A stretch of 57,414 nt of DNA, counting the filler, from Dimargaris cristalligena (taxonomy: Eukaryota), in assembly GCA_003614675.1 (NCBI GenBank). It is 3 parts of 3 records of this genome, joined end to end, with 100 filler letters (N's around TTAATTAATTAA, not from the genome) between each part and the next. Parts side by side here need not be neighbours in the genome. Positions count along the whole stretch, not along the records: positions 1 to 19,118 come from ML002739.1; 2 more parts are not named here. One strand, 5' to 3'. The notes under the pieces were generated by a model. That model did not search any database. It had not been told where the DNA came from and saw only the letters and a list, made by a program, of their open reading frames with translations. A program made the position numbers and the translations under genes. This document shows, piece after piece, positions 1 through 57,414 of the stretch (position 1 is its first letter; every line of letters begins with the position of its first letter).

Positions 1-77
1 AGGGTCACGTGACCTAAATATGATGGCCCCCCTATATGGATTTTACCCTATATAGCTGGGTTGAACTTCACCCATAT
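1..77 (-). mobile_element. Terminus of an element related to the MITE family, cut by the window edge
   Basis: Reverse complement of 49-77 is ATATGGGTGAAGTTCAACCCAGCTATATA (family TIR). The internal sequence differs and includes the palindrome GGTCACGTGACC at 3-14. Confidence 0.55.
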
Positions 78-99
78 TATAAAAATGACAGGTCCTTTA

Positions 100-2700
100 G
101 GGGGCTGCTTGGGCAGTCAATGGGGATGATACATTACAATAATCATCTGGAATCTGGCAGGGATATTGGCAACCAGCATCAGGACCATCCCAGCTACTCC
201 AGCCGGACCTGGTGTAGTAAGGAAGACTTTCTGCACTTGGAGGCACCGATAGATGTTTGTCAGCAGATGGATTCCAGAAATTGGCCTAGGGGTATAATTC
301 TTAGAATTACGGCCCAGCCAGGCCCTAGTTTATGACCAATTGATGATGCTGAAAAGGCACAGATAATGAAGAGGTTGTATATTTCAAATCTCCGAAATAA
401 TGCCCACTGTAAATGGGAGGCCTGCAGGGATATAAATCTCCCCATGTAGGCTTAGTTACAATTTCACCCCCACCCAGGCCTACCTTCCAATTTGCCAGTC
501 GTTGCCCAGCTCAGCAGTAATGCCTCCATCTGCTTGTTTAATGCCGCATCATCACATATAATTGCCCGCAAATCCAAATCTGTGGAATGGTCTGTGGGAG
601 CAATTTGCAACAGAGTATGTAGTGCCAAGCCATCCATTATCTCAGCTGATATGGATCTACTTAAAACGGGCCTTGGCAGTCATATCCACTGCGGAAGTGT
701 ATGGGACTCGAGACTGAACTGATTGGGGATGGTGGAAAGGGGGTCATACTGAGTTTGGGTAGATGGTTACCGAGATTTGTGCCATTGCCAGACCACGTAC
801 CGATAACCAGGTGTAGTGTGGCAGATTAAGTCCTGACTGCTGTCTAGGAACAAACTAATATCCAGTAGCCATAAATGATAAAGGTAGGATCCAGCCGACC
901 AATGCAATGGCCATTGCTAAACATCGGGTAGTAAAATATCAGACATAGTCTCCACCCTCATACAATCTCCAACTCACTCCCAAGTTTGGTAGCCCTTCTG
1001 GCCATTACGGCTTGCCGAGCTTGCTCCAGCCATTCCCAGCACGGGCCTTTCTAACCGGCTCACCACTATCCCGGTTCATCCAGTATCAGCCCTGCTATAA
1101 GGCGAGGGGCCGGTTTCCCGCCTTTAAACTCTCTAAAGGCTAATTCTACAGCAGATGTATTTCCCGGGGGCCCTTAAATACACAGAGCCGGCCATGCCAG
1201 TACCCGTCCACCCCGCTCCTTCATCTTCCGGGAGTCTAGTATGCATATTTGTCTATTTGCTGTGTTACTTTTGAGTTGGAGGGGAGGCTTCTGTCACACT
1301 ATCCAACCCCGATCCTTGCACAAGTGTTGGTGGCTTTTGTTGCATATTGCAAGCCCACCCTGTTGGCCGATCCCTGATTTGACTGTCTGTTTCTGACCGC
1401 CTTGCCTGTTCGGGGACGGTAGGTGCCATCCCTTCTTTGCCTCACGTGTATGCTACAAAGGATATCCCGCTCACATTGGCTGGTGGTGGAAGTAGTACCA
1501 TTTAGATACATTTATTGACCCGCGCTGGTCCAAACTGCTTGCATGGTAGTAGTTTTACGGAGATCTAACATACCACCGGCGCCCATTTCATTTATCATTT
1601 ATTCATCTGGTGATTCTACCCCATTCGCCTGTGGGTGGTTTCGCTTGCATTTGTTAAAGAGTTTTGTCAACGAGGGTGCTTGTTTCCGTTAGCCTGCCCC
1701 TTTGTTGATTAATCTTGCTGATCCTGCTGTTTATATCCGCTTCATCATTTCTGGGCTGTCGCGGCCATTCCACACCCCTCGTTGCTCGCTTCAGAATTCC
1801 ACGGTTGGGCTGCTGCTCATTAATCCCCATTTTCCCTATAGCCACCTTTTCAAGCCCACCTCCACCGCGTCATTTATTCGTTCTTCCGCTTGTTCGTTAG
1901 GGTCAGTGCATACTGCGTTTGGACCAATGCTTCCTTTTTTTCGAGTGGCCCGCTGACCCTCCTTGACTACGGCATGTCTCGATCTGTTCGTGATTAGGGG
2001 ATACACAGTTACACCCGTTTAGGCCGTTCTTACCGGGTGTCGCGGCCGTGCCCCGCTTGTCCCTCTTGACTGTGTCTGGTTTCTAATGATATCCCAAATT
2101 GGACCATCTTCCGCCGGGTGGTTTCCCTTCCCTTCTTACTACTCTAGTGGGATCTGCTTCTCCCTCCAGCCTTGGGCTGTACGCCAGTTTCAGAACAACC
2201 ACTTGACTTGTCGTTTTTTCTTCTTCCAATTTCCCAAATTTAATCCCCATCGTTCCCTCCGACCATCTGCGTCAAGGGCCATTTGTACTCATAACTCAGC
2301 CTTCTCCCGGTCGTCGCGTCTTCCAGTGGCTCGCGCCTCACTACTGGTTATTGTGTGTCTCTTTCCTTTACTTCAGTGTTGACTGTATACATCTAAATAC
2401 ATATATAGATTTGGTTATGTATCCATATTTGGGCCCCTGAGAAAGGCTACTGTGGCACAGTGTCTCTTCTCTATTCCCCCCCTTAACAATCCATTGCGGC
2501 GATGGTTTTCTGATTTGTGTAAAGTAATGCCGGCTGTGTTTATACATTGTACCTCTTGTGAACTCTCTGGCGTGGGTCACTCGATCTGTATTCTAATTGT
2601 GAAGTCCTTTACGGCAGGACTCCCCTTTTCTTCCTTCAACCTGTCCAGCGTGGCTAATACAATATGGCTTTGTACCTTTGATAATGTCCCTCCCTGGTTA
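100..2700 (-). mobile_element. Probable second degenerate LINE-like remnant, oriented opposite to the first
   Basis: The minus strand has FVPRQQSGLNLPH (854-816), similar to the GGL motif above, and IGHKLG further downstream. Upstream sequence is purine-rich and coding-like with many stops. Boundaries are approximate. Confidence 0.3.
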
Positions 2701-3254
2701 TAAATGGGCGGGGTTTCTTCGAACGGGTCACCGACTAAACGTGTCTCTGTTCAGGGCCGTGAACCAGCAGAGCAGGCCTGTTATTCAGCCTTGGCTTCGG
2801 CCTAGCCGCCTCCCCGCTCCGATTCTAGGTTGCACCCTATATCGACAGCCCTGTACCCTATAGCGCGCCTGTAGAACAAATACAACAGCATACCATACTA
2901 TACCGTAGCATGCCCCACTATCCCCCGCCCTTGGTCAGGCCTCTCAACACTGTCCCCATTTTGGCACAAATCAGCTGCTAGCCAACTAATTCCAGTCTTG
3001 GAGGCCGCCTATTCCACCAGGACTATCTGTCTCCCCCAGGTCATAATAATCGACACCTTTGGGCATTTTAATGGTCCACGCTGACTGCAGTGATATCCAC
3101 TCCTCTTCACACCATCCATTTAAATACACTTATATTTCCCTCACTCACATTCTTCATCAACCCGTCCCCTTTTCTTTGATTACTCCATTTTTACCTTGTA
3201 TTCCCGCCAAGCTATTGTATTTCTATCGTCGTATTTCTCAGTGTTGGTTAAATT

Positions 3255-3539
3255 ATGGCCTTCACCGCTCTCGCGCCCGCCCCCCCTGCTCCGTGCTACG
3301 CTACTGGGTGCGTTCACGAAAAATGCCGCCGCTTTGTCGAATTGCGCGATTCTCATCCACTTAATGGCCCCGCGACGGGCCACCCCGACCTATTCTCGCT
3401 CCTCGACCTCCTTCGGCTGGCATACTGCCTCGAAGCCGAGAATGATCGTCTACAACAAACATTGGATAGTCGTGCCGAGCCGTCACCCATTAAATACAGC
3501 TATCCACGTGATGAAACCCCAGAGCCCGCTAGTCTCTGA
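3255..3539 (+). CDS. Possible small hypothetical protein (94 aa)
   Basis: ATG-initiated, CpG-rich island preceded by a pyrimidine-rich leader, with a helix-like segment LLRLAYCLEAENDRLQQTL. No homology recognised. Confidence 0.3.
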   Translation: MAFTALAPAPPAPCYATGCVHEKCRRFVELRDSHPLNGPATGHPDLFSLLDLLRLAYCLEAENDRLQQTLDSRAEPSPIKYSYPRDETPEPASL

Positions 3540-4169
3540 ATAGCCAGTATCACACCAATCGGTTAACCCGTTGGTAACTACCCTATTCATCCACTAATAA
3601 TCGGCTTGGCCCCGCCGGAATATCGCCGAGTGCCGCTTTGAGCCGCACCATTGACAATCCACCCAAAAGGAGGCCGACCAAACTGCCGTCCTATTTATTT
3701 TATTCCGGCTCGATCCATACTTTGTGTTTTTGATTTTTTTGGCTAATATTTAATACTTGCTCTCTGTCCAAGTTCTTTTTTTCGGACCCTTATTGCACCT
3801 CACCACCCTATTCCTGGACATTTCATTGCTTGCCAGAAAAGCAAAATCCACATCAATTTTAATTCATTGCGATTATTAATCTGTATTAGTATATTGGGCT
3901 TGGTTCTTCACCGACTGGCCCTTTCCTCCATTTGCCCACCTACCACTCAACCCCTCTTTTTCACTCCATCGATTTGCATACCGGTGGGCATATAATTTGT
4001 GTAACACTTATAAATCCCCGATTAATCAGAATATATATATGATATTTAAGTAACTTAATCATATTTTTAGGCCAGCAGTGGTGTTTCCACCTTAATACAC
4101 TCATGGTTACTAGCATTTGGTGCAGGCTCTTTCGAAACCACGGATGAATTGCAGTTAAAGCGTAAGTAG

Positions 4170-5760
4170 CAAGTATACGGCTATGGAAGTAGATGGGAAA
4201 TTTGATGCCACCTAGTATAAGTACAAACGGAAAGGTCTCACGGAGAGATACACCAAAGTGTGCCCAAATCGGCAATACTCGACCAAGGAGCTATGCCTTT
4301 TATTTCACCGCCAGGGCGGGCTTACTTACCCGCATGTTCCCGCTGCAGCATGTAAAGGCGATAAAATGCGCCATATAATGCAATTGTTTAAGGGATTTTT
4401 TGGAGTTACCACGGGGTGTTGGGTGGCCGAGTTCTTACAGGTCAACTGGCAGAGGAAAGCCCATAGTTAAATAGACACAGGCCAATCGGTGCCTTATACT
4501 TGGATTCATATATTGGGGCGTAGTCTTGTTGTACTTTGCAGCGCCTACTGATCTTTCTTTGAGTAATGGCTTTGCCCCGGCCCGGATATTCCATAAAATA
4601 CTCCGTTTACTGAGTTGTAGCCTACCTGTCGAATCACTTATAATCCACCTGCGCACTTATTTACATGACATTAGTAATTTCCCACTAACCCTATTTGGGC
4701 ATAACTCCCCCTAACCAGATAGATTCCGCTGTAGTATTTTATTTCTATTTGCATTGCTTTTTCCCCAATATTTGCCCTGTGTCGGGACCTAGATGGAATA
4801 GTATGTTCTTTAGAACATTATGTGCCTAATTAGGGTAATCAAAAACCGGATTTCTGGATTTTCCAATCAACCAATATTCTGTTGGTCTTCCAGTTGGTGA
4901 TGATGGAGTTGTGTAGGCAAGACATTAAATATAAATGGTAATAGTCCAGGAGTATATCAATTGGCAACTCGGCCATGTCTAAAGGGAGTGAGGGTGGGCG
5001 GTTAGGTACAGGATGCAATCCAATGTTCCGAGGTCTATGCAAAAGGTACTGGTAGTTGGTGCTCTAAGATTGTTCTTTCAAATTCTAGTCGATAACTGAG
5101 ATGTGCTACGGCTACCGACTAAGCTAAAATTAGGTGTGGTCAGACTGAATGCTGAATTGTTTGAAAGGTCCCCACATATTTTTTTCCCACTGGCTTACCG
5201 TCAAACCGTACCTACTACAGGGTGTTGGCCGAAGGTATGTCATTTGTCCATCATGTTATGAGCTATTTTTATTGATTTGGGATAATGGATCACCCAAGAC
5301 AATGCATGGGCGAGGGTTGCCTAATTGGGATACTGGCTCACTACATAGTTTCATGGTTCTGGAATTGGCCACTGAAAATCCGGTTTGGGGGTAATAGTAA
5401 AGGAAGGACATGACCTTCCAATCCAAATCCAATGGCTGTTTCACAATGACCGCCAGGGGCTTCTAAATATGCAAATATGAAATGATTCCGGAAAGAATAA
5501 TTGGCAGCGGGTGGTTATGGATAAGTACAAATCTCAGTTGGAAATTATAGAATATAAAGTTGATGCAAAAGGTTCAGTGGCAGTTAGCAAAAACACTTAG
5601 CTGCAACTTCCGAAATTGAGCAAGTTCTACTGTTGGACAACAGCTATGCAACACTGGGCTAAGAGGTACAAGTAAAGGATACTGCCTCTCTTTTGGTGCA
5701 GACAAAATTGGTTGAGACTGGTGGTCTCCTGACAGTCGATGGGGTTTTGAGTGAGCTGAA
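4170..5760 (+). mobile_element. Highly degenerate non-LTR (L1/Tx1-like) retrotransposon ORF2 3' half
   Basis: A stop-riddled frame contains LCLLFHRQGGLTYPH (~4291-4335), like the post-RT LxLPxxxGGLG motif. About 1.2 kb later comes MQKVQWQLAKTL...VGQQLCNTGLRGTSKGYCLSFG (5563-5700), like a zf-RVT region. No YADD found. Confidence 0.4.
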
Positions 5761-6110
5761 ATACATTCTTATTGGGGATGAACATAACCATTATTGCACA
5801 TTGGTGGGAACAGGTAAATGAGTATTACTACAGGAAAACCAGAGGGTTCCATAAAATAACGGAATTTGGCAACGGCCACTAGAAATCATAGGATAGGAAA
5901 TGTACAATGGCCCAGAGAGAATATTAAAGGATTAGGTGATGGTGACCTGGTAGATAATGAGGCTGGGGTGGTTGGTCATTATAGTTTTAATTTACTTTGG
6001 TGATTCTGCTTCTGCTATTCACCACCTGAGTGTCATCCAGACCCACTGTACTGGGGTTCTATTAGACTGAGGATGACCATTAAGCAATTCCCACCATTAG
6101 TACAGGGATG

Positions 6111-6254
6111 ATATGGGTGAGGTTCAACTTAGTTGTATAAGGTTTTAACCAATATGTATATGGGAGAATTGGTGGGATATTTATTTTCAACCAGTAGTGC
6201 TTGCCTCATCAAATGGATTTTTTGTTATACAGCCTTGTTGAACTACTCCTATAT
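6111..6254 (+). mobile_element. 144-bp MITE (ATAT-bounded family)
   Basis: ATATGGGTGAGGTTCA...TGAACTACTCCTATAT, colinear with the other three full copies. Confidence 0.8.
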
Positions 6255-6474
6255 CAACACAATAGGCACCAAAGTATTGGCACTAACTGGCAATTGGTAC
6301 ATAAGTAAAAGACACAAAGTTTTGTCATAGTTAATGATCTTATTCTTACATATAAGCTCATACTGTATTTTCCTAGCTGATCCAGCCATGATTGATGTAA
6401 TAATTTACCATTTTATGTATAGTGGTCATTTTTTTATTTGATATTCACAAATACAGGATAATAATCATTATATA

Positions 6475-7061
6475 TATCATACCCCCTATTCTGCCTTAAT
6501 CCCAACAAGCTAGTGCTCATCCCCATTAGGCCTTATAGCACCATATTAACCTTCCCAGGACCACACCCAGTACTATGGGATCACCCTATAACATATAACC
6601 ATTCCCCTTCTGGACTCCACCACTTTACACTAATCACTCAAGGGCTGATCTAACAACTCTTCCAATTACCATCAGAGTTTTCCAGATCCTAATAGCCATC
6701 TAGTTGGCCTATTTTACCATACCCTAGTCTTAGTAGTATTCTTCCCCCTGGGGCCTCCCTCTGGAGTTGTCCCTGTGTATATATAACTGGGCCCCATTAG
6801 GACTGGTTTAACAGCAGCCTATTCTTACCCCCCCCCTTAGTTTATCCCAATAAACTCCATATACACTCACTACCCCTGTTTTAACTAGTAAGTGTACTTG
6901 CTACATGTCCCTTGCCTATACCTGCATTTGTAGCCTTTATTAGTTAGTACCACACCCCCAACTAATGCTAGGAACCACTTAGCTGAGCCTGAGCCCCATT
7001 TACTATTAAAAGCCTATCCTCAGGACTCTTGATGGACTAAGAATGGTAAACCCAGGTGACA
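6475..7061 (+). mobile_element. Solo LTR, family 1, copy A
   Basis: Aligns end to end with 52617-53200. Termini TATCATACC...CCAGGTGACA; internal TATATATAA followed by AATAAA. No clean TSD. Confidence 0.8.
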
Positions 7062-7289
7062 ACAGGCAAGAGTAAAGTTAGTTTATAGTTAAGAAAAACA
7101 TCAATAAAACTAAAGTATTAAGGTATTATCTAATAGTTAATTCAAAAAATAAAGGAGTCCAACTAAAAACTGGATTAATTTTGTCAATATATAAAAGAGT
7201 ATTATGCCTAACATCTATTCCACCCAGTCTATTACCTTATATCCAGTTATGCAATTGCTCTTTTAATTATATTTTTACCTGTATTTCAA

Positions 7290-7870
7290 TGTTACCCTGG
7301 TTAACCCCTCCTAATCTATTAAGAGTCCTAAGGATAGGCTTCTAATAGTTGTTGTGGCTAAGTAGGTTACTAGCATCAGGTATAGGGTATAGTACTAACT
7401 AATAAAGGCTAGTAGTAGGTATATAAAAGGGATATACAGTAATTATACTTACTAGTCAATATGAGGGGGATGAGTATATATAAAGTTTATTAGGAGTAAA
7501 CTAAGGATAAGAATAAGCTAAGGAATCTAATTAGTCTTAATGGGGCCTAGTTATATATATATATATATATATAGGTGAGTCTGGAGGGAGGTCCCAAGTA
7601 AAGGATACTACTAAGACTAAGGTATAGGTAAATAGGCTAGCTGGACAGCTACTAGTATCCAGAAGACTCTGATGGCAACCAGAAGAGTCTAATAAATTGG
7701 CACTTAAGTAAGTAGTATAAATAGATAGAGTCTGGAGGGGGAAGGGTTATATAATAAAGGGTGATCCCATAGTACCAGGTGTAACTATGGGAAAGCTAAT
7801 ACAGCATGATAAGGCCTAATATAGTTAGAGTCTTAACTTGCTGGATTAAGGTAAATCAGAAGGGCTAACA
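7290..7870 (-). mobile_element. Solo LTR, family 1, copy B (inverted relative to A)
   Basis: Reverse complement of the family consensus; on the + strand it reads TGTTACC...CTAACA. The TATA box is expanded into a (TA)n run at ~7552-7573. No clean TSD. Confidence 0.8.
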
Positions 7871-8172
7871 CTATCTCTAAATAAAATAACCTGGGAGTAA
7901 CTGGATTAGTGTACATAATTTAGTAATTACAATACCTTTTTGGGCCTTTAGTGGCTATATTATCACCTCCCATAATATTTTCACCCTTTCTATTTGAAGG
8001 CCATGCTAATGTAGTCCCTGTTGGGGGCCTCCTTCAATATAATGTAAAAGGATTGGGAAAATACATTTTTAATATACCTATACAACAAATTCCTCTTTAA
8101 CTACTCCATATTCTTTGGGCTATATAATACCCTACTGGTGTTACTATATACAACGAGATTAGTGCCCCCATA

Positions 8173-11100
8173 TTAAGGCTGCCCATGCAGCTTCTCTAGA
8201 TAGGTCTTCTTGCGCAACCAAACCTGTTTCAAAGTATCCCGCAAATTTTCCTTCTCTTGCATAAAATTGTACTGGGAAAGATGGGACAGGCTTTTCACCT
8301 GCTCGGGGGTATAGGAGAAATTATAAGTTGAACAGAAATCAGCGGTCGCGGGATCAAAGTCGGCCACCTCGTATTCCGGATTGGCCAGTAAAGGATAGTA
8401 GACTAGGGCAATGGACGGCGGGGTAGGCGTTTGGCTGGTGGCGGAAGAGGATTCGGTCGATTTACCGCCCGTCCCCGAAGATCGGTCGGGGCTGGCCCGG
8501 CTTTGTTCGGCGAATTGGGGAGTGCCCTGGGATAAACTGGCCGGTTCGGTGAAAATGGCGCAGCGGTGCCCGTCAGCAAAGGGGTTCGGCTGGTCGGTTA
8601 AGTCCCGGTGGGTAGTCGAAATGGGATCCATGGCCACATCGGCTAGTTTGGTAAGAGGGGTGCAATCCTCACCGGCGCTATTCGAGGGGTCCGCTTCAGA
8701 TTTCGGACTTGATTCAGGCTTTGCACTCCTGTGGGACGACGAACCTTCCCCGTCGGTTCGTACATTTGGGGCAGAATTGTGGGTGGGCGGTTCATGGGCC
8801 CCAGGTGAAGGTCGGGGCCAAGGTGCCGCACCCTTGGGCCAGCGGGTAATCCCGTGCTGTCGGGCGAATTTTGACGCCCGTTCGAACCAGGGGGTTTCGT
8901 CAATGTCACTACTGGCATCGAATAATAGCATGACATCAACATTACGTTCGGGCCGAAGGAGGGGGTAGAATGGCAGGTTGTTATTCATGCCGGCGTCCAT
9001 GAGACATAACTGCTCACTGTCAAAGAGAGTGGTTGTTTCGGTATTCTTAGGTTTGGATGTGTGGGAGGTCGGCTGAGGGGCTTCGGTGGTGGCAGTCGTG
9101 CGGGTAGAAGTAGGGATGTTGTCCTTCACACTCGTACGAGACGGCGCGGGAATGGAATCTCCGGCGGGCTTGGAGATTTCCCGGGTACCGGACGTCACTT
9201 CATCGGTCCGTTTTTCGGACTGGGACTCTTCAGAGGGTCGGTAAAAAGGGTTATGGAAGCACGAGGGGGCGATGGGGTGGGTGGTAGTAACGGCCAGCTG
9301 GTAGTCCCGCACCAACCCTTCCAAATACTGGTGGACGGGGGCCGACAAGGTGCCCTTTACCTCGTCAATCAAATGGGCAATGGTGGCACAAAAGGCCGAT
9401 CCGAACATGCCCAAATATAAGCCGGCGCTGGGCTCGGGTAGATTGCGCAAAGACCGGCCGTCCCGGAAGGGGCGACCAAACCCCCAGGCGGGAATCCATA
9501 CGCCACCCCCGTCGATGGTGCCCATTTCGTACGGCGTGAACTCGAACCACTGGTACTTGTGGGTTTTGCTTAACCCCAGGGCGGACACAAATGCTACCCT
9601 TTCCTCCTCCGTCATGTGAGTCATGGCCGAATGAACGGACTCAGTATCACTGAAATGCGCGTCGGTGTCGTCGGGTAGTAGGGCCGGGGAAACTGGGGCG
9701 GACGATGACTCCGATGCGGTGGGCGACTCGGGGGTATCAGCCGCTTCCTTTGGTGCAACGTGTGAGCCTGGCATAATTTGGACCATTTTGGATTTAAGCT
9801 CGGCCATTGAAGGTAAGCCCTGCTTCCAATCCCCCGCGACGGTGGTCCCCGTTTCGGGATCATCTGCCCGCATGACCTTCCCGTCGGTCCGTATAATCTC
9901 GTGGCGTACCGCCGTATAGATGGGCATAGGTAAGCGACCGTCGGCTAGATACCGCTGTTGCCCCGTCAGTTTAGCATCCGCGGGATCACCAGTCGATGTG
10001 AGGGACCGCATAAGCAGGCGGGACATGAGCAAAGTGCCGTAAATATCGACCAAGGATAGGGGCATACCCGAGTCGAATTTAGACACCAGTCCGGCGAAGA
10101 CTGACGCCGCCGCGGGGGAAGTCAGCACCCCGGTCAGGGCGGAGACCGACGTGAGGGATGTTGTAATTTGTTGACTAATGTGTTTCTCCAACTCGGTTGT
10201 GGAACCGCGGGCGGCCACGAAATACTGCATGATTGTCCAGCAGGACCCCGAGACGCCAGCCAGATAAGTGGAACAGTCCAAGACACCGGCTTCGTCACAG
10301 GCGGTCAGGTAACCCAGAGTCGAAACCATAGCGCGGTAGCCACCACCACTGCCGGCCAATGCAATCACAGGCACGTTCTCAGGGGTCACTTCCGCTTCGG
10401 GCACCCCGATGAAACGAGCGAAGGCCGGGCAAACGACCTTCTTCAAACGATTAGCCCGGAATTCAATTTCCGTCAGCGGTAATTCTGACCCGCACCTCAC
10501 TTGGGCCTCCCAGCGTACTTCCGGGTGTACCTTAGGGTCGGTATAAGTATCCCGGATCGTTTCCACAAACGTCCCACTGACCATGGAACTGGCCATGCCA
10601 TTGAGGGTATCCTCCCAGCCACGCTTGACCCGCTCGGACTGTTCCTGGATGGCTCCTTTAATCTGATTAGGGTTGGGGAATTTCTGGGCCAGGACGCGTA
10701 ACCGGTGCTCTAGAGTGGCTGACCACGTTTGGGAGCTCTCGATGAGATTATGCAGACCGGCCAACTGGCTTTGCACATGTTGGACAAATTCAGTGTCCGG
10801 TATGCCTGTCTCCAGTCGGTCAATCACGTCCAGCTGGGCGGTTATGGCCTGGATGTATTCCCCGATTTCGGGAATGGGTTTACCGGTATGGTGGATTTCC
10901 GCCGCCTGGTCTTCCATCGGGGGCTGAGATACTTGGCTAAGCTCATGGATCCGGGAACGTAAGTGCACCACGATTTTGGCCACCCCTTGTTTGGCGTGGT
11001 AGTCCTGGCCGTACTTCTGGCTCAACTGGATAAGCTGCTCCAAATCGGTGAGCGTTTCCCGTATCTTTCGGATGGCATCGCGGGTCTGTATTAGCATGAC

Positions 11101-11325
11101 CTGACAGGGCGACGCATGGGGCGGGGATGGAGGAAGTTGCGATGTATTAGTAACCGACTTGTCGTGATCACCGGTAGCGTCACAGTGGATGCGATTTCTT
11201 TGCGGGGTGTGGTGGTAAAAGTAACGCCAACCCTTGAACACGGCCACACCGATCACCAGCGCTGTGGACACCCAGCGAATGTGATCAGTGACCATGATTA
11301 AAGAGGTGGCTGCAGGGGTCACCAT
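8173..11325 (-). CDS. Cytosolic phospholipase A2 / lysophospholipase (PLA2c/PLB family), 1050 aa; possible extra 5' exon at 11677-11509
   Basis: Uninterrupted ORF with the cPLA2/PLB motifs GSGGGYRAM, nucleophile GVSGS, LVDIYG, WFEFTPYE, GMFGSAF, catalytic Asp in LMDAG, and RNVDVMLLFDAS. Hydrophobic segment near the N-terminus (WVSTALVIGVAVF). Confidence 0.92.
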   Translation of the reverse strand: MVTPAATSLIMVTDHIRWVSTALVIGVAVFKGWRYFYHHTPQRNRIHCDATGDHDKSVTNTSQLPPSPPHASPCQVMLIQTRDAIRKIRETLTDLEQLIQLSQKYGQDYHAKQGVAKIVVHLRSRIHELSQVSQPPMEDQAAEIHHTGKPIPEIGEYIQAITAQLDVIDRLETGIPDTEFVQHVQSQLAGLHNLIESSQTWSATLEHRLRVLAQKFPNPNQIKGAIQEQSERVKRGWEDTLNGMASSMVSGTFVETIRDTYTDPKVHPEVRWEAQVRCGSELPLTEIEFRANRLKKVVCPAFARFIGVPEAEVTPENVPVIALAGSGGGYRAMVSTLGYLTACDEAGVLDCSTYLAGVSGSCWTIMQYFVAARGSTTELEKHISQQITTSLTSVSALTGVLTSPAAASVFAGLVSKFDSGMPLSLVDIYGTLLMSRLLMRSLTSTGDPADAKLTGQQRYLADGRLPMPIYTAVRHEIIRTDGKVMRADDPETGTTVAGDWKQGLPSMAELKSKMVQIMPGSHVAPKEAADTPESPTASESSSAPVSPALLPDDTDAHFSDTESVHSAMTHMTEEERVAFVSALGLSKTHKYQWFEFTPYEMGTIDGGGVWIPAWGFGRPFRDGRSLRNLPEPSAGLYLGMFGSAFCATIAHLIDEVKGTLSAPVHQYLEGLVRDYQLAVTTTHPIAPSCFHNPFYRPSEESQSEKRTDEVTSGTREISKPAGDSIPAPSRTSVKDNIPTSTRTTATTEAPQPTSHTSKPKNTETTTLFDSEQLCLMDAGMNNNLPFYPLLRPERNVDVMLLFDASSDIDETPWFERASKFARQHGITRWPKGAAPWPRPSPGAHEPPTHNSAPNVRTDGEGSSSHRSAKPESSPKSEADPSNSAGEDCTPLTKLADVAMDPISTTHRDLTDQPNPFADGHRCAIFTEPASLSQGTPQFAEQSRASPDRSSGTGGKSTESSSATSQTPTPPSIALVYYPLLANPEYEVADFDPATADFCSTYNFSYTPEQVKSLSHLSQYNFMQEKENLRDTLKQVWLRKKTYLEKLHGQP

Positions 11326-12680
11326 GATGCGGTAACAAAGAGGAAATGATCAAAACTGTGAATAAATAAAGCAGCGAAAACACGTGCCAGGGTAGGTTAT
11401 CATTATAAAGGAAACTAAGAGGACGAAAAAGAAAATAACGAAGCGGGCACAATGGCAATAAAAATAGGAAGTCAAGGCGAGGCGGGAGAGCTTAATGTAT
11501 TGATTTACCTTTAGGATGAACGTGACGCCGGTGGGGTGACGCGTTCCGCAATAATTGGCTGGGTCGATTGGAATAGCGGCGTTGTGAGGCTAAATAGCCC
11601 AGCTGGTGGTATTTGAAGTGAAGGAAGGGCTGGGGATACACAGGTACAACGTTAACGTGACGCAGAGCCGAATGCATGAGCGGAATCGGCGGAGTAGCAC
11701 GCTGGGTGGCAATGCAGAGGAGAAAAGAATGGTAATGGTCGGAGTAGAGTTGGGCAAAGGCCGACAGGGTGGAATGAGCGTCCACGGGGTTGTGACTAGG
11801 TTTAATAGGTGGGTCAGGAAGAGTAAACCTTGTAGGTGGTATAAGCGGACTGGTGCACATGGGCTATTCTCTAAGGCCAGCTACTCGAATGCGCCACAAG
11901 GGGAAGACGGAAGGCTCGTTTATAGATAGTGAGGTGAGGCTGAGGAATGGGAATATAGACAACAAGACGTAAGTGGAACCAGGGAAGGCTGGGTCTATTG
12001 ACGAGAAGTTCAGCTACGTCAACTTGGGAGGTCAGCTCGAGTTAAAAGCAGGGGGCCAACAGCAACTAAGGAGAGTACCACTATCCCGCTTAATTGTTGA
12101 CGTAAGTTATTGCGATATTTGATCACTCCATCAGCCCCAATAGTCAAGATCTACTGCAGCAATTCATCAATTTAGACACTGCAGCAGAAACAATAATTAC
12201 CTCACTTCCATAGTTAGTTTAACCAAGCGTGGGCCCCATCCACCTATTTGGGACATTGGTTGACGTCATAGCTCAATAATGGCCCATTTCCTGCCCACCA
12301 TCCGACAAGGCTGCTTTGGGTGATAGGGTCGAAACATCCAGAATGCCAAAATCGGGTTGATTGGGCAGGCCCTTGTGTAGGGAGGTTTAAGGGAGTAGCT
12401 CACAGTGCTTAAGCTACAATAATTCCAATAATGCACATTCCATCCGGACGGGCATACTCGCAGAAATAAACACCCAGGTGCTTGGAAGCATGAGAGGGCC
12501 CATCATGGATTCATCGCGTCTTTGGGTATATTCCATAGGAAAAGTAAAACATCACATTTATAATCATCTTTGGAAACAGCCAAGGAAGGGGGAGTTAATT
12601 TCCCCCCTAGGCCATCTGTGAAGAAACAATGCCAACGACCAAAAGTAATAATAAAAGGGCACATTGGCCAGCCCATCAAT

Positions 12681-15600
12681 TTAGTGGATCTGCAGTGGAA
12701 GAGTGAGTGTTGTTCGGGTCAGTAGTAATTGCAAAGTCGATCTTTCAACTAAAGCGCAGCAAACGTGCAAGTATAAGGGCTGGCTGATATCCGCCTGGTA
12801 GGTTGACAGGGCCGCGCGACTGGGTAATGCTATGGGTAGAGTTCCTCGGAAAAATCCGTTATTGACGGCTAAACGCTGGCTACTGGGTGGGGCAACAGCG
12901 TAAAGCTGGGTGTCTGCGGCCTGTGGTTTTACAACGCATGACGAGTCAATATGATATTAAAACGACAACAACAACATATAAACCCGCAGTAGGTTAGTTT
13001 TAAACGAAGACAGCTATACCTAATATGGCTAAATAAGAGGCGATAGTAATAGAATTGGGCTCCCCCTATACTAAAGATAGAATGTGTACCTTTACGTCAC
13101 CCTGGCTAACGAACCACTGGTACAAGTCGGATAGCTGGTAGATGTATTCCAAGGGAATGCGGGCCCGGGTGCTAACGAAGGTCAGTGTATCAACGGCAAT
13201 GTATTTGGATCTGGAAGGACGCCGTCCCCCATCCACAGCAGAAGAAGCGGGCAGGGTAGGTACCATATTGGTCGACCCGGATTCCCGTAAAAAGCCCTCG
13301 ACCTTGATCATAAAGATCTCCCCGCCTTGAGCGGCGAGGGGGGTATTAGGAACAGCCGGCTGTGGCTCCGCGCTCAACTATAGTGGGGGTAGCGGTAATA
13401 GTGAATGATAGCCAAAGGGTAAACCGGGCCAATTAATCACTATTGAAAGTAATCGCGCAAATTAACTGCAAATATCACTGCTTAATATGATCTAGCCTAG
13501 TAGTCGTCCACTAGTAGAACCGTATGTATATATTGCCACAAGCCCAAGTACATGGATCGGGTGAAACTTACCTGGATTAAATAATGTTCAGGACTATTGA
13601 ACCAAAATCGGGACAGATACAGGGGGGTTTGGCCAAGCGACTGCAGCACCTGCCGGAGGTTATCTTCCTCCAGTCGGGGGAGCCCCTCAGCCGTCTCGGG
13701 CACAGACCCCGCGGTAGACTCCGGCCCCCATACTTCATCCGGTAATGACCGGAGGTATGTAAACGTTAGGGAATATACATAATATAGGGCGTAGTCGGTC
13801 AGACCACCGGCCGAGTCGGGTTCAGAGGCTTCCATCATATCCAGGTGCATCATATTATCATCACCATCGCCGTCGTTATTATTGTCGACGGGCATGTGTG
13901 ACGAAGACAATGCCATGTCAGAATCGACGGTCGCACGCCGTTTGCTTTCCCGGTACCGTAACTCAGTTAACCGATGCACCACCGTAGGGTCCAGAATAAC
14001 CGGGGTGGTATTCCCAGTATCACCGGCTGCCTCCAACCACTGTCGAAAGTGAAATTGGAGGGCGACCGTGACCAGTGCGTAAGAATCGAGTATGTAATAG
14101 GTACTCTGATCCATGCCCGAAAATGCATTCTGCAAGCACCGTAACCAGTCACTGAGTTGTTCCGTAGTCTGAATCAAGTGGTGCAGCGCCCGCAGATCAA
14201 TCGACTGCGTGGGATTCAGTTCGCGGGTGCGCAGCCAGATGAGACCTAAGCGACATACATCCTTAAATTTTGCATGGCAGCTCAAATAGCCGCACTGGAA
14301 AGTACGGTCAAAACCAAGGCTAGATATGGCTCCCAGAATATCCAGGGCATCGCTATTCCGCAGAGTGTAATCCAGCAAGCCCTTGGTAGCGCTGGGTGAG
14401 GCCGACGGAGAGGCTGGGATGGTTAGCTCCCGGTCGGCGAGAAACTGCAGGAGGTTCCACCAAAGGGTGACAGAGGAACTAGGCCGCTCCGGCTGTTGAA
14501 GGAGGGGATCCAGGGTCATCCGTGCCGCGCGCCAGCTGCCGTAAGCGGCGAGTTTACGGAAGGCCCGGTACAAAGGAACGCTGGAGGGGGCCGTAGAGAC
14601 GCTACGGTCACGAAGGAAGGTGTACCATTGGTTATGGAAAGATTCGCTCAGAGTTGGCAAGTCTAAACGGGATTCCATAGGATCATTTAGGATTAAGCCC
14701 AGCGCCATCAAGCCATGGGTGAATATCTGAATTAGGGCGCCGTCGCATTTCCCTCCGCTGGGCGGTTGGTGTGATTGGGATTTCAGCTCCTGGAGTGGGG
14801 CTTGGATGGCCACAATATAGTCCGCCAGTCGATTCGATTGGCGGTAAAACCGATAAACTTGCTGGTCTATAAATCTGAGGGCTGTGTTGTCTAGCGTAAG
14901 GTAAAGGGAGAATAAACGATCGGTGGGGATCCACTGGCCTGCCGACTGACTATCACGAGCATGGTTATGTCCCAATGCGACTAGACCGGCGAAGAGGCGT
15001 TCCAACGCGGGCCGTAAGCTGGGTTCCGAGCTGGCGCTGACCACCCGGATGCATTCGACAGTTAGTTCGGCGGTGGTCCGGTTCATGGCTATAGTGGGAG
15101 TGAAGTTCCTACTCTCAGTGGAATCCAGCTCTACTATGTGGGTAATCAAAACGGCCAGCTGGCCAGCTGCGGCGGCCAATTCCAAATGAGCTGGGTTTAG
15201 CAATTGGTGACAGATGGTAACCAGGTCGACTAACTGGTCCCGCTGGCCCGGTGGGGTGGGGAACATCGGCAGGTCGGGCCGGTTGAGCATCGCGTGAATC
15301 GCCTGGACCGCCAGCTGGGCTAGTTCCGGGTGGGCGGTGTTGGCCTTTAAGTTGGTAATTAGCTTTGTGAGATGCTCGGGCCGGAACACAAGATCGCGGG
15401 TTGTAAGTAGTCTAATACAGATCAAAGTCTCCCGCTGCCACAGCTGGGCGGTGTTAGCAGTGCTGGATGGTTGATCGTCCGACTTCTTCAGATGGGCCAA
15501 TGCCTGTTGTGAAGGCGGCTGCTGAGGTTGATGATGATGATGATGATGATCCAGTAAACTGAAGACATGGTTAAGGAGCTCGCCGATATCCACCAGCGTA

Positions 15601-16409
15601 TGGGTAGCCAAATGGGTCGCCGTTTTCATGACGTACAAACTCAGTTCGGATGCCGTCCGTTCACTCAGCCACGTGAAACAGAGCCGGCGGGCCTCATCGG
15701 CGAGGGCCGGATCCTTGTACATATGCCTTAACATGTACACCAACCGACATTTAGCCGGGCCCAACGTACGGGGCGCATGGATCAGGTAGGTCAGGGTCGG
15801 CCACAACGCCTTGGGAAACGAGGCCGAGGCCTGACACACCTGATCGGCGGCATGAATCGCTGCCGCGGCCTCTACCGGGTGGGTCGATGACAGCCGCCTT
15901 AGAATCGCGTGTTGCACGTCCAGACGCTCGCCCAACCGCCGTGCGAAACACCCCAACGTCCGCAGTGCCAGAATCCGGGCCAACGGGTCCGTCATACCCA
16001 CCACCGCCAGAATACGCCGCGCCAGTTCGTTACTATTCAGGATCCGCCCCATGTAACTCTGTAGCCGGTAGAAGGTTTGCAGAATAAAGTACCGCAGGCC
16101 ATTATGGCCAGACCGGAATAGCTCGGCCAGTTTGAGGAAGCCGGTGTTGACGATGAGCGGGAAGGGACAATGCCGGAACAGTCGTTCGAACTCGAGAATC
16201 GCCCGGATTTGGGTACCCAGGCGCTGTTGGCGACAGGCTGCTTCAAGTTCCAGAAGGCGTTTAAAGGCCACGTCGGCAGTGGGCGGTTGGTCCCGGTCTT
16301 TGATAACATCGAAAGCATCCGGACGGGTAGTGAAGGGTAGCGCGCTAAATGCGGGAGGGGGCGGAGTCGGCGATGCCGTGGCCCGTGTCGTGGCCAGAAA
16401 GGCGGCCAT
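12681..16409 (-). CDS. INTS7: Integrator complex subunit 7; exons 16409-13572, 13377-13090, 12920-12681 (~1121 aa)
   Basis: The N-terminus QIRAILEFERLFRHCPFPLIVNTGFLKLAELFRSGHNGLR...DPLARILALRTLG matches the INTS7 N-terminal signature as I recall it. Phase-0 introns CAG|GTAAGT...TAG (13571-13378) and AAG|GTACAC...CAG (13089-12921) join the 970-aa and 103-aa ORFs to a final 79-codon exon ending at TAA 12683-12681. Confidence 0.88.
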
Positions 16410-17832
16410 GGTTCCTTTAAGTAAACAAATTAAAACTAAAAATAAACCAAATAGGGGGAAGTTTACAAAACTGCGGGGAAGATGGAGGGAGGAACCTCTA
16501 AGTAATTAGCCAACCTTGGTAATTATACTTTTTTGGAAAGGGAGGGGGGATTGGAAGCCGATGTTTTCCAACCCTCTGAGCACATGCCAATCCGCTTATG
16601 CTACCAATTCGATGGTGGGACTGGATAATAATAGAATCCCCCACAACCGTGTAATAGCGTGATGGCTAAGACGCGTATTCCCTGTTAAAAAAAGCATCGC
16701 CTGCCTTTATTGCCCCATACCTAATATCTAAAACCGTGCATAGTTGCCTTGAGTTCCAACTATATGATATTAACAACATGTTATGGTGCCGACCGAAAAT
16801 ACCCATCCATGTTAAGGACATAAAACGAGCCATCCCAGGAATCCAGGCCTAATCGTTCCAAACTGGGTTTGATAACTTCATCGCGTGAATGGCTTTTTGT
16901 AAATCGACTTTGTTATATCCTATATGGCTGGCTGTTACCCCAAGAGCATTCTTATAAGCACTCCACAGTCCAGGACGTAGACGAAGCAATGGTAAAAAAA
17001 GAGGGGGAGTATTCTTATTCAGATAGAGAAGGCTGCCAAAGGATAGTCGCAGCCCAGCAACAGCAATGCCATTTTGATTAATTGCGACAATTGTGATGTG
17101 GTGTGAAGGCTAGCCTGCGTTACTATTGTGCAACCCAATTCATGAAAGCATGAAAGAACCACTGGACTACGCACAATTCAGAATTGTAATTCCCTGCCCC
17201 AACTGTCCCAAGCACCAAAATCCAGAGGGAACAAACTGCAACTTAATTTGCATCATTTACCACAATTATACTTAGATGGTTATTTGCAACTCCCGGACTA
17301 TCTATGGCTATAATAAATTGTTGAAGTCCTGGAGGCTTCAACCTTCCTATTAGGACACAGCATTGGGTATTGTTCATGGTATGGTCAGACTGTGACTATT
17401 TCATTGGCAGTTTCATCAGTTGGGCCTATCCTAACCAGATACATTAGCAGTATATTGTAATACTTGACCAGGATATTTTTTTCCAAATAAACCATGCAGT
17501 AGGCTCCACTACAGAGTCCAGTGTTCTTCACTGGGTTAATTATATTTGTCCACAAATAGCAAGTTATGTAGAAGAAATTACCTGTAAAGAAACCTTGGTC
17601 ATAGCCAAATCCCCAGGCTGGGTGCCATAAGTATGGGAATAAGCCATAGCACCAATACATTATACCTAATTATACCTCAATATCAGATTTTTAATACCAA
17701 ATGGCACAATGTAGACTTTAATGCTGCAATATAAATTGACAACAAAGGAAATGAGTTGGTATAGCTATTGTACCTTATCACATTCTTAATTCCCATTAAC
17801 AATTAGGGTATTATCTACCAAATAATTATACG

Positions 17833-18787
17833 TATCACCTGGGTTTACCACTCTTAGTCCATCAAGAGTCCTAAGGATAGGCTTCTAACAGTAGGTGGGG
17901 CTTAGACTCAGTCAAGTGGGCTACTAATGTCAGGTGCAAGGTACAATACTAACTAATAAAGGCTTAGTAGTAGGGATATGTAAGGGACATGCAGTGGGCA
18001 CACTTATATCATGACTGGTTAATTCAAACTACAAGAATAACCAGCCATATAAGTAAAAAACCCATACCAATTAATGGGTAAATTAACATTTAATATTATA
18101 GAAATATATCCCTATTATCCTACTATATTTTATTACTGTCATTATATTCCCCTTATTCTCTAGTTACTGATTCTTATTTATTAATCATCACTATTCCCCC
18201 CTACCCCTTAAGTTTAAATATAACCCCAGCCATTTCCCCACAGCTTGCTCTTTAGCTTACAACTTCCCTTTTATTTTGTCTTATTCTGATATTTTATTTT
18301 AAAAAACTTATTCCTATCTTTCCAAGTCCTGTTTATCCTGTGGTACCTGGCCTTAATACTAGCCCATCATAATAACTTACTAGTCAGTACAAGAGTGAGT
18401 GAGTATATATAGAATTTATTAGGTGTAAACTAGGGGTAAGAATAAGCAAAGGGATCTAACTGATCCCAATGGGACCTGGTTATATATATGTAGGGACAAC
18501 TCCAGAGGGAGGTCCTAAGGGAATAATACTATGAATACTAAGGTATAGATAAATAAGATACCTGGATAGTTGCAGGTATCCAGAAGACTCTGATGGTAAC
18601 TGGAAGAGACTTTGGATTAGTACTTAAATCATTAGTGCAAAGAAGTAGTCCAGAAGGGGAAGAGTTATATGATATGATGATCCCATAGTACCAGGAGTAA
18701 CCATAGGAAGTTTAATATGGTACTATAAGGCCTAATATGGTTGGCTGCCTAATCCAGCTAGATTAATGAGGATTAGATGGTCTAATA
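17833..18787 (-). mobile_element. Solo LTR, family 1, copy C, interrupted by a nested element
   Basis: 17833-18006 plus 18375-18787 reconstruct a full reverse copy. Flanks ATACG (17828-17832) and ATATA (18788-18792) fit a decayed 5-bp TSD. Confidence 0.8.
18007..18374. mobile_element. Nested solo LTR of a second family (368 bp)
   Basis: Perfect 5-bp TSD ACTTA (18002-18006 and 18375-18379). Inverted termini TATCATGA...TCATAATA fit decayed TGTCATGA...TCATGACA. Confidence 0.8.
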
Positions 18788-18873
18788 ATATAGAATATGA
18801 CTATGTATATAGCCTACCTTATTAGGGAGGGGGAAGGGGTAGTAAGTTACCCTATTCTATACTTAGTTAATAA

Positions 18874-18970
18874 TATTAGCCTACTTAACTACTCTTAATC
18901 CAGCAAGTTAAGACTCTAACTATATTAGGCCTTATCATACTGTATTAGCTTTCCCATAGTTACACCTGGT
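18874..18970 (+). mobile_element. Truncated 5' fragment of a family-1 LTR (copy E)
   Basis: 18894-18970 is the reverse complement of 7774-7850 with one mismatch. Confidence 0.7.
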
Positions 18971-19118
18971 GTAGTGAACTTACCACATTTTTTACCTACT
19001 TTTATTTTTTATCTATTTTTCGCACTTATCAGAAGTACGCCCCCTGATGAGTGAATGAGCCCCTGCCCCTGCCCCTGACCGGATGATACCCCTGCATTCA
19101 CACTGCCCCTGGCCCGAC

Positions 19119-19218
19119 NNNNNNNNNNNNNNNNNNNNNNNNNNNNNNNNNNNNNNNNNNNNTTAATTAATTAANNNNNNNNNNNNNNNNNNNNNNNNNN
19201 NNNNNNNNNNNNNNNNNN
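19119..19218. other. Assembly linker (N44-TTAATTAATTAA-N44), contig junction
   Basis: Exactly 100 bp: 44 N, the six-frame stop 12-mer TTAATTAATTAA at 19163-19174, then 44 N. Confidence 0.97.
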
Positions 19219-19284
19219 TGCGGGGCGTCCGTGGATCTGATACAAACTCTGAATAGCCCCTTCAGTCAGGGCGGCGGGAATTCC
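19219..19284 (-). pseudogene. Inverted paralogous copy of dehydratase exon 2, running off the contig start
   Basis: Reverse complement reads ctag|GGA ATT CCC GCC GCC CTG ACT GAA GGG GCT ATT CAG AGT TTG TAT CAG ATC CAC GGA CGC CCC GCA (GIPAALTEGAIQSLYQIHGRPA). It is 61/66 nt identical to 19631-19696. Confidence 0.7.
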
Positions 19285-19467
19285 CTAGCATTTTATTCCC
19301 AGGTGGCGTTCACTCCCACTGGCCGAAACATCTCAGTCCCGTCCCCGAGCCCACCAGTTACCAACATTCGACTCATTCCATCCGATTTATAAGGTCGAAT
19401 TCCTTCAGCAGCATTCGCATTCCCTTAAGTTCCCAGACATAGTTTCTTCTAGCAGGCTCTGCCGAGT

Positions 19468-20948
19468 ATGGCCACCGCGAAAGTACGCATTGGTTTCCAG
19501 GTAGGTTGCGTGCCTCTCGGGAAGGCCGGTGGTGGAACCTCCTCATTCAACTATATTCGGTTACCTGTTGCAAATATTTACTGTGTATAAGACCTCTACC
19601 TATTGCCACGCCATGACCATGTAATATTAGGGAATACCCGGGGCCCTGACTGAAGGGGCTATTCAGAGTTTATACCAGATCCACGGACGCCCCGCATTTG
19701 GGGGCCATGGGCTGGATATTGTACCATTTGAGACCATTGATCAAGTAAGCCAAATAACATATATAGATTTTAGTTACGATAGGTGGTTCTTAATTAAACG
19801 TTACTATTCTTAATACAGTGTCCCTTAATCGATGATAAGAAAATATATCGTATTAGGCGATGACTTTGGCCCCTCTTACCATCCCTATTAGGCCCAATTA
19901 TAACCTACCCATACTGCCACATACCCCTCCGTCCTTCTCGCCTTAGCTTTTCCAAGCCCTTTACGACCATGGCATTGATCACCTTCTGATACCGATTGAA
20001 ACAACCCAGTCAGGGACCATCCACTCCACCATGGACCGCCTCATTTCCGCGCGCCCCCCACTCTACATGACCGGCGAATTCATTTATTCCGAGCCCTACT
20101 GCCTACTCGCCCCCGCGGGCACCCGGCTTGCTGATATTCGTGAGATCCACAGCCACTCCAGTGTCCTCGAACAGTGCCACCGGTTCATTACCCAGGGCCT
20201 TCCCCAGAGCCCCCATATCGTATGCGTACAGGCTGCTAGCACGGCATCGGGGGCCCGGCGAGTGGCGGAACTGGCTCGACATGACCGGCTGTCGCTGTTA
20301 CACCACATGCGGTTGGTGGATGGACCCCGGTTACCCACGACCAGCTACACGCAACATGGGGTCCGACCCACAAGTGTGGACGTCTCGTATCGGGCGGCTA
20401 TTGCGGGTGCCTCGGCCGCCCGGCTCTACCATTTGGAAGTATTAGATACTTCGTCCTCGAGTGGCAGTGGCCCCCGGAACTCCCGGGCCAATAGAACAGG
20501 AACAGGATCGGAGGTGGGGGTGGGAACTACTGGGTCAGGTTCGGGGTCACCCACGCACCCGTCCTTCCCCTTAGGGCCAGCCGATCAGTCCCACCAAGCT
20601 CTCACTCGCTACGCCCTGGTGAGTCCCCAGCCCGTCGAACCCGAGCGCCACCAGGACCCCAAAACCTCCCTGGCCATCACGGTAGCCAATCGTTCGGGCT
20701 CCTTATTTAAAGTACTGGGGTGTTTTGCTTTGCGCGATATTAATGTGTGTAAACTGGAATCCCGGCCCTCCCGTCGCTCTTCCCGTCGTTCCCGCTTATC
20801 GGCGCCCTGGGAATACGTCATTTACGTGGATGTGGACGGCTCCGAAAATATCGACGACCCGGTACGTCATGCGATTGCTAACCTCCGAGAGTTTGCGGAT
20901 AAAGTTCAGGTGTTGGGGTGTTATCCGCGGTATACGCCCTTGGACTAA
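19468..20948 (+). CDS. PHA2: Prephenate/arogenate dehydratase with C-terminal ACT domain; exons 19468-19500, 19631-19744, 19947-20948 (~382 aa)
   Basis: Spliced N-terminus MATAKVRIGFQ|GIPGALTEGA (PDT G-x-x-G-A-x-S/T-E motif), then IPIETTQSGTI, IHSHSSVLEQC, ASTASGA, TRY, and the ACT region KTSL...GSLFKVLGCFALRDINVCKLESRP...WEYVIYVD...LGCYP. Both GT-AG introns are phase 0 and join in frame to ORF 20031-20948. Confidence 0.9.
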
Positions 20949-22244
20949 AAAAAAATACGCCGTCATCTCCGCACATACATACACACATACATACATACTC
21001 GTGGGGCACGTAGTTTGTGATCAGCTATTACATTGTATTCGCAAATAATTGGTTGTTTGAGTGGTATTTATATGTCATATTTATATAAAGGTATAGTCTA
21101 GTGTATATTTCCACATTTCCTATAATACGTTTTTGATCAGTTCTGGAAAGCTATGGGGCCCCATTACCCCAGATTGAAGTACTACACCTCACATGTCGGG
21201 GGGTATCTTGTGGGTCGATTCAAGACGGATCCGAAAATTGCCAACACTGTCCTTATTACTTTTCGGTAAGAACCATACTCTTATCCGATAAGGACATTTG
21301 AGATTTTTGCGACATTGGTTTCCAGGTCGTTGTTATTCTCGTTCTGTAAATAAATGATGATACATCAGTACCAGACCACATCCACCGCCCAAGCCCCATA
21401 CTGAATTCACCTGAAATATCTGTAAGCCTTGCTATCGTTATGGCCCACAGCGACACTGGCCCCTACTAGTCGTTGGGGCCGACCCAATTCCTAATCACCC
21501 AGCCCATATAGCCAAATTCGGGGATCTATGCAAACGGGATAACCATGCATAAATGAGAGTTCCCCCACTCCCGCTACCCTTGTCCTCTTCTCCATGCTAT
21601 TATCCAAAGAAAGCGGGTCATCCCAACTCTATATTATGCATCGGCCCATTTCACCAGTCGATGGAGATATACCCGTTCTTCATGTTTCATAAAATAGGTT
21701 CATCGAGGCGGATTCCAAAACAGGGCATTTCCCTCTACTTACCTGCAGTGTAAGGTGGTGTAGTCCCTCCTCCCCTCCCCTGCCTTCTCTTTTTAAAATG
21801 GCTGCATCAGCTGGTATTGTCTTCGTGTAAATACGGCATAAACGCACCTCATCTACCCCTAATCATCGATCATCTCTGCCCACTACCAACTATATATGAC
21901 TTAAGCATGGGGGGGGAGTGCGACAAAACAGACACACATGTACAATAAGTTTAGTAAGCCGGGTAGCTTTGATATCGGCCGTGTTTTTTGGTGATGGGGG
22001 TGGAAATGGAAGTGGGATATCGGTATAAACCGGGTAGCAGCGGCTTCAACTCAAGCACCGGCTAGGCGGGCGGGTAGATCATCATCACGAGTACTGGTTA
22101 GTTTTGTGGGGGTACAAGGCAAGCCTAGTAGAGTAAGTATGTGGCCTGGTGAGCACCCCAACTTGGGAGGAGTTGGCGTCATGTGGGATTAAAACCCTTG
22201 TTCGAGAGCCCAAAGAGGGGTCTGGAAGGGCCAATCTGTTGATT

Positions 22245-22388
22245 ATATGGGAGAAGTTCATTCAGGCTGTATAACGAAAAATCCACTGGATGAGGCCAAT
22301 ATTACTGGTTAAAAGCTATTTTCACATATGTTCGCCCATACACGTATTATGTAAAGCCCTATACAGCTGGTTTGAATTTCATCCATAT
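22245..22388 (-). mobile_element. 144-bp MITE (ATAT-bounded family)
   Basis: ATATGGGAGAAGTTCA...TGAATTTCATCCATAT, a reverse-orientation copy. Confidence 0.85.
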
Positions 22389-25300
22389 AGATGTGTCGTC
22401 TGAGTTCAAACCACTACTAACCAGCCCCCTCCTCCCCTTCCCCCATTACAGGATTTGTTTTATAAATAGAATATATATAATGAATGGCTTTTCAATCTGC
22501 CCAGGCCAAATCTAATTATGGGTCAGGGATGATGGGTAGAGCGAGTGAGTGAGTGACAGCATCATGCGGCCACCACTTTGCAGATGGGCCTCCTGTATAC
22601 CGTATTGTGCTGGGCCAAACATAAAATAATAATAAATCAATCAAAACCCATTATTAGTATGGACGCCAACCAGCCTTTCCTATATATTTTACTATTTTTT
22701 GAGAGGGAGAGGGGTAAGATTAATAAAAATAATCATTTCATTCTGGATCACACCTCCTCCCCACTTACGTTTACCCAAGCCGGATTATTCTTAGCAGCGG
22801 CGAAGGGGCAAACCCTTTTGGCCGACCAACTTCACACGCATGGACGCACGCACGGGGATAGGGTTCCCTGGTCTAGTTGGTTCAGCGCAACCCATAATGG
22901 GGAAGGGACATCATAATGATCACCATTCCACTGTCGGGGGAGCTCGCCTCTTCCTTATCCCTCTACCTCCGGTTTCCTCCCATTACCCCGGCGGTAATGT
23001 CCGTGGAGCTGTTTCATGTGGCAGTGGTAGTAGTGGTGGTGTAGTTGGTGATATGTGGCGGCAGGATGGGCATGGGGGAACTGGGTTCTGGTGGTATATT
23101 TTTAGACGGGATTGAGCCTCGACTAACTTGGCTTATTTATTACCTATGGCACCATACCTGGTGTATTACCACACTCCTCGATTGGGGCCGTGCCGATGTC
23201 GTTCGTTATTTTGGCGAACCCCACACACTCCGTTGACTGACAGTGATTATATATTTATTTATTTAACTCAGTTTTCGTATTTCCATTTGACACTTAATGG
23301 GAGGGGAGGAGCGCTATGATTGAATGAATCCATCGGGGGCTGGTTGATCACATTCATTCCGGGAATATCCACCCATCCATATAACAACTCCAAGTAAGAC
23401 ACTGGGCGCCCCCCAATGGCGAGAGGGCGAGTCTTGAATACCATTGCCATTAACACCGAAGCTACTGGAAATCCACACCACCACCAGTGCAGAGTGCTCT
23501 CTCACACATTCTTGTTTACATTACTACTGACACCAGGGTGATGGGGGGATTGTTATGAGGGGGTGTCCTCCTCCACCAGGATCAACAGCAATCCAGAGAG
23601 AGGCCCACCAAAAGGAAACATGTGTGGGAGATATGGAGGACAGGTGAACTAGCAACTAACTAGAGTGCTTCACCTTGGTATAGTATGCGTGAGTGATCTG
23701 AAAAGATAGTGGCGGGAGTGGAAGAATGTTTTTGACGTGAAGGCCGTGGGTGTATATGGAAGCGAGGTTGGTTGGTGATTAAGGAGAATCACGCTGTAGG
23801 ATGGTCAGAGGAGCAACGGGGAAGCACTGGAGATAGATATAATACGTTTGGCCTGATGTATCGAAGCTCTGAATTCGAGTGGACGCGAAGTCGTGTTCAT
23901 AGCCGATTAGGAGAAGAAGGTAGTTTGCGCCCGATAAAAATGGGTGCAGGCACACAGCAGCAGAGTCAGTCGGAGTTGAGAACCAGAGTAGGCAGCCCCT
24001 TTAAATGGAGAGGGATGCCTTATTTGGTAAGATGCAATAATCAGTCTACGGAGACCACTTTACCTATTTAGCAAAGACATTATGCCATTTGACATCTTTT
24101 TTTTACGAAGTTTGTTGTAAGACGCACGGGGTAGAGGTGAGTACTGCCCCTGGACAGTATACGTAAATTAGGAAGTAGTGTCTCCCTCACATGACGCGGA
24201 GAAAGCGAGTAGCCTAGGACTGTGGGGGGATACAAGTAGTCTTGCTGTCGTGGAGGAATGGGGGGGGTGTATGGTCAATGAGCTAAATGGTGTAAGGTTC
24301 TCCGCACAGTTCCGCTTTACATTACAACATTCCCCTTGATTTCCCCGTCGTGTGTTTTATATGCCCTCCTCTCCTTGGGCCTTTACGCTCAACCCAAATG
24401 TAATGTAATAAAATGAAATGAAATCAAAAGGCTGAGGAATAGAGAGCGTGTAGTGAGAGGGATGCACACACATCCACACACACTCCATCAATATATACAT
24501 ACACATATAGACTACTAGGAGAAGTTAGATAGTAGTATTCTCCCACATTAACTTACCACTACTACTCTACTCTATACATCTCCCACAACACTGGCCAGCA
24601 TGGCGCCGGGTTGCTGTTTTTTTCTTCTGGCCAGTAGTCCCCTCCAGAGTTTGGCCAATCCCCGCGTCTGCTTAAAACCCCACCCGCCGACCAAGGGCGT
24701 TGAATCCTTTTGTCTGCCTCTCTATCGTCGACTTGCTTCTGGTCTTTCCTCATTCTGTGCCTATTCTCTCTCTCTCTCTCTCTCCCTATTCTGACCGCCC
24801 TCTCCTCCTCCTCTACTATACCTTCTTTTATAGTATAGCAGCAGTAGTCACCGCCACATCTCTCGTTCTTCTGCGTTTTTCGAACAGCGAATTATACCAC
24901 CTCTCCCATAGCTTGTCCCCGAGTCGCCTCATTCGCCGGATTCTTTTCCACCTGTCTGTGTACCCCCCTTTTTTCGGGTCCTTGACGTAGCTTCACGCTT
25001 GGGACCGTCTGACAGGTCCGGTTCGTGTGCACCGCCGTACTTATCGTACGTATTTTTCCTCTCTCTGTTTCTGTCAACCCGCCTCGCCCAAACGGGCTGA
25101 ATAACACAGCTTAGCTAGGCTATACGATACACCTGTGACCCGCTTGTGTTTGTATGCGATTCGGCCAATTCTTTTGACCCTTTTGCCTATTATTATACGT
25201 ATATATCTCTTACCAGCGGACGGGGCTTCCTGACTGTATGCGCATATACTTTGACTGGTGTTCCTTTATATATATATATTCGTACTTGTGGCCCAGTCGT

Positions 25301-25941
25301 TCCACTTTCTTTCACACACCGTGGGTGCTTCTTTCTGACTCGCTGGCCTATTATACAACGGCCCTCTTGGCTCTGCTGACCCTTCCCGTTGCCCTTTCTT
25401 TTCTCTTTTTCTTCCTTCCCCACGGTCCGCCGCATTGTTCTTATCCCCCCTTCCCCTATAAATGGGTGGGGCTGCTGCTATATCTAACACTACTGTCCCG
25501 CGTGTATATGCTGTCTCCGTCTTTCCTGCACTTATAACTGACTAAGTAAACCCGGTCCTGCCTTGTTGTGTAGGTCTTTTCTTATTTGGGCACTTAGCTC
25601 TTAGTTCGAACTTTATCCCCCCCTCCTCCTTCAAAGCCTAGTAGTAGGGCCTCTTATTAATTTCTTATTATATATAAAGCCCCCCTTGAACTTTCCTTAA
25701 ACGGCCCTTCACACTTCCAACCCCCCTCTAGCACTATCCCAACCTGTGTGGCTTCCCCCTTTATCACTCTCTCTATTCCCTTCGCTATAGCCGAGCGTGT
25801 TCTTTATAATTATATATTATATATACCGACACACATCACCGGTTCCCTCTCCTCAAGGGCAAAGCTATATACATATATATAGCTACTCGGCCTAGTCCCT
25901 CCCAGTGTCACCATTACCCCGGTCTGCTCCAATCCACCACC

Positions 25942-27273
25942 ATGTTTAAATTCCTCGGTAAAATATTCCACAGCTCCGGCAAGCACAATGGTATTTCCGA
26001 CCATCGCAAAATGTCCCACGACAGCAGCCGCCCCTCCAAGCGGGACCAGCGAACTCGTCTGACCATTAGTCACCCGACCGGGTCCGAACCGGTATCTTAT
26101 CATAGTCGAGGACGGGCCGCTACCTTCCACCACCACCCCCCTCCTCCGGCTGACCTTCCGGCCCGCCACTCAGGTGGCCACCACCACCACCACCACCCCG
26201 ATCCTTACTCGGGGTACGCTACCCCTGAGGTCGCTGCCGCCGGGGGAAATACCAGTGCCCTGGACCCCATGTCCTACCACCCCTCCCATTCGACCTACCG
26301 CTCGTCCCCCTCTGCGTCCATCTCCACCGGCCATTCCGTGGTCTCCCCCCTCACCGAAGAGAACCTCCAGATCCACCTGAGTCTCAATGTCCCCGTCAAA
26401 GAGTCCAAGTACGAACGAGTCATGCGCTACGTCATGGAGCAGCGCAAATACGCCATCATGGATACCGATAGTGGCGTCGATACCGTCACATCCGAAACTG
26501 CCGTGGAACCGAGTTCGGCCTCGACCCATCAACTGGATAAGGCCGCTGGTGCCACTCCCGTTTCCCTCACTCACTACGTTTCCAAAGGTGGTGAGGGTGG
26601 TCGCCAGCAACCCATCGACCTAGATACTGGCGCTGTTCTTACCGCCATTCCTCTAGACCCGCCTAATACCTCGGATGCCCAACTTGGCCACAGCACGGCC
26701 CTTGTCACAGCCGAGCAATCAGGTAATTACCCTTCCTAACTTCTTCCTTTCCCGGTTTCTCTCCAACGCCTTCGCCTAGTGTTCGTCATGGTTACGTTTC
26801 TTGGTTGTGTGGGTACGGTCGTCTCCAAATAACTGCTCACCCTTCTCCCCCCCTTGCTTCCCCCCACCTACACCCATGCCTTCCTCCAATACCGTCCGAT
26901 CACCCAACAACCGTCCCACCATCAACCCTTCGACCTGTCCTTCCACCACTACCTTCCTCCCCCTCCTATTGTACCTGGCCACTTAGCTTACACTAACCCT
27001 CTGCTAATGTCTGACCCCTGTCCTCCGATGCCTGCCTCCGCGGTGGACCACGCCCTAATCAATCCCGGTCCTGTACCCCACTCGCACCTCGCCAGCCCCT
27101 ATCCTGATATGAGCACTCCCTTCCCCGCCGATACCGCCACCGCGGCTACTACCACCCTAGGGTCCCGCTATCGCCTCCCGTCCAAGTTGGACTCTACCAT
27201 GGAGGCCACCAAGACCCGGCGCTCTGGTGCTTACGCCGGGATTCGTTCCCTCAAACGCATCTTCCGTGTATAA
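25942..27273 (+). CDS. Hypothetical His/Pro/Ser-rich protein; probable exons 25942-26722 and 26987-27273 (~355 aa)
   Basis: 265-aa ORF with strong C-ending codon bias and start context CACCATG. Donor AG|GTAATT at 26723 and acceptor TTAG at 26986 give an in-frame 264-nt intron into ORF 26854-27273. An alternative AG at 26779 would end the protein at 26832. No family recognised. Confidence 0.65.
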
Positions 27274-30200
27274 CAGTCACGCTCAACTTCGTACCATTCT
27301 ACCACTCCCCTTACTTATTCCCACACGCTGTGTTATAATTAAGCAATGGGACGATTAGGTTATTTAACCAATCTTTTTCTCCTCTCGGTCCCTTATACCC
27401 CTTTATTTTTCTTGTACCAATCCACTGGGGCGCACGATACCTTTCTCTCATAGCCTTGCTATCTGGCAATCTTTATCTAGCTCTAGCCCGAGAATATAAG
27501 CTGGTCTGGTAATAGCTAGCCCCCCTCTTCCATCCCCTTCATAATCAGTGATATTTTTAAATGACTTGTACGTTTCGTCGACTAGCTATCACTCCACTTT
27601 GGTACCCGTTTCCCCCTCTATTCACATTTCGTCTTGCATTAGTTGAATTCATTTTTACTGACTCGCAGTGCTTCCTGAGTTTCATATGGGCCTTAATTGT
27701 TATTCGCTTCCTCTTTTATCTCAACTCGATTACTTTACTTACTCATATAATCCCACCCAGGTTAACCAATTGCATTATGCACATTGTCATTGGCCTAGGG
27801 CTGCCTAATATCCTATCCCCCCCTCCTCCCAGTCAACCCCCCACGCCCATTGACTGACCATTGTTCTCCCGTATCCATCGCCATGGATCATGTGGCCATG
27901 ATTTTATCTTCCCGTCTCTACCCCCAGTCTACCTTATTTGTACAATGTATTAATTTATCCCCCCCCCCCCCCTCTCCCTCTTTACACACACCATCCCACC
28001 TTTCTAACCTGCACTTGCCAAAGACGGCTCATAAAAAATGCCAAGACAAACTGTTGCGATTATCTATAGTACTACTTTTTTATAGGGCTATGTATGAAAT
28101 ATTAGTAATATTAGTGAACCATCTCCAATATTTATGAACTGGCTTTGGGTTTAGGTTGTATTATATGGCTGGTCACTGTGCCTCAGAAAACGGCCAAGAT
28201 TTTATAGGTTTTTAATATTTTTATATTACCAGATACGGTCATTAGGTCTAGATCGTTAATAATGTATTAGCAGTCCTGTCGAACTTTGACCCATGGCGGC
28301 TGTTAATCACTAAACGTACCCAATTCTATCATGAACCAGAGTGCGTAGTTTCTCGGAATGTCCTCTCGTCCTAGAAGTAAAATCGAACACTTATTACTTC
28401 CTGGCGGGGGTTTAACTGATGCCGGTTCTATTGTTAGTGCGGTGTTAGAATGTGTACTAATACGTACCCTAATGGCTTTGCTCATAACCTTACGTGCGAT
28501 ACTACTTAACATGCTGGACCCCCGATTTTATAGGACTAAGGTCAACACACTTTATATTCTAGCCCGAGTTTCTAAATCCGATCAACAATATATGATGAGA
28601 TCAGTCTGGCTAAATAAAAACATACCTAGATGCGACCGGGTTTTCTTGCTAAAAATAATCGCCCTGCCTATATTTACGTACAGGGAAAATTGTACTCGGC
28701 TATATAATCCGTTTGTTAGGGCCAAGAGTTGTTCCAGTTAATACATATCCCATCACCTACTCTGCTAATATCACGAGGATGGCGTTCATCAACCCGATCA
28801 AGCGGGTTTTGGGGAAGCATATGCCCGGAATATAGAGCAAGGAAGCACCAATAATTGGCTGACATCATATGACAGCATGCCTCCTCCACGTAATTGGGAT
28901 ACAAGTGCCCCCCGACTGGCTGGTTTTCTTATCTAGCTCCCCAGAAATCGGTCCCTATTCACACACGTACTTTTTAGTGGCTTATTGGTGTAGCATGTGC
29001 AAACCTGTATTTCCTAATCTAAGCATCGACAGGGTGGCTTAGAAGGAGACTGGAGGTATCAGCCAGAGCTACCAGTACGCTTGTTGTATTAATTTGTGGT
29101 TTGGGATAAGTCATGAAGCGACAGAGAGGTGGGGGAGCGCAGTAGATTGTAGAGTTTTTGTCAGCGGTCAAACGTGGCTTAAAATATACTGATAATTAGG
29201 GATATTAGTCAATGGGGGTTAATTAAAAGACTGGTCCAAACAAACTTTACTCAAAGGAGGTCGGTGTAACTAAAGTACCCGGATATCTCCACACAACCTG
29301 GTTGGTTTATCCCTAAGGAAGTGGTTCCTTTACTTTTAGTTACCAATCATTAATACGTACCGTCAAAACCTACCAGAGTAGTCTGGTCTAAGATCAACCT
29401 ACTAATTTCCAACTAAAATGATACTAATTCCAAGTAACCCTCCCCACTACGTGAAAGTTTAGACATTTATACCAGAGAGCCATTCGCTCCTATATAAATA
29501 TTACAATAGTTTTTGTGGATCGCAGAAGCACAATTATACTGAACTATATAGATTGGGTTTTTACTCAGATTCGTATTCGACGAGAGTATCGTCCGGTTCC
29601 TGGATGGTGGGGTGCCTATATAGGTTTTGGAGAGATGGAAGGCGGGATATTTACAAGACATTGGTGTATAATAGCAAATAGATGCCTCCATACTCAGCAA
29701 ATAGGTAAAATCTACTACAAACATCAGTATGTCTAATTACCAATTGGGGGCATTTGGCAATCCCTGATCCGAACAGGCACCTCAGACTAGCGGTGTCAGT
29801 AAGCACCATTACCTCCACTGTCCCGCCGGGTGTCTATTTCAGTTGGCCCTAAGCCAGAGTGGCCATTGCGTTTGTAGAGATATTCTTCTAGACTTGCAGA
29901 CAAGGCCCATGTAGTAATTTTCTGGTCCTCTCCGTAAAAGCCAATTTCATCGTATGCCCAGTCCAGTGTATATTGTTCAACTACGGAAGCTGTACCAGCT
30001 CCTTTTTCAGAAATTACCAACAATTGACAATAACCTGTGCTATAATGGGTTCTCTGACCCCGTCCTTGAAGTTGAGGCAGCACTTTCCATTGGGGTCATT
30101 GGCTCATAATAATAATCAATGTCCTCAATTTATCCACCAAGTAATGCCTTGTTGGTGTTTTAACATCCAGACGGCCCTCTAATTGCGACACTATAAGGCC

Positions 30201-30978
30201 AACCAGTATGGCCTTTGAGAGGTAGTGCAATTTCAGCCGTATCACATGTATTCTATAACCAGTCATTGTATAAATAGGTTGGTGTTTTGACGCTAGTTAT
30301 CACCCGCTGGGATATCTTAGCAGAGCCGTGGATCACCCCAATCAAACCAGGACCCACTGGAGTACATCCCCTTAGTATTGTATTGTTGTATTCGCTGCCC
30401 CGGTTGTGGTATGGTATCGCCCCTATAAAAATATTATGCTGGTAAAGTGCGGCCCAACGGTGCGGGATTTCAGATGCAATATTATATTGAGAGGGACTAT
30501 ATCAGTCCTATCCCAAAATACCCGGCCTTGCAAGCGTATTTATTTAATTATTCTGATTATTTGAAGCCCTGTATTTAACAGGACCTCCATATTTCCCGTG
30601 AAAAAGGTACTGTTTAGGCCCGTATAATGTCATCATTAAATCAACGTGGATGGGTAGGACTTGTCCATTTAGTAAGCCGGCCAATAATTCATTAGGAGTA
30701 CTATAGTCGACTTTACATTTATTTCTTTTAACGGAAGCTCAGCCGAGAGTACGCGATATATACAAGACAGAAGAAGTAATCCGTAGAACTAGTATAGAAG
30801 ATCTCTGGAAGTCAGGAGGAATTACCTAAAAAAACCCCCAGTAAAATATACCCATATTAGAAGTTCCTATGCCTCGATTTTCAAACCCCATATCCGATGC
30901 GATAGATGTGTGCGGGAGAAAGGTTGTGGTAGCCTTTGGTAAGTTTATAGAGTAGCTAGGGTTCCGCACCGGCTCGAA

Positions 30979-31257
30979 CTAGGACGTGGCAACTTCCTTA
31001 TCAGCAGCAAACTCCGTTTCATACTGGGAAATCTTGGCAGTGACTTCCGCAAGCTGCTGTTCGCGCTCGGATTTTTCCAACCGAACGTTGTCCAACAGGG
31101 ATTCGTTGGATCTCGCAAAATCCAATAAATGACGGCGCTGTAGTTTGGCAAGGCGGCCACCGGTAGGATGGGTGTTGGTCTCAGTTTAGGCAGAGGTGAA
31201 GGTGGCGGACAGAGCGGCGACAGTAGCCAGAGTAGCAACGGTGATATTGCAACGCAG
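30979..31257 (-). pseudogene. Disrupted gene for a small secreted pre-pro-protein
   Basis: One frame reads (CTG)RCNITVATLATVAALSATFTSA*TETNTHPTGGRLAKLQRRHLLDFARSNESLLDNVRLEKSEREQQLAEVTAKISQYETEFAADKEVATS*. This gives a signal peptide, an LQRR dibasic site and a helical tail. CTG stands where ATG is expected, and TAA lies at 31188-31186. Confidence 0.55.
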
Positions 31258-34200
31258 AGTGAAGGGTTTAAGGGGAGGCGGAGCTAAAATGAAAGAGAGG
31301 GGGGGGGGGAAGATCGTTGAAGTAGTGGACACGAGGTATATACTATTAAGCGTACAGCGACAGCAGGGAAATCGCAAAACTTAACTTGGCCGGGTGGAAT
31401 TATTGGACGATAGGTCGGAAAGGGCGCGCAGTGAGACTACGAGTAGAGGAATAATAGGGGGGAAGGAGGCTGATGATGGGCTGCTAGGGAGGATAAATAG
31501 ATGGGATATTTATAATAACCTGCGGAGACAGAACTGGCAGGGGTTAAAAGCAAAGTAAACGAGCTAAGATTTCGCTGACCGAATAGGTAGGCCATCTTTA
31601 AAGGGGTTAGTTGGGTGAGATACCCCGCTATTAGTGGCAGCGGATTTGGTTAGATCCGATTGGTCTCGAGCAACTTGGGAGCCCCGTTTTATTCGATTTT
31701 ATCAAAAAGAGGAGTTGTAATCGATGTATTCGATACCATAAAGGAAGTCGGCTGGCCATTTACTTAGCCGGCAATTCTTTCCGCAAGATTCGGGCCTTTT
31801 CATATTATTTTTTTATAATAGTTGGTTAAAAGCAAGGGTCGAGAGGTGAGGGTCCCGGATATGGGCAGGGAACTAGGAATAGCAAGGGGGGGCGGGGTGG
31901 CAGGGGTAGGGGAGTTGGACAACTTCGCTTTTTTATCGGAGGTGCAGCGATAGTATCTGAGCTTCCCTAAACGGTATCTCGTCGCAGAACATCGGGCATA
32001 TGCGTCTGGTATCAACTATCGACACATCTACCTATTATTAACATGTTTTATTGTCTTTCGACTAACGAAATATGTATATATTTTTTAAAATTAACAATAT
32101 CGCGAAGGCGTATTTAAAGGTCGTTCCAGTTGATTACATCTACTATTAGCCGTGCCGCAGTGTCGTATATGGCCACCTGAAAAAATCTGCAACACTTGGT
32201 GACCTTTCAGCAAGGATTTGATGAATAATAATACCCTTCGAGAGTGCTTTTACAGGTAAGTAGTGCCCTATTTTCCAGACTAATCCTCTATCAATAACAG
32301 TTCTACATTGACTGCCTTGTCCACGCACGGTTGCCGTTATTCTCATTATTCGCACTATCCTTTTAAAAGGGGTCCGGGGATACACGTTGAAAGTCGGTAT
32401 TAAGAAAACTATTACCGTTGCCTGGTCCAGCACTCCTCCCGCCGCTGCACATTTAAGATGGGAAGAGAAGAGGGGTAACCAAAAGTACGGAGGGTTCTTC
32501 CCTATATAGAATAGTAAGTTCGTAGGAGGCTTTTATGGCGAAGAGGATAGTACTAGGGTGCCCCATAGGCACTAGTAAGTCGAGCCTATCTCTGGAATTG
32601 TACCATATCCCCTAACTAATCCAACCGTAAAGCCATCTTTCGAACTACCGGATGGCCGGCTGCTGGGCATCCTAGAGACAATGGTCAGCATGCATGCTTT
32701 AGTAGGCGCAAGTCAATGGAGCACAGGCCAAGGGATATTGGTTTTCCCCCTTCGGATATTGACCCCCCGTGTACAACGTAGGTGCCCACATCCCCAACCG
32801 AGCCTTCCAATCTGCCTCTTTATCCTCGTGAATTGTGAATTTCACCACCCCCCTCCCTTCAATTGGCCTTTCCCAAAAGACAAGTGAGCGACGAAAAATG
32901 GGGCTACTATTGGTTTCACCGCACTCAACTACTCCCCCGTTCATTAATGGTGGAAAGAAGGAAAAAAGGGGGGAGGTACCCATTGCCCAGCGTCGTGCAT
33001 TCGTTAATAATGAGGCGGTCAGTTCCTTGCCGAGCTTCCCATTTTTCAATATAATTTATGGCTCAGGTCACTAGCCACAAGCCGGTCGTTCATTTGCTTT
33101 CCCACCTCGCCCTTCACCGGATTCACTCTTACATTAATATTCTACTAATCCCAACCACCCTAGACTTTTATTATTTTTATATTTAAAAAAGGCGACTCCC
33201 TTATTAGATCACTTGTTGGTTTGGGAGTACAACGGGCTTCAATTAATGGCATTACACTTCGAAAACGGTATATGGGCTATTTCACTATCAAGTCGAGCCT
33301 AAGTACTGGGGGGCCTTGGTATCAATACTCGTGGAGTTCACTTTAGCGGCCATTTTTGGCTGCAGGAAGCCACTCGGTGATTATAGGTTTCTAATATACT
33401 ATTACCAGAGTTATCAATACCATCGCCGCTGTAATATAGCCTAAAGTTCCACATTTATAAACCAACGAGGAGTTGTCATAGGGCTAAATTAATATTCCAG
33501 TACTCAGATGGATTGTAATTTTAATTATTACCCGCATCAGTTTTAAATAATATTTGACTTGGCTCTACGGAGTGGACAGGCCGTAGTGTCTTTAGTGACC
33601 AGTGGATGTCTAAATGCCATGTGGGTCTTGTGCTAATTGTACTAGTCATCTATACTAACTATACTAGGTCTGATTGGTAAATAAGAAACCGTCATAATAT
33701 CACTATTATTAGGCAATTTTTTTACTGCACAATCTCATATATGATATATTGAAAGACATTAATTTGCCAAGGATTAGTTTCCAATATACACCATTTGGGT
33801 TCAATGTCGGAGCATATAAACTAAAAAGGGCAATTATTAAATGCGATCATAGCATTACTGTATGGCTCTGCTCTGACTTTACATTGAATTTTTTGGGACT
33901 TGGTGTTATATCCGTTAGAACCCACAGTTAATAGTTTGTACAGCTTCAACGAAACCAAGTTAGTACATGCGCAAATGCATGGCTTCACAATTACCTTTAA
34001 AAGTTTAGTATTTTAGAGATATGGGCGATGTCCAACCTGGATGTAAAACATAAAATACACTGGCTGAGACAGATGTTGCTGGTTAAAATGTACATTACAC
34101 TTATTTACCCACATATATGATACACAAACGTATCCAGCCGAGTTACTATTTACCCAGGCACTAACGGGGTTGTCGGCATAATCTAACGACACTGGATACC

Positions 34201-34655
34201 AAGACTGCCAATAACCTTTAAATGGCGTCTCCATAGTTAGAAGAAGTCGTGGACAGACATGTACCGCTACTTAAACAGCCAGAGTTGAGCAAACCACTGC
34301 TACCAAACCAGAAATAAAAGCTATATCGACAATCTAGCTATTTGTTGATGTGGGGGTACATGAAAAAATTCAACCCCGTTGGATTGATACAGCCTAATAG
34401 GAGCAATTGGCGAATCGCTGGAATGGGATGGTATAGTCAAAACTGAACTTTAATAGAAGGACCAGACGATAAACATGATAAAGGTCATATATGGAGTGGG
34501 TAGCCGTGGTGATCGGTCATTCATGATATCCCAAAGTTTCGCTGAGTCAAAAAAATAAGTAAGGCTAAATGTGGTAATAGTTTTCGTATTCCACGCTGGG
34601 TTAGAGGGGGGCGCCTTCTGCGCTACGTCTCTTATTCAAAAAACACTCTAATGGT

Positions 34656-36003
34656 CTATCGACTAGGGAGAGAGAACGTCAACTGGTTTTCCATTGCATC
34701 CAAAACAGCATCCTGGTTGTCCTCAATAAGGCGGTCCAACAGGTGACTAGCCTGTGGGAATTCGTTGAAAAAATATCCCGAGTTAAAGCTTGACAATCTT
34801 TGGCCCTTGATGTTGTTGCGAATATTATCCCTAGAGCTTCCGGCGGAGAGACTGCACCAGTACCCCAAGATACGATAGAGGTCTTGCAGGTTGGGGGTTA
34901 ACTGACTCGGATCACCCACCTGTCTCATCAAAAACTGGGCGGTGGCGGGCTGGTTGAACCAAAACGCCCACATGACCGAGGTGAATTTATCCTCGGGAGC
35001 CAGGAAAATCGCCCATTGCATGTTGAATAACCGCTCCAGGGAAGTAGTGTCCCCCTTGATTGCCATCACTTTTATCGACCCATTCAACTGGGCTCGCCAG
35101 GCCGTTAAGACCCAAGGGGTCTGATTAGAGACGGGATTTCCCCCTAAAATTCGACCAGTTTGATAGACGATTTTGACCATATTTTCAATGGGTACCAATA
35201 ATCCCATGGCCAGATCGGAATGGCCCAAACGAAAGAGCCGGGGGAAAACACTGTGCTTAAGGGTAGTCGTTGCTACCCCTCTCCCATCGACTGCTTCCAC
35301 ATCAAACGACATTTCATTTCCTAAAATATAGTCGTTGATTAGTTTTTTGATCTTGGCTTGAGGGAGAGCTTCAACAAGGCCCTGGATGGCTTGGTAATCA
35401 TTGGGTGTCAGCTCATCTTGACGAACGTAGTCCCAGAAACGAGTTTGCATCTATCCGATCATGAGATGTAAGGTTAAGTACATGTTACATTGGATCACTG
35501 TGAGTTAAGGCGGCTGGATAACGCTGTTTAAATTATATACATGTATTCGACACCAACCATACCGTATATACTGGGAGTTAGGCAACTACAGGGGGGGATT
35601 TACTTACCACCTCAGTAACAACACTGGCTTCTCGAATTTCAGCTAATACATCACCCGGTTGGCCTTCGGGCTGAACGGGCGGCACGCCCTGGTTCCACTG
35701 GACTTCTTGTTGGGGCTGGGCAGGGACCGTATCCTGCTCAGGTGTGAACTGCATGGGCGGTGTATTACCGTTGCCGCCAGTTAGGGGAATGGCAACGTCG
35801 GCCGCATCCAGTCGCCGCATAAATTCAGCAGCTGCCTCTCCAGTCAGTCGGATATGCTCGATGGTGGCAGCTCGGTTGGGTTGAGGCCGTCCAGTTGGAT
35901 TATGGAAAGGATCCCCGTGGTCCGGAACCGGGGAGCCCAGTAGGGTCGGGGTTAGCAGGCCGATGGTCGGTAGCGCAAGCAGAAAGTAGGTGAACTTATA
36001 CAT
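34656..36003 (-). CDS. Secreted hypothetical protein; exons 36003-35608 and 35450-34656 (~396 aa)
   Basis: Signal peptide MYKFTYFLLALPTIGLLTPTLLG-SPVP. A phase-0 intron GTG|GTAAGT...TAG|ATG (35607-35451) joins the 141-aa and 264-aa ORFs. The C-terminal part has faint ankyrin-like helices (RLGHSDLAMGLL, AIKGDTTSLERLF, AFWFNQPATAQFLM). Confidence 0.75.
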
Positions 36004-38041
36004 GGCTTAGTAACTTTAGCTAGGAAGTACTTGGCTATACTTAATGAGGAATGGGGGTGGTAGACTAAAAGATAGAATCCAGATAGAATACTACGGTATA
36101 TGGGTGGGGATGATGGTTGGTGGGCCGTAACTACGCTTTTATATTGACAGGAAATGTCCGGTTTATTTGGGGCTGCCTAGATTCAGTGCTTGTTGAGGAA
36201 AGTGGTCTGGAGTGCTCTTCGTCAAAAGGACCTATACCCCCCCCCCGCAGCCCACCATTGTCCACCTCTATTTTTAAAGGATGTTCCAGTGTGGCTAATA
36301 TGTTGTTACACTTGCCTGGTACATGTGTAATCCCCTTCGGGCGCTCTCCGTATTAGAGTATAGCATTGCATTCAGCAGATAAAGGGCGCTTACTTGATTT
36401 ACGCCGACATCAATGCCTCATACGAAGGACCTTCGGGCCACTTCCAAATTACCTAAAGGCAAGATTCTATACGAGTCGGGATACCTGCGTTACAGCGAAC
36501 CTCCGAAAGTGACATTTATTGGGCTGAAGGATCTAAAGACTCACTGCGTATTCCCCCATTGTATCCCGTAAATGTTGACGATATCCTTGTCTATGGCAAG
36601 GGTATTTTCTCCCCCATCCACCGACCAAGTTTGGTTGGACAAGTATGATTTAGGGCTGCTTTACAACTTAACATATGGGATGGAGGTGCTGTATATATGG
36701 GCGGTTTTCACCTGCCTTGCTTTCCTCAAAGACCATCGCCCTTCTGTGTCCTACCTTGACCACAGCTACCTTGATAATTTATTGGAATTGCAGTATGTTG
36801 GGTGGTACAGTTGTATGAACTACTGTTCCATTCAATGTTATTCACAGGTCACACTTACTGCCCAATCAGTCACCCGATAAGTCAGAAATATAGTCGATGC
36901 GAACAGTGACGAGCAACTGGTGTTATTGAGTCTGTTGATTTTAAAGGCCGGCTATGGGGAAAAATATACTTCAAGTCAAGTTAGGCAGTCGAAGCTGCAG
37001 AACTAAGCCACCTTGGGTTGAAGCCAAGATGTCACGATGTGGGAGAGGTTTAATCCAATAGTATTGTTACATCTACCCCAGTGGATGAGGCCAATGCTGT
37101 CAATAATGCTACGGTAACACCTCAACTAGGGGAGAATATGTATAGAGACCTAGATAACCAAGGACTAGGTGATCCAGGTACTCCAGCCTTTGATGTGGAC
37201 AGCCCTGTCCACGAAATATAGTAGACCCATGCGCTGACAATTCTTACACTATGGGATACCCTACTGATCCTTACTCAGCGGGGACCCCCATCCCTCCCCT
37301 TCGCCGGGATCTGCGGGAAGCAGCGACCAGCTATCGCTCGCCGAGCCCCAAGAGCAGTTCCTCAAGGAAGCACTTGAAGCCAGTTTAGTCGCCAATGAAC
37401 CCGACGTGTTGGCAGTATATACATTTATCTACCGTACCTTAAATTTGTGGGGCATGGCACAGTCGAGCCAGCACCCCCCGGATAGTACGGTGAACTCTCC
37501 TGGACGCAAACCCAGTGCCGTACCAACGGCCTTCGAAACCCGGTTGGCTCTCCAGGATTGTCAATTTATTGTCAATTTCTATATCAACCAATGGCCCCGT
37601 ATATGGTCAGTGCAGAAAGGGGGACCGCTCTTATCACCCCATTTCCTTTTACTCGCCCGCTCATATTTGCCATAAGGCCGATAGTGGATATCCCCTCCCA
37701 GACCCCTGAGCCCCTGAAGAAGTTGGTACCTGTCTTTGGAGCCATGTCACGAAGGGCTCAACCATGTCATTGGGATTCCATATATCCAATATCAATCGTT
37801 CACGTTTAAACGGCCGGCCTATAAATCGAGTACATAAAATATTATATATCCGGAGGGTCAAAATATTTTCGAGAGGGAAAGTTTGTTTATATTTATATTT
37901 TTGGTATGTATTTGGAATTCGTCGCACAATTAAAATCCCATCAACAACATGCGAATTTTATAGGTGTCACGTGATAGGGATGCCCTCTAGCCTTTCAATG
38001 TGAAACTGAGGGCGTCCATCGCTTGATAAGGGGTTTTATTC

Positions 38042-38110
38042 ATGTGGGTGAAATCCAGCTCAACTGTAAATGATTTGAAAAATAATCTGTATGAGAAAAT
38101 ATGTGGGCAA
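38042..38110 (+). repeat. Degenerate left half of the MITE
   Basis: ATGTGGGTGAAATCCAGCTCAACTGTAAAT...TGTATGAGAAAATATGTGGG resembles the first ~70 nt of the family. A weaker trace of the other end lies at ~37037-37095. Confidence 0.45.
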
Positions 38111-38271
38111 ATTACTGCACGCATATAAAGCCCGCTTAAAGCTATTGATTATACGTTATACTGTTAGAAGCGAATGAGAATGAGCGTGGCTTAATTATTG
38201 AGTGGGTATAATAGTGGTAATTAATAATAGTAGAGGTAGAAGCGGTGGGATTGCTAGTAAACTAAGGAGAC

Positions 38272-38371
38272 NNNNNNNNNNNNNNNNNNNNNNNNNNNNN
38301 NNNNNNNNNNNNNNNTTAATTAATTAANNNNNNNNNNNNNNNNNNNNNNNNNNNNNNNNNNNNNNNNNNNN
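38272..38371. other. Assembly linker (N44-TTAATTAATTAA-N44), contig junction
   Basis: Same structure as the first linker, with the 12-mer at 38316-38327. Confidence 0.97.
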
Positions 38372-41300
38372 GGGGGGGGGGGGGGGTACCATTTGGCGGC
38401 ATTGGGGGTGAATAGGCCATTATCGGATACCAGCGGGGCCGGGTGCACTACCGCTACTGCACCTGGTCTTACGGCGCAGCTTTGGTTGATGAGGCGCTGG
38501 GCGCTGGGGGCGAACACTACCGTGGAGAGATACTTGGGGTTGCGGGGAAGGGCCCGGTCACCATGCAGCATCGCCGGTACATCGGGGAAGAGAACCGGTT
38601 CGATATCTGTAGAGGATGTCGAGGAAGCAGCGGCGCTATGAGTAGCTATATGGCCCAGGCCTAGCTTGGCTAGTGTAAGGGCCCGGAGCAGTGATCTGCG
38701 CTGGTCCTCTACCTGGGCCAGAGCAGTCAGGGTACGCAAGCGGTCCTCGCGGAGCTTGGGGGTAAAATTGTAGAAATGGACCGTGCAGGACCCGTTGACG
38801 AACCGCAGAATCATAAGTCGCGAATGACTGGGTCGACGGGGGCCATGCCGGCCGGACGCAGTTTCGCCCAAAGTGGCCTGGGAGGGGAACGGGTATTGAT
38901 TGGTAGTCGGTTGCGTTTGGTTAGGGGGGGTAGGGCGTATGCGACGCCGATGAGGTGGGGGGACCTGGGATTGAGGGGTCCCACCAACCTGCCGGAGATT
39001 GGGCCGCACTGCGATTAGACCCGTCGTCGGAAAATACCGCACCACTTATATACTCCGTCGACCGGGTTCCGCGAACCTCGGCTAATCGCTGCCCAACACT
39101 ATGGACGCGGCCGTGGTCTAAAATAGCGCTGCGGACCCCGGGTCGTTTGAGCTCACTCGTGAGCCCATCCGGGCTGGCTGGGAAGCCGAGGCTCCAGCCC
39201 CGGGGTGAATTGATTTCGCCGGTGCTAATACTATGGAGCAGGGCATGATCACCTCCTGCTCCCACTCCTACAGGGGTCCGGCCAGTGGGGGTGCCGGCTA
39301 CTAGGTTACCGGATAAGTTAGGGTCGGAGATACAAGTATGTCGGTCCGATCGCCGAGGGTACTGAAAGCCAGTGGCCACGGGTCCCGAATCGGAATCATT
39401 ATCCGAACGGGCTATCGCAACCAGGGCGTAGTCGTGCAGGTAACTCAGGGTATCGTCAGTCCGGAACGGGGAGGCCACGGTATCCTGGTGGTCCCGTAAA
39501 TCTAACTCGCGAAAGGATTCGGTATCCGAACGGGATTTGACAAACCCCCGAATACTCCGATCCTGGGCGGGGCCACATACCCCACGGGCGATGCCCAATA
39601 AAGCGTGACCGACCCGACTTGGGACCAATGGAAAGGGGGGTTGGACCCGCGTGCAAAAGTGGCAGCTCGTTTGTTGCATGGTTTCCAATAAAGCCCATCC
39701 GGCTGGTCGTACTAGTAGAGGGCAGGGTAGTGTCGGTCGATTCGTCGCTCCCGTTGCGATACCGGTAGTGGCGGGCATAGAACCAGCAGTAGCCGACGAA
39801 GGTGGTTGCACATTAGTGGGGGATGGTGGTTCGGAGGCACGCGCACTGTCAATCCAAAGCGATGATTCCATGAGGAAGGTGCATACAGCGTGTTGGAATA
39901 ATTGGAACAGCGCATCACGGGCCGAGTCATCACTGACGGCCCCCGCACTCCACAAATCAATCGATATCCGAACCGGGCAGGCCCCATCCCACATTGGCAC
40001 TGAACTAGCGGTTGTTTCGGTATCCCCGGGCTGCAGTCGGAATGCATTGAATTCGTGAACCATTGCCTCCCAGGCCTCGGTAGTCGGGGCTTCGCAGTAG
40101 TCCGCCTCATTGATCAAGCAGCCTTGGGCATTGACCAGGGCGGTATGGAGAGAGAGAACCCCGGACCCGAGTCGGAGCCGGGCCTGACTGCTGGGAACAT
40201 TGGATCCATTGTAGAAGAAGAGGAAGTCCTCGAGAGGGATGTCCGTTAGTTTCCTTTCGGGTGATACATCTTCCCCAAACCGGGGCGCAATAGACGCGGG
40301 AGGTCCTCCTTCGGACGAACTCACCGATGATGGTTGTTGATGTTGATATTGCCGTTGCTGGAACCGGTAGTGATGCCGGTTCAGAATGGCCGGAAGACAG
40401 TGGCCGGCGTACGGGCGCAGGTGGTGAGTGATAATATACCGGAAATAACGGAGCAACAAATACGGGTCGTATAGCCGGGGGTGCAACTGGATATAAAAAC
40501 GGCGGTGGGCCCCCAATTGGGACTCCATTAGGAACTGCAGGTCCTCCGAGGATACTTCATTGGAAGTGAGAAGGTATTTCTTGATGGCCGGGAGGACTAC
40601 CTTCCGCTCTAGGCAATCAGTCACGTCCTGGATAAAATCAGTGACACTCGGGTTATCCCGATCCCGCACACCAAATACCTCGACACATAACTGGCGTTTG
40701 GGGAGACGCATGTGGGCCGCCGAGTGGTGACCGGGGGGGTGTTTAGCGGCGAATTGTAAGAGGCTAGTGAGGGACTGTTCATGAGTCGTCGAACGACGGA
40801 GAAAACCAGCTGTGCCGCCACCCATATCGGCACCTGAACCAGAGCCAGCAGTGGGGGGATCAGAGCCCACTGCGGCAGTATTATAAGCGGTGGCAGCTTG
40901 GGAATCGGTACCTGGTTCGGGTTCAATGGTCTGGCGCTCACTGATAGTGGCGAAATAAACCGGGTCGGTTTGGGTGATGAGGAACATTTCTTCCTTATCA
41001 TGAATTTGCAGGGAACTGTACCGGCTGCGAAGAGTGCGGAATGCGGCTAAAGGGGGCAGCCGTGGATGGAGGTCAAAACATTCGTAGCGCAGGCGCGGAC
41101 ATTGGAATTCGCCCGGTTTATACTTACGGCTTACGCCAAGATCCATAAAGAAGGGGTGACCTGCTGCCGCGCTGGCCGGGGGTTGTCTTTCCTCCGATGT
41201 ACCCAAAGGCGAAAAATCGTGAGTATCCGACGAAAGACCGCCACTGCCGCTCTGTCCACTTAGGCCTTCGGAACTGCCCGTTCCGTCCTCGGTGGAAGTG

Positions 41301-44300
41301 GTATACGTGGATTGAAGGGATGAGGCCAATGAATCTGCCGCCATATTGTCGCTGGGGGAGATGGATCTGGCCGAAAGGACCGGGGAGATGGACGAGGGCA
41401 ATGTCTGCTGCTGGGACAGAATGGAGCGACCGCTCCGGTCGGTTTCTAACGATCCCGCCATTCCCGGTTCGGCCCGGTGCAGAGTTGCTTCGACGGGGAG
41501 CACGAGTAAATTATCGCAGCGACGCTCCATACCGAGGCGCCGCAATAGCAATAGCTGGTTAGTCAAAAAATTGATATCCTTGAATACCGGGCTAAGCATC
41601 AGGGCCGCGTTGTGCAAATCCTCCGGAGCAGTTGGCCCATAGGAGAGTCGGGTCAAATCACGCTGACGGTGGGTGGTTAAGAGCAACCAAAACGAACGCT
41701 TTCGGTACTTTTTAGGCCCACATAGAGCCCGGCGGTGGCGGGGGTGAGGGGTTAAGGAATTATTATATCGAGGCTCGATGTCCTCCCCATCTCCGTCTTC
41801 GGCTTGGCTATCCGTATGACCGCTGTTATCATCAACATAGGGAATAGTGGCACTGCCTGCACCATGGGGTTCCACTTTCTCCACGTACACGATACGATTG
41901 TGCCGCACAAACCGGTACGGTTCGATATCCCGTTTGAGCAGCTCCTCCATAAAGACCTTCATCCGGTCCCGCTCTGGGCGAACGAATTGCAGGCCGTATT
42001 CACGGACGTATTCGGTACCGATGGGGTCCCAGGCCCGGCGCTGGCGGATATTGGACTCCAGCATCTTGAGAATCGGGTACGTTATTTGTTCACAATACAT
42101 CATACCATTCAGAATCTCCCGGTTCATCACCTGCTGGGCCGTGCGGATGACAGCAGCAATGTCCTCGCACTTGATATGGGGTAAGTACTTTTCGAGGGTA
42201 CATTGGAATTTAGTCAGTTCCGATTCGCTAGACAGCGGGTGGCGTAGATCCATGCTCGTAGGCCGGGGCGACGGCTCGTTGGGATCGGCCGCAGCGGGCG
42301 TAAGCACCATGCAGCGGAAATGAAGGATCACATCCACATCGTCATTGGCGGCCGTGTGATTGAAACATTCCGTGATATTGTTTGGGGTGAAATCGTAGTT
42401 CCTCCCTTCATGGGTAAACTCGAACGAGGTGGGTAAGTCACGCACTGGGACGGTGTACGACTCAATAGGCGGCGGTGGAGGCGGAGGAGGAGATGGTACA
42501 CTATCCACCGCAGCATCCGAGGGGGTCGGCTCCGTAGGATAGGCAGGTGACAGTTCGGTTTGGGAGGGACGCCGGAAAGTACACTCTAGTGCCACTAAGA
42601 GGGGGGCCTGGGCACATTCCATGAAGACACCAAAGGGTTTCATAAGGTTCTTGGCAGACTTCTTCCCATCCTTTAGTAGATTTTGAAGTTCATTCTGCAT
42701 CTGAACGAACCGGGCGGGGCGGTAGAGATAAACATTGGGGTAACGCTGGGAGCCCAACGACTCAAAATTCTCCAACATGGCATCCGCAAACTCCCTCTGG
42801 ATGGCCGCGTGTTGTTCGTTATCGGGACCTTCATTGTGCAACCGGAAGAGCTGGGCCCGCAGGTAGGAAGTTAAGTTAATGTTCACCACGTAGGAATGGA
42901 AGAACGGGAGGATACTATCCACTTCGAGGGCCGGTACCGGGCGGCGCCAGAGGAGGGCGCTATAAACGGCCTTGCAATACGCCTGCTGGTGGATAGTTTC
43001 CAAACTAGCTAGGAAATCCGGCGGCGATGGGGGAGGGTCAGCGGGGTCTGCAGGGTTGGAGCACCGGATCTCCCAACTGTCTATTTCCTTTACCTTGGAC
43101 TCAGTCGGAAGAATAGCCGTGGGGTACACGTCAAAATGTAAGGGGCGTCGACTGGCCACCAACCGGGCCTCCACTGCCAAACTACTCTCATGGGCCTCTA
43201 CCACCAATAGGCGCGAGCAGGCCCAATTGCCGGGGATTCCCGGAGGACCGGTATCCGACATGGTGTCGGGACGGGGATGACAGGTCACCGAAAATGAATC
43301 AGCAACCAAATCGCCCTGGTATTTGGTGGTAGGGGAAGGAATGGGATCCGCGGAACTCTCGGGGGCCCCGAATAACTCCAGGAGACCGAAAGAACTGCTG
43401 GGGCGGCTTAGACTATCAAGTGTACTGGGGGTTTCAATGGGTTCAGAAACCTCACTGGCATTATCTTCCTCGGACTCGCCCGCCACTAGGATGGCGGGAG
43501 GCACGTCAAGATTATCGCTAGCCACTGGACTTGGCTCTACTGCGGGAGAAGACGGGTCCGACAGGGACGGGGAAGCTGGATTCCCCAGTGTCAGTCCATG
43601 GTGGGTGACTAACATGACCGACCGGGTATCTGCAAACCGCCGCACGAACCAAAGTTGCTGCCGTTGGTGCACGCCATCAGCACCTTCCATTAATGGGCCC
43701 GGGGTTTCTCCGCCCCCGACCAACTGGGGGTTTTCAAATAGATATTCTGGAGTGGGTCGCCCATTGCGATTGGCCATGTACTGCAGAACACCGTCCACGT
43801 AACTCTGGAAGGCCGGCTCAGGTTCCGTCACCACAGCCGCATCGGTTTCATTCAGCATCGACTGCTCAAAGAACATTTTGGTCGAGAAAGTGATAAACTG
43901 TTCGGAGTCGCGTAGGGAGCACCAGTGTAGGAATACGCTGGCAAAAGCGTCCACCTGGTGGGTGTCGTTACGGAAGGCGTGCAGGAGGGGTCGGCGTACC
44001 CGAGCCAGTTTGGCTGTGGTCTGAATATCCAAGGTCTTGTCACCCTGGGCATAGCGCCGGAGTTCGTGGGCCTCGAGAATAACACCGGCCGCCGACCGAG
44101 TCATTCGAGGTGCGGTCCCAATTTTGACCGGGGTGGACTCGTGCTCGGTCGCGTTGGAGGGATCCCTGTCCTGCGATTCCTCCCGCCACACCCGGGGTCC
44201 AACGTGGAGAACCCATAATTTGTTAAGCGGTAGGAGGGCCCTTAGGCTAAAGAACTGGTCGTCCACTATATCGTCCGGCCCATCAAAGGAGGGACTGTAC

Positions 44301-47300
44301 CCGTACGTGTAGCGGAAAGCGAGGCCGGGGGAAAATACACCGTGGAAGGACATATAGCCGGGTATTAACGATGCTCCGAGGTGGATACTCTGGTCGGGTT
44401 GGGCCGCCACGGCAAGGTCAAAAGATACGGGTTCCTGCCACTCCTGCTCGGACAAAAGACCCCCGGTCGAATCCAAGCGGACCACGGTTTCGTGCATATT
44501 CCTCAACGGCGTGACTTGGTCCAAGATTCCGTCGTGGTAGAAGACCATTTCCTCGGGTCGGTAGTGGGTCAATAGGAAACCGCGACTCAGGTTTTCCACG
44601 TAAATGAGGTGGTAGAGTTGCTGGGCAAAGGGTGCGATGATCTGGTGGAGGGCCTCCTCCTCGATGACTTCGGGCCGCGGGGATACCAGCGGAAAGGCGG
44701 TGTCGCCGTCGAGGCTAGCGGTATCTGATGTAGGAGACACTACCGCGCGACGGGGGTCCAAGCTTACTTGCCAAGACCGATAGGTCCATGACCCGACGGA
44801 CTCCGCGGTGAGCCGGAACATGGGGATGTGCTGGGAATTGGGCGCCATATTGAGGTAGTCCAGGGAGCGCGGGGTGGATGCAATGGGTCGAGTGATTAGC
44901 ACAACCTCGTCCACTCCGCCCTGCTTACGGAAACTATCCACCAGACGGGGGAAATCGCCCAGGATCCGCCGCCGCCCATCAAAACTCAGGTTGTAGAAGA
45001 AAATATCCAAATATACAATCCAGTTTTCCCCAAAACACCATTCATGGACGCAGAAATTAATGGACGGCTGCTCCCGGCTAAAATTGTTGTGCCAGAAACT
45101 GGCGTAGGAATTGCTGCCAATGGAGGATGCTTTCCAGTGGGACACAATGTAGGTCTGGAGCTCGACTAGTTTGGTGTGGGCCCGTTGGTTCAGATCCTGC
45201 CAGCTGGGAAATGGCGTATCCCCCCGGCAGTCGTGGGGAACGAACGCCACGGCGAAGTTGAAGCGGCGTTTTGCGAAATAGATCATGTCCCGCCACTCGG
45301 GGTCCCAGCGGGCTCTCAGAAATTCGAGTACCTGCGAGGCCGTCGGTACTTCAGATACCGGAGCCGAAGGCAGCTGGCTTCGCAGGCTGTTGTTGGATGC
45401 ATTACGGGACGATGCATTCGATGGCCCCAGTCGCTGGCCCGGTCGACGCTGGGTCTCGGCCGCAATGGACGACGAGGCCGATGATGAGGACTGGATATAG
45501 TAGGGTAGGATCCCCGATAGGGTTCGTAGCATAATGTCGCGCTGGGCTATCCGTTCCAGGAAAACTTCCAGATTGAGAATCTTTTTGCGTAAGGTGACGG
45601 TGTGGAAGTCATCGTCATCGCTGAGCCGGGCCAAGACAATACCGAAGGTGCTGAAAGGTTTAATATCAATATTAATATTGTACTGCCAGTGTGACCGACC
45701 GGAAACCGTGGAATCTATAGCGTGCATGGGTGTGATTTGGTACTGGATAGTGACGTTGGGGTAATAGACCATCTCCAGGATAATCATGAGGGGCTTCTGG
45801 GTCTGCGAGGGGGCTTGACTATTGCTTGCTTCTAGGGGGACGGGAGCTACTTTCCGTAAACAGAACCCCTCTTTGAGGCGGCCTTCTATGATCATGTAGA
45901 GGGGAACACTCAGCATGTATTCCCGCCAGCGGGTGCGGGTAATATCCACCTGGGGCGGCAGACTGTGGGGATTCCAGGGAAACTTTTCGAACCACCGACT
46001 GATGTCAAAGTGGCGGTTGACCATTTTATTGGTCTTCTCGCGGGGCTCGTCCAAGAAACGGGGTTCGCCCCGGTTAGCCAAATTGTAGAGAGACAGGTTA
46101 CCGGTGGGGGGCACTAACTGGGTTTCCTTGATGAGAATGCACAGGTGATAGAGGTTAGGGGCGGGAGCGGTGGGGGCGTCGAGTTCAGTGGCGGTCCAAG
46201 AAATGGCGGGGCAGTCGTCGGCGTAGAGAAACGACCCATCCAAAGTGGCAGCTAGAAAGCGGGTCGCTTTATTATCGGGGAGATGGCCAAAATTGGCTTC
46301 GACATTCGAACCCAGGCAACTCCCCACCTGGATGAATAAGAACTTGGTATCAAGGCGATTTAGGGCACTGGTTAAAAAGGCCAGTTGGTCGAGACCGGTA
46401 TTGGAGCGGACAATGGAGTCGCCAATATGGACCACCACTGGGGCGCAGTCCGAAGGCATTAGGGCCAACTTATAATCGGCCGTATCCAATGCCAGGGTGA
46501 CATAGTTGTCCACTTTGGTTTCGGGGTGGGGCGACTGGCCGTTGACGGGAGAGCCTTGGGCCCCAGCAGCCGTGAGATCCACCTGGGCATTGATCCGCTC
46601 GTTGATAAGGTCGTGGGCATTCTGAAGGATATAATGGATGGTGTCGGGTCGGAGTTCGGTGACTAGCATATCGTGGGTCAATCGGGGGGTGTCCGATGTG
46701 TTATTGAAGGACTGCTCAGCGGCTAAGCCTGAAATGGCGAATGTCACGAAGATCTGGGGGCGGCCCCACGGAGGGGCTTGGAGGAGGCCCTTAAGACACC
46801 GTTTGAAGGTGAGAAAGGCCTGGCGGAGAAGCATCTGTCCGCTTTGGGTATCAATGGTGTACATGGAGGGGCTTCCGTCAATCAAAAACACGACTTTGTA
46901 TTTGCGGCGCACGGTATAGAAGGTGGTCTTCTTGGTGAAGCGGTATTTGCGAAGGAGAAAAGGGGGGTCGGGGCTGGCCGGAGATTTATCGGCAGCCTTC
47001 AAGGTATGGAGCCAGTCGAAGCCGTTCTTGACATCAACATTGATAATTCGGATATTGTGGTTCTACAGACCCGTGGGAATGGCGGGGGGGGAGTGGTAAT
47101 AAACGGAAGAAAGGAATGATGAATACAGGGATCCGGGGGGTGTCGAAAGTTCCAGCGTCTCTGGCAAACGAATGGAAAACACAGTCTGAATATGGACATG
47201 GATATAGGTAGATAAAAAACAACTAGTATAATCTAACAAATGGGCCGTACCTGGATAGCCAAAGGGCTCACGGAATGGTAGAGGTGCCGAATGATCCACT

Positions 47301-47585
47301 CCTCATGGTCGTTGCGCTGGATACCCCGGGTATCCCGAGTTTCGAGCAACACGGCCCGGGCGAAATTGACCACATCCTAGGGGGATTAAGTAATTAGCAG
47401 AATAATGTCGGGGGCAATGGATAAGACACGTGGTTAACGCAGGGCAGAATATTGGGGCAGGCGCCCCGGCCTTTGGCCTAGGGTGATATATACCCCCACC
47501 TGAACAGCATAGTCGCCGGCGGGGCTGTACGGGTAGTGACCAGGGTTCAGTGACTTACTTTGGTGCGCCGGGGTTTGTTCGACAT
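38372..47585 (-). CDS. SZT2: KICSTOR scaffold SZT2 homologue, 3'-truncated by the contig end; tentative exons 47585-47559, 47376-47251, 47062 onward, with a frame break near 38921-38930
   Basis: Exon 2 (ARAVLLETRDTRGIQRNDHEEWIIRHLYHSV) and the start of the large exon (YRFTKKTTFYTVRRKYKVVFLIDGSPSMYTIDTQSGQMLL...FKRCLKGLL; FIQVG...NFGHLPD; RLKEGF) follow the SZT2 N-terminal pattern. The downstream frame 39045-38372 has RLMILRF...HFYNF...LAKLGL, resembling SZT2 C-terminal blocks. Splice sites: AAA|GTAAGT, TAG|GAT, CAG|GTACGG, TAG|AAC. Confidence 0.82.
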
Positions 47586-48782
47586 GGCCGCCGGGACTGA
47601 GGCGATTACGGACCAGGCGGCAAACGGTCAGTATATGACTGGAAACCCTGACAATGGCCGAGGGATAAAACGGTGACTGGATGAGAGGGCGAAGGGTAAG
47701 CAAAACAAGAGAAGCTGAGAAAGTAGAGAATGGAATAACAGCGGGCTTTTCCTGAAAACAGGGCAATGGAGCGGGAAGATAAAGAAATGTGTTAGTCCAT
47801 GCTAAGGCTTATTACGGCCATGTTGACCTTACGCCAAAGTGCACCAGTGTCCTCCTTTTACTCACACACACCCATTCGATATAGGAGGCCAGAGTGTGAT
47901 TGTCCCACGGCGGGTCTCCTCCTCCTCCCTATATCCCTGATTCAGGATCAAGCTGCTTTACAGTGACTTCTGCTAAGTTCTAACCCCCCCCTCCTACTGT
48001 ACAACCCTTTACTTAATCACCAGTAGAAATCTGTCCCCAAAACAACCTTCAAACCACCACAACCCCCTAGAAAAGGGGCTATAGGTAGAAGAGAGGAGGG
48101 GTTTCATTGCAAAGACATCTAAATGCTGATCTATAAACTGGCCAGGTGTTTACCACCAATGATTTCAGGATAATATAGAGTATAGTGGTCTAACCCCTCT
48201 ATTTACCTATTTACCATTGCTGAACACCCATCGAAAACCGCAATAGAAGCGTAAGACTTGTTCCAGTGGCCATAAACGGAGAACGCCGATTCAATACGAG
48301 CCTTTGCTTTAACATGTATAGGATTTGGGTATACCCGGGACATCCTTATAGCTGCAGTTTTAGTCCACGGAGCAGCTTCACCTTTCCTTGGGGGTATTTC
48401 TGGGTGATAATGGAGAAATATCGTACCCCCCCACAGCATCAATAGCCAAAGTCCCCCTTTCCCCAACCTATTGAAGTCTATGGAAGGACACAGTGGGCAA
48501 ATAGGCGGCAATCCACGCTTTGCTGGGTTATGTTATATTGGGAGCCTTGCCCATCCCTTTCTCTAACCAGCGACTCAGGTGCCCCTTTGTATGACTTGGA
48601 TTACAGGCGACGGAATTCATCAACCGCCTCGACATTTCCAGCTTCTCTAACCTACCCAATATACACGATCCTTCTATAGCCCATTGAGTTGTTCACCGAA
48701 ATTCCCCAGTTTTGGTACAGCCACCTCCCGTTATTTATTTTTTTATTTGCTTCTATCCACTGCTTCGTCTCTCCCTTACACT

Positions 48783-49352
48783 ATGAGTTCCCTCACTCCC
48801 CATACTAAGCAAGTGTGTGGTCTCTATCGCCAGGCGCTCCGCTCTACGCTTGATTGGATCGTCGAACGTGACCAATGGCGCCAGTGTGCCGTCTCAATTC
48901 GTCTGCGCATCGAGGAGAACCGGCATGTGTCGGATCCCCGGGCCGTGGCTCACTTGCTCAAGAATTTCCGCGCCGAGGTGGCCGAATTAGCCCATCCGGA
49001 GCCCTACAGACGTAAGTTCTTTCTCTTGGTGTACACGTTGACTGTACTTAATGATCCAGACCCTGAGTCACCACTCAAATTAGTTGGGGCCAGAGCCACA
49101 GCTGTGGTACTAAGGTACACATGGCCATTGGACGCGAATTTCATATTGAGAGATCTATATTTGAGTAGACCCACATTCTCTACATTTGCCTAATGCTTCA
49201 AACCCACTAAAACCCCCTATGATGTATATATTCGCTTCTGCCATTCTCAATTACCTAACATTAATGCAATAGCGCCTTCGGCTCCTGGCGGTAACTTGTG
49301 GGAGCGCAACAAGCTCTGGGAAAACGGCCCACCCCCCGAACTCCTCAAATAG
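48783..49352 (+). CDS. NDUFB9: Complex I subunit B22 (LYR family); exons 48783-49011 and 49273-49352 (102 aa)
   Basis: MSSLTPHTKQVCGLYRQALRSTLDW...R..IEENR...HPEPYR|PPSAPGGNLWERN: the LYR motif plus the HP-x-PY and PGG-x-x-W/Y-ERN signature. Phase-1 intron C|GTAAGT...TAG. Confidence 0.92.
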
Positions 49353-52268
49353 AGTGCCGTGCTTGGATGAACTATCGTGCCTGGGGCAGGCGATTTATCC
49401 GTCGTATACCCACATTCGATTTTATCAACCTGGGTCGTCCTGCTAACATACAACATAGAATCCTACATAAATTAGAAAGATGGTCACTATCGGTGTACAC
49501 CCTTCAGCAGGGTTGATTCAAATATATTATTACTAAAACAACCCAGTTTAACTAGATGTCGATGGTCAACTATTTGCTAAGTTGGTTGGCAGTGGGGCTT
49601 GATAGTGCGGGAAGTGCTGAGGTTTAATCAAATATTTTAACATCTACAGTAGCTGTGCCTGCTGGTTTTGGTGCGGTGTTTTACCGGGGCCTTTTGCCTT
49701 AGAATTGACCTGATCCATACCAAATGGGCCAAGCGATCGGTAAGAGTGGTGGTTGTTACTATGGCCTGTAATGAGGTTCGGTTTTCAGGACACCTGTCGT
49801 TGATAGAGCGATTCAAAAAAAAAACCTTCATCTGCAGTACCGCAGAGTATAGATAGGGAAAAATTTGACTAATTGACCGCTTCCTTTACCGGCTGCGATT
49901 CCATTGTCAACGGATAGCACGGTTATTTAAATCAGATTTCCTTTATTTTATCTTGTTTTTCTATCGATCGGAGTATTACATTGTTTTATTTGCCATGTAT
50001 CAACGTCAACGGCCTCCTCTCATTCAACAGTTCCATCCAACATCGACACAGCGAGTACAGTCGGCGATGCCAGAATTCCGAGTATCTGGCATTTTACCAC
50101 TACATACTTCAATTATTATATAGAGATCCCACAGTTCCAGTCAACTTAGAGGCAGCAAGTTGTCAGTCACAGGCGAAGTCCAAAAATAACCCACTGTTTT
50201 TTTCATTTCTACCATTCACTATTATCAAGATTTCAACCGGTGGCAAAATATGGGTGACCCACTGGTCTCTTCAGACCCATCATTTACTATCGTCGAGGCC
50301 ATTATTATTAATAATTTCACATATAATTCATTAATAGCATCAATTATGGTAGTTTGCTTATTTCATTCTTTTTCTTTAAATAAATGCGTATAAAATCCAT
50401 AACATTACATTCCTTAATGCCCTTGTTAGCCCTGCAATAAACATGAGCCACCCGCTGAGAACCACACACCCCTCTGCAGTGGCGGAATGCCCGGCCTAAC
50501 CGTTCCATCGAGCCGCGACACGACAGCAGTATGCTCAAACTTTATAATTCCCGCAAAAGAACCTAACAGAGTTACTTGGGATACTCCAACCAAGGCACCT
50601 ACATCCTTATGTAATCTGATAACCATGGGCAGTACACTTTAAAAAACCAACAGTGACCAGTTCTTCGAAGGTGTCCATTCTCTCGTCTTGAATTGTACAT
50701 TTATAATCTTACTGACTTCACTGAGTAGCCTACCCACGACTTTGAATCAAGTTTTGAACCTTTTCGGTTCTTTCATCTTATTATTTTTAAACCAAATCAT
50801 TTATTTAAGGTCAATTTATCTTATAACTGCTTACTGTAGTAGGAATACGTTTTTTTTGGCACCATGTATTAAGAGGGGTGCCATATGCTTGGCACGTCGG
50901 TTGAAAAAATTTCCGGTATCATGTCCTTGGGAGGCCTACCCATGTGGACCTTGACACAATAGTAAGGTGGTTAACCATTGCACCATATCCAGAGAAAAAT
51001 TCATTTACAGGATTGCTATTCTCAATCTATAGAAATATTTCTAAATCAATTGACAGTTCAATACCCTATATTTCCCCTTTTTTCTTGCAACTGTACTCAT
51101 TGCCTGAAACGAGCCTCATTGCTGTCAAATTCTACTTATTCCGCTCCTCCATGCATTTCTCCACCTGTTAGCTGAGGACCAACAAAGCCAATGTTATACC
51201 ACTTTGAGAATGATACCACGGCCAATTTCCCCATCCCTAGATCCATTTCTTCGAAATCAGAGTCACTCGTCACGAAAAATACATTTGTACCTAATAGTCG
51301 ATATTATATCAGCCCTGTTGGAATATTCCTCCTGGCTGCTTAGCCATTAGTCCATATAATCGGACAGGCGTTCCTCGCTGTAGATGTTTCTGAGCTGGCC
51401 CAGTAAGTCCACAGGGGCAATGCGTCTAGTGAGATATATTACGTAGCTACAGTTCAGGAGATCATAAACTAGATGAGGATTGATTATAATGCCATGGTAT
51501 TTTCAAGGAAGTCTAGAACTGCTGCACACTAGGGTAGTAGAAAGTCGTATCGGCACCGGGTGGGCCAATCTTGAGTTACCTTATCGATATTCTGAATTGG
51601 TTAGCCTAGTGAATAAATAGAAACTGTACGAACTCAGTGTATATAAGTTCAAAGTGTATTAAACAACGTCCCCAATTGGCGGCGAGGGGATTCACAATGA
51701 TTGATAGTATCAAGTATATAGAGATACAGGTGCTATAGGTAATGTAGAAGAGGGACTCTATAGTACATATAGGGCGAGTACCAAGCATATGGGCATCTAT
51801 CTATTTACAAGCGTAAAAATTCAACGGTGATTAAATGTACTAAACAGGTCAAATAATTACATATCAAATGATCGAATAATACCTAACCAATATTGAAAGT
51901 TCAGTTCCATTCTCAGTAGGCAGGACGTGTAGGTGTTCGTTAAAGGTAGCGTAATAGTTGCTGTCAACTAGACGACGACTTTGACATAGACACCTTAGTG
52001 CATCAATTTTACCTGGGGAGCAGTCGTGCTACCTTAAGGTATTATGATTACTATGTAGTATAAGGAATCTACTTCTACCCAATCAAGACGTACAGCATAA
52101 TGACTATGTTAAGTAGAGGCCACACTAGCTGCCTACGGGAGGGAGAATATGTATATTCCGCAGGTCAGCATATGGTGTATTCATATAATAAGTATATAAG
52201 CCAGGTTTGAGAAATTCAATCGGCATTAACTGAAATATGTATGTATGCCTTCAGGTAATTATGGATTA

Positions 52269-52412
52269 ATATGGGTGAAATTCAGCCCAGCTATATAAGG
52301 GTTTACATTATATGTGTATAGAAGAATATATGGGAAATTTATTTTTAGCTAGTAATATTGGCCCCATTTAATGGATTTTTCGTTATGCAGCTTGGATGAA
52401 CTTCTCCCATAT
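52269..52412 (+). mobile_element. 144-bp MITE (ATAT-bounded family)
   Basis: Imperfect 30-bp TIR: ATATGGGTGAAATTCAGCCCAGCTATATAA versus the reverse-complemented end ATATGGGAGAAGTTCATCCAAGCTGCATAA (24/30 match). Confidence 0.85.
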
Positions 52413-52616
52413 ATACCTATATGAGTGCTTTATTGGGATTGAAAAAAAAATTGTTTAAAATGTAAAGTAGTAGTCAAATATATTTAGTGAAAGTAACTGC
52501 ATTTTAAAGAATGCACCCCCATAAGTGTGATTCTTAAAAACTTAGTGGCTGGAAATCCAATGGAACAGCCAATGTATGGAGGTTAATTAGTACCTGACTT
52601 TGGGATATAGCCACTG

Positions 52617-53200
52617 TGTTAGACCATCTAATCTGACTTAATCCGGATACAATGATGTCCACCTCCATTAGGCCTTATAGCACCATATTAACCTTCCCAT
52701 GGTCACCCCCAGTACCATGGGATCACCCTATATCATATAACTATTCACCTTCCAGACTCCTTGTTCACATTTATCACTCTGGTGCCAATCTGAATACTCT
52801 TCTAGCTACTATTAGAGTATTCCAGATACTAATAGCCATCCAGTTGGCCTATTTACCTATACCTTAGTCTTAGTAGTATCCTTCCCTTGGGACCTCCCTC
52901 TGGAGTTATCCCTATGTATATATAACTGGTCCCCATTGGGACCAGTTAGATTCCTTAGCTTATTCTTACCCCCCTTAGTTTACCCCAATAAACTATATAT
53001 ATACTCACCCCCCTTGTATTGACTAGTAAGTGTACTCCCTGCATGTCCCTTACTTATATCTGAATTTGTAGCCTTTATTAGTTAGTACCATGTCCCCAAC
53101 CTAATGCTAAGACCAGCTTGGCTGAGCCTAAGCCTCACCTGCCATTAGAAGCCTATCCTCAGGACTCTTGATGGACTAAGAGTAGTTAACCTGGGTGATA
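52617..53200 (+). mobile_element. Solo LTR, family 1, copy D (584 bp)
   Basis: Termini TGTTAGACC...CTGGGTGATA. Flanks CACTG (52612-52616) and TACTA (53201-53205) form a 5-bp TSD with two transitions. Contains TATATATAA and AATAAA. Confidence 0.85.
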
Positions 53201-53388
53201 TACTAGACTACAATATTTACTAATAAACCAAAAAAAAACCTAAGTGATATTTTTCATTGATTGAGCTATAGAGTAAAAGTATCCCTATAAGTAAAAAATA
53301 CTGAAGCCATGGGAAGATTGATGTATGATGAGCAGACTTGGTGATAGGAGGGTTGCTAACATTTAGCTAACTGATTCTAAGACCATGC

Positions 53389-53697
53389 CTAATTGAGCAC
53401 ACCTATAGGGAGACTAGTTTGAATATTACCAAGTTTAGGAGTCAAGGAAGGCCTTGTCAGCAAGGGGGGCATTATGGGCTTTACTCCAGGGGACCGACTA
53501 TTATTTGGCTGACTTGGGACAGTTCTGCATGGAGAAACTGCTGTGGGGGCTGGCTTGGGCTGACGACAGTGGAGATGGGTGATCAATGCAGGCAACCCAG
53601 TATGTCTGTTATGGTCAGCTAAGAGACAGGCTAAGGAAAAGGGTGTTGCTACCATGGTGAGGAATGCAGCAGCAGTGATAGTGCCAATAAAGTACAT
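53389..53697 (-). pseudogene. Signal-peptide-bearing ORF, possibly the 5' part of a secreted-protein gene broken by LTR copy D
   Basis: MYFIGTITAAAFLTMVATPFSLA start in the context CAACATG, downstream of a TATA-like element (CCTATAAAAA on the minus strand, ~53832-53841) and a pyrimidine-rich leader. CpG-poor and pointing into the LTR. Confidence 0.35.
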
Positions 53698-55051
53698 GTT
53701 GTTGAGACTATTCCGAGAAGATGGGGGGGGGGGGGGGTTGTTGAACTATTTGTAAACCAGAGAGGGATAAGAGGGGGAAGTCGAAATGTGAAGATGCAGG
53801 AATAATGGTTTGAGGTGGGGCATAAGGGAGGTTTTTATAGGATTAGGTGGCCAGTCCATTGGTGCTTTGCAATTGCTTTATCCTCTCTGCCTACATCCAT
53901 GTTTCCCAATGATTGGTTATAGCCAGGATCCCCATTTGGTGCTTTTAGGAGTACACTGCTAATAACTCCTTGTGTATTTCACACTGCCTTGATCGACAGC
54001 CATGCACCATGAAGCCAGGCCCAATTTCCTGGGACCTCAACTGGGATCATCTGTTTATTAAAGAGTAGATCTGGGCCACCAAATGCACTGGGCGACTTTC
54101 CCCTCGTATGCAAATAGGGGATGAAGGGGAATGTTGGACTAGGTGGGTTATAAAAACCAATAATTGCCAAGATCCTGTGAGTGTCCACCTATCTATTCAA
54201 TCTCCAAGCACCAAAGTCCACAGGCTTTGGTTCATACCTTTAGTAGGCTTACAGATATATAGAGCGGAAGGCCACCAAGATAATATGGAGTAGAAATGTA
54301 GTTGCAGATTGTCGAATACCTTGCTACAGATGTGAGCGTAGGAGGTAAAGGACCACCTTCTATTCCCCCTCTCCCCTACCTCTCATTTAGCATCGCCTGT
54401 GATAGTGCCAGGATTTGCCCAAGGGTATGTAGACAAATAGTAGAGGCGATGGAAACTCAACGGGAGGGGATGGCAAGGGGAAGGGTTCGATGGATAATCC
54501 TTTAATCTGAAGATCTAGTTGATAAAGTGGGCGCCTCCTAACCAGGGTCACGCCCTTCCTCGTCTGGTACTCTCTTGACCCCGCCGTATATATTATGAAC
54601 GGTTACTCGGGACTCAAGAAAGAAAGTCCTGTGAAGAGAGCCGCCTGTTTTCTTTGTTAACTTCCTCATTTATTATTCATTGGTAATTTAAACTCGCGGG
54701 GTTAATTGGGGATACACACCCAGTGGATTTACGGCCCAGCCAATGATTGTATAACTAAGAGCCGCACTTCCAACGGGCCCCTGTAGCCCAAGATCCCTTT
54801 CCTTCCCCCTCTCCGTTGATCTCCTTATGAAAATAGCTTGGATTGCCGTCATTTCCTCCATCTAAATTGATTATCGGCATGAATAATATTAATATATTTG
54901 TAGGTGGGGTTGGTTAGGGCTTATGTATTGAAAGGGGCCGAGTTAAGCAACTCTGAGCCACTTTAATTATTAAGCGAATTGATGGTCAGTCCGCTGCGTA
55001 CAAATCTGTGCTTAAATATAGCTGGAAAAATTAAAACCACTTCAATCAAAC

Positions 55052-55194
55052 ATATGGGTGAAATTCAGCACAGCTGTATAAGTTTTACAAGATATATGTA
55101 TGGGATAATAGGTAGGAGATTTAATTTCAACCAGTAATATTTGCCCCACCCAGCGGATTTTTCGTTATACAGCTTGGATGAACTTCTCTCATAT
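55052..55194 (+). mobile_element. 143-bp MITE (ATAT-bounded family)
   Basis: ATATGGGTGAAATTCAGCACAGCTGTATAA...TTATACAGCTTGGATGAACTTCTCTCATAT. Confidence 0.85.
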
Positions 55195-55479
55195 TGTTCA
55201 GTATAGATAAGTTCAAGACTATGGTCGCTTTGAAGTGGATGCTAAGCATAAATTGATTGCAACGCAGTAGTATAATACAGCCCGTTTCAGGTTTGGCTGG
55301 TGGGGGTTGATTCAGAGGCCTGTCCGTTTAACTAAATGTCTAATGGTGGTACTGTTCAAATAACAACATGGGAACCCGATCAAGTAGCTATATGCTGGAA
55401 CCGGATTTTGGGACGAATGAGATACAATCCATACACTATGGGCTAACCATATATATTATCTAATGGAATGAATAGAACC

Positions 55480-56480
55480 TATAAGTGTAAGCCATTGGCT
55501 ACTCCGGGTTCTAGCAAATTTGGTACTGTGGTAACTTTTTTGGCTGGCCTATTCGGATTCTATTATCTGCACAATGGAATATGGGCATATGTGCGATTCT
55601 TTTATAGTGCCCTTAAAACCACGTGCCAGACTCCACAAAAGGGTAAAATTTACCGGGTGATAAATCAACATTGCATTGAAGACCCTGCCTACTGGGCAAT
55701 GCAATTGAGGTGCAATGGACAAGTACTCAGAGATGAAGGAATTATAATTATTTGCCAATATAAGCTATTTTATACAATACAACTGCCATTCTCAGCTTAT
55801 CCAGGGCGAAAAATACTGGATCGGTAATAGCAGTGGTAGAGCTTACATATTTATCATACGACAACAATATATGTATATTATGCATTTGTGCTGTCTCATG
55901 AAAGTGATTGCCCAGTACTATCGATGAAAGTTCCATTTCCAAATAGGATTTATGAAGATTATCAGTAGGGATCCCGGGATAAAATGAGGCTTCCCTGAAA
56001 TAATCCCTGACCACCTTACTCGCTGTTAGGTATCTTGCTTCATTTTTTTCTTTAGGATTTGGGGGCCTTTCTCCAGTCCAGTTGCCCCACTGGCTTCACA
56101 TCATGGTCTCCGATACTCACCAACCACCCGTAATGCTGGGCAGCTCCACTTGCGGCATACTATACTTGGGAAACTACGAAACGACCGTGAATTCCTTCTC
56201 AGGAGGGTTAAATGTCGTAGTGGAGGATCCCCGGCTAACCGGCACGGGAATGATCGAGGAAGCAGATGGGCTGGGTTTGGGGGTGCTGGATCTTGTGGTG
56301 GACAACGGGTGAGGCCATAGGGAAAATAAGGAATTACAATTGCCGAAGTGCTTCCGGAGAATGCTAGCGAAAATAAGAACCATTAATTAGAAAGTAATAT
56401 CTGCGAAATGCGAACTTCAATGGGTAGACAATAGTTGTTTTTCCGTCACCAGATTCCAACGTCTTCTATACGCGACTTCG
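55480..56480 (-). pseudogene. Possible decayed AAA-ATPase-like (P-loop) gene
   Basis: Fragments in a plausible order: SGDGKTT (~56446-56426), HILLSYDKY (Walker-B-like), YNSFISEYLSIAP, ICPYSIV. Several stops and frameshifts. Confidence 0.25.
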
Positions 56481-57159
56481 AACACTATAGAGATGGCTAT
56501 CGCTTTACAGAAGAAATACAGATTAAATCCATTAGCGAATGAGTTCATTGGAAATATGCCAATGAAAAAATGATTGGCATGTATTAATCCCAGTGTTGCT
56601 AAAATGGAAACTGTCAGAATAGATGTTGACAGGATAAAAGCAAACTAAACATGGGATTGCTGGTTTGATTAAGGGTGGGGTTTGAAATTTACCCCTGACA
56701 ATCAACCATGGTATACTGGACAGCACTGAGTATACCGAAACGAACACAGTTAATATAATAAAATACCAAAAATGGCGGATATAGTGCGATAAAGCGGACA
56801 TTGGCTGAAATCGTAGCTTATAAAAAAATAACCCATAATCACTAGCCTATGAAAATTATTAGTTTTACTGAAAACCCCAAACCGATTGCCAATGTTTGGA
56901 TTAAAACGTGTCGCTTAATGGTCGGGGTTCGTATATTATAGTCAGAAAACAGGTTCAACCTATAGCCATGTCCCATTATCTAGCCAAAACAATAATATAG
57001 GCAAACCGAATTTATTCAAATATATAAATATTAATAGAGAGGGATAAATAATAATAGGTGAGTGCCAGAAACTAATGGCGAGTGATTTTTAAGGGGGAGT
57101 ATTAATAATAGGCCAAGCAATCCATTCGAGGCTCACGACGAGAGTAAGCGCATAGTTTT

Positions 57160-57414
57160 CTAATCGCGCACCCGTTTACGGGGCGTAATGGCCACTTCTT
57201 CGGCGTCAGTGTCCTCCGACTCGGAGTCATCATCGGCCTCCATCTGATCCAACATTGGGTGCCACTCTTCTTCATTAGTCTCCGCGATTGCGCTGTCGTT
57301 TACCGTCCGGCGCTTACGTTTGGCGGAGACGGCCATACGGGCCGCCCGACGTTGATGGTGCACGGATTCCAATTTCCGCTGGGCAAAAGTATAGGCCCGC
57401 TCAAAATTCGTTTG
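57160..57414 (-). CDS. 3' end of a gene entering from beyond the window; basic and acidic tail, loosely like the C-terminus of a nucleolar protein such as Utp20
   Basis: Open frame from the window edge: QTNFERAYTFAQRKLESVHHQRRAARMAVSAKRKRR...EADDDSESEDTDAEE...PRKRVRD*. GC-rich with NLS-like clusters. The identity is uncertain. Confidence 0.55.
   Translation of the reverse strand, partial: QTNFERAYTFAQRKLESVHHQRRAARMAVSAKRKRRTVNDSAIAETNEEEWHPMLDQMEADDDSESEDTDAEEVAITPRKRVRD

What the first reader, a model, noticed from the sequence alone, without database searches (positions are those of the whole stretch)
5875..8153. CpG-free zone with CpA>TpA decay centred on LTRs: RIP-like hypermutation in an apparently non-Dikarya fungus
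Seen: I found no CG dinucleotide between 5875 and 8153 (~2.3 kb), although CC, GG and CT remain common and the adjacent PLA2 gene is CpG-rich. The zone extends ~600 bp left and ~280 bp right of the LTR pair. Across the window, 7 of 11 LTR termini read TA instead of the canonical TG/CA, and the TSD CACTG has become TACTA. These are CpA>TpA changes, not CpG changes. The MITE copy inside the zone has TTTGTTAT where outside copies have TTCGTTAT, so the effect depends on position. Known: CpA>TpA is the Neurospora-type RIP signature, characterised mainly in Dikarya. Inference: a repeat-triggered mutational defence acting on C followed by a purine and spreading into flanks.
Basis: partly seen in the sequence, partly recalled or inferred. 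Interest (0 to 1): 0.75.

Follow-up and report, generated by a model that had tools for sequence, protein, structure and literature searches.

The report
CpG-erased retrotransposon LTR islands in Dimargaris
Old retrotransposon remnants in this early-diverging fungus have lost every CpG and about a third of their CpA sites to C-to-T mutation, which looks like decay of methylated repeats with a RIP-like side signature and not like proven Neurospora-type RIP.

Summary
There is no CG from 5875 to 8153: the gap is 2,281 bp, about 55-77 CpGs are expected, and 0 of 2,000 shuffles reach zero. Every CpG-free tract over 500 bp in the window lies on one ~585-bp solo-LTR family. The genome is Dimargaris cristalligena (Zoopagomycota), so "non-Dikarya fungus" is correct.

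Aligning four LTR copies shows what made the zone. At 20 dinucleotide positions the copies carry TG in some and CA in others, which marks ancestral CpGs that decayed independently. None of the 80 cells keeps CG, and TG (32) and CA (31) are balanced.

A weaker CpA>TpA component is also real. The chance of C>T per copy is 0.34 at CpA, 0.05 at CpC and 0.07 at CpT. Five of 9 LTR termini read TA, and one TSD reads CACTG/TACTA.

The order of preference is CpG >> CpA > CpT ≈ CpC. That fits mutation linked to cytosine methylation on a silenced TE island better than Neurospora-type RIP, where CpA is the top target. CpG loss extends about 450 bp into the flanks; TpA gain is almost confined to the LTRs.

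The DNMT genes and 5mC of this genome could not be tested. Verdict: partly supported, a new member of a known kind.

The parts
5875..8153 (.). CpG-free zone 1: the whole TE-filled intergenic stretch up to 19 bp from the 3' end of the PLA2_B ORF
   Evidence: CG at 5873, next at 8154. GC 0.37, CpG o/e 0.00, TA o/e 1.35. 0 of 2,000 shuffles reach 0 CpG.
6475..7061 (+). Solo LTR copy A (5' end TA, 3' end CA)
   Evidence: BLAST and alignment to copies B, C and D. Edges. TA/AT 1.50.
7290..7870 (-). Solo LTR copy B, tail-to-tail with A. Both termini are intact (TG...CA), yet it is the most TpA-converted copy.
   Evidence: TA/AT 1.69 and (CA+TG)/(AC+GT) 0.58. TA at 8 of 20 ancestral CpG sites and 9 of 23 CpA sites.
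7062..7289 (.). AT-rich spacer between LTR A and B, no CpG
   Evidence: GC 0.26, TA/AT 1.26. Expected 2.6 CpG at background o/e.
6111..6259 (+). MITE copy M1 inside the zone, no CpG
   Evidence: TTTTTTGTTAT against TTTTTCGTTAT in M2-M4.
17294..19021 (.). CpG-poor zone 2, with a single CG at 17831 that lies in the TSD of copy C
   Evidence: Gaps of 537 and 1,190 bp. CpG o/e 0.04.
17833..18787 (-). Solo LTR copy C (TA...TA termini; TSD TATAT/CGTAT), interrupted by a nested element
18007..18374 (.). 368-bp element nested in copy C: perfect 5-bp TSD ACTTA, TA...TA ends, no CpG
18874..18970 (+). LTR 5' fragment E, 91% identical to copy B
   Evidence: It shares B's TG state at 2 of 3 ancestral CpG sites.
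52381..53495 (.). CpG-poor zone 3 (on a different contig), with one CG at 52644 inside the LTR
   Evidence: Gaps of 263 and 851 bp. CpG o/e 0.05.
52617..53200 (+). Solo LTR copy D (TG...TA termini; TSD CACTG/TACTA at 52612-52616 and 53201-53205)
52269..52413 (+). MITE copy M3 at the edge of zone 3, retains 1 CpG
22240..22388 (-). MITE copy M2, far from any LTR, retains 3 CpGs
55052..55194 (+). MITE copy M4, far from any LTR, retains 2 CpGs
8173..11349 (-). PLA2_B (lysophospholipase) ORF that bounds zone 1. CpG-rich.
   Evidence: Pfam PF01735, E = 3.7e-33. CpG o/e 0.90-1.01 in the 1-kb windows.

Best explanation
Zone 1 is a small nest of transposon debris in Dimargaris cristalligena. It holds two inverted solo LTRs, a MITE and their spacers, and it ends at the 3' end of a gene. 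After insertion it underwent context-dependent C-to-T mutation on both strands.

The dominant process removes CpG (to TpG or CpA) and has run to completion. A weaker process, at most about a quarter of the CpG rate, turns CpA/TpG into TpA. C followed by C or T mutates at background rate.

The most likely mechanism (inferred, not shown) is cytosine-5 methylation of a silenced TE island followed by deamination of 5mC. Methylation would be heavy and symmetric at CpG and lighter at CpA. It would be strongest on the repeats and fade over about 450 bp of flank.

Shown here: the polarity, context and location of the mutations. Inferred: that methylation is the cause, and which enzyme does it.
For: (1) Twenty dinucleotide columns in the four-copy LTR alignment mix TG and CA, against 0-6 for every other dinucleotide tested the same way. 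The states are TG 32, CA 31, TA 17 and CG 0 of 80, so the decay is symmetric, independent in each copy and complete.

(2) 0 of 80 surviving gives a per-C rate above 1.65. The rates are 0.42 at CpA, 0.068 at CpT and 0.048 at CpC.

(3) CpG o/e is 0.01 in LTR bodies, 0.12-0.19 out to 450 bp, 0.59-0.65 at 451-1000 bp and 0.89 at 1.5-2.5 kb. Long ORFs have 0.94.

(4) The left flank has raised CA/TG o/e (1.25-1.47) with normal TA o/e, as expected for pure CpG decay.

(5) Post-insertion polarity: 5 of 9 LTR termini are TA instead of TG/CA. The TSD of D is CACTG/TACTA and the TSD of C is CGTAT/TATAT.

(6) Both strands are hit: 19 CA/TA sites and 15 TG/TA sites.

(7) In the sister order Kickxellales, Linderina pennispora is listed with DNMT1 and UHRF1 and with 5mC 'Y', and Coemansia reversa with DNMT1 and UHRF1 (supplement table of PMC10538959). 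[quoted passage not shown]

(8) A CpG-predominant plus CpA-secondary C>T signature on TEs is already described in Tuber melanosporum (passages of PMC4352252).
Against: No methylation data and no DNMT inventory for D. cristalligena could be obtained here.

A DNMT1/UHRF1-only system, which is what Linderina is listed with, is expected (from general knowledge) to methylate CpG only. The 6-9-fold CpA excess is then unexplained unless a Dim-2-like or relaxed-specificity enzyme exists.

The CpG rate is at least 24-34 times that of CpC/CpT. As I recall, that is higher than the roughly 10-18-fold seen for spontaneous 5mC deamination in mammals.

The TpA excess is strong only inside repeats: TA/AT is 1.50 there, 1.03-1.07 in the first 300 bp and 0.88-0.98 beyond. 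A repeat-recognising mutator would also predict this.

All rates rest on four copies of about 560 aligned columns. Copies A and D share state at 11 of 20 CpG sites, and fragment E shares copy B's state at 2 of 3, so the star-tree assumption is imperfect.
Confidence: 0.6

Rival explanations
1. A true RIP-like defence: a homology-triggered, DNMT-like mutator that recognises repeated DNA and deaminates C before a purine. It would act alone or on top of ordinary CpG methylation decay.
For: CpA>TpA is 5-7 times more probable per copy than C>T at CpC or CpT (0.34 against 0.047 and 0.066), and a test that needs no polarity gives p = 4e-9. Pooled LTR bodies have TA/AT 1.50 and (CA+TG)/(AC+GT) 0.85, against 0.95 and 1.15 in other noncoding DNA. 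The TpA excess is nearly confined to the repeats. MITE copies of 145 bp far from LTRs keep 2-3 CpGs and show few CA>TA changes (3 singletons in 2 copies). This would fit a length threshold.
Against: CpG, not CpA, is the top target by at least 4-fold. The ts/tv ratio is only 1.8-2.3. The copies are 72-82% identical, which is at or below the identity that Neurospora RIP needs (a threshold I recall, not tested). DNMT4/RID is 'ND' in Linderina and Coemansia. A kingdom-wide k-mer screen found repeat-directed signatures only in Ascomycota (abstract and section 9 of PMC12543289), although it used only scaffolds over 50 kb. A single process with a CpG >> CpA preference that fades with distance also fits the flank numbers (my arithmetic).
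Confidence: 0.2
2. The CpA>TpA component is a general mutational bias of noncoding DNA in this genome and is not tied to repeats. Only the CpG loss is specific to the locus.
For: CA/TG>TA is the commonest singleton class in the MITE family too: M1 3, M2 1, M3 4, M4 2, which is 10 of 40 singletons. Window-wide TA o/e is 1.06, which I recall as unusually high for a eukaryote.
Against: The MITE copies far from LTRs (M2, M4) show only 3 such changes. By my estimate that is out of roughly 30 site-copies, or about 0.10, against 0.34 in the LTRs at similar overall divergence. Noncoding background has TA/AT 0.95 and CA/TG o/e 1.02, so CpA is not depleted there.
Confidence: 0.15
3. There was no post-insertion process. 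The LTR family was CpG-free and TpA-rich from the start, and the flanks are CpG-free by chance.
For: The inferred ancestor already looks TpA-rich and CpA-poor: about 34 ancestral CA/TG sites and 36 invariant TA dinucleotides in about 560 columns.
Against: TG/CA alternation is seen at 20 positions against 0-6 in controls. Termini and TSDs are mutated. The four non-LTR, non-MITE pieces of the zone are each CpG-free, with Poisson P(0) of 0.0006, 0.042, 0.075 and 0.0046 at background o/e.
Confidence: 0.03

Closest known systems
CpG-signature C>T decay of methylated transposons (Microbotryum, Puccinia, Melampsora; Tuber melanosporum with a secondary CpA signature), as described in Amselem et al. 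2015, PMC4352252 (passages read)
   Same: C>T bias on TE copies with CpG as the predominant target. In Tuber there is also a secondary CpA signature. The authors attribute it to cytosine methylation followed by deamination.
   Different: Those species are Dikarya; this is a Zoopagomycota fungus. Here the CpG loss is complete and measurably spreads about 450 bp into flanks. The DNMT class is unknown.
Neurospora-type RIP (RID-dependent, premeiotic)
   Same: C:G>T:A mutation of repeated DNA. CpA>TpA is raised. Composition indices of the LTR bodies look RIP-like. There is some leakage next to the repeat (the TSD of copy D).
   Different: The preference order is CpG >> CpA here. ts/tv is about 2. 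No RID is known in the sister order. Dependence on duplication and on the sexual cycle is untested.
Dim2-dependent mitotic CA>TA mutation in Zymoseptoria tritici TEs (Moller et al. 2021, PMC8016269; abstract and passages read)
   Same: CA>TA transitions concentrated in methylated TEs, with no need for classical RIP. That paper calls CA a preferred Dim2 site 'in addition to CGs'.
   Different: In Zymoseptoria the CGs were not mutated; here CpG is erased completely. A Dim2 gene in Dimargaris is unverified.
5mC confined to repeats in Linderina pennispora (Kickxellomycotina), as cited in Lax et al. 2024, PMC11258239 (passage read; the original Mondo et al. 2017 was not read)
   Same: Same subphylum, and repeats are the methylated compartment. 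This is the expected cause of CpG decay.
   Different: That is a methylation map, not a mutation spectrum. No CpA component is mentioned in the passage I saw.

Membership tests
Neurospora-type RIP | C:G>T:A mutations concentrated in repeated DNA | tested here: met
   All CpG-free tracts over 500 bp and all TpA excess lie on one LTR family.
Neurospora-type RIP | CpA is the preferred target (CpA > CpT > CpG > CpC, as I recall it) | tested here: not met
   Per-C rate is above 1.65 at CpG, 0.42 at CpA, 0.068 at CpT and 0.048 at CpC.
Neurospora-type RIP | Changes are almost exclusively transitions | tested here: not met
   Pairwise ts/tv is 1.8-2.3 over 565 columns. Old copies and alignment error may dilute this.
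Neurospora-type RIP | RIP composition indices (TpA/ApT high, (CpA+TpG)/(ApC+GpT) low; thresholds 0.89 and 1.03 recalled) | tested here: met
   Pooled LTR bodies give 1.50 and 0.85; copy B gives 1.69 and 0.58. The noncoding background gives 0.95 and 1.15, so the first threshold does not discriminate in this genome.
Neurospora-type RIP | RID/Masc1 (DNMT4) gene present | not testable with these tools
   No eukaryotic genome collection was available and no permitted DNMT query sequence. The relatives Linderina and Coemansia are listed 'ND' for DNMT4.
Neurospora-type RIP | Triggered by duplication, premeiotic | not testable with these tools
   This needs crosses or mutation-accumulation data.
5mC-driven CpG decay of methylated transposons | Ancestral CpGs replaced by TpG or CpA, independently in each copy and symmetrically | tested here: met
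   20 mixed TG/CA columns against 0-6 in controls. TG 32, CA 31, TA 17, CG 0 of 80. The same holds after L-INS-i realignment.
5mC-driven CpG decay of methylated transposons | Genes nearby keep their CpGs | tested here: met
   Long ORFs have CpG o/e 0.94. The zone ends 19 bp from the PLA2_B ORF.
5mC-driven CpG decay of methylated transposons | 5mC actually present on these loci; maintenance DNMT in the genome | not testable with these tools
   Only indirect evidence: DNMT1 and UHRF1 are listed for Linderina and Coemansia, and 5mC is listed for Linderina only.
Dim2-type mitotic CA>TA mutator | CA>TA in TEs while CG is spared | tested here: not met
   CA>TA is present (p = 0.34), but CG is completely lost.
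Solo LTR of an LTR retrotransposon | TG...CA termini, 5-bp TSD, several dispersed copies, no internal coding region | tested here: met
   Copy B has TG...CA, and the other copies differ from it only by TA. TSDs: D 3 of 5, C 3 of 5, nested element 5 of 5; A and B show none. None of the 37 ORFs scanned hit a TE protein domain.

The most novel reading that the evidence does not exclude
A Zoopagomycota fungus, outside Dikarya and probably lacking RID, runs a repeat-restricted mutator on C before a purine. It erases CpG and converts about a third of CpA to TpA in LTRs. This would be an independent or ancestral form of RIP-like genome defence, missed by kingdom-wide screens because the assembly is too fragmented.
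Probability: 0.2. Interest if true: 0.7.

Novelty: new member of a known kind. Interest (0 to 1): 0.45.

Why it matters
RIP-like mutation is currently thought to be restricted to Ascomycota (PMC12543289), with CpG-biased variants in some Basidiomycota. A measured context hierarchy of CpG >> CpA > CpT ≈ CpC on transposon remnants of a Kickxellomycotina mycoparasite extends methylation-linked TE decay to a barely studied phylum. It also gives a concrete test: does the CpA component come from non-CpG methylation, from a Dim-2-like enzyme, or from a homology-sensing mutator that predates Dikarya? In practice it marks these contigs as carrying silenced TE islands that end sharply at gene boundaries.

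Tried and rejected
APOBEC-type editing of retroelement cDNA: rejected, because both strands are hit about equally (19 CA/TA and 15 TG/TA sites) and host TSD bases are mutated.

CHG-type (CAG/CTG) specificity: not seen among the listed CpA sites; CAT, CAA, CAG and CAC all occur (by eye).

Strand-coherent runs of mutations in copy B: not supported once sites shared with other copies are counted.

Searching for TE protein domains near the LTRs: none of 37 ORFs hit one.

tRNA and Rfam scans of the window: nothing.

Other repeat families that could widen the sample: none in the window beyond the LTR, the MITE and a 69-bp inverted pair.

The annotated collections hold phages, plasmids and E. coli only.

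DNMT inventory of Dimargaris: not done, because no permitted query sequence was available.

The first bootstrap crashed and was rerun.

TSDs for copies A and B: no convincing pair.

Literature: the searches 'Dimargaris cristalligena' + methylation, Dimargaris + transposable elements + CpG and RIP + Zoopagomycota found no paper on this signature in this species. Bewick et al. 2019 and Mondo et al. 2017 were not in the library and were not read.
Full report
**What the window is.** The 1,002-aa ORF at 13497-16505 (-) is 100% identical to an NCBI protein of Dimargaris cristalligena. That record's contig is 19,118 bp long, which equals the first piece of the window. The window has two N44-TTAATTAATTAA-N44 linkers, at 19119-19218 and 38272-38371. 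It is therefore three contigs of about 19 kb joined end to end, not one continuous locus. The LTR and MITE families occur on more than one piece, so the pieces belong to one genome. D. cristalligena is a Zoopagomycota (Kickxellomycotina) mycoparasite, so "non-Dikarya fungus" is right. Recognisable genes are:
- PLA2_B at 8173-11349 (-)
- INTS7 at 13497-16505 (-)
- prephenate dehydratase/ACT at 19947-20948 (+)
- an LYR protein at 48651-49193 (+)
- a 2,713-aa ORF with no Pfam match

**The observation.** CG occurs at 5873 and next at 8154. This 2,281-bp gap is the longest in the window, followed by 1,190 bp (17831-19021), 851 bp (52644-53495) and 537 bp (17294-17831). The next longest is 321 bp. 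From its own C and G content the zone should hold 76.9 CpGs, or 54.6 at the noncoding background o/e of 0.71. None of 2,000 shuffles had fewer than 53. The four pieces of the zone that are neither LTR nor MITE are each CpG-free, with Poisson P(0) of 0.0006, 0.042, 0.075 and 0.0046 at background o/e. Long ORFs have CpG o/e 0.94.

**Anatomy.** All four long tracts lie on one solo-LTR family of about 585 bp:

| Copy | Coordinates | Strand |
|---|---|---|
| A | 6475-7061 | + |
| B | 7290-7870 | - |
| C | 17833-18787 | - (split by a nested 368-bp element at 18007-18374) |
| E (5' fragment) | 18874-18970 | + |
| D | 52617-53200 | + |

- Zone 1 also holds a 145-bp MITE (6111-6259). Other MITE copies lie at 22240-22388, 52269-52413 and 55052-55194.
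- No TE protein domain was found in any of 37 ORFs scanned, so the LTRs are solo.
- Zone 1 ends 19 bp from the end of the PLA2_B ORF. It fills the TE-laden intergenic space up to the gene.

**What erased the CpGs.** The four full copies share 565 aligned columns and are 72-82% identical, with ts/tv of 1.8-2.3.
- At 20 dinucleotide positions the copies carry only TG, CA or TA, with TG and CA both present. The same test gives 0-6 positions for other dinucleotides. TA gives the same 20 by symmetry, but the bimodal site rates and the CG retained in copy C's TSD rule it out as the ancestor. These positions are therefore ancestral CpGs that decayed separately in each copy.
- The states are TG 32, CA 31, TA 17 and CG 0 of 80.
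- So the family arrived with CpGs and lost all of them afterwards, equally on both strands.
- 0 of 80 surviving puts the per-cytosine rate above 1.65 (95% bound).
It is not true of the zone as a whole.

**The CpA component is real.** I counted columns that hold only C or T and have a 3' neighbour fixed in all four copies. The table gives the number of sites with 0 to 4 copies carrying T.

| 3' neighbour | 0 | 1 | 2 | 3 | 4 |
|---|---|---|---|---|---|
| A | 5 | 16 | 9 | 10 | 72 |
| C | 26 | 6 | 0 | 3 | 25 |
| T | 35 | 11 | 1 | 9 | 36 |

- Without assuming polarity: among sites where at least one copy has C, 5 of 40 are invariant at CpA, against 61 of 91 at CpC plus CpT (p = 4e-9). After dropping columns near gaps the counts are 4 of 34 against 48 of 73 (p = 1e-7).
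- A star-tree ML fit gives C>T per copy of 0.341 (bootstrap 0.246-0.445) at CpA, 0.047 at CpC and 0.066 at CpT. T>C is 0.02-0.05.
- Polarising singletons by three-of-four agreement gives 18 of 92 at CpA, 15 of 296 at CpC and 16 of 288 at CpT (p = 1.8e-5). Without copy B the p-value is 0.025.
- By my arithmetic, hidden ancestral CpGs (about 7 sites) would account for only about 3 of these events.
- Independent polarity comes from sites whose ancestor is known. Five of 9 LTR termini read TA instead of TG/CA. The TSD of D is CACTG/TACTA. The TSD of C is CGTAT/TATAT, where the retained CG is the lone CpG at 17831.
- Both strands are affected (19 CA/TA and 15 TG/TA sites), and no CAG/CTG preference is visible.

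**Space.** Values below are pooled over the six flanks of the three LTR blocks.

| Region | CpG o/e | TA/AT |
|---|---|---|
| LTR bodies | 0.01 | 1.50 |
| 1-150 bp | 0.19 | 1.03 |
| 151-300 bp | 0.12 | 1.07 |
| 301-450 bp | 0.16 | 0.88 |
| 451-1000 bp | 0.59-0.65 | 0.75-0.98 |
| 1-1.5 kb | 0.74 | 0.92 |
| 1.5-2.5 kb | 0.89 | 0.86 |
| Noncoding background | 0.71 | 0.95 |

- The left flank of zone 1 has CA/TG o/e of 1.25-1.47 with normal TA o/e, which is the signature of pure CpG decay.
- So CpG loss clearly spreads about 450 bp, while TpA gain is essentially a property of the repeats.
- By my arithmetic, one process with a CpG >> CpA preference that weakens with distance also fits the 0-300 bp values. 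The flank data therefore cannot separate one process from two.

**Nuances.**
- Copy B is the most converted: TA at 8 of 20 CpG sites and 9 of 23 CpA sites, against 2-4 of 20 and 3 of 23 in the others. Yet it keeps intact TG...CA ends.
- Fragment E is 91% identical to B and shares B's TG state at 2 of 3 CpG sites. Part of B's load was therefore probably inherited from an already decayed source copy. The star tree is an approximation; A and D also share state at 11 of 20 sites.
- In the MITE family, CA/TG>TA is also the commonest singleton class (10 of 40). The copies far from LTRs contribute only 3 of these and retain 2-3 CpGs each.

**Mechanism.** The order CpG >> CpA > CpT ≈ CpC, its symmetry, the restriction to TEs and the sharp stop at a gene fit methylation-linked C>T decay of a silenced TE island.
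- Context from papers: in the sister order, Linderina and Coemansia are listed with DNMT1 and UHRF1, and with no DNMT4/RID or DNMT5. Linderina is listed as having 5mC (supplement table of PMC10538959). A passage of PMC11258239 says Linderina's 5mC is almost exclusively in repeats.
- CpG-predominant plus CpA-secondary TE signatures exist in Tuber (PMC4352252).
- Dim2-dependent mitotic CA>TA exists in Zymoseptoria, though CG is spared there (PMC8016269).
- A kingdom-wide screen found repeat-directed signatures only in Ascomycota, but it used only scaffolds over 50 kb (PMC12543289).
- Neurospora-type RIP fails two features tested here (CpA as top target; near-pure transitions), and its genetic features are untestable here.
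- The CpA excess is the one part a DNMT1-only system would not explain. It keeps a RIP-like or Dim-2-like reading alive at roughly 0.2.

**Verdict.** This is a new member of a known kind: methylation-type CpG decay of transposons, here in a Zoopagomycota fungus. It carries a genuine but small-sample CpA>TpA side signature that deserves a whole-genome test.

Noticed in passing
19119-19218 and 38272-38371: Two N44-TTAATTAATTAA-N44 linkers (stop codons in all six frames). The window is three contigs of about 19.1 kb of one assembly joined end to end, so adjacency across the linkers is not real. Each linker is flanked by near-identical sequence, reported as repeat families D1, I4, I17 and I19.
   Followed up: partly
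38921-47062 (-): A single uninterrupted 2,713-aa ORF with no Pfam family at E <= 0.001. Its first 1,000 residues give only a weak VWA-like lead in the ESM Atlas (best score 0.85, below the 0.9 the tool treats as more than a lead). It has long low-complexity Ser/Pro/Ala tracts.
   Followed up: partly
13497-16505 (-): A clear Integrator complex subunit 7 homologue (Pfam INTS7_N, E = 1.9e-63). Homologues turned up in other Dimargaritales and, weakly, in a centipede. As I recall, Integrator is missing from most Dikarya, so its retention here is notable.
   Followed up: partly
18007-18374: A 368-bp element nested inside LTR copy C, with a perfect 5-bp TSD (ACTTA) and imperfect inverted ends (TATCATGA.../...TCATAATA). 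It could be a small LTR or a MITE, and it has no other copy in the window. Its perfect TSD suggests it is younger than its host LTR, yet it has no CpG.
   Followed up: partly
6475-7870: LTR copies A and B lie tail-to-tail, 228 bp apart, and neither has a recognisable TSD. This may be a rearrangement between two elements and not two clean insertions.
   Followed up: no
19219-19292 and 19623-19696: A 74-nt inverted repeat, 91% complementary with 330 nt between the arms, right at the start of the second contig. Unexplained.
   Followed up: no
1-1000 and 5001-5874: Further CpG-poor stretches (o/e 0.30 and 0.38) with high (CA+TG)/(AC+GT) (1.62 and 1.32) and no detectable repeat copy apart from a 34-bp MITE fragment at 46-79. 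They may be older methylated debris.
   Followed up: no
whole window: CC/GG dinucleotides are over-represented throughout (o/e 1.32-1.33; 1.19-1.20 even in the two gene-rich stretches measured, 8154-17000 and 39000-48000), and TpA is not depleted (o/e 1.06). This is an unusual background composition.
   Followed up: no
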